Positions 1 to 64,000 of a stretch of DNA of 64,000 bases are shown here, in pieces. Both the position numbers and the translations under genes were made by a program. Position 1 is the first letter of the stretch; every line of letters begins with the position of its first letter. Origin of the DNA: Ginglymostoma cirratum (lineage: Eukaryota); contig JAHRHZ010000085.1 of assembly GCA_024137785.1 (NCBI GenBank), positions 2,580,107 to 2,644,106 on the forward strand, in the 5' to 3' direction. Under the pieces are notes generated by a model. That model ran no database searches. It was given only the letters and a program-made list of their open reading frames with translations, and had not been told where the DNA came from.

Positions 1-150
1 ACAGCAGGCCAAGCAGCATCAGAGGAGCCGGAAAGTTGACGTTTCGGTCGAGATTCTGAAGAAGGGTCCCGACCCGAAACGTCAATTTTCCGGCTCCTCT
101 GATGCTGCTTGGCCTGCTGTGTTCATCCAGCTCCACAATGTTTTATCTGT
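1..150. mobile_element. Penelope-derived inverted-repeat (hairpin) mini-element
   Basis: Bases 1-45 are essentially the reverse complement of ~75-120. The sequence matches the 3' terminal repeat of the Penelope element at 23793-23927 and has a CTGAAGA..GAAACGTC core at ~56-83. Confidence 0.8.
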
Positions 151-154
151 AAAT

Positions 155-480
155 TTGGGGCACGGTTTTTGCATTGGTAGTTGTCATTTGCTTGGAATAA
201 ATCATAAATTTATCTGACAGCAACACCCCTAATGCAATTGAGGCACATTTCCAAGTCCAGCAAAATTGTTTTCTATCTTATATAAATATTAATTAATGCA
301 AATATGTTTGAGATGTTAATCTGCAATCTTCTCTTTGCAATCAGTTTGTAGCAGGATTCGAGATCGTACAAACTGTGACAGCAATGGTCCAAACCAGGGG
401 GACTCACATTATCCATCTTAATGACAAGAGAGAGGAACCACACACCCACTTATTTAGGGACAGAATTTATGCTATCTATG
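155..480 (-). other. Paralogous copy of the V-C1 intron (C1-proximal part)
   Basis: Aligns by eye with 13430-13760 and 46645-46945 (e.g. catttccaagtccagcaaaattg / catttcgaagttcagcaaaattg / catttccaagttcagcaaaattg). Confidence 0.7.
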
Positions 481-1639
481 ATGCAATTACATATGAACAG
501 CACATAATCAAAGAATGCCATGTGATAAAGGTATATCGCATCACCAATCGATTGAGTGGGATACCTGCACATGTGAATTTTAAGAAATTGCAGGCTTTCC
601 TTGCTAAGCATCAGCAGATTAGTCCTTATTTGGCAACAGTAGTAATGGCTTCTTGTGACAAGAAGCTGCCATGGCTTACAGCCATGATCAATTCTACTAC
701 AAATCAGACAGTTTAAGAACACTAGCTATGCATCATTGGTGGGTCATACCTCAGCAGTGGTCTTCGTAAGCTCCAGCAAAACTCTCACTCTAATGGTATC
801 CAATTGTTAGAAAATTGGAAATTGTTTGTTTCTTGTTTTTATGTATCTGTGTAATTGCCTGTGAACTACATCACATGGAAAATTAACTTCCAGCTTTTGA
901 GCAATGTCTACATGCTTGTATAAGGTTTTGGTAATCGATTTTGAAGATATCAAAGTGTGGTGTGTAGTCTGGGCTTCACAATTATATCCCCAGACCAGAC
1001 TATTCAGGGTTAATTGTTAAGGGTTAATTTCACCTGAAAATAGGCAATTGGAGTCAAAATGGAAAATGGGAAGATTAGTGTAAAACAGCCTGCTTTGGCT
1101 GCGAGGTAATGGCATGACTTTGGCTGGGTGGGAAACAGAGTAACGTGCAGTTAAAAAGGAACTGCCTGGAAGTGCTTTTCAGCTTGTTTTCTGCAGAGTG
1201 GAATGCCAGAAAAAGTACAAGAACTACTATAAATTGGTGATACAGCATGGAACAATAGATTCAAAATAGTGTTAATATTGGAGAATTTGCCCCTTACAGT
1301 GGACTTAAACTACAGAACTGGAGTTCGCAAGACTGTAGAGCCTGAGACAGAGCGCCAAATGCTGCCATCGCCAAAGTACCCCCAGTGAGCCAAAAGGCAG
1401 TTTGAGAATCATTTGTTTTATATATTTCAAAGTAGTTTAACCAAAGCATTTAATCTTAATAGATATCCATAATTTGAAATTACGACTATTAGTTCATATT
1501 TAATGTATTTTAACTGAATAAATTAGCTATATAATGAGCGCACATGTCTTCTTGTAATCATATACATCAGACCTTAAAGCAGCCATTAGGTGCTTTCAAC
1601 CTAACAATACAGAAAGATTTGATTGCACTGGGGAGGGTG

Positions 1640-2070
1640 CAGAGGAGATTCACCTGTGAAGAGAGTTTGGAGAAGCACGGATTGGTTTCTTTGGAGCAAA
1701 GATAGTTGAAGAAAGCCCTGACTGAGGTGTATACAATTATGGAGACATGGACAGGGTGCAATAAAAGTAACTGTGCCACTTAGTTGAAGAGTCAACAATG
1801 AGAGGTCACAGTTTTTACAGGGAAAGGTAAGAGGTTCAGACAGAAACTGAGGATTTATTTTTCATTGAGAAGTCATTAGGTATCGGGGACACACTGCCTG
1901 GGAGGGTAGCTCAGGTGGGAATCCTCACAACCTTGAAGAAATGTACATAGATGAGCACTTAAAATGTCATAACATTCAACATATGGGCCAAGTGCTGGAC
2001 AGTGTCATTAGTGTAGATCGGTTGGCTGCATTCAATGGGCTGAAGGGCCTGTTCCTGCCCAGTATAACCT
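1640..2070 (+). mobile_element. Degenerate CR1 LINE 3' fragment
   Basis: Decayed RT C-terminal motifs (QRRFT, EVYKIM) and the CR1 3' UTR motif gggctgaagggcctgttc. Confidence 0.7.
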
Positions 2071-2407
2071 GATGATATTCCTCCTTATCTCGTTGTCCCA
2101 GTTTAACATTTCCAGTTTTTTGAATTTAATGCTGAATGCATCTTCGAAAGTGAATTGCACCATTGTATTTAATCTAATTTGTGGCCCCTCTCAATGATGA
2201 CTATCTACCATTGGCTGTACCCCACCTGACAATAAAGTACACACTTTCGGAATAAACTGAAGAAAGGAAACCTTTAGCTATACAATAATGTCAAATATCA
2301 GGAGTGACATAATCAAAGGGAATTAACTGTAGTAATCACTTTCTACTTTGTCAAACTTTTTAAACAATACCTGAAAGATTAACGTACAACGTGTCCTACA
2401 ACCTTAC

Positions 2408-2712
2408 CTTCTTTCGTAACAGTGTAGCTGGCTATTGCTGGAAATGAGCTTGAAACGTAGTAAACTTGACACATGTAGACTGTGTCACTTTTGGGTATAT
2501 TTGGCACGTCCATGGAGCTGACCACTTCATAAAGCTCCTCACCTTTTACCTGTTTTACATTTCTAAATCCAGTGAAGATTTGTGTACTGTTTCTGTGCCA
2601 AGTAAGGTTAAAGTGTCCGGATAAAAGCCAGATGTCCTGCATTGCAGCTTGAAAGAAGCAGATGAAGGATCTTCAGAACGTATCGATACAATGTGTAGGG
2701 GACCTGGTGAAG
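2408..2712 (-). pseudogene. Ig C1-set exon of the V-C1 receptor family (copy A), disrupted
   Basis: Translates as ..SASFKLQCRTSGFYP / FNLTWHRN..LYEVVSSM..VYMCQVYYVSSSFPAIASYTVTKE with a phase-1 donor G|GTAAGG at 2408/2407. It has a 1-nt deletion at ~2616, and the acceptor AG is changed to AT (2714-2713) relative to the 46549 paralog. Confidence 0.85.
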
Positions 2713-3241
2713 ATGCATTGTAAATAATAACATTTAAATAAATGTGGGCATTAGACGTCTACTCCAAAACTTAAAATGATTTAATGAACTAGCCAACTGT
2801 TACTTCTAGGTATGGCAACTGCATTGATCGCCATTATTTATGCTGGCAGGGGTTGGCATAACTTTTATCATGTAGGGACTTGTGGCTTGTGTGGTGTATT
2901 AATGGGGATAGGGTACGATGTTCTTTGGAGTGTCATTGCACTACATAATAGGGATTTTATGATTCAAAGGCATTTGTAATTTAATTTGGGCTTGAAAAAT
3001 TCCAAGACTTATTAAGTAACTGATGGAAATCATTCATTCAACTTAATGAGTATTGAGGCTGGAATCAAGCTGGGTCCCCAGTTCTATGAGGTAACAGTGT
3101 GTCACAATGCCACCCAACTGGAATCTTGTGATGGCATCGATACATAAACTGATAGAAGTATTTATTGAGATTGGAGTGGAAGTAATCCAATTTGGAACTG
3201 GGATCCTAAATCTAATCAAAGGAGAGCACAGAATTGTGAAG

Positions 3242-3412
3242 GAACTGTAGATGCTGGACAATCTGAGATAACAAGGTGTAGAGCTGGATGAACGCAGCAG
3301 GCCAAGCAGCCAAGACTTTCTGAAGAAGGGTCTAGGCACGAAACATCAGCCTTCCTGCTCCTCTGATGCTGCTTGGCCTGCTGTGTTCATTCAGCTGTAC
3401 ACCTTGTTATCT
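3242..3412. mobile_element. Penelope-derived hairpin mini-insertion
   Basis: Inverted pair of PLE terminal sequences flanked by the direct repeat CAGAATTGTGAAG (3229-3241, 3413-3425). Confidence 0.8.
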
Positions 3413-4029
3413 CAGAATTGTGAAGAATGCTTTGACTGCTGTCGATGTGAAATTTCATCACAAGGCACGATGGTAGCTGAGCATTGGAAAACACATAAGG
3501 AATGAATGCAAGGTGTGCAACAATGACACATTTATATCTGATGCAAAACATATATCTCAGGAAAGTTGCAGCAACAATGGTTGGCAATATAAATGCTAAG
3601 GAATGGCACTAAATACCTCTGGAGGAGGTGGGACTTCAACACTGTCTTCCTGGCTGAAAAGTAGAACGCTGCTACTGTGTTAAAAAAAATCCTGGCACTC
3701 ATAAAAATACCAAAATCTCCAGTTGAATAAGTAATGAGGGCACTTAACAAAAAACCACTGACATAACATGAAGTTAACATGGTCTCCAAATGCGACTCAT
3801 CTTCTATTAATCTGATAGTACTAAGTGATGACACAAGATACATTCAGTATTAAGTGAAACTTAAACACCTGCAGGATTTCATGAGAACATGATTGACAAC
3901 AGAGACTGGTACCTGTGGAGGTACATATTGACAATGGGCTGAGTCAAGTTTTGGTGGACAGAATAATCCCAATGATGACTGTCGACTAAACACCGGCTTG
4001 CTTTTATTTTCGCTCTCTTGAGATTGGTC

Positions 4030-5430
4030 AAAATACTCGGGCATTCAGCAGAAAATGCACCAACTCCATTTACTACGCTTGAGTGGACAGCATTCATCTG
4101 GAGCTTATTTTCCCCTCAAGGAAGCTTCTCAAGAACAACAGTCAGCTCAAAATAAGGCACATATAACATCAGATATTAATAGTAGCATCCTTCCAAAGAA
4201 TTGTGAGAGAGAAGTTAGTCAGTAGACACAGCCAGCTGTACTGGGGAGTTTGACATTTGTACCATTGTGATTGACCAGAACCATGCGACAGACAGTGTTC
4301 TTGTGGCTGGCATGACTGGGCAAATAGAGAGGGTTTTAAGCTAAATACCAGGAGCAAGAGGTCACATGTAGAAAGATGGTGTCTATCACAGGGCAAAGAC
4401 AAGTGGAGAGAGGAAATTAAGAACAATAGAAATGAGCTTCAGAGAAAGGCACAAAGGGCAAAGAGAGAGAAAGAGAAGGAATACATTACCAGTCAAGACT
4501 AGGTGTTACAAAGTTGACAAAAAGGAATAAACTAAAGAATATATGTTTGGAAATGATCCTTTTGTCCTTCATAAAATAAGTAAGTTCAGATCGCACATAA
4601 ACAGAAATAATTATAGTTTTACACGCATTGTGGTGACATAGCAGACAAGCATTGAATACCATATATTTTGAAATACAGAACACACACTAAGATTGGGAAA
4701 TGAGCTGATGGTGAAGGATGCAAATCATGACTACCAGATCATGGATGCCATTTGTGCAACAGCTGGAGATCACACTTGTTCAGGAAATCAGGATGATAAA
4801 TTTATTTGGGGAGAAATTAGGAATTGTAGGAAAGAAATGAACAGATGAGGAGTCTACAAAATACTGAACAGTCATCAAATGAGACAAAACATACAAGTTG
4901 AAATATTGGTGTTTGTGATTGGGGACATCAGTAATAATGGGTGATTTTAATCTCCCCATCAAATTAAACAAAAATATTGAAGTGAGGTTGAACAAATTGG
5001 GCCTATACCCATTGGAGTTTAGAAAAGTAAGGATATATATCTTTCATATATACATAACATTGAGGGGCCTAACTGGATGGATACTGAACAGAGGCTTCCT
5101 CCCATGCTGGAGAGTTGCATTCGGCCAAGCAATTTAAAATTAAAAGATCTCACTTCAAAGGCTGATATGGTGTTTTGTTTTGCTCATGGTCACAGGGTCT
5201 GTAGCCCTTTAAGTTCTCTTCCATAAAAGAGTTGAGGTGTGACAATTACATTTATTCAGGAGGCTTTAATTAGGTGTTGGTATAGTTGGAGTCCTTGATT
5301 TGTGTGTCTGCTGCAGAGGAAACTGGAGTTTGGGACCATAACTAGATGAGATAACATCTCATCAAATGAGTGGACTCAACTCGAAGGATGGAATTTTTCA
5401 ATCCTCCATGAAAGTCTCATGTTCGTACTT
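4030..5430 (+). mobile_element. Old CR1 relics (ORF1 esterase end, endonuclease, RT 3' pieces)
   Basis: Remnant VIMGDFNLP endonuclease motif at ~4930, RLNKLGLYPLEFR RT tail motif at ~4985, and an esterase-end-like segment at ~4240-4345 that is also similar to ~53360-53470. Confidence 0.55.
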
Positions 5431-5639
5431 TCTATATTCCTTTGCATGACTGCTGCATGACAAGATGAATCTCGTAATTAAATTATTCATGACTTATAAT
5501 TTGTAAGATCTGCAATACATACAGAATTAGAGTCAGTTTGCTACAAACTATGTAAAACTCCAAATCATTGGCAAACTGGGTCAACAATTTCAATACCTAA
5601 CCCATTGTACAATATTCAGTGTTCAATATTTATTTCAGG

Positions 5640-5745
5640 TTGGTTCCAAACTTTGGCGGTGTTGATGGCGGTGGTGGTGGTCCTGCTGTTTGTGGTGTTG
5701 GTGGTGGTGGGAGGGGATTGTTGTGGGTGGGGTTGGTGTGGAGGG
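5640..5745. repeat. GGT/GT-rich low-complexity tract
   Basis: Imperfect (GGT)n run. Confidence 0.7.
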
Positions 5746-6879
5746 AATGTCTTAATATTGGCTATCACGCGAGAAGCCGTGGAAGAGGAGAATCAGCGAG
5801 TAGAAGCACAGGAATATGGGAAGCTGTGAGAGGATGGCATGGAGGAAAGTAAAAGACAAGCAACCCCTTTGCTTCAGAGCATAACAAGTTGTACATTTTC
5901 TGTAAGATTCCAAAATTCATACCCAAAGTCCCCATTCATAATGGTCCGAAACGCCTTTCCCTCTGTTGCCCCAGCGCAGCTTATAATAATCAAGGCCACA
6001 ATGCAAAACCAACACTCACCAGAACATAAAAATTGCAGATGGCATTGATAAATTAATTTATGTCCACTTGTATCAACCATCTACAAATTACATTTGCTCA
6101 TTATCTTAATTTTGTTCTAATTTGAGTCATTTGCTGTCTCAGTTTGGGTATTCAGTGTTAACGCATTGCTGTCGTAAGTGTTTGTTGATAGACTTTAATT
6201 TTCAGCAGATATGACTGAGCATAGAGCAGGGGACAGCATGGAAGAACCTTGAATGCACTGCTCTAAACTGCTGAAGATAATTACGTGCATCAATAGACTG
6301 CAATTCATGATTGATAAGAAACATCAAGGACACAAGTGGCAAAACTCAGATTGAAGCAATGAGTTAAGAAGCTGAAGACTTCCTTGAACAACCAAAAAGG
6401 TCTGGTCTGAGTCTTAGCTTAACAAGTTATCAGAGGCTCAGTTTTAGCCTGACTCACTCGAGTAACAATGAAGGTGATTAGTCACTGCATGATGTGATGT
6501 GTCATATTGGTCACCCACACTTCCAAGTGCACTGAGCTTATCCTTGCGCATAACTATCAGACTATTTCTCAAAACTACTCTGGAAGGATGAAGAAAACTG
6601 AAAAAATCAGGCCACAGTTAGATGGCAGTGAAGAGCAGAGATATGCGGATGTGCCATCTGCAGATTGCAGATTGTCAGAAGATTTTCTGGCGTGTACAGA
6701 ACATGTAATTTGTGAAAGCAGATAATGTAAGAGGAGGGATGACATTGAATGTCTGCAGTCTCATTGCTGGCTTCAGCATGAGGATGCTATCTTCTGAGCA
6801 AAGGCCAGATGTTCCAGCGCAGTTAATACATACTGACATGTCTGTACATTGTGGTTAGTTTCACTTTTATTTGCTTTTA

Positions 6880-7155
6880 CCTGGGTTTGAATCCTGCCGT
6901 GAGAGATGGTTGAATTCAAGGTCATTTAAAAATTCTGGAATTAAGTGTTTATAACGACCATGAAACAATTACCAGAAGTCATAAAAGTGTCATTAAAAAA
7001 TGATAAAAGTTCATAAATGTCCTTCAGGGAAGGAAACTGCATACATCTGACTCCAGCCACACAGCAATGTGGTTGACTCTGAAGTGCCCTCTGGGCAATT
7101 AGAGATGGGCAATAAGTGCTGACCGAGCCTACTCACAGCTCATGAATCAACAATA
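6880..7155 (+). mobile_element. tRNA-type SINE with LINE-shared tail
   Basis: B-box-like ggtttgaatcc and the tail gggcaattagagatgggcaataagtgctg; similar copies at 29325-29590 and 32090-32430. Confidence 0.65.
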
Positions 7156-7484
7156 AACTGCCTTGTGTGACAGAGGGAATCTTGGCCATTGAATCGTGCA
7201 AAACTGTGGATTTGAGAATCAGTTATGAACGAATAATCAGCGCCATGTACATGAAATGCTCATAAGTATCTAATGTGCGTAATGCATCTGAAGTGCTGAA
7301 GTAAATGCATTTTATTCTTTCTTTATCCATTCATGATGTGTGGTCCTCAGTCAGTGAGCCAACAATTATTGTCCATCTCAGGTACCCAACAGAAGTATGG
7401 ATTGAAGTAAGATTCTTGAATGACGACAGTTCATTGTGCATATATAGACACAAAGTACCTGTATGAATTCATAGATGTCAACAG

Positions 7485-7910
7485 TGTGGAAGAAAGCCAT
7501 TTGGCATATTGACTCCACACCAGCCCTCCAAAGAACATCCCATTCCAGAACCATCCCTATAATCTTGCATTTCCTATGACTAATCACCTAATCTACACAT
7601 CACTGGAAACTATGGGAAATTTACCATGGACAATCCACCTAAACTGCACATCTTTAGACTGTGGGAGGAGACCAGAGCACTTGGAGGAAACGAACAGAGT
7701 CATGGGGAAAATGTGCAAACTCCACACAGAGTTTGACATTTAACACCACATGCTTGCTCTGCTCTTTCCTTCACAGATGCTTCCAGACCTGCTGAGCTTT
7801 TCCAGCAACTTCTATTTTTGTTCCACACAGTCACCAAAGGATGGAATCAAATCCAGGTCCCTGGCACTGTGAAGCAGCTGCGCTATGGACTGAGCCACTG
7901 GACCACCCAA
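7485..7910 (-). mobile_element. HE1-like SINE interrupted by a PLE-type fragment (~7735-7822)
   Basis: Reverse complement of the SINE at 15058-15372. Confidence 0.7.
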
Positions 7911-8515
7911 GGTGTCTTCAGGAAAGAGAGTTTATGGCCACTGACCAAGCAACACTAAAGGAACTGAGATAACTTTTCAAGTCAGATGGGGGGTGGCTTG
8001 GATGGCAATTTACAGGCAGTTGTGTTCCCATGTATCTGCTGCCTTGTTATTTGAGACAGTAGTCATGATGGATTTGGAAAATGATCTACAAATGTTCCTG
8101 GATTTGTCAGTGGAATTGTCCAAGTTTTACCACATTTGCAGATGAAATGTTTCAATAACTGAGGACTTGTGAATGGAGATGAACATTGTGCAATTATCAG
8201 TGAACAGCCGGAACACTGGTGCAATAGGAGAGAGAAGGTAAATGATGAAGCAGGTGAAGATGTTTGGGCCTAGGACATGAACGCAAGGACCACCTGGAGT
8301 GATATCCTGCAGCTGAAATATAACAACCTGAGCCATATTCCTTTGTGCTAATATAACACTGACCAGTGGAGATTACCCCGATTCCCTTTAACTCCAGTTT
8401 TGCTTGAGCTCCTTGATGCCAAACCCAGTCAAATGTGGCCTTGATGTCAAGGGCAGTCACTCTTTCCTCACCTTCAGACTTTTTTCTCCATTGAGTCTTG
8501 GAGCACAGAACCAGA
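7910..8515 (-). mobile_element. CR1/L2-group LINE RT fragments
   Basis: ALDIKATFDWVWH and VLGPNIFTCFI..LFTDNC RT motifs on the - strand. Confidence 0.7.
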
Positions 8516-8534
8516 GCCTTCAGTCCAACATGTT

Positions 8535-9505
8535 TTGGAACCACTGCTGTTTGTCATTTTTATAAATGACTTGGACACAGACATAGGTGGATGGGTTAGT
8601 AAGTTTGCAGATGACACTAAAGTCGGTGGAGTGGTGGACAGTGTGGAAGAATGTTGCAGGTTGCAGGGAGACTTGGATAAACTGCAGAATTGGACTGAAA
8701 GGTGGCAAATGGAGTTCAATGCAGATAAACGTGAGGTGATGCACTTTGGGAAGAATAATAGGAAGGCAGAATACTGGGTCAATGGAAAGATTCTTGGAGG
8801 TGTGGATGTGCAGAGGGATCTTGGTGTCCAGGTACATAGATCCCTGAAAGTTGCCACCCAGGTTGATAGTGCTCTGAAGAAGGCATACGGTGTGTTAGGT
8901 TTCATTGGTAGAGGGATTGAGTTCCGGAGCCGTGATGTCATGCTGCAACTGTACAAAACGCTAGTGCGGCCTCACTTGGAATATTGTGTACAGTTCTGGT
9001 CTCCCCATTACAGGAAGGATGTGGAAGCATTGGAAAAGGTGCAGAGGAGATTTACCAGGATGTTGCCTGATCTGGAGCGAAGGTCTTATGAAGAAAGGCT
9101 GAGGGACTTGGGTCTGTTCTCATTGGTGAGAAGAAGGCTAAGAGAGGATTTAATAGAGACCTACAAAATGATCAGAGGATTAGACAGGGTGGACAGTAAG
9201 AGTCTTTTTCCCAGGATGATGACGTTTGCTAGTACGAGGGGACATAGCTGCAAATTGAGGGGTGATAGATTTAAGACAGATGTCAGAGGCAGGTTCTTTA
9301 CTCAGAGAATGGTAAGGGCGTGGAATGCCCTGCCTGCCAATGTAGTTAACTCAGCCACATTAGGGGCATTTAAACAGTCCTTGGATAAGCATATGGATGA
9401 TGATGGGATAGTGTAGGGGGATGGGCTTAGATTAGTTCACAGGGCGGCGCAACATCGAGGGCCGAAGGGCCTGTTATGCGCTGCATTGTTCTATGTTCTA
9501 TGTTC
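8535..9505 (+). mobile_element. CR1 LINE 3' fragment with open RT C-terminus (293 aa)
   Basis: PLLFVIFINDLD, KFADDTK and LYKTLVRPHLEYCVQFWSP motifs; 3' microsatellite tail (TCTATGT)n. Confidence 0.95.
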
Positions 9506-9509
9506 TCTG

Positions 9510-10070
9510 TCCATGCCAATCAAATTTCCCAGTGTCAACTGATACCATTTACCTGCATTTGGCTCAGATACTCTAAACCTTTACTATTTATGTACCTGTC
9601 CAAATGTCTTTTAAATGTTGTAACTGTCCTTGCATCTGTCACTTCTTCTGTCAACTTATTCCATCTGTGAACTACACTCTCTGTAAAAAAAAATGGGCCC
9701 TTTAAATGTTTCTGATCTCAACTTAAAATTATGCCCTTTAGTTTTGAACTCCCATAACCGAAGGAAAAGACCTCTGCTATTTGCCTCATCTATGTCCCTC
9801 ACAACTTTATAAACCTCTAAAAAGTCACTTCCCCAACCTCTTGAGCTCCAGTGTAAAATGTCCCACCCTACCCAGCTTCTCCTCATAACTCCAACCTTCC
9901 GGTCCCAGAGACATCCTTGTAAATCTTTTCTGCGCACTCTCCTATTTTAATAATATCCTTCCACAACTATACACAGTAATCTAAAAGTGGCTGCACCAAT
10001 CTCCTTTTTTAACAATCTCCTTCTGCAACAAGACATAGTAATCTAAAAGTGGCTGCACCAATGTCCTAGA
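9510..10070 (-). mobile_element. Degenerate CR1 3' fragment
   Basis: LEVYKVVRDIDEANSRGLF..KTKGHNFKLR on the - strand. Confidence 0.75.
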
Positions 10071-10161
10071 AACCTGATCAAAGTCTTTAATAAGGTCAAG
10101 AGTTGAGTGGCCCTTTTGGAACTTGAACTGAGCCTCACTGAGCCAGCTATTGATAGACCAG

Positions 10162-10293
10162 AGATAACAAGGTGTGGAGCTGGATGAACACAGCAAGCCA
10201 AGCAGCATCATAGGAGCTGCTTGGCCTGCTGTGGTCATCCAGCTCCACACCTTGTTATCTCGGATTCTCCAGCATCTGCAGTACCTATTCTGT
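10162..10293. mobile_element. Penelope-derived hairpin mini-insertion
   Basis: Inverted PLE terminal repeats flanked by the 15-bp direct repeat CTATTGATAGACCAG (10147-10161, 10294-10308). Confidence 0.85.
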
Positions 10294-11639
10294 CTATTGA
10301 TAGACCAGTGCAGTTTGATAACTCTGTGGATGTCAGCTTCCGTCTTTTTACAGCTGAATGAGACTATCCTGAAAGGGCAGTAATTGGGTCGGCTGGATTT
10401 ATACTGTGACCCTTCCTCAGAGTAAAATAAAATCTTCATCTTTGTCCTAAAAGGTAGCACTTATTCTGAAAACTGCATCGCTCGATCTGGACTCTCCCAC
10501 AGGAGGAAAGATCCTTTCTGTTTCCACCTTTTTAAGACCATTCAGGATCTTTAATCAAGTTGTCTCTCACTCTTCCAAATCCCCGTGCCAACAAGTCGAA
10601 GCTATCCCAATTCTCCTCATAGGACAACCAGCTCATTGCAGGTACAAAACAGAAAGAATAATATTGAAACTCAGCAGGTCTGGCAGCATCTGTGAAGAGA
10701 GAAAGAGAATGAACATTTTGAATCTGGTGTGACTTCTTCAGTTTTTCCGCAGCACTGCCAAACCCTATGTGTTTCTGTAGAATTTCGGATTTTATTCCTT
10801 TGAATTTTCCACATTGTCTGGCAGAATCTCGTGATAAAGCTGTATTTGAACAACTTGTACCATGATCCCACCACATCTGGAGCACACCTCTTCAGCGCTA
10901 CTACTGAACTATTGTCAAGGACAATAATTTTGGCAGCATTCAGTGATATCATGTGAAGTGAACTGAATTAGCGAAAGCTAGCATCTTTGATGCTTTAGAT
11001 ATCTGGTCGAGGATGATGTGCTCATCCACTTAGCACTTCTGGCTGAAGTTTATTGCAAATGATTCAACGTCAACTTTTGCACTAATAATGTTGGTCCAAC
11101 ATTATTAAGGGTGAGAATATTTGTGGAGGCTCCTACTCCAGTCAATTGTTTCATTGTTTAACACATTTCACAACCAGGTGTGAGAGTCGTGTAAAGTATA
11201 AGCCTGGCTGTTCACTGTGGAATTGACGAGCCATGTCGATCAGTTGCTGCATATGCCATTTGCCACACAAGCATTCCTACCTGCCACAGAACGATTGGTA
11301 TATCGTTCAGGAATGTAGGCGGTGAGCTCTGGGGTATTTCACAGTAAGTTGACACAGAAAATAGTTGAAAAGCATCAGAAAGATGCCTGCAAGTTTCACT
11401 TTGTAATGGCAGAGGACCATTGTCAGACATCACTGTCTGTGCCCCACCTGAGTTTCTCTAAAATAGACCTGACTCTATTCATACAATTGCCTTAAAGAAT
11501 AATTCAATACATAACGGTGTTTGTTTAATTTTGTCATCTTCACTGCCACTTTGGCAGATTCTCCAGATTGTTTCAAAAACACTTCTCTTCAATTTTTTTT
11601 ATTAACCATGCAACAATTAACTTTTTGAATCAATCTAAC

Positions 11640-12610
11640 TAGGTCGTGTCTTTGGTCCAACCATCTTCAGCTGCTTCGTCAATGCCCTTCCCTCCATCAC
11701 AAAGTCCGAAGTGGGGATGTTCACCAATGATTGCACAATGCACAGCACCATTCACAACCCTTCAGATGCTGAAGTAGTCTATGTTCAAACGCAGCAAGTT
11801 CTGGACAATATCTAGGCTTGGGCTGAGTGGCAAGTAATATTCATGCAACGCAAATACCATGCAATGACCGTCACAAATAAGAGACAATCTAACCACTGCC
11901 CCTTGGCTTTCAACAGTGTTACCATCACTGAATCCCCAACGATCAACACCCTGGGGTTACCATTGACCAGAAACTCAACTCGACTCACCACATAAACACA
12001 TTGGCGACAAGAGCAGGTCAGAAGCTTGGAATACTGTGGTGAGTAACTCAGCTCCTGGCTCCTCAAAACCTGTCCACCGTCTACAAGGCACAAGGTAGAA
12101 GTGTGATTGAATAATCCCCACTTGCCTGGATGAGTGCAGCCACAACAACACTCAAGAAGCTTGTCACCATCCAGGACAAAGCAGCCCGCTTGATTGGCAC
12201 CACATCCACAAGCACCCACTTCCTCTACCACCGATGCTCAGCAGAAGCAGTGTGTACTCGCTCCAAGATACTCTGCAGAAATTCACCAAAGATCCTCAGA
12301 TGTCACATCCCAAACCGATAACCACTTCCAGCCAGAAGAACAAGGGAAACAGATTGATGGGAACACCATCAACTTCAAGTTCCCCTCCAAGCCACTCACC
12401 ATCCTGACTTGGAAATGTATCACCATTCCTTCATTGTTGCTCATTCAAAATCCTGGAATTCCCTTCCTAAAGGCATTGTTGTTCAACCCACAGCAGGTGG
12501 AGTGCAGCAGTTCAAGATGGCAGCTCACCACCACCTTGTCAAGGGCAACTAGGGAAGCACAAGAAGTGCTGGCCAGCCAGCGATGCCCGCATCCCACAAA
12601 TGAATAAAAA
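11640..12610 (+). mobile_element. CR1/L2-group LINE 3' portion
   Basis: Decayed GPTIFSCF..EVGMF.NDCTM RT motif, WMSAATTTLKKL.TIQDKAARLIG, and a 3' end resembling the local SINE tail. Confidence 0.8.
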
Positions 12611-13036
12611 TATTGTTGGAAAAATTCAGCAAGTCTGGCAGCTTGTGGAGTGAAAGTTGTCAGAAATCACACAAAACCAGATTAGAGCCCAACAGGTTTA
12701 TTTCAAATCATAAGCTTTCAAAGCACGGCTCCTTGGTCACCTGAAAACTTGTGATTTTAAATAGACCTGTTGGAATATAACCTGGTGTTGTGTGACTTCT
12801 GACTTTGTCTACCCTAGGACAGCACTGGCATCTCCACATTGAGAGAAAGTAGAGTTAACGTTTTGGATCCAGTAACCCTTCTTCAGAGCCAAAACTCAAT
12901 TGAACTGTTCACAAGAAAACAACTGCATCAAAGATGCACATGAATGGAAATGTTGACTTTCTCAACATCATTAACATTCTGAACATAAATAACGAAATAA
13001 GCGGACACCACAGCAGCAAATAGATATTCTGGCTGC

Positions 13037-13331
13037 CTTCTTTCACAATAGTGTGTTTGACTTTTGCTGGAAATGAGTTTGAAACATGATGCACTTGACA
13101 AGTGTAAACTCTGTCACATTCAACTGCCTCTGACACCTCTAAGGTGCTGACCACCTCAAAGTCTGATGGTGTTTACTTGTTGGTCATTTCTAAATCCAGT
13201 CAAGACGTTTGTATTGTTTTTGTGCCAAGTAAAATTAAAGTCTTTTGGGTAAAAGGCAGAAGTTCTGCACGACAGAACGAAAGATGCATCTTCCAATGGT
13301 ACTGGTCACAAGTTTCAGGGGAGCCGTTAAG
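13037..13331 (-). pseudogene. Ig C1-set exon (copy B), frameshifted
   Basis: Acceptor ttcag|c at 13332/13331; LSCRTSAFYPKDFNFTWHKN / EVVSTLEV..VYTCQVHHVSNSFPA. Indels near the 5' end, a 2-nt deletion at ~13158, and a GC donor. Confidence 0.9.
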
Positions 13332-14042
13332 CTGAATTGTAAATAATAGAATTCAGATAAATCTGAACATTACAATCCTACTCCAAAGCTTCAACGATTC
13401 AATGAACAAACCATCTGCAGTTTCAGGGCAAGGTTTTTGCATTAGCCGTCATTATTTGCTTGGAGTAAACGTTATGTTTATCACGCAGTGACCCGCACTT
13501 CACCTCCCCCGCCCAAAGCAACTGATGCACCATTTCGAAGTTCAGCAAAATTGGTTTTTAAATTAAATACATATTAATTATTACAAATATATTTGGGATG
13601 TAATTTTGCATCCTTCTAATGACAACCAGTTTTGAACTGGATTTTAGTTTGTAGAAGCTGCGACAGCCGCAGTCCAAATGATCGTGACAGGAATTATGTT
13701 TTCAATGAGATACCGGGATATTCAAAATCTACAATCCCGCAGATAATATTTGTATCTCTTCAAATTGTTTCCCGATGCTGAGATTAGAAAAGGAAAACGG
13801 GTAGCTTTGAAGTTTGGTATTAACTGACTCTGCAATAGATACATTCAATACAATTTTCAAATGAAGTGCAAATGGTAATCTTCAAACTGTGACAGTTCCT
13901 AAAAGTTTCTCAGATTGTTGACATTTTCATTCCAAAGAAGTTGAATATTCATGTGAAATACATATATTTAGGAAAATGAATTTTATCCATCGTCGTTGTT
14001 CGGAGCAGCTAAGACACCATGTTTGTCTGCGGCGACACATAC

Positions 14043-14388
14043 CACATGCCATAAGTTGCACAACAGTTTCTTTCCCAACCGTTCGATGCTGATACTTGAC
14101 TACACAGTAATATGTTTCAGTGTCCCGGACAGTCACATTCAAAAGATTAAGGTAGGCTGCTTCTCCACCTGCAGTGAATAACTTTCTGCTATCCTCCAGC
14201 AGAAAGGTATTATGACCTTCTCTCCAACTGTAAGCGACAATATTTGAATGGTTGATTTCGAAGAAGAAAGGACATAGCAGGACAACGGATGAACCTCTCC
14301 GCGCGGTTATTCATTTATGATCCAGTTTTACCTTGGCTGAAATGCCCAAAGCAACTATGAACCGAAGATACTCGTTGAGATTAAACAT
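14043..14388 (-). pseudogene. Leader + Ig V-type exon (copy B) with in-frame TGA
   Basis: MFNLNEYLRFIVALGISAKVKLDHK*ITARRGSSVVLLCPF..YSW..LNLLNVTVRDTETYYCVVKYQHRTVGKETVVQLMAC, with a phase-1 donor GTATGT and a stop at 14313-14311. Confidence 0.9.
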
Positions 14389-15057
14389 TAAATCCTTGGA
14401 AGTGAGATTGGGTTTGGCTGCTCCATTTTTCACCAGCACAGACACCTTGCTTCTCTGGGTTGTAAACGTTTTCTAATTTTGTGAACAATCGGATGACTGT
14501 TGTTACAATAATTTGAAGGACGTGGGGATTTAGGGTGAAACTACAGCGACAGCCGTATTAAAAAGAAGAAAATGGGGGGCAATTAATCCCCTCTGACTCC
14601 AATAGGACTGAAAGGACTGAGAAAGAGTGTCGGATTAACTTGTCTGAAATCCCCTTCCTCATTACTTTTCAACATCATGTCTTTGACTCTCAGATATTGT
14701 ATGTACAAGTCATTCTCTGTGATTCTTCTGTGTGGCCCTTTTTACCAATAACTCTCACTGAAGACATGATGTCTGTTTGTCTAATCTAATGATGTTAATT
14801 ATCAGTCAGTATAGATTTGACTCTCTTTATCTTTGTACCAAGCCAACAACTGATGTCAAAGATGGTAACCAGGCACCACCATTTATGTAAACAAAAAAAT
14901 GCTGGAGATCACAGTGGGTCAGGCAGCATTCATGGAGAGAAAGCAAGCTAATGTTTCACGTGGCGATGACACTCTATCGGCTCAGAGTTTATGAACCGTC
15001 ATAGAGACTCTCAATGTTAACTGTCTTTATGAATACCTGCTAATAGGTGTCAAGCTC

Positions 15058-15372
15058 AAGGGCGGCACGGATTCTCAGTGGTTAGCACTGCAGCCTCACA
15101 GGGCCAGGGATCCGGGTTCGATTCCAGCCTCAGGTGACTGTCTGTGTGGAGTTTGCACATTCTCCCTCTGTCTGCGTGGGTTCCCTCCGGGTGCTCAGGT
15201 TTCCTGCCACAGTCCGAAGATGTGCAGGCTAGGTGGATTGGCCATGCTAAATTGCCCATAGTGTTCAGGGGTGTGTGGGTTATAGGGGGATGGGTCTGGG
15301 TGGGATGCTCCAAGGGTTGGTGTGGACTTGTTGGGCCGAAGGGCCTGTTTCCACACTGCAGGGGTTCTATTT
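15058..15372 (+). mobile_element. HE1-like SINE
   Basis: tRNA-like head (gggcggcacgg..cagtggttagcactgc..ggttcgattcc) and CR1-like tail gggccgaagggcctgtttcc; absent from the paralogous site at ~48198. Confidence 0.9.
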
Positions 15373-17509
15373 CTAATCAGTTTGTTTCCTTCTGACTTGT
15401 TATTATCCATGTGATTAAATTAACATTTAAGAGAATGTGGTTGCCGATCAAAAGTGTTGCTTTTTCTTGTGAGGTGCCATTCTCCTGAATTTGTTATTGC
15501 TGCTGTCATCTCAGTAATGGGAAGTGGAAGTGTTCCAGAATACTTTGTAAGTGCACTCCTTGGCTGGAAGATAGACATTCCCGAATCATAATATGGATCA
15601 CCCATCTCAGAAGACAGACCCTCTGACTTGGTCCTGAATTCCAGTTACGTTAACCCTTCCTAGCAGCACATTGGATAGACATGAACCATATTGCTTGCAC
15701 CCATTCAAGAAGGTAGCTCACCATCCGTTTCCAAAAGAACTTAACATCAAAAAAAAGTAAACATTCCGTTTTCTCGCGTATCAGCCTATTCCCAAAGTGT
15801 ATTTGTTGTTTGGGTAGAATACTGACAGTGGGAGTCGAGCACAAATTCCTAATGTATGTTGCCAATACTGACATCTGAAGAAATATCTTCAAAGCACGAT
15901 GTGAAATTAAAGGCAAATAAAACTTATCAATGCGGGAAGGTCGTAAAAGGAACTTGTGTTTTACGGAACATACACTATTTCTTTTTATGATTTTAACGAA
16001 TTCCAGGCAAGTTGACAATTGAACTACTGTCTGATTGTTGATTGTTTTGTGAAATTGCTGAGAGTAAGAATTATCTTCCTTCGTATAAAAATTGATTGAA
16101 AATACGCTTTACTTTTGAATGAAATGGATGATAATCATGTTCTTATTGTCGATCAAATGCATAATGAAAACATTGCCTTTTTAAAATGTCTGGACTTGCT
16201 TGTAACACAATCTTTCAAATGCACTGACAGATATCTTATTAAATTTCCAGGGCACAAATGGTAATCCCACCAATTGTGTCTCTCTGTTACCAGAATAAAC
16301 AAAGCAGCTCTTGTTTGGTGAATTCATGTCAGTCATTCAAGTTGTTGTGACATGTACGTCATTGAATGTGACTGGAATAAATACACAAATGTTTATATCA
16401 CAGACATGATAGCTTTTATTTCGGTAAAACCACTGATAAATAATACTCACCTTGATAAATATAATCATCTTACCACAGAGTGGAAGCTGAGTTTCAGTCA
16501 TTGAGAAGAAGAAAAGAGGAATCAGGGAATTGTGGGTCAGTGAATGGCAAGATGGACAGAGTTTAATAAAATAAGAACTTAGGAGTAAAGTAACAAACAA
16601 GACTGGGAGTTTGATTTGATTTAACTTGATTTATTACAGTCACATGTCCCTAAGTACAGTGAAAAGTTTAGTTTTGTGAGCAGTACAGGCAGATAACAAA
16701 CAAGCGCATACAGGTGCTTAGACACAGTGATCCATACAGATTACGGCTGCACAGGAGATGCATAAAGCAAGATCAGCATTAGCAGGATCAACGTTATTTG
16801 AAGTGAGAGAGGTCTGTTCAGCAGTCAAGTAACAACAGGGAAGAGGCTGTTCTTGAACCTGTTGGTGTGTGTGTTCACAAAAAAATGACAAGAAAGAAGA
16901 CTCTAGATTTGAAAATGTGAGCATTCTGAAGAAATTAAACAAACTGAGACCACAACACACATTGATGTAAATAAGCATAATTAATAATCATGATGAAGAC
17001 ATGAAAGTAAGATAACAAATATTATGTACTGATTATTTAGGAGTATATAACAGTCAATAAGAACAGGACACCAGGTGATGGAGGATAACGTCCCGTTGTT
17101 AGAGTTATGAACGGTTAAAAATGACTATGGTCCAAAAACCACGATGAAGAATCAGTTTGGGTAGGAAAGAGGAACAGCAGCAGAAAGAATCACCAGTGGG
17201 ATTGGTCTCGAAGATAACGAGCAGTAATCACAATGAGGGACAGAATATTCCAGATGACATATTGAGTAAGAAAGTAAAGAACTGCTGATGCTCGAAATCA
17301 GATACAAAAACAGAATTTGCTGGAAAAGCTCAAACGGTCTGGCAGCATCAGTGGAGAGAAAGCAGAGTTACCAGTCTGGTTCCAGTGGCCATTTTTCAGA
17401 ACAGATTGTAGGCAGGAAAAAGTTTAGTGTATGTCCTGAAGTTGAGTTAGGAAAGGGAGGATCCAATTGTGTGCATTTTGAAAGTTTTTTTTTTCATCTT
17501 CATCTTAAT

Positions 17510-17745
17510 GGAGCAGCACAGTGGTTAGTGCTGCTGCCTCACAATGCCAGGGATCCTGGTTTGATTCCCCAATATGTGACATTTGCACATTCTTCCCGCG
17601 TCTGTTTGAGTTTCCTCTGGGTGCTCTGGTTTCCTCTCACAGTTCGAAGATGTGCAGGGAAGGTGGATTGGACATTTTACTTTACTCATGGTGTCCAGAG
17701 GATATGCAGCCAAATGGCCTGCTTCCACTCTGACCTTCAATAACT
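17510..17745 (+). mobile_element. HE1-like SINE, degenerate
   Basis: cagtggttagtgctgctgcctcacaatgccaggg head and HE1 body. Confidence 0.75.
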
Positions 17746-17884
17746 CTAATCTTGTTCCCTTGGATATATTCCTTCCATGAGGGCACCTAACTGCTCTGGC
17801 TTAAAGTTTGCCTTCAAACAGCAGACTGTTTCAGCCAGAAATCTTCCAAAGCCATTTGATGTCAACTGAGAACCACCTTCAACC

Positions 17885-18950
17885 ATGAGTAGCCTGACAT
17901 TTGCAGTCACTGAGACATGGGTAAAGGAAGGGCAGGATTGGCAGCTCAACATTACAGGGTAGAGGAGTTTCAGGCATGATCGAGGGCGATGTAAGTGAGG
18001 TTAGTGCATTATTGGTAAAGGAGAAGCTCACTGCAGTAATGAGGGAGAATGCCTCGGAAGGCTCTTCAAATGAAGCCATTCTGGTTGGAGCTTAGGAATT
18101 AAAAAAGGCTGATCCCTTTGCTGGGATTAAACTACAGGCCCCCAACAGTCAGAGAGAGATGGAGGAATAGGTATGGACACAAATCACAGAGTGGTATGAG
18201 AGGAATGGGTTTAGATAATCAGAGCGGGTACAAAGTTTCTAACATTAACTGGGATGGCCTTAGTATGAACGGATTGTATGGGTTGGAATTTTTAAAGTGC
18301 ATCCAGGAGAGCTTTTTGTGCCACTACATAGATAGTCCAACCACAGATGGGGCAGTGTTAGATCTAATCCAAGGGAATGAAACCAGGCAAATGAACTTTA
18401 ATTGGGCACATGTTTTGGGAATAGTGACTATAACTCTCGAAGTTTCAAAGTCATTATGGGAAGGGAAAAGCATCATGCAGAAATGTCTGAATTGTGTGAA
18501 GAGCAAATTCAAAATCAGTAGAGAGGATTTAGCAAACAGTGACGGGGAACAGCTGCTTGCAAGTCATTCTGTATCCTTCAGAAGCATAGAGAGTGATGGG
18601 GGTGTTCAAATAAGAAAAGATGAGATGGTATCACATAAAGGAGTCAGTTACTGCAATAAGAAGTGATGATATCCTGAAATGGTCTTCAAATGAGGCCTGG
18701 AGGTAGAGACAGGGGTAAGAAGAGCAGCCGCATTGTTCTGAGTGTATTGTCGGCCCTCAGTCAGTGGGTAAGAGAGAAGCAGCTATGTACACATTTAACT
18801 GAGGTATGTAATCATAATGACAGTATTAATAATTTAAGAATGTTAGAGGATTTCATCTTCCCCAATATTAATTGTGATAATCATGTTATAAACAGTTGAG
18901 AGGGAACAGAAGTTGGAAATCTATTCTGGATCTATTCAGGGAGGCACTTG
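17885..18950 (+). mobile_element. CR1 endonuclease-region relics
   Basis: AVTETW, NYRPP, FLKCIQESFLCHYIDSPT..AVLDL and DF.FPNIN motifs with frameshifts. Confidence 0.7.
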
Positions 18951-18960
18951 TCGGCACCGT

Positions 18961-19275
18961 GGGCGGCATGGTGGCACAGTGGTTAGCACTGCTGCCTCAC
19001 AACGCCAGGGTTCGATTCCACCCTCGGGTATCTGTCTGTGTGGAGTTTCTACATTCTCCCCATGTCTGCTTGGGTTTCCTCTGGGGACTCCGGTTTCCTC
19101 CCACAGTCCAAAGATGTGCAGGTGAGGTGGATTGGCCATGCTAAATTGCCTGTCGTGTCCAGGGATGTGTAGATTAAGTGGATTGTAGGGGGATGAGTCT
19201 TGGTGGGATGCTCTGAGGTTCGGTGTGGGTTTGTTGGGCCGAAGGGCCTGTTTCCACATCATAGGGATTCTATTC
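18961..19275 (+). mobile_element. HE1-like SINE
   Basis: gggcggcatggtggcacagtggttagcactgctgcctcac head and CR1-like tail. Confidence 0.9.
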
Positions 19276-20010
19276 TGACAATTTTTTTGACAACACACAT
19301 AATGTCTGACAAGGGTCAGGGCGGTGCTGGATTTAATTCTGGGGAGCAAATCCGGCTGGTGTTTGAGGTGGTAATGGGAGAACATTGTAGTAATACAGTC
19401 TGGTCCAATGTTTGTCGCAGAGAAGGAAAAAAATGGTGCGCAAACAAGTTTTTTTTGCCATTGTTATCAAAAAGAGGCAGGATCTGCCCAAAATAGACTG
19501 AGAACAGCTACTTGTAGGTAAATCTACAGCAGATGGGTGGCGGGTGGGGCAGAGAGGGGGAAGAACAGCAATCAAAAACGAAATGGGGAGAGTAACGCAT
19601 TTTCGATGTTTGTACTGAAGTTCAGGACTTGATTGACTTCCTCTTCGGTTTTCTGAATGAACTGGAATTTGGGCGGGATTCTGTGTAACTGTTATCTAAA
19701 TGGCATCATGTGATATCCGGTTGCAAATGTGTGCTCAGATTAATACCTGTTGATGAGCCTTCAGTACTTTGTCACAACCCTGTACAGATGGAAAACTTCC
19801 TTCATTTTCACCACCATTTCACTTTTTGAATGTGCAGGCCTCATTTACAATTCAGTCCCATCTTTCATATTAAACAGAAAAGGGAAATGTGTGCATGAGA
19901 GACCAATAGGAGACTACACATGTTTCTGACATTACTAATGGCTCACTGTCCTTAGGCACATTCCCTCCATCTGCTATATCTGTTGTATTTCTCATTTTCT
20001 CAAGAGAAAC

Positions 20011-21146
20011 TGAAATAACTGCACAGAGGCTGGTATCCCATCACCAAGTCCCCCTTTATTTCCATGTGCACAGTACAATGGCTGTGGCCAGCCAGCTCGG
20101 AGTCAGCCTGAAGGGAGGAGATTCTATATGCCCTGTTTATGCTTTTTTGCTTTTGTTTATAACCCCATATGTACAGAAGGAGTGCTTATTTTCCCCAGCG
20201 CCCGTGTTGTGTGCGTGCAGGTGCAAGACACAGTAAAAACACTATTTGTGCAAATAAATTTATGAATATACCACCATCAGGAAAAACTCCCATGTGGCCA
20301 GGGAACCAGTGACAAGCAACGACCCCGCTGCGGCAATGTTCATGTGAAAAAAAAAGTGAAAGGGAGGGTAGGGACCAAATCCAAACAGAATTAGAAGGGG
20401 GGATGAAGCACCCCACCTCCCCTCCCCGCACACCCACCCCGCCCCCACCGCAGTGGCCACTGCTCCCGAAAGACATCCAGAGTGTGGGTGCACACCGTGT
20501 GCTCTTTTTCCAGGGACACCCGAGCTCGAACATAGACATGGAAGAGGGTCAGACAGTCAATGTAAATGACCCTCCTCCACGGCCCGCTGCCTGGACCTGT
20601 TAATGACCAGCTTGGACAGGCCCAGGAGCAGATCCATGAGGGGATCCTGTGACCCACCTGCACCCCTCCACACTGGGTGCCCAAAGATCAGGAGCATGGA
20701 GCTGAAGTACAGCCAGAAACACAAAAGGAGGGCTTTAAGATAACTGAAAAGGCAGTGCAAGCGCCCACACCCAATACCTACATGGTCCACGGACTCCACA
20801 GCGCCACAAAACAGACAGTTGGGCTGGGAATCCTTGAACCACCGCAATCTGCAGTTACATGGGACTGCTGTGTGCAACACCCTCCCACCAAGATACCCGA
20901 GGGGAAGGGGGAGGGCTCCCGCGGAGAGAGCCCTCCACTGGGGATCCCCACCACCAGGTGGTAAATAGGCATGGCAAGATGTGCCAGGCGGTGGGTGAAG
21001 GAGAAGAGGTGGATGGTGTACAGCAGCAGTCTGTATAGGGTTTGCTCTGTTTATATTGGTCAGCCAGGTCTCCCTGATTAGTCCAAGTTAACAACCTCAG
21101 TCAAGATCTCACAGTCAATAAGATTCACCTGGTTCCAATCACTACA
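20011..21146 (-). mobile_element. Putative short solo LTR split by a Tx1-like LINE
   Basis: On the - strand it begins TGTAGTG.. and ends ..TTATTTCA, with AATAAA near its 3' end. The same structure occurs at 55353-56451. Confidence 0.5.
20141..21046 (-). mobile_element. Tx1/L1-clade LINE 3' fragment
   Basis: Zinc-knuckle C-terminus CLFCGAVESVDHV.IGC, then LLLGLSKLVINRSR; T-rich (polyA) end; CTGTTTAT direct repeats at 20133-20140 and 21047-21054. Confidence 0.8.
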
Positions 21147-21301
21147 AAAACAAAAGATAAATTCTCCAGGCCACCTCAACTCTGACTTTTGTCAAACAGA
21201 CCCAGACTGTGTTCACACCTGAATATGTCCCCCCTTGATCCTTCCTGACCTATTTCCAGATTTAAAGATGAATGGCAACAGAACAAAACTCCAGATATTC
21301 A

Positions 21302-23927
21302 CCATCCCCCCAGACCTCCCCCTTAATGAGGACGAACGGTCAGTCCTCAGTAAAGGGCTCACCTTTGTACCCCTCCACCCACATATCAACGAATACCGCT
21401 CACGCTTGGATATTGAGCAGTCTTTCCACCGCCTCCGCCTCCACGCTTACTTCTCCAACCGCAAATCTAACCCTCCCTCTACTGACCCCTTCTCTCGCCT
21501 CCAACACAAGCCCTCCTCCTGGACACCACCCCAAGGCCTCCTACCCTCCCTCGACCTCTTCATCTCCAACTGCCGTCGCGACATCAATCGCCTTACCCTC
21601 TCTACCCCTCTCAAACACTCCAACCTCTCCACCGCAGAACATGCAGCCCTCCGCTCCAATCCCAACCTCACCATAAAAAATGCGGACAAGGGAGGAGCAG
21701 TCGTAGTATGGCGCACTGACCTCTACATTGCTGAGGCCAGGCGCCAACTCTCTGACACCTCCTCCTACCGCCCCCTGGATCATGACCCCACCCCCGAGCA
21801 CCAAACCATCATCTCCCAAACCATCCACAACCTCTTCACCTCAGGTGACCTCCCACCCACCGCCTCCAACCTCGTCGTTCCCCAACCCTGCACCGCCTGC
21901 TTCTATCTCCTTCCCAAAATCCACAAACCTGAATGCCCTGGTCGACCCATTGTCTCTGCCTGCTCCTGCCCCACCAAGCTCATCTTCACCTACCTAGACT
22001 CCATTTTCACCCCCTTGGTACAGGAACTCCCTACCTGCGTCCGTGACACCACTCACGCCCTCCACCTCCTCCAGAACTTCCAATTCCCCGGTCGCCAACA
22101 CCTCATTTTTACTATGGACGTCCAGTCCCTATACACCTGTATTCCCCATGCAGATGGCCTAAAGGCCCTCCGCTTCTTCCTGTCCCGCAGAACTGACCAA
22201 TTCTCCTCCACCGACACCCTCATCCGCTTAGCCGAAGTCGTCCTCACCCTCAACAACTTCTCTTTAAATTCCTCCCACTTCCTACAGACAAAGGGGGTGG
22301 CCATGGGTACCCACATGGGCCCAAGCTATGCTTGCCTCTTTGTAGGTTACGTGGAACAATCCCTCTTCCATACCTACACTGGCCCTAAGCCCTACCTCTT
22401 CCTCCGTTACATTGATGACTGCATCGGCGCCGCCTCATGCTCCCACGAGCAGCTCGAACACTTCATCCACTTCACCAACACCTTCCACCCCAACCTGAAG
22501 TTCACCTGGACCATCTCCAACACTTCTCTCTCCTTCCTGGACCTCTCTGTCTCCATCTCGGGTAACCACCTAGAAACCGATGTCCATTTCAAGCCCACTG
22601 ACTCCCACAGCTACCTGGAATTTGCCTTCTCCCTCCCACCTTCCTGGAAGAATGCCATCCCCTATTCCCAATTCCTTCGCCTCCGCCGCATCTGCTCCCA
22701 GGATGAGACATTCGACTCCCGTACATATCAGATGTCCTCATTCTTCAAGGACCGCAACTTCCCCCCCACAGTGGTCGAGAACGCCCTCGACCGTGTCTCC
22801 CGCATTTCCCATAACACATCCCTCACACCTCGTTCCCGCAATAATAACCAAAAAAGAATCCCCCTCGTCCTCACGTGCCACCCCACCAACCTCCGGATCC
22901 AACGCATCATCCTCTGACATTTCTGCCATCTGCAATCAGACCCCACCACCAAAGACATTTTTCCCTCCCCACCCTTATCTGCCTTCTGGAGGGACCACTC
23001 CCTCCGCGACTCCCTTGTCTGCTCCACACTCCCCCCGAGCCCCACCACACCCGGCATTTTTCCCTGCAACCGCAGGAAGTGCTGCACCTGCCCCCACACC
23101 TCCTCCTTCACCCCAATCCCAGGCCCCAAGAAGACTTTCCACATCAGGCAGATGTTCACCTGCACATCTGCCAATGTGGTATACTGCATCCGCTGTACCC
23201 ATTGTGGCTTCCTCTACATCGGGGAAACCAAGCGGAGGCTTGGGGACCGCTTTGCAGAACACCTGCGCTCAGTTCGCAACAAACAACTGCACCTCCCAGT
23301 CGCGAACCACTTCAACTCCCCCTCCCATTCCTCAGATGACATGTCCATCCTGGGCCTCCTGCAATGCCACAGTGATGCCACCCGAAGGCTGCAGGAACAG
23401 CAAATCATATTCAGCCTGAGAACCCTGCAGCCCAATGGTATCAATGTGGATTTCACAAGCTTCAAAATCTCCCCTCCCCCAACCGCATCCCAAAACCAGC
23501 CCAGCTCATCTCCACCTCCCTAACCTGTTTTTCCTCTCACCTATCCCGTCCTCCCACCTCAAGGCCCGCCCCCATCTCCTTTCTACGAACATCATCCCGC
23601 CCCCTTGACCTGTCCGTCCTCCCTGGACTGACCTATCTGCTCCCTACCCCCCCCACCTACACTCACCTTTACTGGCTCCATCCCCGCCTCTTTGACCTGT
23701 CTGCCTCCTCTCCACCTATCCTCTCCTCTATCCATCCTCTGTCCGCCTCCCTGTCTCTCCCTATTTATTTCAGAACCCTCTTCTCCTCCCCCATTTCTGA
23801 TGAAGGGTCTAGGCCCGAAACGTCAAGTTTTCCTGCTCCTATGATGCTGCTTGGCCTGCTGTGTTCATCCAGCCCCATGCCTTGTTATCTTGGATTCTCC
23901 AGCATCTGCAGTACCATTTATCTCTAT
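21302..23927 (+). mobile_element. Penelope-like retroelement (RT + GIY-YIG endonuclease), 5'-truncated, one in-frame stop
   Basis: ADKGGAVVV, LPKIHK..PGRPIVS, MDVQSLYT, GVAMG and RYIDD RT motifs; VVYCIRC..LYIGET GIY-YIG motif in the same frame after TGA 22915-22917; TSD TCCAGATATTCA (21290-21301, 23928-23939). Confidence 0.95.
23793..23828 (+). ncRNA. Minimal type-I hammerhead ribozyme motif in the Penelope terminal repeat
   Basis: AUUU-CUGAUGA-A-GGGU(CUAG)GCCC-GAAAC-GUC-AAGU: conserved core, helix II, palindromic ACGU in place of helix III, and a 4-bp helix I. Confidence 0.7.
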
Positions 23928-24319
23928 TCCAGATATTCAATCACCAGGCATTTATTTGATTCCCAATTCCCTATTGTTTCTTATCTTCAGAGCTGAATTA
24001 TTTGCTGTGGAATGTTGTCCATTTCCACCCCGTTATGTTTGGAACTATCAAGGAATCTTTCCGACTTCGGCTATTTCTCATAATCATGTTGCTTCTGAGG
24101 GTCAACATAAGGAAACATCGTATCCATTCCCAAGTGTATATTTTTGGACACGAGGCATAAGGTCATAATCACCTCATTCAACCCCACTGCATTGCCCTAA
24201 CACTCTCAGACTAATATCCATTATTGAATGAGCTGACATTATATTCGCTCAGTCAAAATGTTTAGTCTCCATCAACAATACCTTTTAGATATCACAGACT
24301 CCATCTATTTCTTTCGATG

Positions 24320-24785
24320 ATGTTGCTGGTGTTGGAGTGTTTGAGCTGTTGGGAGAGGCTGAATAGACGGGGGTCATTTTTCCTGTGGTGTCAGAGGCTG
24401 AGGAGTGACCGTATAGAGGTTTATAAAATCATCAGGGGCATGGGTACGGTGAACTGCCAAGGTCCTTTCTCCAGGGTGGGGCTGTTGAAAACTTGAGGAC
24501 ATGTGTTTACGATGAGAGGAAAACCTTTAAAAGTGACTTCAGGGACAACATTTTCCCACAGAGGGTGGTGCATGTATGGACTGAACTGCCAGGCAAAGTG
24601 GTGGAGGCTGGTACAATTCTAATATTTAAAAGGCACCTCGATGGGTACATGAATAGGAAGGGTTTAGAGGAATGTGGGTCAAGTACAGACAAATGGGACA
24701 ATTTTAGTTTAAGAATATCTGGTCAGCATGAATGAGTTGCACCGAAGGGTCTGTTTGCGTGCTGTACAAGTCCATGACTCTATAT
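24320..24785 (+). mobile_element. Degenerate CR1 3' fragment (paralog at ~56985-57430)
   Basis: EVYKII, FPQRVVHVWTELP and FKRHLDGYMNRKG motifs. Confidence 0.8.
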
Positions 24786-25869
24786 CAGTTTTTAAACAGT
24801 ACTCGTGGAAGTCTTGCAGGGGATTAATATCAAAGAAAAGAAGAAAATCTCAAAAATGTCAGATGGCTAATGCTATTCCACATTCAAAGGATAACAATTT
24901 GAATCTATATCGCATCTTAAAAATCACAGGGCTGAAAACAAGGTAAATATTGACTCAAACTTAGCATCAGTCCCATCCTTCAGTTGCATTTACAAACGTA
25001 ATTGATGACATGTGTGCAGTATGTTGCCATTTTACCAAGTTGTTGATATGTTTGAAACCTCATGTCATTAAAAGTCCATTGCAGCAGCGTGGAAAGTTTT
25101 TAGGAGCATAAATAAAGCAGATATGGATAAATCTTTCCCCTTCGTCGAGGTATCAATGTCAAGGTGCATCAATTAACGATGAGGAGCACATGATTTAGAG
25201 GGGTTTGAGGAATTTCATTTCACACAATGAGTTGTGAGTATCATGAGCGAACTGTCTAAAACAGCAATTGACATGGGAAATCTCAAGACATTTCAGAAAA
25301 ATTTAGGTGAGTACTTGAAACCATGTAGCATACAAGGATACAGGCCAAGTGCTGGGAAATGTGATTTAAATAAGTCAATGCTCAATGACCAGCACAGACA
25401 CATTGGCCAAAAGGCAGCTTTCCTTGCAGTTAAAAAAAAATGTGACTCTGAATCTCACATCAGCATGTTTATTGTTTAGGTTTGGGATTGTTATGTTCAC
25501 TTCTACTGGGAGATCAACACATCATGGTTCATGTTACCATTCAAGGGCAGTTTCTTCGACAAACATCACACTGAAATAAACACTCCGACATCCACCAGCT
25601 GTGGCTCTGCGATGCAGGTGTCAGATTTTTTGATGCTGTGTGTGATTTATTTAAGAATGTGATCAAAACTGTAATGATGAGAAATGAAAGTAAGCCGGTC
25701 GAATAAACCCAACTCATTCTTGTTAATATGACATCTTTTCCTGTACATTTTATAACACCACATTTTACCACGCCTCAAGCTGGACATTCACCAAAGGTGA
25801 ACATGCTGTGAGAAATATTGCTTAGATACCAGAAAGCCAATTGTTTCTGGGGACCTGGGCTTGAATCTC

Positions 25870-28800
25870 ATGTTGCCTCCCAGGTGCACGGGTCAGGGAT
25901 ATCTCAGATCGGCTGCAGAACATTCTGAAGGGGGAGGGCGAACAGCCAGTTTTCGTGGTGCGTACCAATGATATAGGTAGAAAACGGGATGAGGTCCGAC
26001 AAGCAGAATTTAGGGAGTTAGGAGCCAAGTTAACAAGCAGGACCTCAAAGGTCGCAATCTCAGGATTGCTACCAGTGCCACGTGCTAGTCAGAGCAGAAA
26101 CGAAAGAATAGCCAGGATGAATGCGTGGCTTGAGGGATGGTGCAGGAGGGAGGGGTTCAGATTTTTGGGACATTGGGACCGGTTCTGGGGAAGGTGGGGC
26201 TATTACAAATTGGATGGTCTGCACCTTGGCCGGACTGGAACCAATGTCCTTGGGGGTGCTTTTGCTAACACTGTAGGGGAGGGTTTAAACTAATGTGGCA
26301 CGGGAATGGGAACCAAATATTGGACAGGTTATTGGAATGAAAGGAGGTAGTAACTAAAGCCTGTAGGGAACTAGATAATGGAGTCAGCGAGACTAAAGGG
26401 AAGAGTAGGCAGGGAGCAGATGATGAACACAAAAGGACAGGTGGTCTGAGGTGCATTTGTTTTAATGCGAGAAGTGTAGTAGATAAGGCAGATGAACTTA
26501 GGGCTTGGATCGGTACCTGGGAGTGTGATGTTATTGCTATTAGTGAGGCTTGGTTGAGGGAAGGGCATGATTGGCAACTAGATGCCCCAGGATATCGATG
26601 CTTCAGGCGAGATAGAAAGGGAGTTAAAAGGGGTGGAGGAGTTGCATTACTGGTCAAAGACCATATCACAGCTGTATTGAAGGAGGGCACTATGGAGGAC
26701 TCGAGCAGTGAGGCAATATGGGTAGAACTCAGAAATAGGAAGGGTGCAGTAACAATTTTGGGGCTGTACTACAGGCATCCCAACAGCGAGCGTGAGATAG
26801 GGGTACAAATATGTAAACAGATTATGGAAATGTGTAGGAGCAACAGGGTGGTGGTGATTGGAGATTTTAATTTTCCCAACATTGACTAGGATTCACTTAG
26901 TGCCAGGGGCCAAGATGGAGCAGAATTTGTAAGGAGCATCCAGGAGGGTTTTCTAGAGCAATATGCATGTAGTCCAACTCGGGAAGGGGCCATACTGAAT
27001 TTGGTGTTGGGGAATGAGCCCAGCCAGGTGGTTGAAATTACAGTAGGGACTACTTTGGAAATAGTGACCACAATTCTGTAAGTTTTACAACACTCATGGA
27101 CAAAGATGAGAGTGGTCCTAAAGGAAGAGTTCTAAACTGGGGGAAGGCCAACTATACCAAAATTCGGCAGGATCTGGGGAATATAGATTGGGAGAAACTG
27201 TTTGAAGGGAAATCCACATGTGATATGTGGGAGGCTTTTAAAGAGAGGTTGATTAGAGTGCAGGAGAGACATGTTCCTGTGCAAATGAGGGATAGAAATG
27301 GCAAGGTTAGGGAACCATGGATGACAAGTGAAATTGTGAGACTAGCTGAGAGGAAAAATGAAGCATACGTAAGGTCTAGGTGACTGAAGACAGACGAAGC
27401 TTTGGAAGAATATAGGGCGAATCTAAAACGAGGAATTAAGAGGGCTAAAAGGGGACATGAGATATCTTTAGCAAACATGGTTAAGGAAAATCCCAAAGCC
27501 TTTTATTCGTAGATAAAGAGCAAGAGGGTAACTGGAGAAAGGATTGGCCCACTTAAGGACAAAGAAGGAAAGTTATGCGTTGAGTCAGAGAAAATGGGTG
27601 ACATTCTTAACAAGTCCTTTGCATCGGTATTCACCAAGGAGAGGGACATGACGGATGTTGAAGTTAGGGATAGATGTTTGATTACTCTCGGTCAAGTCGG
27701 CATAAGGAGGGAGGAAGTACTGGGTATCCTAAAAGGCATTAAGGTCGACAAGTCCCCAGGTCCTGATGGGATCTATCCCAGGTTACTGAGGCAAGCGAGA
27801 GGGGAAATAGCCGGGGCTTTAACAGGTATCTTTGCAACATCCTTAAACACGGGTGAGGTCCCGGAGAACTGGAGAATTGTTAATGTTGTCCCCTTGTTTA
27901 AGAAGGGTAGCAGGGATAATCCAGTTAATTACCGACCGGTGAGCCTGACTTCAGTGGTAGGGAAGTTGCTGGAGAAGATACTGAGGGATAGGATCTATTC
28001 TCATTTGGAAGAAAATGGGCTTATCAGTGATAGACAACGTGGTTTTGTGCAGGGAAGGTCATGTCTGAGCAACTGAACAGAATTCTTTGAGGACGTGACA
28101 AAGTTGATTGATGAGGGAAAGGCTGTAGATGTCATATACATGGACTTCAGTAAGGCGTTTGATCGGGTTCCCCATGGCAGGCTGATGGAGAAAGTGAAGT
28201 CGCATGGGGTCCAGGGTGTGCTAGCTAGATGGATAAAAAACTGGCGAGGCAACAGGAGACAGAGAGTAGTAGTGGAAGGGGGTTTCTCAAATTGGAGACC
28301 TGTGACCAGTGGTGTTCCACAGGGATCTGTGCTGGGACCACTGTTGTTTGTGATATACGTAAATGATTTGGAGGAAGGCATAGGTGGTCTGTTTAGCAAG
28401 TTTGCAGATGACTCGAAGATTGGTGGAGCAGCAGATAGTGAAGGGGACTGTCAGAGATTAAAGCAGAATATAGATAGATTGGAGAGTTGGGCAGATAAAT
28501 GGCAGATGGAGTTCAACCTGGGTTAATGCGAGGTGATGCATTTTGGAAGATCTAATTCAAGAGGAAACTATACAGTAAATGAAAAAGTCCTGGGGAAAAT
28601 TGATGTACAGAGAGATCTGGGTGTTCAGGTCCATTGTTCCCTGAAGGTGGTTATGAAGGTCAATAGAGTGGTCAAGAAGGCATACGGCATGCTTTCCTTC
28701 ATCGGACGGGGTACTGAGTACAAGAGTTGCAGGTCATGTTACAGTTGTATAAGACTTTGGTTCGCCCACATTTAGAGTACTGCGTACAGTTCTGGTCACC

Positions 28801-29320
28801 ACATTACCAAAAGGATGTGTATGCTTTCAAGAGGGTACAGAGGAGGTTCACCAGGATGTTGCCTGGTATGGAGGGTGCAAGCTATGAAGAAAGGTTGAGT
28901 AGACTAGGATTATTTTCATTAGAAAGACGGAGATTGAAAGGGGACCTGACTAAGGTCTACAAAATCATGAGGGGTATAGACAAAGTTGATAGCAAGAAGC
29001 TTTTTCCCCAGAGTGGGGAACTCAATTACTGGGGGTCATGAGTTCAAAGAGAGAGCAGGACAGGTTACAGGAGATATGCGTCGAAAGTTCTTTATGCAGA
29101 GGGTGGTGGGTGCCTGGAACACGTTGCCAGCGGAGGTGATACACGAAGACACGTTAGTGTCTTTTCAGATGTATCTGGACAGGTACATGGATGGACAGGG
29201 AGCAAAGGAATACAGACCCTTAGAAAATAGATGACAGGTTTAGACAGAGGATCTCGATTGGTGCAAGCTTGGAGGGCCGAAGGGCCTGTTCCTGTTCTGT
29301 AACTCTCTTTGTTCTTTGTC
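25870..29320 (+). mobile_element. Near full-length CR1 LINE (ORF1 SGNH esterase + ORF2 APE-RT), inactivated
   Basis: TNDI..DGLHLGRTGTNVL esterase; NARS, YYRHP and GDFNFP endonuclease; KSPGPDG, NYRPVSLTS, GVPQGSVLGP and KFADD RT motifs; several stops; TTGTTCT tail. It is inserted into a SINE (halves at 25846-25870 and 29325-29590). Confidence 0.95.
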
Positions 29321-32089
29321 CTTTGATGGCAGAAGGTGGAATTTGAATTCAATAAAAAATCTGTAATGAAGAGTCTAATGGTGACCATGAGACCATTGTA
29401 CAATTGTCAGGAACAGCCCATCTGGTTTACTTATGTCCTTTAGGGAATAAAATGACCATCTTTACCTGGGATGGCCTACATGTGACTCCAGACCCACAGG
29501 AATGATGCTAATTCTTATCTGCCCTCTGGGCAACTAGGGATGGGCAATAAATGCCAGCTTAGCCTGTGATGTGTCATCCGATAAAGGAATAGAAAAACAA
29601 AACTCCTTTAAAAACATAATTGTTTCGTTTGGTGATACTATTATTGAGCATCTAATGTCAAATGGCTAATGCTATTCAAAGTTCAAAGGATAACAATTTG
29701 AATTCATATCGCATCTTTAATATCATCGGGATGGAATCAAGGTAAATATTGACTCAAACTATCCATCAGCCCCATACTTCAGTTGCATTTGAAAATGAAA
29801 TTAATTACATATATCCAGTGTTTTGCCATTTTCCCAAGTTGTTAATTTATTTGAAACCACCTCGCATCAAACATCCATTGCAGCAGTGTCTCCAGTTATA
29901 AGGAAGATAGACAGAACAGATTGGGAGAAACATTTCCCCTCAGTATAGGCATCAATAAGAAGGGCACACTTTTAAGATAAGGAGTAGGTGGTTTAGAGGT
30001 GTTTGAGGAATTTTATTTCACCCACATGGTTGTGGGTACCTCGAACTAACTGTCTAAAAGAGCAACAGTGATGGGAAACCTTAAAACATTTCAGGAAAAT
30101 TGAGTTGAGTATTTGAAACCATGTAGAATATAAGGTGACAGGCCAAGTACTGGGAAATGGGATTTGAATAAATCGATGCTCGATGACCAGTACAGACACA
30201 ATGGCCTACAGGCAGATTTCCTTGCAGTTAAAATCTTCTGTGACTCTCACATCAGTGTGTTTATTGTTTATTGTTTAGGTTTGTGATTGTTACGGCCACG
30301 TCCACTGCGAGATTATCACATCATGGTCCATGTTACCGCTCAAAGGCCGTTTCATCAACAAACATCACACTCAAGTAAACACTCCGACCTCCACCAGTGA
30401 TGGCTCAGCGAAGTCAGGATCAGATTTCTGATACGATGTGTAATTTATTTCATAATGTGATCAAAAATATAACAATGAGAAATGAAATTAATCAGCATGA
30501 ATATTGGCAAAAATGTTGACTTGTGACTTCGTCAATTTTTAATTTTTTGATCATATTTCATTTTTCAAAATTCGTAACTTTTATCCTTAATAATACTGAA
30601 CCATAAGGGGAGGTATGTATATTTCCAGAATATCAGTCCCAGCAATTCAAACCTAGGCAGGATGTGGTGATGTATCTCAATTTTATCAAAAGTGCAAATG
30701 TCAAATTAGTGCTAGGTCATTCAGATCGAAATCAGTCATGATGGTAGTGGTCGAGAGTAACAAATGCATCAGAGCTAAGCATAGTCGGTCGGTAAGTTGT
30801 TATGAGGAAAGTTTGATGAGGAGCAGTAGCAGGAGGTATATGGGTGAGAGGGGAAGATGGGTTGGATGGGGTCAGATGTCTCGGCCTGTGGTGAGAGTGT
30901 TACATATCCGTATGTAGTGCTTAGTTCTTTTGGGTGAGTTAAACAGATGTGGTAAGACGGAGCTGTCTGTCGCAGTGGGATGGGGTCTGTTAAACAGGAG
31001 TCAGGGTTTTAAACAGACAGGAGTTACAGTCAGTTTTATTCTGATACTTCTTTTTTCGCCTTGTGACACACAGAAGCAGAGGATGTAGGACCAGGAGTTG
31101 GCCATTCGGCTCTTTGAGCCCAGTCGATTTTCTATGATCCTTTCTGATCATTTAATTCAATCCCCTGTTCCTGCTTTCTGCCCATAAACCATGATCCGTT
31201 AAGAGCTATATCTACATGTTTCTTGACAGTCTTCAATGTTTTAGTCTCAACAGTTTCCATGTAACTAAGAAGTAACAGGTAAGTAACAAACAGAGATGAT
31301 GCTTGCAAACCTCAACATGTTTGGCAGCACCTGTGCAAACAGAAATAAATAGAAATATCATTTCCCATCCAGGATGACCCTTCTTCAGAGCTGCTAAGTT
31401 ACCCAGAACCCTCTGAAGCCCCCGACTATAATTCAGAGTGTGATCCGTTTCAGTGGGCTCCAGGCACCAGGTGATTTCCCTCTGGAAATATAAACTTCCC
31501 AGACACTTAACACAATGTCAGTAAGTCACGACTTCCAGACATCCCAGTTGCACCCAGTCTCCAAGCATCCAGGGACTGGAAGAACTGAGCTTCATGAAAA
31601 TTCCCAATGATTGCCATTGTATTGGAGAATGAATAAACACAACTCGTGCTTGTTTATATGATTATTTTCCTGCACATTTTATTACAACGCATTTTATCAC
31701 GTCTCAAAACTGGGCATTCACCAAAGGTGAATGTGGAGCAAGAAATATTTCTTAGATGCCAGAAAGCCAATTGTTTGTTCGAATATTCTTCGCCTAATGA
31801 AAATTTCTTCTTTGCTGAAAACTACTTCATGCATTTCTAATTAATTAACAAATACACCACATGCTGACATGCATATCTGCACAACCCAGTGAAAGTCACT
31901 CCATCAAGGTAAGTTGCCATCTGTGGTAACTGACAGCAGGTTGGTGCTGAGAAATTGTGCTACTTGGAGCCATCTACATGTCGGTTTATTGTGCAATACG
32001 TACCATTTAACTGAGCTTACAGACAAGTGAAAATATTGTAGAGCTGAGCTCAATACATGAAACACAGGGAGGTGACGGCCTAACACGGC

Positions 32090-32430
32090 CAAATGACAGC
32101 CACTGGACTGTTAATCCAGATGCCGAGGTAATGTTCTGGGGACCTGGTTTCGAATCCCATGATGGAAGATGTTGGAATCTGAATTCAATAAAAATAATCT
32201 GGAATGAAGAGTCTAATGAGATACATGAGACCATTGTACAATTGTCAGGAAAAACCCATCTCATTCACTTCGGTCCTTCAGGGAATAAAATGGCCATCTT
32301 GACATGGACTGGCCGACCTGTGACTCCAGACCAATAGGAATAAGGTTGACTCTGACCTACCCTCTGGGCAATTGGGGATGGGCAATAAATGCTGGCTGAG
32401 TCCATGATGTCTTCATCCGATCAAAGAATA
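32090..32430 (+). mobile_element. tRNA-type SINE with LINE-shared tail (uninterrupted paralog of 25846/29325-29590)
   Basis: gttctggggacctggtttcgaatcccatgatggaag.. through gggcaattggggatgggcaataaatgctgg. Confidence 0.7.
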
Positions 32431-33887
32431 CAAAAACAAAATTCCTTTAAAAACATAATTGTTTAGTTAAGTGATACTATTATTGAGCAACTGAGCTTTG
32501 GAATGTTTTAGATTTCAATTACTTACATATTTTGTCAATGAACTGCAGAGTTGTTGGCTCTCTTTCAACTCCAGGACTCATGTTAAATGATCCAAACACC
32601 ATTGTAGCAGATCACATTTGTGCGGCCAGTCCTTTCATATTTATTGATCAACGGAAAACAATAAAGCACATATACGACAGGACAAGGAGACACCAAATTT
32701 TTAACAGCAGGGTCAAGTTCTGATTCAAATCTCATGGCTTAAAGTTCAAAATAAATTTCAACAGTTTCTAGAAAAGTCCAGTGTTACTACAACACAGCAA
32801 CACCTGGAAGACCACACATCACAAACATAATGCTGAAAACAGGTCAATTCAATCCACATGATCTCCAGTAATCGAGGATTTCTTGAATTAAAAAACACAT
32901 CTCACATATATCGATTCTCGGCTGGAAAATTTAAATTTGAGTTGTCTCCAAGACGACCTTGGTTCTGACTTATTTATGTACTGGACTTGTTCTGCTGAAT
33001 ATTGTTAAATGGAATTAATGGTTGCTGTTTTTCACCTGATTTGTACATAGCTGGTCATTTCACTGGTTGCTCACTGTTAGTTGTCCTTGAGAAGCCGGTG
33101 ATGAGCCATCCTCAGGAACTGGTGCAGTCAATGCAGTTCAGAGCTATCCAAAGTGCTGTGAAGAAGGGGATAGGTAATTTGGATCCAGGAGCAACTCAGA
33201 TGATTACAATTCTAAGGTGGATGATCCATATCATGACTGATGACTGCCTATCTTCTATCCAAGGGGTACAATTGCATAGTATTATGGAGCATTTCCAATT
33301 ACCATTCCCGAGATGAATGCAGTTGTAACAGAACTCTAGAGAGTAGCATTGTCCAGGACAAAGCAGCACATTTAATCTGAAAACACATTGTTTTAAATTA
33401 TCATTTTACCTCACACGTAATAATAGCACTTCAGAAGGAAACAAACTGATCTCGACAGTCATTAACAGGCGTTTGTAAAGACAGCGAATTAATATGAATA
33501 GCACATATGAGCAGTAAACCTATGATATGTTTAAACTGAAAACCTTCATTTCATACTAAATTTCCTTCTGAACATCTATATTAGAAAAGGATCAGAACAA
33601 ATAGAAGCAATCACCGTTTCTCAGCCCTTTACATGTTTCTAGATCCTTTCAAGCCATGGAGTTGATGGATTCCCGAGACCAAAAATACTCAATGCAGTTT
33701 CCTTATGATGAGAGCATTTCTCGACAGAACTAAGGTGGAACATTGGAAAGAAGGTTGCTGAAGCACCAGAACAATGAGGTAAATTAATCATTCAACAACC
33801 AGTTTGTTTGTCACGTCGATTGATGAAACGATGTCACAAATTACAAGAATTCGAAATATACTTAAACACAATAACGTAACAAACCCG

Positions 33888-34015
33888 AGATAACAAAGTG
33901 TAGAGCTGGATGAACAAACGTCAGCTTTCCTGCTCCTCTGATGCTGCTTGGCCTGATGTGTTCATCCAGCTCTACACCTTGTTATCTAAGATTCTCCAGC
34001 ATCTGCAGTTTCTGC
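33888..34015. mobile_element. Penelope-derived hairpin mini-insertion
   Basis: gagataacaaagtgtagagctggatgaac and its reverse complement ~50 bp downstream. Confidence 0.75.
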
Positions 34016-35278
34016 TGTCTCTGAAACAACGTAACGAACACAACAGGAAAATCAAGTGCTCTCGATTTTAAATTTGTCGAGGCATTTAAAAAATAATAAG
34101 AAAAGGGATTTCGACAGGGTAATCTGATATTGCTGCTCTGCTCTTGAGGATATTGGGGCGACAGGTTTATCATTGAGCCTCACTTTCCTGCTCGCATTGC
34201 AGGATGTAGCAATAGTTTCGCCTCCATGTCCTTCAACTTGGTACAGTTGCAGTGGGCTGCTTCTTCCCAGCATTTCATTTTAAGAAGCTAACAACACTGA
34301 AAACCAAAAGCACTTGTCCGTGTCTGTCGAACAAGGAGCCAACAAATCAAAACATACTATCGAGGATTCAGTGTGAAGCATTGCAGATTACAGCACTTCA
34401 ATTGCACATCTGAGCAAAGACAACTTGTGAAACGGACAAAGGTGTCTGTCACTGACATCCGTTCAAGCAACAGGTTCTCGATCGTGACCACACTCTGCGA
34501 TAAATTGTTTCATCTTCTCCCCGTCAAGGTTTTCCATCATTGTCTCTAAATCTATAACTCCCGCATCACTGACCTCAATATGAAGGTCACTTACTTTTTC
34601 CCCATCGGCCCATCTCAGTTTTGTGCATTCCAATGAAATTCCCCCTCAGACTCATTTTCTTTCCGTGGTAAAATCTTCATCCCACCCAATCCAATCACGT
34701 CTCAACAACAACCTCCCAAATACCTTCTGTACGTTCTCTAGTGTTGTCATTTTTGTTACAGTTTCCAGTTACAAAACCAGCAGATTTTATTTGAAAAGGC
34801 GTGCGTTTTTAAGTCAGAAAGTAGTCATGTGCTCATTGACGCACACAAACGTTTGTGACGAAGTTAGAGACACAGCTGAGCATTTAAGAATCATTTGTCT
34901 GTCCTGTTCTCAGTCACAACTAATGGTCTCACATTTTCTCTGCCAATATGTCTCCGTGTCATTCACTGTGGGAAGTCTGTCTGCTGTGCATCTTGTGTGC
35001 AGGTACATTTTTCTTTTGCTGTGCATTCACTGATCATAAGCAAGACACAACGTGAACTTACAGCTAGATTTAATAAATAAATGGATATTTTTCATTCTTG
35101 TTGTCTTTTTTTTTCAAGTCCGTTATTCCCAGAAATCATTTGTCACTGGGTCTGTCAGAAGAAAAATATAGAACATTCAATTAGCACAATAGTTTACAAA
35201 TGGGAGAATTAGTCGAACTGTAAAATGTGGTAAATTACTGTTGCATCAGTGGTCTGGAATAATGATGTTATTTGGGTG

Positions 35279-35636
35279 ATGCAGGCTGTCCTTCTGTTCG
35301 ATCTCAGTGTGTCTCCTTGGTTGACAGTTGCGGTGAGCAATTCGGCCAAAGTGAATCCTGATCTTACACGAAAAACGGTGCAGAGAAGTTCATCAGTTCT
35401 CATGCAATGTCCTTTCTCCTACGAGTTCGACGATTCAAATGTTGTTGCGCACTGGTGGGGAGAAGATAACAAAACCCTTCTGCAGGAAGATAGCAAAAAG
35501 TTCTTCCGTGTAATTAGAGGAGAAGCCAACCTTAATCTTCTGAATGTGACTGTCCGGGACGCTGGAACATATCACTGTGCAGTCACATATCAGAAACGAA
35601 AGCTTGGGAAAACTGCTGTGCAACTTACTGTATATG
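35279..35636 (+). CDS. Leader + Ig V-type exon of a V-C1-TM-ITIM receptor (copy D)
   Basis: Open frame MQAVLLFDLSVSPWLTVAVSNSAKV..VLMQCPF..HWW..ANLNLLNVTVRDAGTYHCAVTY..LGKTAVQLTVY, with a consensus phase-1 donor G|GTAAGT at 35636/35637. The exact start codon is uncertain. Confidence 0.85.
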
Positions 35637-35824
35637 GTAAGTGTCACCCCAGATAAACACGGAGTCTTAGCTGCTTGAAAACAATCAACAACAGTAATCA
35701 AAACAATTTATTGAACACAATAAAATATTGGCAGTTTAAGATGAAACGTGTTCAAGAATATGGAGACCTTGGAGAAACAATAACACCTCAAAGTTTGAGA
35801 TCTACACTCTATTAAAAATAAATC

Positions 35825-36625
35825 ACTTGTGGGAGGTGGGCATCACTGGCTGGCCAGCAGTTATTGCCTGTTCCTAGTTGTCCTTGACAAGGTGGTGGTG
35901 AGCTGCCTTCTTGAACTGCTGCAGACCATGTGCTGTAAATAGACTCACAATGCCATTAAGGGGAAATTACAGGATTTTCACTCAGTGTCAGTGAAGGAAC
36001 AGTGATGTATTTCCAAGTGAGGATGGTGAGTGGCTCGGGAGAAACTTGCAGGTGGTGGTGTTCCCATATAATTGCTGCTCTTGCCCTTCTAGATGGTAGT
36101 TATCGTGGGTTTGGAAGGTGTTGACTGAGCACTTTTGGTGAATTTCTGCAGTACATCTTAAAGTTAGACATTGCTGCTGCTGAGTGTCTGCGGTGTAGTG
36201 ACTGAATGTGGTGCCAATCAAGTGAGTGACTTTTTACTGGAAGGTGTCAAACTTCTTAAGTGCTTTTAGACCTGTAGACACCAGGCAAATGGGGACCATT
36301 CCAACACACTTCTGACTTGTGCCTTGCAGATGGTGGACAGGCTTCGGACAGCCAGCGGTTGAGTTACTCGCTGCCGTATTCCCAGCCTCTGGCGTCCGGT
36401 TCTATTTATATGGCTCGCCCAGTTCTGTTTCTGCTCAATGGTAACCCCAAAATGTATATAGTGGGGAATTCACTGATGGTGATGCTACTGAATGTTAAGG
36501 GGTGGATGGTTAGATTGTTCCTTATCCGAGATGGTGTTTGCCTGGCATTCATGTGGCCTGCAACGTTCCTGTCCCCTTTTCAGCCCAAGCTCGGATGTTG
36601 TCCAGTTTTTGCCATACTTGGTCAT
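35825..36625 (-). mobile_element. CR1/L2-group LINE 3' portion in intron
   Basis: Reverse-complement similarity to 11810-12610. Confidence 0.75.
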
Positions 36626-37134
36626 GGATTGCTTCAGTTTTATGCATTTAACTTTTGCAGGGAAATTGATTGCAATACTTCAAAAAAAATTTGTATGTGA
36701 ATACGGAGTGACAGGATGAGTATCCTTGAAGTTTTCTGCAATATCATGCATTTTGAAATGTTCTTTACTTCACAAGAAGAGCCAAATTCTCAGTCCCATC
36801 ACTTGGATTTTTTTTTGTTTAATTCCTAGGATCCAGGTCCAATTCCTCATCCTGTTGGCAAAAGATAAGTGCAGCATGATGATTCAAACATGTTTCTAGT
36901 ATTAAGCAGTAACAAAATCTGGAAACATTTTTTCTAAATATTCAGGAGGTATAATGAAAGGATCTGACTGTGTCTTTTCATCTGATAAACATAACATCAA
37001 TTTCATGTACTCCTCATAGCAACAATTAGTGAAACAGTCGTGCTGGAAATAAGTTGTTTTGGTCACTTCAAAGGTACTTTTTTTTGCTGAAGATGCAAAT
37101 TCGAATTATCTAATTTGTGTTATTTGCCTTTCAG

Positions 37135-37439
37135 CTCCACCAGCTCCTCTGAAAATTGTCTCAGTGCCATCCGAAGACCTTTTTTCTGTTTCTCTGCGAC
37201 TCCAGTGCAGGACGTCTGACTTTTACCCAAAAGACTTTAACCTGACTTGGTACAAAAATGGTACAAACATATTGACAGGATATAGGAATGAACAGCAGGC
37301 AAAACATGACGATCTTTATGAAGTCGTCAGCACCTTGGAGTTGCAAGATGCAGTTGAGAGCGAGACAGTTTACACCTGTCAAGTATATCAGCTTCAAGCT
37401 CATTTCCAGCAAATGCCAGCTACATTGTTACGAATAAAG
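37135..37439 (+). CDS. Ig C1-set exon (copy D), 1-nt deletion near the 3' end
   Basis: Acceptor tttgcctttcag|; APPAPLKIV..LQCRTSDFYPKDFNLTWYKNG..DLYEVVSTLEL..VYTCQVY. The paralog-matching SSSFPANASYIVTNK resumes only in a shifted frame after ~37390. Donor GT at 37440. Confidence 0.85.
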
Positions 37440-38019
37440 GTATCATTTCACAATATGTGGCACATTGAATGCTAACACATCATTCAAGATGGGTAGATAT
37501 GTAGAAAGTAGTAATCACAATTATTTGCATGTGACAATATCAAAGATATTTATTTGCCTGCAATTATGTCAAAGTCGAAATTAGGCCCAATTTTATGGAT
37601 TAAAGTTTTCTTTCTTCATGCTGTTTGGACCTGATATGTAGTTATCAGATATGAATTTGCCAAAACTAGATATCAGTTTTCAACATAGGTCACATAATTA
37701 TTTTCTTCACACACTGACGACTCGCAAAGGGCTGCATGGTCAATGTTAATTCTTCTGAAAGGGTGAAGGGTATCAAATTTGGTCAGGTCACATGTGAAGT
37801 ACTGCGTGCAGTTCTGGTTGCCCTACTAGAGAAAGGATATTATTAAACTAGAAAGAATGCAGAAAATATTTCCTAGGATGCTAAGTGCACTGGAATGTTT
37901 GAGTCATAAGGAGAGGCTGGATAGGCTGGGACATTTTTTTTTCCCCTGGAACATAGGAGACTGAGGGCTTCAATTATAGAAGTCTCGAAAATCATGAGAG
38001 GCACAGATAAATATATAGG

Positions 38020-38245
38020 CAGAGATAGGAGGAACTGCCGATGCTAGAGAATCTGAGATAACAAGGTGTAGAGCTGGATAGACACAGCAGGCGAAGCAGC
38101 ATCAGAGGAGCAGGAAAGCTGATGCTTTGGGTCTAGACCCTTCTTCAGAAATGGGGGAGGGGAAGGGGATTCTGAAATAAATAGGGAGGGGGGAAGGTGG
38201 ATAGAAGATGGATAAATGAGAAGACAGGTTCTGAAGAAGGGTTTA
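38020..38245 (-). mobile_element. Penelope terminal fragment within a CR1 relic (~37795-38010)
   Basis: Reverse complement of ~23710-23920. Confidence 0.75.
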
Positions 38246-38312
38246 CATTTAGACCTGTGTATTTTCAGTTTCTGTTGTAATTCCTAATTTTGAATTTATA
38301 TTAACATTACAG

Positions 38313-38426
38313 ATTTTGCCTCTAAAATCGATACCACTATGGCTGCCGGTTGTGCCTCTCGTGCACTTGCAATTCTCATATTGACCGTGATGATTGCCAA
38401 GGGTTTTCTGTTCTTTGTCACCAAAG
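38313..38426 (+). CDS. Transmembrane exon (copy D)
   Basis: attacag| .. |gtatga, 114 nt, phase 1-1; DFASKIDTTMAAGCASRALAILILTVMIAKGFLFFVTK. Confidence 0.75.
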
Positions 38427-38841
38427 GTATGAACAGGATAGAAATGTTTCACTCAAATTAATATAATTGGGAGCTGAATTTCTGAAGTGTGCAATATAAA
38501 CAACTATTTAATGTGAAACCTCCTACAAACATGTACCTTGCTTCAGACCAAACATAAAGTACAAATTTTGAAGTGTCACTTTGCTAAGTTGTATCAGTCT
38601 AGATCAAAATTGTGATGGTGAGATTCGCTGCTGAAAGAAGTTTCTATTGCTCAAACATCAAAACATAAATTCAAAACATCTGCATGTAACGTTTAGAGCT
38701 GTATTGCGAAACTGTTGTTCCGATTGTACCCTGTTTACAAATGTCGAATAGTAGTCAAGTTGCTTTTTGTTCCTTTGGTTTGCTGATGAGGACAGGTATC
38801 AGCATTTTTCGTTGCTGACTTCTGTTATTTTTATTTCTCAG

Positions 38842-38894
38842 ATCGGGGAAAGAAAAAAATCAATAAATCCAACTCAGCATCAAGATGTGGTGAG
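38842..38894 (+). CDS. First cytoplasmic exon (copy D)
   Basis: Strong acceptor ttatttttatttctcag|; basic stop-transfer-like DRGKKKINKSNSASRCGE. A phase-0 exit requires a GC donor at 38895. Confidence 0.6.
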
Positions 38895-40514
38895 GCAAAT
38901 TTCCTACATTCTATTTGTTTTAATTTTCAAGACTAGTTGAACAATTAAGCTGGGAACACATACATATATTTCTAACATGTCAAAATAAGTCTTGGAAATT
39001 TCATCAGCTCTCAAAAGCACAATTTCAGCTGAATAAAAGAAAAATAAAGAAAATAGAAAATGGTAGGGAGTTTCGTGAACTGTTGCAACTATTTTAAATT
39101 GTCAAACAGAGGTTTGAAGCTGACAAATGGTTTTGATTTCTGTTTTCTTTCACACTTCACAAGTGACAGTGCGCTGAATAATTTTGCCACATTGATTACA
39201 GACATTATAATCAAAGCTGATTACAATGGGGTGATGACTATTCTGAATGGTAGGTTTCCAGGTGCAGATAGATATGATTGCTCTGTCCTTCCTTCCTACA
39301 CCGTTCAAAATTCACTCATGGATTAGTCTGAGTTCAGCGATTATGTCTGACTTTTCCAAGCAACTCTACCAAACAGCTAAATATATTTCGCAGACAGCTT
39401 GCCACAAGTTGGCTTCCTTCGAAGGCTTTTAATGTCAGATGTCTGTCTGAGAGTGCAACATGCTGCAGCATCATGCAATCTTGGAAAACAAATAGACGAG
39501 CTGTTGTGATGCAAACGTCTCTCATTTTTTGATTTTCAAAATGTGGATATCAGTGACATAAGAGAAGAACCTTCTTATCTGTGGCAACTGAAACGGAGCA
39601 GATGGGACTTATTCAGGAATAACTGATAACAGTTTGGTAAAACTTGAAGTCTTTTCACTCTTCACAGGACAAAATGCAATTGCAAATATTTATTTTTAAC
39701 TGCAGTTGGATGCCGTGCACACCAGCAGAAGCAACTTCTTTAAATGCATTTTAAAGCACTTAAAGTCTTTTAATTAATTCAACAGCTTTATTATCTCAGT
39801 TTCAGTCATGGATCTGAATTTGCTTTGTAAAGCAATTTTCATTTTCCTTCCTTGAGTATAATACTGCAAAAAGTACCTTCCTCTTTCATTGCATCATTGC
39901 TTCTCACGAAAATTATAAGTGGCAATTATTTGAAATGAATTAGTAATGCCTTTCTGAAGAAGGGTCACTTGACTTGAAACATTAACTCTGATTTCAAACA
40001 TTCCTTCACTGTAAATTAGTTACATTAGCTCGTCAACTAGACAGAAGGAATAACTGTACTTACCACTGATATTAGAAAATTAATTTTAGAATCACTCTGT
40101 TCCCTTATGAATAGGGGAAGGTAATTATTTCAATAGTGCGTCTAAATGGTCATAAATAAAGGTGTTGAAGTGAACATAAAAGTGCAGTGCGTTTTCAAAG
40201 AATTTGCGAGGTATACTTGATGCCTGACAGTATGTGTAAAGTAAATTATTGATGTTTTAAGTCAGAAAATGTGTCAACTATTTCGGGAGGAATACATTCA
40301 GGTTAGGGACAATGAAAATATGTGACAAGTATGGTGCACTTTTGTCGAAAAGTTAATCCACAATATTTCAGTGCTTGAAAATGTACTCTTTGGTCTCCTG
40401 TGAATTATTTCTTAATCATAACTAATTTTGTTTTCTCTTTCCATCTGATCCACCGTTCATGAAACAATAAAACACAGGCTAAGCATTGCACCTCGACATC
40501 AGAGGACTTTAATA

Positions 40515-40710
40515 AAAACCAAAAGAACTGCGGATTCTGTAAATCAGAAACAAAAATAAAGTTGCTGGAAAAGCTCAGCAGGTCTGGCAGCACTTGTGAA
40601 GGAGAAAACAGAGTTAACATTTCGGGTCCAGTGACCATTCCTCAGTTCTGTTTTCTCTTTCACATCTGCTGCCAGACCTGCTGAGCTTTTCCAGCAAATT
40701 TGTTTTTGAT
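40515..40710. mobile_element. Palindromic PLE-type mini-element, second family
   Basis: gttgctggaaaagctcagcaggtctggcagca and its reverse complement; further copies at 42860-43090 and 59260-59485, with single arms at ~10645, 12610, 17280 and 41050. Confidence 0.7.
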
Positions 40711-42021
40711 CAGAGCACTTTATTCTGTTAACTATCACAGTGCAGCTGCACTATTTCACAGGAAGATGTGCAGTAATGGAGTAAAGACTTTGACATAATT
40801 TTCTGAAGACCTCCAAGAAAGGAATTCAATTTTGCTGCCCCTGCAGTACATAAGTGGGTCAATTCTGGACGACATACTATTTTTAAAAGGATGTGAGCCT
40901 CAGTGGCAAGGCCAGTATTTGGTGCCAATAACTGTTTCCTATTAAAAGTCCAGCAGCTCACCAGCTTGCTTGACTAACTGCAGTCCAACGTTGTTGCCAG
41001 GGAGGGATTTTAGGCGAACCCTGCACCATCTATTCTCCATCTATCTACGAACAAAAACAGGAATTGCTGGAAAAACTCTGCAGGTTTAGTAGCATTTGTG
41101 GAGAGAAATCAGAGTTAATGTTTCAGGTCAAATGATCCTTCCTCAGAACGACATTACTAATTTATTTCAAATAATTGCCACTTATAATTTGAGTGAGAAG
41201 CAATGGGACTTCTGGTTTATATTTATTGTAACCAAACAATGACAAGTTTATTTTTGCTGCATTTAATAAATTCTATTGCAAGCTCAATTTGTGCAGAATG
41301 TAACAAAACAGGAAATCACCTCTCAGAATTCAAAACCTCATTAAATTGAATTGATGAATGCATCCTTTTTGTAGAACACTGCTTAATTGCAGTGTTTCCC
41401 TGGTGACTTTAACTTAAAAGTATATTACCGTTAATGATATCGAAAAAATAATGTATGCTTGTGAATAGTTGTGCTTTTCCTGGTACGAAACAGTTTAAAG
41501 TAAGAAACTGTAAAGTATAACAATTGCAATGAAGTGTTAGCAAACTCTGTACCACAATCTTTAAGAACACACTCCTGCAGATGCTGGAATCTGTGCTGAA
41601 GACAACAAATGCTGGAGATCAGAAATCAAGGGTTACGGGGAGAGTGCGGGTCAGTGGAGTTGAAATGCCCATCAGCCATGATTAAAATGGTGGAGTGGAC
41701 TCAATGGGTCGAATGGACTTACTTCCACTCCTATGTCTTATGGTCTTATGGTCTTATCACAGCAGGTCAGACAGCATCCATGGAGAGAGAGAAAGCTAAC
41801 ATTTCGAGTCTGGATGACTATTTAACAGACCTGTAATGAAGAATCATCTAGTCTGGAAACGTAAGCTTGCACTGCCTCCATGAATGTTGTCCAGCCTGCT
41901 GCGATTTCCAGCATCTGTTCTTTTGCAATACAACAAACTAATTGTCCATGTTAAGAACGTATGTTTGTCTCTTTACTCCAAAACAAAATAATGAAATGAA
42001 TATTGAATCTTGACTTTATAG

Positions 42022-42130
42022 AGAAAACGAGGGACGTGTGAGGATAAGTTGACATATGCTGCTCTTTATAGAGTTGGTTCTGAGGATGGCATAATGCCTA
42101 AACAACTGGTAGAAATCACAATATATAGAG
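42022..42130 (+). CDS. Cytoplasmic exon with ITIM LTYAAL (copy D)
   Basis: tttatag| phase 0: RKRGTCEDKLTYAALYRVGSEDGIMPKQLVEITIYR; ITIM at 42049-42066; donor GAG|GTACAT. Confidence 0.7.
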
Positions 42131-42274
42131 GTACATTTAAGGTCATATGTGTAAATAATGAGCTGATTCATCATAATGAGTTGATTTCAGGATGATGTTG
42201 GAAGTTGCTTGTGTGTAATTTTCATCTAGAATGATTTAAATGAATGGTAATTCATTCTCAATGTTGTTTTTCAG

Positions 42275-42391
42275 ACAAAACACTGCATGACAGACAGCAG
42301 GCTGATTTACCTTGCTCTGAAATTCACTGATTCCAGGACACCATTGAAACCCAAACACCAAGAAGAAAGGTCTAGTGATTGCAGCGATTAA
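42275..42391 (+). CDS. Terminal cytoplasmic exon with ITIM LIYLAL (copy D)
   Basis: tgtttttcag| phase 0: TKHCMTDSRLIYLALKFTDSRTPLKPKHQEERSSDCSD*; ITIM at 42302-42319. Confidence 0.65.
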   Translation, partial: TKHCMTDSRLIYLALKFTDSRTPLKPKHQEERSSDCSD

Positions 42392-42859
42392 ATAAGGCAA
42401 ACAAAAATACGCTTAAAAGATAGAAACACAGTTTGTATCACAGAGATGTTTATATTTCTTATCAATTTTAAGCTGTTATTTTCCTCATATAAACCCTATA
42501 TCAATTTTGCAAACATGTGGATGAATTTCTTCCCCTTGAGTAATGTCACCTGAATCCAGCTCTTTTCAGCTTTGAAATACATGCAACAGGTACGACTAAA
42601 AACTGCAACTCAATTATTTCCAACTGTCAAAGATGTTCTTATTCCCTTTAAATCTACATGAAATTCGACATATTACTCATTAAGATTATTATTGAGTATT
42701 TTTCTCTGTGTTTGTACAGCGTCAGAAATTCATCATAATTCTGCTCGTACTGTCAAAGCGTGGCAATGCTGATATTTTCTCTCCCTTTCTCCAGCCTCTG
42801 CATTTGACCAAGAAATAACAGGGTTTACTGTGACAAATGTTCACGAGGTTTCTATAAAC

Positions 42860-43090
42860 TGAAAGAACTGCAGATGCTGTAAACCAGGAACAAAAACAAA
42901 GTTGCTGGAAAAGCTCAGCAGGTCTGGCAGCACCAGTGAAGGAAAAGACAGAGTTAACGTTTCAGGTCCGTTGACCTTTCCTCAGAACAGCTCTGAGGAA
43001 CAGTCACCAGACCCGAAATGTTAACTTTATTTTTTTCCTTCACAGATGGTACCAGACCTGCTGAGCTTTTCCAGCAAGTTTGTTTTTGTT
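42860..43090. mobile_element. Palindromic PLE-type mini-element with hammerhead-like cores
   Basis: Long inverted repeat; the - strand at ~42987-42953 reads CUGAGGA-A-AGGUC(AACG)GACCU-GAAAC-GUU. Confidence 0.7.
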
Positions 43091-43919
43091 CACGAAGTTT
43101 CTGTTGGTTACCTGTCCTTAATTTGTTTGGATTTCACTGTCTTTTCTTGCATGAATTGATGCTTCATTCTGCTTCTTTTGTGGCAGTAGTTTTAATCCTG
43201 TTTGTCCTCTTGCTGTTACTAAGATAATGTTTGTGTTGATTTTTCCATATTCGGATTGCTGAAGAGATCCAATTGCTGATCTGCCTAATATTTTGATGGT
43301 TCATTTTGCTTCATTAATTTGCTTAAGTTAATAATTGGCAGTTTCTTCTTCAAATTTTAATTCAATGTAGAGTGGCACCATGCCCAGACAGTGCGGACTG
43401 ATGCTCCATCCTTGATCGCCTCATTGATTAACATTGCACTCTCATTGTAATCTGGTACAGTGGGACAAGATGGCATGACTGATGAATGTTTCTGAATCAT
43501 GACAATTTATAGTTATTCTTTATTTGAGTGGGAATGAAACTAGAGAAATAAATCAATTTACATTTGAACAAATCGTGTTGATGCATGCTGAAGCATTTCT
43601 TTCAATACATTTGTGTATTGTTTTCTCACAAATGGCATATAGCTAATATAGCTTCCAAATAACTTACAATGCTTCACCGATTATATTGTGGAAAGTTCTC
43701 TGGACTTAACTGATTAGGAAAATAAAGCGATACAATTTATCAACATTGTTTTATTGCTATTTTGCTACTGAGATGAATGCATTTTGTGACTTACTGTCAA
43801 AAGCTTACAAGTACGCAAGCATAAAATGAATTATCAATCTGAAGATTTTTGAAAGACTGCTTGGAAAGTTGTGATTTGGTGACGTTGAGGCAATGTAGAT
43901 GATGACAAATTCTGTTTGT

Positions 43920-44400
43920 CTTGTGGGAAAAGGGTGGACAGCTGAAAGAGGAACAGGTTGATTGATTGAAAGATATAAAATCTTGAGGGGTCTTGACAGG
44001 GCAGATGTGGAGATGGTTCCTCCCAAGGGAAAATCTAGAACTAGGGATCATGGTTTTAAAATATCAGAGGTTGATCATTTAAAACAGTGTTAGATTTTTT
44101 TTTCTCTCACAGGTCTATGAGTCTTTGGAACATTCTTGTTAAAAAGGTGGCAGAAGCAAGGTTCTTGAATATTTTACTGTCACAAATTGACAGATTCAAG
44201 TGGAGCAAAGAGGTGAAAGATTATCAGGAGTGCTGTTTGAGTGCTGTTTACGGTCTGTTTCGCGATGACCTTATTTGAACCACATTTTCGATTTGTTCTC
44301 CCAAATGGCCTGCCTTCTCATACCGGTCATTTTATTGAATGTTCGGAATAACAGAGCAGGCGAGAGAGACTGACTGACCTACTCTTGCTTTTAATTCCAT
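43920..44400 (+). mobile_element. Degenerate CR1 3' fragment
   Basis: YKILRGLDRADVEM and FFSHR..SLWN motifs. Confidence 0.7.
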
Positions 44401-46254
44401 TGTTCATATCAACCTGTACTGATTTCCTTATGTGTAAATAACAATGCTATTTGTTATAAACAAATGTTATTTGCTTACTGAGGGAAATCATAAATAGCTT
44501 TGGATTTTAAACATCTAAACCATAAGTTTCCACAAAGGACTTTATGATGAAATAATAGTGCTCCAGTGGGTGGAGGGTAAATTTATTGCTACATCATGAG
44601 CATACTTTTGTTGGTTTTAAACACTATTTATTTGTCATTTTTCAGTTGCAGATGTCCTATTGTTTCATGTTCTGTAGCGTTAATAGTGTTTCTTCCTGTG
44701 TCATCTGAAAGGTTGGTGAGCACCATGAACATGAATTCGGTCTCTGAGTGTATAAGGTTCGCCTATGGGCAGCAAACAGAGAGTAGATCTTCAAAGAAGG
44801 GTCATGTTTGACACTGTAGAGTCTAGCTGGTGGGGTAAAGCAAAGTTCCAAGTTTGGATGTCAGAGATTTCAATTTGATGTCAGCTAAAAATGAAGGGGC
44901 CTAAGGTAATGTATCAACATTTTCTCACTATAAATTTATCGCAGGCGAAGTGAGCGAATTAGTATTTAAGGCTGTGAATAGGATACCAAACACCCGTGTC
45001 AACCATCTTTGATAAATTGTTGGTGTGGGAGCATACCGCCGACTGGGGACAAAGTCTCAGGAGGCAGGCAGGATGCTGGCAAGTGGAAGATGTTTATTTA
45101 AGTAATAAAACCAGTTGAGGCGGGGAGAAAACCAAAGAAGCTTCTCTGAATTGGAAGGAAGATCAATGGCACACTCTGATTTTTACAGTGAAAATACAGA
45201 ATTTTATACATTTTCTGTGACAATATTCACATACAGCATATTCACTGTCCTTCCCCCTTAATCCATACACCCAATTCCCTGGAACATCTCATCAATGATG
45301 GTCATTCATGTGGGTCATTCCTATGAAACTTATGGCGTTTACCAGACATTTTAATCTATCAGGCTTGGGATCTTTCTATCCATCCTATTCATTCTCATTC
45401 CAAAGTTACTGGCTACACTCCTTCGGATCTGTCTCAGGCTTCTTATCACTTATGTTCTATTATTTAATGCATTTCATCTGCTTTCTTTTGATAAATTCAG
45501 CCATTCCTCTGCTATTTCCCACTTTCCTAATTAAATATGCAAAATTTAAAAAGGCAGTTAGTTTTAATGAATTGCAATAGGGTTAATTTCTATTCTAAAT
45601 TTAGTGATAAAATGTAAACTTGGACAGCTTCTCCTGTGAGCACTTTGTAATTAATGAGTTGTGAACTTCTCTCAGAAGACAAAGTGTTTCCTGAGGCTAA
45701 TTAACTTTCACATCGAAGTTGAAATGCTTTCCCCCTAATGCTTGTATATTACTTTGGTTATATGTTAAAATTACATCTGCTATTTAAGAATTTTTAAAGA
45801 ATTCATTTCAACCAGAGGCTATATAATATTGCAGGTAGTTTCAAAGAAGCATCTATTTACTCCAAACTTTAGCTGTAGTTTTTTTTTGCAGCTGCTAAGG
45901 CGTTTAAGGGAGTTTATCAGGGAGTTCATCTAGCCAGCTCATGGGCTGAGACTGACACTTGGTGTTATTTGTTTACTGCGACAATCATCCTTTCATTCGG
46001 AGCTGAGATTAGTTACTTATCCATCCTTTGGCACCTTCTTATCAGAACTGTCTCAGATAGTCGGCGGTAAGGCTCTTTTGCTGACCTTGGGATGGTCTTG
46101 TTTAAAGGTGCCAGTGTGTTTCATTTAAATGATAGACCAGACTTTCACAATTTGTTTTAATCCTTGTTGGCCATTTTGCGCCTTTCAAACATCGGCCGTT
46201 TTGGTGAAGCAGATATGGGTCACTTTGTCTGGATAGGTACAGGTCACCTCCACA

Positions 46255-46549
46255 CTTCTTTCGCAATAGTGTAACTGACATTTGCTGGAAATGAGCTTGA
46301 AACGTGATGCAATTGCCAAGTGTAAACTGTCTCATTCGACGGCCTCTGACACCTCTAATGTGCTGACAACCTCAAAGTCTGTTGATGTTTACTTGTTGTT
46401 CATTTCAAAATCAAGTCAAGACTTTTGTATTGTTTTTGTGCCAAGTAAGATTGAAGTCTTTTGGGTAAAAGGCAGAAGTCTTGCAGTGCAGAACAAAAAA
46501 AAAGCGTCTTCCAATTGGACTGGCACAATTTTCAGGGGAGCTAGTGAAG
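46255..46549 (-). pseudogene. Ig C1-set exon (copy E), multiply disrupted
   Basis: Acceptor atgcag|c; LHCKTSAFYPKDFNLTWHKN. Frameshift in a T9 run, two TGA stops (~46406-46414), the same 2-nt deletion as copy B, second Cys changed to Trp, donor lost. Confidence 0.9.
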
Positions 46550-47185
46550 CTGCATTGTAAATAATATTATTCAGATAAATCTAAAAATCAGAACCCTACT
46601 CCAAAGCTTCAATTATTTAATGAACAAACTATCTGTTTTCTCGGTGCACGGCTTCTGCATTAGTCATCATTATTTGTTTAAAGTGAATATTACATTTAAC
46701 ATATAACGATCCCCTGTCCCCCAGCAAAGCGAATGATGCACCATTTCCAAGTTCAGCAAAATTGATTTCTAACAACATACATATTAATTAATACAAATAT
46801 ATTTGTGATGTAATTCTGCATCATTCTTGGAACAACCAGTTTGGAAGTCGATTTGAGATCGTAGAAACTGTGACATCCACAGTCCAAACGAAACGGACAG
46901 CAATTTTATTTTCAATTAGATACAATACTGCAGACAACATCTGTGTCTTTTCAACTTGTTTCCCGATGCTTAGGTTAGAAAAGGAAAATGGGTGGCTTCA
47001 AAGTTTGGTATTAACTTATTCTGCAATGGATACATTTCAGTACAATTTCCTAATCAAGTGCAGATGGTAATCTTTACACGGTGGCGGTTTCTACAAGTTT
47101 CTCACGTTGTTGATAATTTCATTTTAAAGAAGTTCAATGTTCATGTGAAATGCAGCTAGGACACCATGATTGTCTGCGGTCACAC

Positions 47186-47555
47186 CATCTCTGGTAAGTT
47201 GCACAGCAGCTTCTTTCCCAACCGTGCGATGCTGATACTTGACGACACAGCAACGTGTTCCAGCGTCCCGGACAGTCACATTCAGGAGATGAAGGTAAGC
47301 TGCTCCTCTAACTACAGTGATTAACTTTCTGCTATCCTCCTGCAGAAAGCTATTACTACCTTCGCTCCACCAGAAAGAGACAACATTTGAACGGTTGATT
47401 TGTAAGGAGAAAGGTCATAGCATGAAAACTGATGAACATCTCTGCATGGTCAGTCATCTAAGATTCGGTTTTACTTTGGCCGAAATGCCCACAGCAACCA
47501 ACAACCAAGGAAACACGGTGAGATGAAACAAGAGGGATGGGCTGTTTAAATGCCA
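47186..47555 (-). pseudogene. Leader + Ig V-type exon (copy E) with two stops
   Basis: LLFHLTVFPWLLVAVGISAKVKPNLR*LTMQRCSSVFML*PF..FWW..LHLLNVTVRDAGTRCCVVKYQHRTVGKEAAVQLT; stops at 47456-47454 and 47417-47415 (the first Cys codon). Confidence 0.9.
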
Positions 47556-47884
47556 TCCTTATTCCAGGCCCAACAGCAATTTCTCATGCCTAATTGACTA
47601 ATTCTCCAATTTTTACTATATTGTCCTCATTGAATGTCATATTTTCTTCCCTCTAACACAGCAGCAAGTGAGCTCTGTGAGTACTTGACATGCAAAAAAT
47701 AAATACAAAAATAATAAGAAAATGAAGTGCCCGCATCGTTTAACAATCTAGCTTTAAGTTCATGTTGCACCTTGATTATGAACAGTTAATATGTAGCTAA
47801 AAAAATGTGTACCCGCACATGTGATGCATAACATACAGACGTCCTGTCGTGAATAACACATAGACATATCGACAGTGAAGGTCT

Positions 47885-48068
47885 GAGACAACACAGTGTG
47901 GAACTGGAGGAACACATGAGGCCAAACAGCATCAGTATTGGACCCTGAAGAGTCCCAGCCAGAAACATCAACATTCCTGCTCCTCTGATGCTGCCTGGCC
48001 TGATGCGTTCCTCCAGCTCCACACTTGTGTTGTCACTGACTCCAGTGTCTGCAGTTCTTGCCATCTCC
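47885..48068. mobile_element. Penelope-derived hairpin mini-insertion
   Basis: Inverted PLE terminal sequences. Confidence 0.65.
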
Positions 48069-50204
48069 GAAAATCAGAGACTATCAGTTGTGCCTGAGAA
48101 CAACATTGATTGTTAGATGCTCGTCTCTGTTTCTAATTTAATCACGTATTTGGTTGCTGAATGAATTGTCTTTGTGAATACCTGCTAATAGCTGTCTAGA
48201 TCAGTTTGTTCCCTTCTGACTTGTTACTGTCCATGTGGTGAAATGATCATTTCAGGGATTGTGGTTGCCGATCAAAAGTGCTGCTTTGTCTTGTGAGATG
48301 ACATTCTTCTGAGTGTGTTATCCGTAAGATCATAAGACCATAAGACCACAAGACACAAGAGCAGAAATTAAGCCATTTGGCCCATCGCGTCTGCTCCGCC
48401 ATTCAATCATGGCTGATAAGTTCCTCAAATCCATTCTCTCCCGCTTTCTCCCCATAACCCCTGATCCCCTTGATAATCAAGAACCTATATATCTCAGTCT
48501 TAAAAGTTCGCAATGAAATGGCCTCCACAGCCTTTTCTGGCAGTGAATTCCATAGATTCACTACTCTCTGGCTGAAGAAGTTTCTCCTTATCTCTGTTCT
48601 AAAAGGTCTCCCATTTACTCTAAGGCTGTGCCCTCAGGTGCTAGTCTCTCCTACCAATGGAAGCATCTTCTCAACATCCACTCTGTCCAGGCCATTCAGT
48701 ATTCTGTAAGTTTCAATTTGATGCCCCCTCATCCTTCTAAACTCCAATGAGTATAGTCCCAGAGCCCTCAAACATTCCTTATACGTTAAGCTTTTCATTC
48801 CTGGGACCAGTCTCGTGAACTTCCTCTGAGCCCACTCCAGGGCCAGCACATCCTTCCTGAGACATGAGAACCAAAACTGCACACAATACTCCAAATGTGG
48901 CCTGACCAGGCCTTATAAAGCCTCGGTAGTGTATTCCTGCTTTCATATTCAAGTCCTGGACTAGAACTCTTAAGTCTTTTTGCATTTCAGACTTCTGAAT
49001 CTTCTCCCCATTTAGAAAACAGTCCATGCTTTTATTCTTCCTACCAACGTGCATGAAGTCACACTTTCCCATGTTGTACTCCATCTGCCACGTCTTTGCC
49101 CACTCTCCTAAATTGTCCAAATCCTTCTGCAGCCTCCCTGCCTCCTCAATACTGCGTGTCCCTCCACCTATCTTTATAACGTCTGCAAACTTAGCTAGAA
49201 TACCCACAGCTCCTTCATCTAGATCATTAATGTATAAAGTGAAAAGCTGTGGTCCCAACACCGACATTTGCAGAACACCACTTATCATCAGCTGCCATCC
49301 TGAGAAAGACCCTTTTATCTCCACTCTGCTTTCTGCCAGACAGCCAATCTTCTCCTCATGCCAGCACCTTGCCTCGAACACCATGGGCCTTTATCTTACT
49401 CAGCAGCCTCTTGTGCGGCACCTTCTTGAAGTCCAGGCTCTACTTGGTCTACCCTGCTCATTACTTCCGCAAAGAATCCTAGCAGATTTGTCAGGCATGA
49501 CCTCCCTTGATGAAACCATGTTGACTTTGCCCAATTGTACCATACACTTCCAAATATTCAGAAATCTCAATCTTCACAATGGACTCCAAAATCTTACCCA
49601 AGACCGAGGTTAAGCTAATTGGCCTATAATTTTCCGTCCTTTGCCTCACTCCCTTTTTAAACAAGGGTGTCACGTTAGCAATTTTCCAGTCCTCTTGGAC
49701 CCTCCATGACACTAGCGATTCCTCAAAGATCTCCACGAATGCTTCCACTAATTCTGCAGCTATCTCCTTTAGAATTCTGGGGTGTAGTCCATCTGGTCCA
49801 GGTGGTTTATCCACCCTCAGGCCAATCCGTTTTACTAGCACCTTTTCCTTGGTGATAGCCACCATATTCAGATCTGCACCCGACTCATTTGAATTTCCGG
49901 CATGTTACTCATGTCTTCCACGGTGAAGACTAACACGAAGTAATTATTCAGTTCATCAGCCATTACTATGTTCCCCTGTACTATCTCCCCAGTGTCAGTT
50001 TCCATTGATCCAATGTCCACTTTTGCTTCTCTTTTATCCTTTATATATCTAAAGAAACTCTTACAGTGTTCATATATAGTACTGGCTAGCTTACCATCAT
50101 ATTTAATCTTCTCCCTCCGACTTTCTTTTTTTTTGTTACCCTCTTTGTAAGCTCCCCAATCCTCTGGTTTCCTGCTGTCTTTAGCCACATTACATGCTTT
50201 CTCT

Positions 50205-50299
50205 GATAACAAGCATGGGGCTGGATGGACACAGCAGGTCAAGCAGCATCATAGGAGCAGGAAAACGTGACGTTTCGGGCCTAAACCCTTCATCAGAAA
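50205..50299 (-). mobile_element. 95-bp Penelope terminal insertion with intact hammerhead core
   Basis: TSD ACATGCTTTCTCT (50192-50204, 50300-50312); the - strand starts tttCTGATGAagggtttaggcccGAAACGTC. Confidence 0.85.
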
Positions 50300-50681
50300 A
50301 CATGCTTTCTCTTTTGCTTTTATGATATCCCTAACTTCCTGAGGCAGTCATGGTTGCCTCGTCCTCCCTGTACCTTGCTTCTTTTTCCTAGGGACGAATT
50401 TTTGCTGTGTCTCTTGAATTACTACCAGAAACTCCTGCCATTGCTGTTCCACTGTCTTTCCTGCTAGGCTCCTGTTCCAGTCAATTCTGCCCAGCAACAC
50501 CCTCATACCTCTGTAGTTGCCTTTATTCAGCTGTTATACCATTACCTCTGATTCTATCTTCTCCCTCTCAAATTGCAGAGTAAAGTCTATCATCTTATGA
50601 TCACTGCCTCCTAAGGGTTCCTTTGCCTTAAGCTCCCTTGTCAAGTCTGCCTCATTGCACAATACTAAATCCAGTATTGCC

Positions 50682-50791
50682 CGAAACGTCAAGTTTTCCT
50701 GCTCCTATGATGCTGCTTGACCTGCTGTGTTCATCCAGCCCCGTGCTTGTTATCTCGGATTCTCCAGCATCTGCAGTACCTTTTATCTCTG
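50682..50791 (+). mobile_element. 110-bp Penelope terminal insertion
   Basis: TSD ATTGCC (50676-50681, 50792-50797); near identical to 23816-23925. Confidence 0.8.
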
Positions 50792-52371
50792 ATTGCCTGT
50801 TCCATTGAGGGCTCCACCATGTGCGGCTCCTCCAAGCCATCTTGTAGACATTCCAAAAACTCCTTTACTTGTAATCCACTGTCATCTCGGTAATGGGGAA
50901 GTGGAAATGTTCCAGAATACATTGCAAGTGCACTCCTTGGCTAGAAGATAGACAATTCCTGAATCATGATATGAATCACCCACCTCAGCGACAGATCTTC
51001 TGACTTGGTCCTGACTTCCAGTTGCATAACCCAGCATATTGGATACACATGAGCCACATTGTCTGTACCCATTCAAGAAGATGGATCACCACCAGTTTCC
51101 CAAGGATCTCAACATCACAAAAAAGGTAAACATTTCATTTTCTTTTGTGTCAGCCCATTGCCAACTCATATTTGCTGCTTGAGATGAATACTCATGGTGG
51201 TAGCCGAGAACAGATTCCTAATGCATGTTGTCAACACTGACATCCGAAGAAATATCTTCATAGCACCATGTGAAATTAAAGGGAATTAAAACTTACCAGT
51301 GCGAGAAGTAGTAAATGGGACTTGTGCTTAACAGAGTGCATGCTTTTTCTTTTTCTGTGTTGAACAAATTCCAGACAAGTTTACAATTGAACTTCTGTTT
51401 GTTTATTGATTGTTTTATGAACTAATTGAGAGTATGAATCATCTCCATTGCTATAAAAATTGATTAAAAGTGCACTTTACTTTTGATTGAAATAAATGTT
51501 GAAGATGATCATGTCCTTATTGTGGATCAAATGCATTATGGAAACAGGGCATTTTAAGGTATCTTTACTTGACAATAACACAAGCTTTCATACATATAAG
51601 TAAATATCTTATTACTCTTGAAGTACACAAATCTCTTTGTTACCAGAATAAAGAAACTAGCTTCAATGAAAATCAAATCTCTGTGCTCTGTCATGGACTC
51701 GTGTCAGTAATTTATGTTGTTGTGACATGCACATGATTAAATGGTACAGGAATAAATACAAAAATGTTTGTATCACAGACACACGAACTGTTATTTTGGT
51801 AAAATCGCTTGATAAATATAACTATCTTAACACAGGAAGCAACACTAAATAGTTGAATTTTGTCAGTTAAATGTGTGCATGAAGAACCATTGGAAATGGC
51901 AGACATGGTTTGACTGAATTTATGGTCTTGTCCTGCCATAGTGTCCTGATCTGGCTGGTACATGACACCACATAACCAGATTAATGTATTTGCATTCTAC
52001 CTGCCTTTACTAATGGACAAGCAAGCTGATAATTACAAAGATAATTAAGAATTGACAGTAAATGTTGAACTGTCTATTGAAGCTCACTATATAGGTATTT
52101 ATAGATGTGTTAATGGGAATTTTCAAAACACAATTGAGGAATGAGACACATTATGAAATAACCGTTATAAACACCTGATTCTCATGTTACTTTCATGCCT
52201 ATCCCACACTGTTACAGTGGACCCTGTGTGGTTTCCAAACAAAAACCTGCCTGGACGAGATTCTATGCAATAGGCCACTCTTCCTCACACACCTTCGAAC
52301 TGATTATCTGAAAAAAAAGCCTCATTTTCTGTCATCTTGCTCCTTTCAGAGATATTGATCATTATCTTGAT

Positions 52372-52685
52372 TCATAGAATCCCTACAGTGTGGAAACAGG
52401 CCCTTCAGCCCAACAAGTCCACACCGAACGTCAGAGCATCCCACCGAGACCCATCCCCCTATAACCCACCTAATCTACACCTCCCTGAACACTACGAGCA
52501 ATTTAGCATGGCCAATCCACCTAACCTGCACACCTTTGGACTGTGGGAGGAAACCAGAGCACCCAGAGGAAACCCACACAGACACGGGGAGAATGTACAA
52601 ACTCTACACAGATAGTCACCCGAGGCTGGAATCAAACCGGGTCCCTGGTGCTGTGAGGCAGCAGTGCTAACCACTGAGCCGCCCT
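52372..52685 (-). mobile_element. HE1-like SINE
   Basis: Reverse complement of 18961-19275. Confidence 0.9.
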
Positions 52686-55352
52686 CTATATGTTCACAGC
52701 AAGGCGGCCTTGGATGAAAGGAACCAACTATTGTCAGTACACATTTGAGCAAACATCTGTCTACAACTTCACACAGGGCTGAGTCAACTTGACCGATATT
52801 TCACAGGAGTCTACGAGAAGAGAAATTCAAAACCGAATTATTGAGATGATCTTAAATGTCAAACAATGCAGAAAGAATCAGTTAATCAGCTTTAAATTCA
52901 GCAACACATTATGTGTTAAATGAAAGTTAAATTACTGCAGAATTTTATGTGAATGCAATGTATAAAAGAAGGGGGAAATAACAGCCAGAACAGGAAAGTT
53001 TATAAAAGCAACATGCGACAATAAACTGAGGCAAATATTCAGGCAACTTACCCAACCTGAACTTGCTGATGGGGAAACAACACGTCAGTTCTGGTCATGT
53101 CAATGAAATGTAACATACAGCCCATAGCAAAAAAAAAACATGTTTTTGTTTTGTTCCTTCAGGTTGGAGAAATGACTTGGACATGAGCCAGAAGATGCAG
53201 CTATTGAATTTACTGCAAAGAGTAGGTGGACCGCACTCACCAGGCATTTCTTCCGTCAAGGAAGCTCTCTAATAAAGTCACAAATGCCATCACTGATTCA
53301 CAGTGCTATCCCTCCAAAGAATTGTGAACAAGAAGTGTACCCTAGTTCACTGGCTACTGATAGCAGCACTGGGGAAAGTGGTGCCTGACTTGTGGTTGAC
53401 TGTTCTGTCAGACGGCCAACGTTTTTGCAGGTGGCAAAACTATGGGGATAGGGAGGGTTTTAATCTAAATAATGGATCAAGGGATCACTTGTGTGTTTTG
53501 TGGTATGTTAAAGAGAAAAGACGAGTGAAAAGAGGAAAATAGGATTCAGGGAATTGTGGGTCAGGGAATAGCAAGATGGATAGAATTTCAGAAAAAAAGG
53601 GATTTAGGAGTACAGTAACAATCAAGACTAGGAGTTTGATTCTACTGGATTTGATTCATTCCTGTCACGTGTACCTAAGTACTGTCAAAAGTTTTGTTTT
53701 GTGAGCAGCACGTGCAGATCAGAGCAAATAAGGGCATACAGATCATAGGGTGCTTAGATAGAGCGAGGCATACATGTTACACTGCACAGGAGGTGCACAA
53801 AGCAAGGTCAAAAATAGCATATTCAACATTATTTGAAGTAGGAGAGGTCTGTTCAGCAATCTAATAACAAGAGGGAAGAAGATCTGATGAAGTGTCCCGA
53901 CCTGAAACGTCAACTTTCCTGCTTCTCTGATACTGCCTGACCCGTTGTGCTCCTCCAGCTCCGCACTGTGTTGACTCTGACCCCACCATCTGCATGTCTT
54001 TTTACCTCTGAACAACAGGGAAGAAGCTGTTCTTGAACCTGTTGGTGTCTGTCTTCACAAAATAAAACAAGAAAAAAGACTCTAGATTTGAAAATACCCT
54101 TAGCATTCTGACTAAAATAAACAAATTGAGTCCACACGTTGATGTAAATAACAATGATGAATAGTGATCAATGTCAGTGGATTGGACATGTTACATTGCC
54201 CATAGTGTCCAGATGATATGCAGGCTGGTTGGGTTAGTTATAGAGATAGAGTAGGCTGGTGGTCTTGGTGGGATATTCTTCAGAAGGTCAGTGTGAGCTT
54301 TATGAGCCAAGTGGCCTCCGTCCACACTGACCCTCTATGATTCTAATCTTGTTACTTTGGATACACTCCTTCCATGAAGGCAGTTGACTGCTCCAGCTCA
54401 CAGTTTAACTTCAAACAGCAGACTATTTTAGCCAGAAATCTTCCTAAGCCATTCTATGTCAAATGAGAACCACAGGTCAGTGGGTAATAGAGAAGCACAT
54501 ATGTGGACGTTTAACTGAGGTATGTAATCATAATGATAATAATCACAAGGCAAGAATATTATGGGATTTCAACTTCCCCAATATTAATTGTGGTAGTTAT
54601 AGTGTAAGGGGTTGAGAGAACCCAGGTGTTCAGGAGATTTTTTTAATGACAATCTGGACTTAATTCTGGGTAGCAAATCCGGTTGGTGTTTGAGGTGGTA
54701 ATGGGAGAACATTTCCGTGATCGCAGCCACAATACAGTATGATCCGATGTTCGTCACGGAGAAGGAAAAAGATGGTCTGCAAATAAGGGTTTTGCCATTG
54801 TTATTAAAAAGAGGTAGGATCTGGGTAAAATAGACTGAGAAGAGTGACTTGTGGGCAAATCTACAGTCGGTGGGTGGTGTGGTGGGGGAAGGAGATGGTA
54901 GAATAGTGATGAAATATGTAATGGAGGGAGTGAAGCTTTCTCAGTGTTTGTATTGGAGATATCCTGGTGATGTTCAGAACTTGACTGATTTTCTGGTCAG
55001 TTTTCCGAATGAACTAGAATCTTGGCGGAATTCTGCGTGCATGTTATTTAAATAGCATCATGTGATATCCGATTGCAAATGTGCACCTAGATTAATATCT
55101 GCTGATAAGCCTTCAGTTCTTTACCAAAATCCTGTACAGATGGCAAAGTTCCTTCACTTTCACTTTTTGAATGTGCAGCCCTCGTTTAAAATTCAATCCC
55201 ATCCTCTGTATTTAACAGAAGAGGGAAATGTATATGTAAGAGATCGACAGGAGACTACACATTTTTCTTGTGTTAGTAATGGCTGACTGTCCCAAGGCAC
55301 ATTTCCTCCATCCGTTAAATTTGTTGCAGTTATCATTTTCTCAAGAGAAACC

Positions 55353-56451
55353 TGAAATAAGTGCACAGAGGCTGGTATCCCATCATCAAGTCCACCTTTA
55401 TTTCCGCGCGCACAGTACACTGGCTGTGGCCAGCCAGCTCCGAGTCAGCCTGAACGGAGGAGATTCTGAATGCCCTGTGCATATTTCTTTCTTTTTCGAT
55501 ATAACCTCAGCACTACTGCCATACAGTAATAGATTTTATTCTCCCCAGCACCCATGTTGTGTGTGTGTAGGTGCAAGATACAGTTAAAACACCAGTTGTA
55601 TCAATGACATTATTAATATTCCACCACCAGGAAAAGCACCCATGTGGCCAGGAACAAGCAGAGCCCCGGCTGCGGCAATGTTCACGTGAATGAAAATGTG
55701 AAGGGAACGGTAGGGATCAAATCAAAATAGAATTGGAAAGGGGAGTTAAAACACCCGCCCCACCCCAACACCCTCTGCGGTGCCCACCTTTCCCTAAAGA
55801 CATCGAGAGGGTCTGTGCACACCGTGTATTCCTTTTCCAGGGACACCCGAGCTCGAACATAGCCACGGAAATCAGTGTAAATGAGTCCCCTCCACGGCCT
55901 GCTGCCTGGACCTGTTAATGACCAGCTTGGCCAGGCCCAGGAGCAGACCCACGAGTGGATCCTTTGACCCGCCCACCTCCCTCCGCACCGGGTGCGCAAA
56001 GGTCAGGAGCATGGGGCTGAAGTGCAGCCAGAAACACAAAAGAAGGTCTTTAAGATAATTAAAATGGGAGTGTAAACGCCCACACACAATATCCACATGG
56101 TCCACGGACACCACAGCTCCACAAAACAGACAGTTGGGCTGGGAGTCCTTGAACCACCGCAAACTACCGCTCAATGGGACTGCTGTGTGCAACACCCTCC
56201 CCCCCTCCAAGATCCCCGAGGGAAAGGGGGAGAACTCCCGCATAGAGAGTCCTCCACTCGGGATCCCCGCTGCCCAGTAACGTGTGCCCGGGCGGTGGGT
56301 GAAGGAGACGAGGTGGATGGTGTACAGCAGCAGTCTGTACAGGGCTTTCCCTGTTTATATTGGTCAGCCAGGGCTTCTTGATGGGCCCAGGTTAACAACC
56401 TCAGTCAAGGATCTCATAGTCAATAAGATTCACCTGGTTCCAATCACTACA
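55353..56451 (-). mobile_element. Duplicate of the solo LTR + nested Tx1-like LINE
   Basis: Colinear with 20011-21146; CLFCGAVVSVDHV.IVC motif. Confidence 0.75.
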
Positions 56452-57926
56452 AAAACAATCGATGAATTCTCCAGACCACCTCAACTCTGACTTTCCTCTT
56501 GACAGACCGATACTATGTTCCCAACTGAATATGGACCCCCTTCATTTTTTCTGACCTATTTCCAGATTTTTGATGAATGACAACGGAATCAAACTCCAGA
56601 TATTCGATCCTCGGGAATGTATTTGATTCCTACTTCCCTATTGTTTCTTATGTTTTGATTGAATTATTTGCCGTGGAATATTGTACATTTCCACCTCATT
56701 ACGTTTGGAACTGTCAAGGGATATTTTCTATTTCCACTATTTCTCAAAATCATGTTGTTTCTCAGGTTCAATATTTGGAAACATCACATCCATTCCCATG
56801 TGTATATTGTAGTACACTCAGTGTAAGGTCATAATCACCTCTTTCAAGTACTGCCATGCTCCAGCACTCTCAGAATGACATCCATTTTTGTATGAACTGA
56901 CATTACATTTCTTCAGTCAAAATTTTTAGTCTCCATCACTGATACCTTTTCATTTTCACAGAATCCATCTATTTCCTCAGATGATGTTGCTGGGGTTGGA
57001 GTGAGCTACAGGGGGAGACTGAATAGACTGGGGCCATTTTCCCTGCTGTGTCAGAGGCTGAGGGGTGACACTATGGAGGTTTATAAAATCATAAGGGGCA
57101 TGGATAGAGTGAACAGCCAAGGTCTTTCCCCCACGGTCTGGGACTCCAAAACTTGACGGCATATATTTAAAGTGAGAGGGAAACATTTAAAACTGACTTA
57201 GGGGACAACATTTTCACACAGATCATGGTTCATGTATCGACTGAGATGCCAGATAAAGAGGTGGAGGCTGGTACAATTACAACATTTAAAAGGTATCTGG
57301 ATGGGTACATGAATAGGAAGGGTTTAGTGGAATTTGGGTCAAATACTGACAAATGGGACGAGATTAATCTCGAATATCTGGTCAGAATGATTTATTTGGA
57401 CTTGTTTCCATGCTGTACAAATCTATGATTCTACAACAGGTTTTATACGATGCACATATAAGTCTGGCTCAGGATTAATATCAAAGAAAAGAAGAAATTT
57501 GAACCAATGTCAGATGGCTAATGCTGTTCCAAGTTAAAAGGACAACAATTTGGGTTTGTATTGCATCTTTAATATCACAGGGATGGAATCAAGGTAAATG
57601 TTGACTGAAACATTCCGTCAGCCCCATATTTCAGTTGCATTTGAAAATGTAATTAATGACATGTATCCAGTAACTTGCCATTTTCCTAAGGTGTTAATAT
57701 ATTTGAAACATCCTGACATTAAAAGTCCATTGTAGCAGTGTGGAAAGGTATTAGGAGCATAAATAAGGCAGAAAGAGATAAACATTTCCCCTTAGTAGAG
57801 GCATCAATAATAAGGGGAAATGTTTTAAGCGAAGGAGAAGACAGTTTAGATGGGTTTGAGGAATTTCGTGTCACCCAGAAGGTTGTGGGTGTCTTGAACC
57901 AATTGTCTAACAGAACAAAACAGATT

Positions 57927-58050
57927 GAAGGGTTTAGGCCCGAAACGTCAAGTTTTCCTGCTCCTCTGATGCTGCTTGACCTGCTGTGTTCATCCAGCCC
58001 CATGCTTGTTATCTCGGATTCTCCAGCATCTGCAGTACCTTTTATCTCAG
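57927..58050 (+). mobile_element. Penelope terminal insertion
   Basis: Matches 23802-23925; flanked by CAGATTG repeats. Confidence 0.75.
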
Positions 58051-59559
58051 ATTGGGAACCTCACTTTATTTCAGAAAAATTTAGGTGAGTACTTGAAACC
58101 ATGTAGCATACAAGGCTACAGGCCAAGTGCTGGGAAATGGGATTAGAATAAATAGACGCTTGATGATCAGCAGAGACACAATGGCCAAAAGGCACCTTTT
58201 CCTACCAGTTAAAACAAAACTGCGACTCTGACTCTCACATCAGCATGTTTATTGTTTAGGTTTGGGATTATGATGTCCACATCCACTGGGAGATCATTGC
58301 ATCATGGTTCATGTTACCAGTCAAGGGCAGTTTCATCAACAAACATCACAAACAAATAAACACTCCAACCTCCACCAGCTGTGGCCCAGTGAAACAGGTA
58401 TCAGATTTTTGATGCTATCTGTAATTTATTTCATAATGTGATCAAAAATGTAATGATGAGAAATGAAATTGAGCGGGATAAATATTAGCAAAAATGTTGA
58501 CTTGTGACTTTGTCAATTTTTAATTTTTGACCATATTTCATTTTTCTAACCTAGTAACTTTTAAGCTTAAGAATGCCAAACTTAAAGGGAGGTCTATTAT
58601 GTTGCAGGAATATTAGTCCCATGAATTCAAATCTGGGCAGTGTGTGATGGTGATCTCACTTTTAGTAAAAATGCAGTGGAGGTAAAGTGTTAAATAGGGA
58701 GGGCATTTCACAATGTCTTGGTGTATAACTTCGCCGATCCAAGATTCAACTGTTACAGCGTAAAAATAGCAACAATTTGCAGATAGGTTAGACATGGTGA
58801 AACTGAATCTTTTGCTGAGGATACGAAGTATGATGGTGCAAATGTCAAATTATTGTGAGGTCATTCAGATCAAAATCAGTAACGGACACTTTACAAATGC
58901 ATACAACGCTTACAATTCTCTCCTCAAAGGCATAGCGATACACGTGCATTGTGCAAGAGAGAAAGAAAAACTAATCGCTCTTCCCCAGAAATATGTAGGT
59001 AAGTTGTGACAGGAAATAGCTTTTATTTTGAAGGCGATGCACTGAAAATTAGATAAATGGGCATTGTTTTAAAGGGAAACAACGTGCAAGGCGTTGTTTG
59101 CAGCTTGGGGAAAAGTACAAGTGAAGAGAACAGACGCAGATGAAATAGTGTTACCGTTTGGAGACATTTGGTCTGGACAGTCTGGGGCCATTTGTTGTGG
59201 GATCAGGACAGCTCAGCACGAGAGCCCTCTGATGTGACCCGGCTACAGTTTGACACACAAACAAAAGCCTAAATTGCTTGAAAAACTCAGAAGATCTGGT
59301 AGGATTTGTGCAGAAAAATCAGAGTTAAGGTTTCGGTTCCGTTGACCCTTCCTCAAGACAGCTCCCGGATCCGAAATGTTATCTCTGATTTCTGTTCACA
59401 GATGCTGCCAGATCCGCTGAGCTTTTCCAGCAACTTCTGTTTTTGTTTCTGAGTTACAGCATCCGCAGTTCTTTCCGGTTTTATGCAGTTTGACACAGAT
59501 GCTGTGGAGATGTGAAACAAGGTGAGTCGACCTCCTCAAGCTGTCTGCATCAGTCTCTC

Positions 59560-62500
59560 TCTCAAGGGTTATTTGGGGCAGGATTGGGTCTACCGGACGC
59601 TTAATGGGGAAGGTGAGCAGCCAGAAGTCGTGATTTACATCGCTACCAATGACATAGTTAGGAAAAGGGATGAGGATCTGAAAAGTGAATAAAGGAAGTC
59701 AGGATGGAAGCTGAAAGCCAGGCCAGCACTGTAGTCTACTGGTGTCACCGGCTAGTGAGGCCAGGAAGAGAGAGCGAGTGCAGCTGAACAAGTGGCTACA
59801 GAGCTGGTTTAGGAAGGAGGGCTTCAGATATGTGGATTATTGGGATACCTTCTGGGGATGGTGGGACCTGTACAGGAGGATGGGTTGCACCTGTAGTTGA
59901 GGGGCACCAATATCCTGGGTGACAGGTTTGCTAGAGCTTTTTGGATCTTCGGATCAGAGGATGGGGTGGCCAGTGTACAGCATGCAGAGAATCTGGGAGG
60001 AAGGATAAACAGGTGATAGGGCAAATTTGCAGTCAGTATGTCAGGTTGTAGTGTGTCTATTTTAACGCAAGAAGTCTCAGGAATAACGGTGACAAACTTA
60101 GAGCATGGATCAGTACTTGGAACTACGATGTTGTGGCCATTACAGAGACTTGGATAACACAGGGGCAGGAATGGTTGTTGGATGTTCCAGAGTTTAGATG
60201 TTTCAAAAGAAATAGAGAGGGAGATAAAAGAGTTAGGGGAGTGGCATTGCTAATCAGGGATGGTATCACAGCTGCAGAAAGAGAGGTCGTGGAGGAGGGT
60301 TTATCTACTGAGTCAGTTTGGGTGGAAGTCAGAAAAAGGAAAGGAGTAGTCACCTTATTAGGAGTTTTCTATAGAGCCTCCAACAGCAACAGAGACTCTG
60401 AGGAACAGATTGGGAGACAGATTGTGGCAGGGTGCAGAAGTAGTAGGGTTGTTGTCTTGGGTGACTTTAATTTCTCTAATATCAACTGGAACCTCCTAAG
60501 TGCAAATAGTTTGGATGGAGCAGATTTTAGGTGTGTCCAGGAAGGATTTCTGTCTCAATATGTAGATAAGCCGACTAGAGGGGAAGCCATATTGGATTTG
60601 GTGTTTGGCAATGAACCAGGCCAGGTGTCAGATCTCTCGGTGGGAGAGCATTTCGGTGATAGTGATTACATCTCCCTGACCTTTACCATATTCAAGGAGA
60701 GGGATAGGAATTGACAGTGTGGCAATGTATTTAATTGGGAGAGGGGGAATGATAATGCTATTAGGCAGGAACTGCGGAGCATAAATTGGGAACAGATGTT
60801 CTCAGGTAAACGCACGACAAAAATGTGGAGGTTGTTTCGGGAACATTTGCTATGAGTGCTGGATAGGTTTGTCCCACTGAGGCAAGGAAAGGATGGGAAG
60901 GTGAAGGAACTTTGGATGACAAGGCATGTGGAACATCTAGTCAAGAGGAAGAAGGAAACTTACTTAAGGTTGAGGGAGCAAGGATCAAACATGGCTTGAG
61001 AGGGTTACAAGGTAGTCAGGAAGGAACTGAAGAATGGACTTAGGAGAGCTAGAAGGGGGCATGAACAAGCCTTGGTGGGTGGGATTAAGGGAAACCCCAG
61101 GGTGTTCTATGCTTATGTGAGGACAAGAGGATGGCCAGAGTGAGGGTAGGGCTGATCAGAGATAGTGGAGGGAACTTGTGTGCAGAGTTGGAGGAGGTAG
61201 GGGAGATCCTTAATGAATACTTTGCTTCAGTATTCACCAGTGAGGGACCTTGTTGTTTGTGAGGACAGCGTGGAACAGGCTGATATGCTTGAACAGGTTG
61301 ATGTTACGAAGGAAGATATGCTAGAAATTTTGAAAAACATGAGGATAGATAAGTCCCCTGAGCCAGACGGGATATACCCAAGGTTGCTACGGAATGCAAG
61401 GGAAGAGAATGCTGCACCTTTGGCGATGATCTTTGCATCCTCACTGTCCACTGGAGTTGTACCAGATGATCGGAGGATGGCAAATGTTCATCCCTTGTTC
61501 AAGAAATGGAATAGGGATAATCCTGGGAACGACTGACCAGTTAATCTTACTTCTGCAGTAAGCAAACTATTGGAGAGAATTCTGAGAGATAGTATTTATG
61601 ATTATTTGGAAAAGCATAGTTTGATTAGAAGTAGTCAGCATGGCTTTGTGAGGGGCAGGTCATACCACAAGCGTTATTGAATTCTCGGAGGATGTGACAA
61701 AACACATTGATGAAGGGAGAGCAGTGGATGTGATGTACATGGATTTTAACAAGGCATTTGATAAGGTTCCCAATGGTAGGCTCATTCAGAAAGTAAGGAG
61801 GCATGGGATACAGGGAAACTTAGCTGTCTGGATACAGAATTGGTTGTCCAATAGAAGGCAGACAGAAGGAGGTAGTAGATGGAAAGTATTCAGCCTGGAG
61901 CTCGGTGACCAGTGATGTTCTGCAGGGATCTGTTTTGGGACCTCTGCTTTTTGTGATTTTTAAAGATGACTTGGATGAGGAAGTGGAAGGGTGGGTTAGT
62001 AAGTTTGCCACAGACACAAAGGTTGGTGGAGTTGTGGATAGTGTGGAGGGCTGTTGTAGGTTGCAACGGGACATTGACAGGATGCAGAGCTGGGCAAAGA
62101 AGTGGCAGATGGAGTTCAACCTGGAAAAGAGTGATGTGATTCATTTTGAAATGTCGAATTTGAATGCAGAATACAGGGTTAATGGCAGGATTCTTGGCAG
62201 TGTGGAGGTACAGAGGGATCTTGGGTCCATGTCCATAGATCCCTCAAAGGGTTAAGAAGGGTAATGTCGTGTTGGCTTTCATTGGCGGGGGATTGAGTTT
62301 TAGAGCCGCGAGCTTCTGCTGCAGCTCTACAAACCCCTGGTAGACCACACTTGGAATATCGTGTTCAGTTCTGGTCACCTCATTATAGGAAGGATGTGGA
62401 ATCTTCAGAGACAGTGCAGAGGAGATTTACCAGGATACTGCCTGGACGAGAGCGCAGGTCTTATGAGGAAAGTTTGAGGGAGCTATGGCTTTTCTCATTG

Positions 62501-62885
62501 GATTGAAAAAGGATGAGATATAAATTGATAGAGGTGTACAAGATGATGAGAGGCAGAGATAGAATGGATAGCCAGAGACTTTTCCCCAGGGCAGAAATGA
62601 CTATCATGAGGGAGCATAATTTTAAGGTGATTGGAGGAAGGGAGAGGGAAGATATCCAAGATCGGTTCTTTACTCAGAGAGTGGTGGGTGTGTGGAATGC
62701 ACTGCCAGCGGTGGTGGTAGGTTCAGGTACTTTAGGCACATTTAAGTGACTCTTGGATCGGCACAGAGATGCTAGTAAAATGGAAGGTTTGCAGGTTAGT
62801 TTTGATCTTGGAGTAGGATAACACGTCGGCACAACATCGTGGGCTAAAGGACCTGTACTGTGCTGTGCTGATCTATGTTCTATTT
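59560..62885 (+). mobile_element. Near full-length CR1 LINE (esterase ORF1 remnant + APE-RT), inactivated
   Basis: TNDI and DGLHL esterase remnants; AITETW, GDFNF, KSPEPDG and QGSVLGP motifs; many stops and frameshifts; TCTATGTTCTAT tail. Confidence 0.93.
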
Positions 62886-62899
62886 TCTCGAGGCAGGGG

Positions 62900-63412
62900 T
62901 GTGACACTGCTGTCACTTTAAAAAGGTATTTTGTCCAAGGGTTTTTTGGAAGAGAATTTGTAAAGGCAGAGATGAAAAAGAGTCTAGGGAGTAACAGTTT
63001 AACAGTAGGAGGAGAGTGGCCAGTTCTCCCAGTTCAGGTTTTTTCTAGTTTATTGAGCGGTAGCAGTCACAAGATGTTCTGAGTACCAGAAGTATTGCAA
63101 GCTTCAGTGAAGGATTCTTCTGACTTTCTCTGTAATCTCTCTCTGGATGTTGTTCCCTCCTGCCTGTAAGAATCTGTGTTCGAATTTACATTTTTGCAAA
63201 GGGGTATGTTTATGGGATGTGACGATGTTGGAATAGTTAATTAGTTAAATTGTTATTTCAGGTTCAGTTAGGTTTTCCCAATAATGAAGTTACTCTAAAT
63301 ACCACTTTCTTTTGTTCGTGTTTCAACTGTTTTGCTTAAAGCCGAGGGGTTTGACCAGTTGCCTAGGCTACCTGCTTAAAATATTTTGAGGGGGTTTGGC
63401 CTGGTCCATAAA
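62900..63412 (+). mobile_element. Possible solo LTR
   Basis: Begins TGTGACAC and has LTR-like composition; the 3' CA end and TSD are not clearly seen. Confidence 0.3.
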
Positions 63413-63454
63413 AATACCATTGAATGACAGGCAGATTTGATGGGCCAAAGGCAT

Positions 63455-63690
63455 AAGAATCATACAATTCCTACAGCGCAGAAACAGGCTATTAACCCCC
63501 ATCGAGTCTGTACCAACTCTCCAAAGAGAATCCCACACATATTTCTACCTTATCCCCGTGACCCCACATTTAACCATGGTTAATCTGCCTAGCCTGCATA
63601 ACCCTGCATACTGCAGACAACTTGGCACAGCTGATCCACATATACATCTTTGGAATGTGGTAGGAAACGAGCACCTGACAGAAACCAACT
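63455..63690 (-). mobile_element. HE1-like SINE, degenerate
   Basis: Reverse HE1 tail and body motifs. Confidence 0.6.
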
Positions 63691-63699
63691 CAGTGCCTA

Positions 63700-64000
63700 C
63701 CACCCAAAATGGGCTTCCTCCACTTCCCAAATCCCCAGCCGTACCCAGGACGTTCCCCACAATCTCCGCCGCCATTGGCCATGAGGCCAACGTCGGAGAA
63801 CCCACGTTGGAGAACCCACAGATGACGTCACATCCGGCACCGCTGGGTACACCACTTCCGGGACAGCGAACGCCATCTCCACTGAAGCCACCGGCTCCAT
63901 TCACGAGACCAACACCACAGACACGACCGTCACCGCTGCTGCTGCCGCCGCCTACCTCGCTCCGCCCACCGCCAACGCCACTCCACCCACCACGGACGCG
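63700..64000 (+). mobile_element. C-rich segment, possibly the 5' low-complexity region of another Penelope element
   Basis: Abrupt C/CpG-rich Pro/Thr-coding composition like the PLE at 21302; cut off by the window end. Confidence 0.3.

What the first reader, a model, noticed from the sequence alone, without database searches (positions are those of the whole stretch)
35279..42391. Six-exon non-rearranging V-C1-TM-ITIM immune receptor gene
Seen: leader/V (35279-35636), C1 (37135-37439), TM (38313-38426), a basic juxtamembrane exon (38842-38894) and two tyrosine-motif exons (42022-42130 LTYAAL; 42275-42391 LIYLAL). They are in order and bounded by AG acceptors; the TM and tail exons are invisible in the ORF track. 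Known: (I/V/L/S)xYxx(L/V) is the ITIM consensus. C1-set domains are largely confined to Ig, TCR, MHC, B2M, tapasin, SIRP and B7-H6-type proteins. Inference: this is a SIRP/NITR-like inhibitory receptor with an antigen-receptor-like V-C1 ectodomain, possibly a poorly characterised cartilaginous-fish family. I cannot assign orthology.
Basis: partly seen in the sequence, partly recalled or inferred. Interest (0 to 1): 0.8.

Follow-up and report, generated by a model that had tools for sequence, protein, structure and literature searches.

The report
Broken copy, shark paired-receptor family
As assembled, this gene is a frameshifted, likely dead copy from a large shark, ray and chimaera gene family whose intact members likely act as paired off-switch and on-switch receptors on immune cells, and which we did not find described as a family in the papers we could search.

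Summary
The six exons are real, but they do not splice into the claimed two-ITIM receptor. The C1 exon is 305 bp, one base short against 14 of 14 paralogs, so translation stops inside the TM exon at 246 aa. The first tyrosine exon is 109 bp, not 111, which puts LIYLAL out of frame. The real leader is a separate exon (34948-35002). This copy is probably a pseudogene (about 0.8); no same-species reads were available.

The family is alive. There are 62 V and 67 C1 matches in this genome, nearly all on two contigs. Intact paralogs carry four tyrosine motifs, and a relative's contigs are spliced V-C1 and JM-Y1-Y2. Homologs occur in sharks, rays, skate and chimaera, on one chromosome per species, in both ITIM-tailed and TM-arginine short-tailed forms. 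V is short (Cys-Cys 54-60) and mostly germline-joined to a J-like strand. C1 domains form their own clade, apart from SIRP; a sister relationship is not rejected. Neighbours are GOT2, CNOT1 and SLC38A/OSGIN-like genes (human 16q-like), not MHC or SIRP-locus markers. It likely works like SIRPα/β but is not shown to be SIRP or NITR.

The parts
34948..35002 (+).
   Evidence: conserved in 6 close paralogs; matches the N-terminus of Stegostoma P0001
35328..35636 (+). Short V-type exon (309 bp, open; Cys-Cys 56; G strand germline-joined, GxG eroded)
   Evidence: 81% identical to Stegostoma P0001/P0002
37135..37439 (+). C1-set exon, 305 bp, one base missing between 37390 and 37391 (frameshift)
   Evidence: 14 of 14 paralogs carry the base; two contigs of a relative show one gap in this exon
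38313..38426 (+). TM exon (114 bp); read out of frame as assembled, premature stop at 38382-38384
38842..38894 (+). Juxtamembrane exon: 48 bp to a GT donor (out of frame with Y1) or 53 bp to a GC donor (in frame); intact copies have 47 or 44 bp
42022..42130 (+). Tyrosine exon 1 (LTYAAL); 109 bp against 111 in intact copies
   Evidence: the same shift is in Stegostoma P0001
42275..42391 (+). Tyrosine exon 2 (LIYLAL), out of frame after the 109-bp Y1; terminal PVYAAV motif lost
2409..2713 (-). Paralog C1 exon, frameshifted
13023..14391 (-). Paralog remnant: V with in-frame stop plus broken C1
46255..47867 (-). Paralog remnant: leader, V with two stops, broken C1

Best explanation
This locus is a frameshifted, likely non-functional copy of a chondrichthyan multigene family of V-C1-TM receptors whose intact members likely work as paired inhibitory and activating immune receptors. 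Shown: exon anatomy, the frameshift, intact paralogs, spliced contigs in a relative, two tail types, a separate C1 clade, and the neighbouring genes. Inferred from established ITIM biology: in inhibitory members a ligand engages the short V domain, Src kinases phosphorylate the twice-repeated tyrosine pair (LTYxxL ... VYAE, LTYxxL ... VYAAV), and SHP-1/SHP-2 are recruited to damp leukocyte activation, as in SIRPalpha. Members with a TM arginine and a short tail would instead pair with an ITAM adaptor (FcR-gamma/CD3-zeta type). The cluster evolves by birth and death. This copy's mRNA would carry a stop far upstream of the last junction and likely be degraded, or give a 246-aa product without a proper anchor. 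Ligand and cell type are untested.
For: Frameshift private to this copy, 14 of 14 paralogs intact at that base, not in a homopolymer. Stop at CDS nt 741, last junction at 940. All 6 nearest full-length paralogs also carry stops or frame breaks. 16 of 62 V matches and 12 of 67 C1 matches contain stops. dN/dS to the nearest paralog is 0.067/0.071 (V) and 0.071/0.088 (C1), with intron identity equal to exon identity. Intact four-tyrosine genes at C85:2564923(-) and C85:2231142(-) have exons of 312/306/114/44/111 bp; Stegostoma P0002 is also intact. Spliced V-C1 and JM-Y1-Y2 contigs in a relative (one study). Of 76 family proteins, 37 have an ITIM-like tail, 7 a TM Arg with short tail by a strict rule, 19 other, 13 no TM. 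Top language-model neighbours of P0002 are SIRPalpha clusters at 0.95.
Against: No reads of this species were listed (best word share 0.12), so an assembly error or a heterozygous allele is not excluded. dN/dS rests on 5 synonymous changes per exon, and falls to 0.41-0.86 against more distant paralogs. The 109-bp Y1 and 48-bp JM states are shared with annotated genes in Stegostoma (P0001) and Rhincodon (P0004), so they may be tolerated tail variants rather than decay. No functional data exist for any member; SHP recruitment and adaptor pairing are by analogy. The runs with spliced contigs are not on record as RNA.
Confidence: 0.72

Rival explanations
1. The C1 deletion is an assembly error or one allele, and the gene is alive as V-C1-TM with zero ITIMs (GT donor) or one ITIM (GC donor), like Stegostoma P0001 or Rhincodon P0004.
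For: Leader, V and TM exons are open with canonical splice sites. Only the C1 lesion is both private and fatal. The other shifts have counterparts in other species.
Against: The context is not a homopolymer. Long exons of ordinary genes read open in this assembly (345 aa; 385 aa). Divergence from the nearest paralog is neutral-like.
Confidence: 0.15
2. The family is the cartilaginous-fish SIRP lineage, moved to another chromosome and expanded with a single C1; it would read a CD47-like self marker.
For: Four-tyrosine tail laid out like turtle SIRPalpha P0015. SIRP-like automatic names. Atlas features. The AU test does not reject family plus SIRP as one clade, p 0.42. No other clear SIRP V was found in the genome.
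Against: Lungfish SIRP V gives no hit on C84/C85 at E<=0.001. V Cys-Cys is 54-60 against 62-65. The C1 tree keeps the two as separate supported groups, 96/95 and 97/91. NSFL1C-like, SNPH-like and PSMF1 markers are on other contigs.
Confidence: 0.25
3. This copy survives as a C1-skipped V-TM-two-ITIM isoform, using the GC donor and a cryptic donor at 42108.
For: That join is open and contains LTYAAL and LIYLAL. A V-TM-tail form without C1 exists for Heterodontus (P0060).
Against: It needs exon skipping plus two weak donors. The relative's contigs use the normal Y1 donor and the GT JM donor.
Confidence: 0.05
4. The ectodomains are B7-type ligands (B7-H6/ICOS-L-like) rather than receptors, and the tails give reverse signalling.
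For: Top structural matches are ICOS-L and B7-H6, Z 14.4-14.7, rmsd 3-4 A over about 181 residues. Some members are auto-named NCR3LG1-like or CD276.
Against: Z ties within 1 with antibody light chains and TCRs (13.8-14.0). B7-like V domains are long (Cys-Cys 68-73) and lack the J-like motif. C1 tree is separate. Paired tail types fit receptors.
Confidence: 0.08

Closest known systems
SIRPalpha/SIRPbeta (signal regulatory proteins)
   Same: Non-rearranging V plus C1 ectodomain; twice-repeated tyrosine pair in the tail (P0002 against turtle P0015); paired inhibitory and charged-TM forms.
   Different: One C1; shorter V; separate C1 clade; neighbours GOT2/CNOT1/SLC38A-like, not NSFL1C/SNPH; activating forms have Arg near the TM start; at least 60 loci.
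UrIg/UrIg2 (non-rearranging shark Ig; PMC12227049, passages read)
   Same: Germline-joined VJ plus C1-type domains in elasmobranchs; 9dmx is among the Foldseek hits.
   Different: UrIg2 is V-C1-C2-C3, IgG-Fc-like and linked to the MHC or antigen-receptor complex. This family is V-C1-TM with signalling tails, multigene, on contigs without MHC class I.
B7-H6 (NCR3LG1), ICOS-L, TAPBPR
   Same: Two-domain V-C fold, top Z scores; source of several automatic names.
   Different: Long V without J-like motif; separate in the C1 tree; ligands or chaperones rather than ITIM receptors (recalled).
NITR (teleost) and MDIR (skate) (definitions recalled, no call)
   Same: Clustered, expanding paired receptors with V domain, J-like motif and ITIMs.
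   Different: The second domain here is C1-set, not I/V-type. No NITR or MDIR sequence was available for a tree.
Tetrapod VJ-C1 genes and PRARP (cited in PMC10751288, passages read)
   Same: Non-rearranging VJ(-C1) architecture.
   Different: Primary papers not held, orthology untested. All 42 family-type clusters or proteins named are chondrichthyan; about 20 further representatives were not named.

Membership tests
SIRP | V plus C1-set ectodomain, non-rearranging | tested here: met
   Pfam V-set and C1-set; one exon each; a single C1 only
SIRP | Four-tyrosine ITIM/ITSM-type tail in inhibitory members | tested here: met
   Met in intact paralogs; not encoded in frame by the window copy
SIRP | SIRP-type V domain | tested here: not met
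   Cys-Cys 54-60 against 62-65; lungfish SIRP V search gave 4 weak hits, none on C84/C85
SIRP | C1 nests with SIRP C1 in a tree | tested here: inconclusive
   Separate supported groups; AU p 0.42 for one joint clade; 94 columns, 8 SIRP rows from 3 proteins
SIRP | Linkage to NSFL1C/SNPH/PSMF1 (human 20p13 order recalled) | tested here: not met
   SEP genes on C87 and C52, syntaphilin family on C77 and C138, PI31 on C138. Contig level only; chromosome membership of the contigs is unknown
SIRP | CD47 binding | not tested
   No shark CD47 sequence fetched; no complex prediction run
NITR | V plus I (V/C2-like) second domain (definition recalled) | tested here: not met
   Second domain C1-set E 5.4e-14 against I-set 0.027
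NITR | Germline J-like GxG motif in V | tested here: met
   65 of 77 family V rows, isoforms included; eroded in the window's subclade
UrIg / MHC-linked non-rearranging antigen receptors | MHC linkage and multi-C Ig-heavy-like body | tested here: not met
   MHC class I on C2, C146, C197; one C1 then TM; C1 outside the Ig/TCR group
B7-H6 / B7 family | Long V without J motif; C domain grouping with B7-H6/tapasin | tested here: not met
   same-genome outgroup labels are my own motif-based guesses
MDIR; PRARP; Xenopus VJC1 genes | Sequence orthology | not tested
   No named sequences or primary papers available

The most novel reading that the evidence does not exclude
An unnamed, chondrichthyan-wide paired receptor complex: at least 60 non-rearranging short-VJ-C1 genes with SIRP-like inhibitory tails and arginine-TM activating partners, on a human-16q-like chromosome outside the MHC and SIRP loci. 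It would be the shark counterpart of KIR/LILR/NITR-type 'missing-self' receptors and a second, massively expanded living model of the pre-RAG VJ-C1 receptor.
Probability: 0.4. Interest if true: 0.75.

Novelty: new variant of a known kind. Interest (0 to 1): 0.52.

Why it matters
The single gene is a likely pseudogene and matters little. The family matters for two open questions. First, which germline receptors balance inhibition and activation in cartilaginous-fish NK-like and myeloid cells (that no KIR/LILR/Ly49 equivalent is established there is my recall). Second, what non-rearranging VJ-C1 genes looked like before RAG invasion, a search that PMC12227049 and PMC10751288 describe as active. 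RefSeq scatters the members under at least eight misleading names (SIRPA-, SIRPB1-, TAPBPL-, NCR3LG1-, CD276-, H-2/HLA-, Ig-lambda-, CDON-like), which would hide a single family. Intact inhibitory genes are located here and an Arg-TM candidate nearby, so it is directly testable.

Tried and rejected
No RNA holder was listed for this species, and all holders had word shares of 0.12 or less; this is no evidence on expression. Two 2026 RNA runs of a relative gave exon depth of 0.24 or less, tissue unknown; not used.

The V-domain trees are dominated by long branches: outgroups attach at two places inside the family. The tree is the quick substitute for an unfinished search. Neither is used for deep relationships.

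A Piezo Pfam hit beside the cluster (E 2.9e-5) had no PDB match and was rejected. MLYCD lies on C223, against a perfectly kept 16q23 block. About 90 kb downstream of it held no OSGIN copy. The left flank gave no neighbour gene other than a further C1 exon. Pfam runs on flank ORFs: 5 of 112, 1 of 54 and 7 of 148 had hits.

SIRPalpha was not among the listed structural rows, which does not exclude it. The wide VIA search was not run. The OSGIN-like exon could not be named by the Atlas.

Ten literature searches listed no paper describing this family; seen as listings and abstract starts only. PMC12227049 and PMC10751288: passages only, 'SIRP' and 'ITIM' 0 times in each. PMC3964593: the one held supplement file searched, SIRP/ITIM/MDIR 0; other supplements were not seen. 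Ohta 2019, Fu 2019 and Flajnik 2012 were not held and could already describe these genes. Earlier scan findings: none. One of 6 candidate intact paralogs gave no open join and two needed off-size exons.
Full report
Observation. The six stretches exist in order on the + strand. V and C1 match Pfam V-set (E 1.9e-8) and C1-set (E 5.4e-14). The leader is a 55-bp exon at 34948-35002, conserved in six close paralogs, and V is a 309-bp exon starting at 35328. C1 is 305 bp: all 14 paralog C1 exons aligned carry one more base between 37390 and 37391, outside any homopolymer. As assembled, the frame ends at 38382-38384 in the TM exon after 246 residues, 199 nt before the last junction. The JM exon is 48 bp to a GT donor, which gives a tail with no ITIM, or 53 bp to a GC donor. 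Y1 is 109 bp, so LIYLAL is out of frame, and the terminal PVYAAV motif is gone. The ITIM consensus occurs 144 times in the six frames of the window, so the motifs count only because they are conserved.

Is it dead? All six nearest full-length paralogs also carry stops or frame breaks. 16 of 62 V matches and 12 of 67 C1 matches in the genome have internal stops. The window holds three more broken copies on the minus strand. Divergence from the nearest paralog is neutral-like (dN/dS 0.067/0.071 and 0.071/0.088; intron 94% against exon 93%), on few sites; more distant pairs give 0.41-0.86. Against this, no same-species reads were listed, and the Y1 and JM shifts recur in annotated Stegostoma and Rhincodon proteins (P0001, P0004), so only the C1 deletion is private and fatal. 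I put pseudogene at about 0.8.

The family is alive. The V search found 62 matches: 44 at C85:1.78-3.58 Mb, 5 elsewhere on C85 and 13 on C84 (lower bounds). Two paralogs give clean open joins with exons of 312/306/114/44/111 bp and four tyrosine motifs; a third has three motifs; two others opened only with off-size exons and one not at all (6 tested). In a relative's runs (one study, not on record as RNA), one 697-base contig joins V to C1. A 1914-base contig joins JM to Y1 to Y2 with the longer Y1, and another joins TM straight to Y2. Homologs are named from Stegostoma (81% in V), Rhincodon, Hemiscyllium, Chiloscyllium, Heterodontus, Heptranchias, Scyliorhinus, Mustelus, Carcharodon, Cetorhinus, rays, skate and Callorhinchus. 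In each chromosome-level species they share one longest-contig length, that is, one chromosome. Every named family member is chondrichthyan; bony-vertebrate hits are SIRPs or longer multi-C1 proteins outside the clade. The closest homologs are carpet sharks, so the genome is likely one (inference).

Anatomy of intact members. Of 76 family proteins, 37 have an ITIM-like tail, 7 a TM arginine with a short tail by a strict rule, 19 are other and 13 lack a TM (the rule is crude and misfiles a few). The inhibitory tail repeats an LTYxxL ... xYxx pair twice, as turtle SIRPalpha does, and four times in Heterodontus P0005. V is short: Cys-Cys 54-60, against 62-65 in two SIRPs and 68-73 in ten other V domains. 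65 of 77 family V rows end in a germline GxG[TS] J-like strand; the window's subclade has eroded it. An AlphaFold model of P0001 (9-row alignment, block pLDDT mostly 84-95 over the domains) shows no C'' strand and at most a vestige of C'. The best PDB sequence hits of V are I-set domains. Structure search ties ICOS-L, B7-H6, PD-L1, light chains and TCRs within Z 13.8-14.7, so fold does not assign a family.

Relationships. In a 58-row C1 tree the 25 family rows form one group (96/95). The 8 SIRP rows plus one unlabelled shark gene form another (97/91), and Ig/TCR (98/96) and MHC (97/89) are separate (same-genome outgroup labels are my motif-based guesses; 25 of 79 family rows used). An AU test does not reject family plus SIRP (p 0.42). 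V trees are uninformative. Lungfish SIRP V finds nothing on C84/C85. ESM Atlas features rank SIRPalpha clusters first (0.95).

Neighbours. C85 carries an OSGIN-like exon at 3.86 Mb and an amino-acid transporter at 3.90-3.93 Mb. It also carries a mitochondrial aspartate aminotransferase (GOT2) at 5.26-5.29 Mb next to a second transporter. CNOT1 is on C84. The labels OSGIN1, SLC38A8 and SLC38A7, and the placing of all five on human 16q21-23, are recalled, not from a call. MLYCD is on C223, which argues against a perfectly kept block. MHC class I is on C2, C146 and C197. An NSFL1C-like gene is on C87 (the PDB hit cannot separate it from its paralog), and syntaphilin-family and PSMF1 genes are on C138. 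Which contigs share a chromosome is unknown.

How it likely works. Inferred, not shown: intact ITIM members bind a cell-surface ligand through the short V, are phosphorylated, and recruit SHP-1/2 to restrain leukocytes. Arg-TM members would signal through an ITAM adaptor. Rapid duplication and loss, of which this window is a snapshot, fits pathogen-driven turnover of paired receptors. The ligand is unknown; CD47, MHC class I and pathogen surfaces are the candidates.

Novelty. The working principle is known (SIRP, NITR, KIR/LILR), and individual proteins are in RefSeq under scattered automatic names. Ten searches listed no paper on the family. Two key papers, read in passages, do not mention SIRP or ITIM. 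Three primary papers on VJ-C1, PRARP and B7 evolution were not held, and most subscription journals are missing, so prior description is quite possible. Verdict: this locus is a likely pseudogene; the family is a new variant of a known kind. Interest 0.52.

Noticed in passing
window 38313-38426 and paralogs: The TM of this subclade keeps a lysine in its C-terminal half (MIAKG). Five of six close paralogs have a 48-bp JM; in four it stops the tail just after the membrane, as in Rhincodon P0004. Possibly a conversion of inhibitory genes to tail-less, adaptor-coupled ones.
   Followed up: partly
L113 (G000:C61:1855764-1860991), L110 (C46:15996352 region), L107 (C42:23344682 region): Three further apparently non-rearranging genes with a germline GxGT V exon next to a C1 exon (one with an added I-like domain), outside this family. 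The C46 C1 fell with SIRPs in the tree, on a long branch.
   Followed up: partly
L101-L104 (G000:C62:25.55-25.66 Mb): A long run of C1-set exons; two of them are the sister group of this family's C1 in the tree (93/88).
   Followed up: no
P0005 (Heterodontus), P0023 (Scyliorhinus), P0042 (Amblyraja): Internal duplications: tail doubled to eight tyrosine motifs, TM plus tail doubled, or C1 doubled.
   Followed up: no
window 42273 (run X5): A relative's contig joins TM directly to the last exon, skipping both JM and Y1: an ITIM-less splice form.
   Followed up: no
window 25479-25691, 30278-30486, 56283-56333, 58259-58467: Repeat-derived sequence matches the first ~107 residues of RefSeq XP_059507783 (P0002), so that model's N-terminus is likely a mis-annotated transposon fragment in place of the leader exon.
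   Followed up: no
P0003 (Hemiscyllium XP_060693506): The model appears to fuse two neighbouring family genes and is named CDON-like.
   Followed up: no
window 8445-9416, 21223-23523, 25865-29041, 48634-50248, 60052-62255: Long LINE/Penelope-type reverse-transcriptase and endonuclease ORF remnants fill the space between family copies (type recognised by eye).
   Followed up: no
G000:C84:5808 and C84:33633: Two of the closest paralogs (93% and 88% DNA identity in V) sit at the very start of another contig, C84, while the window's cluster is internal to C85: a possible mis-join, haplotype piece or recent segmental duplication.
   Followed up: no
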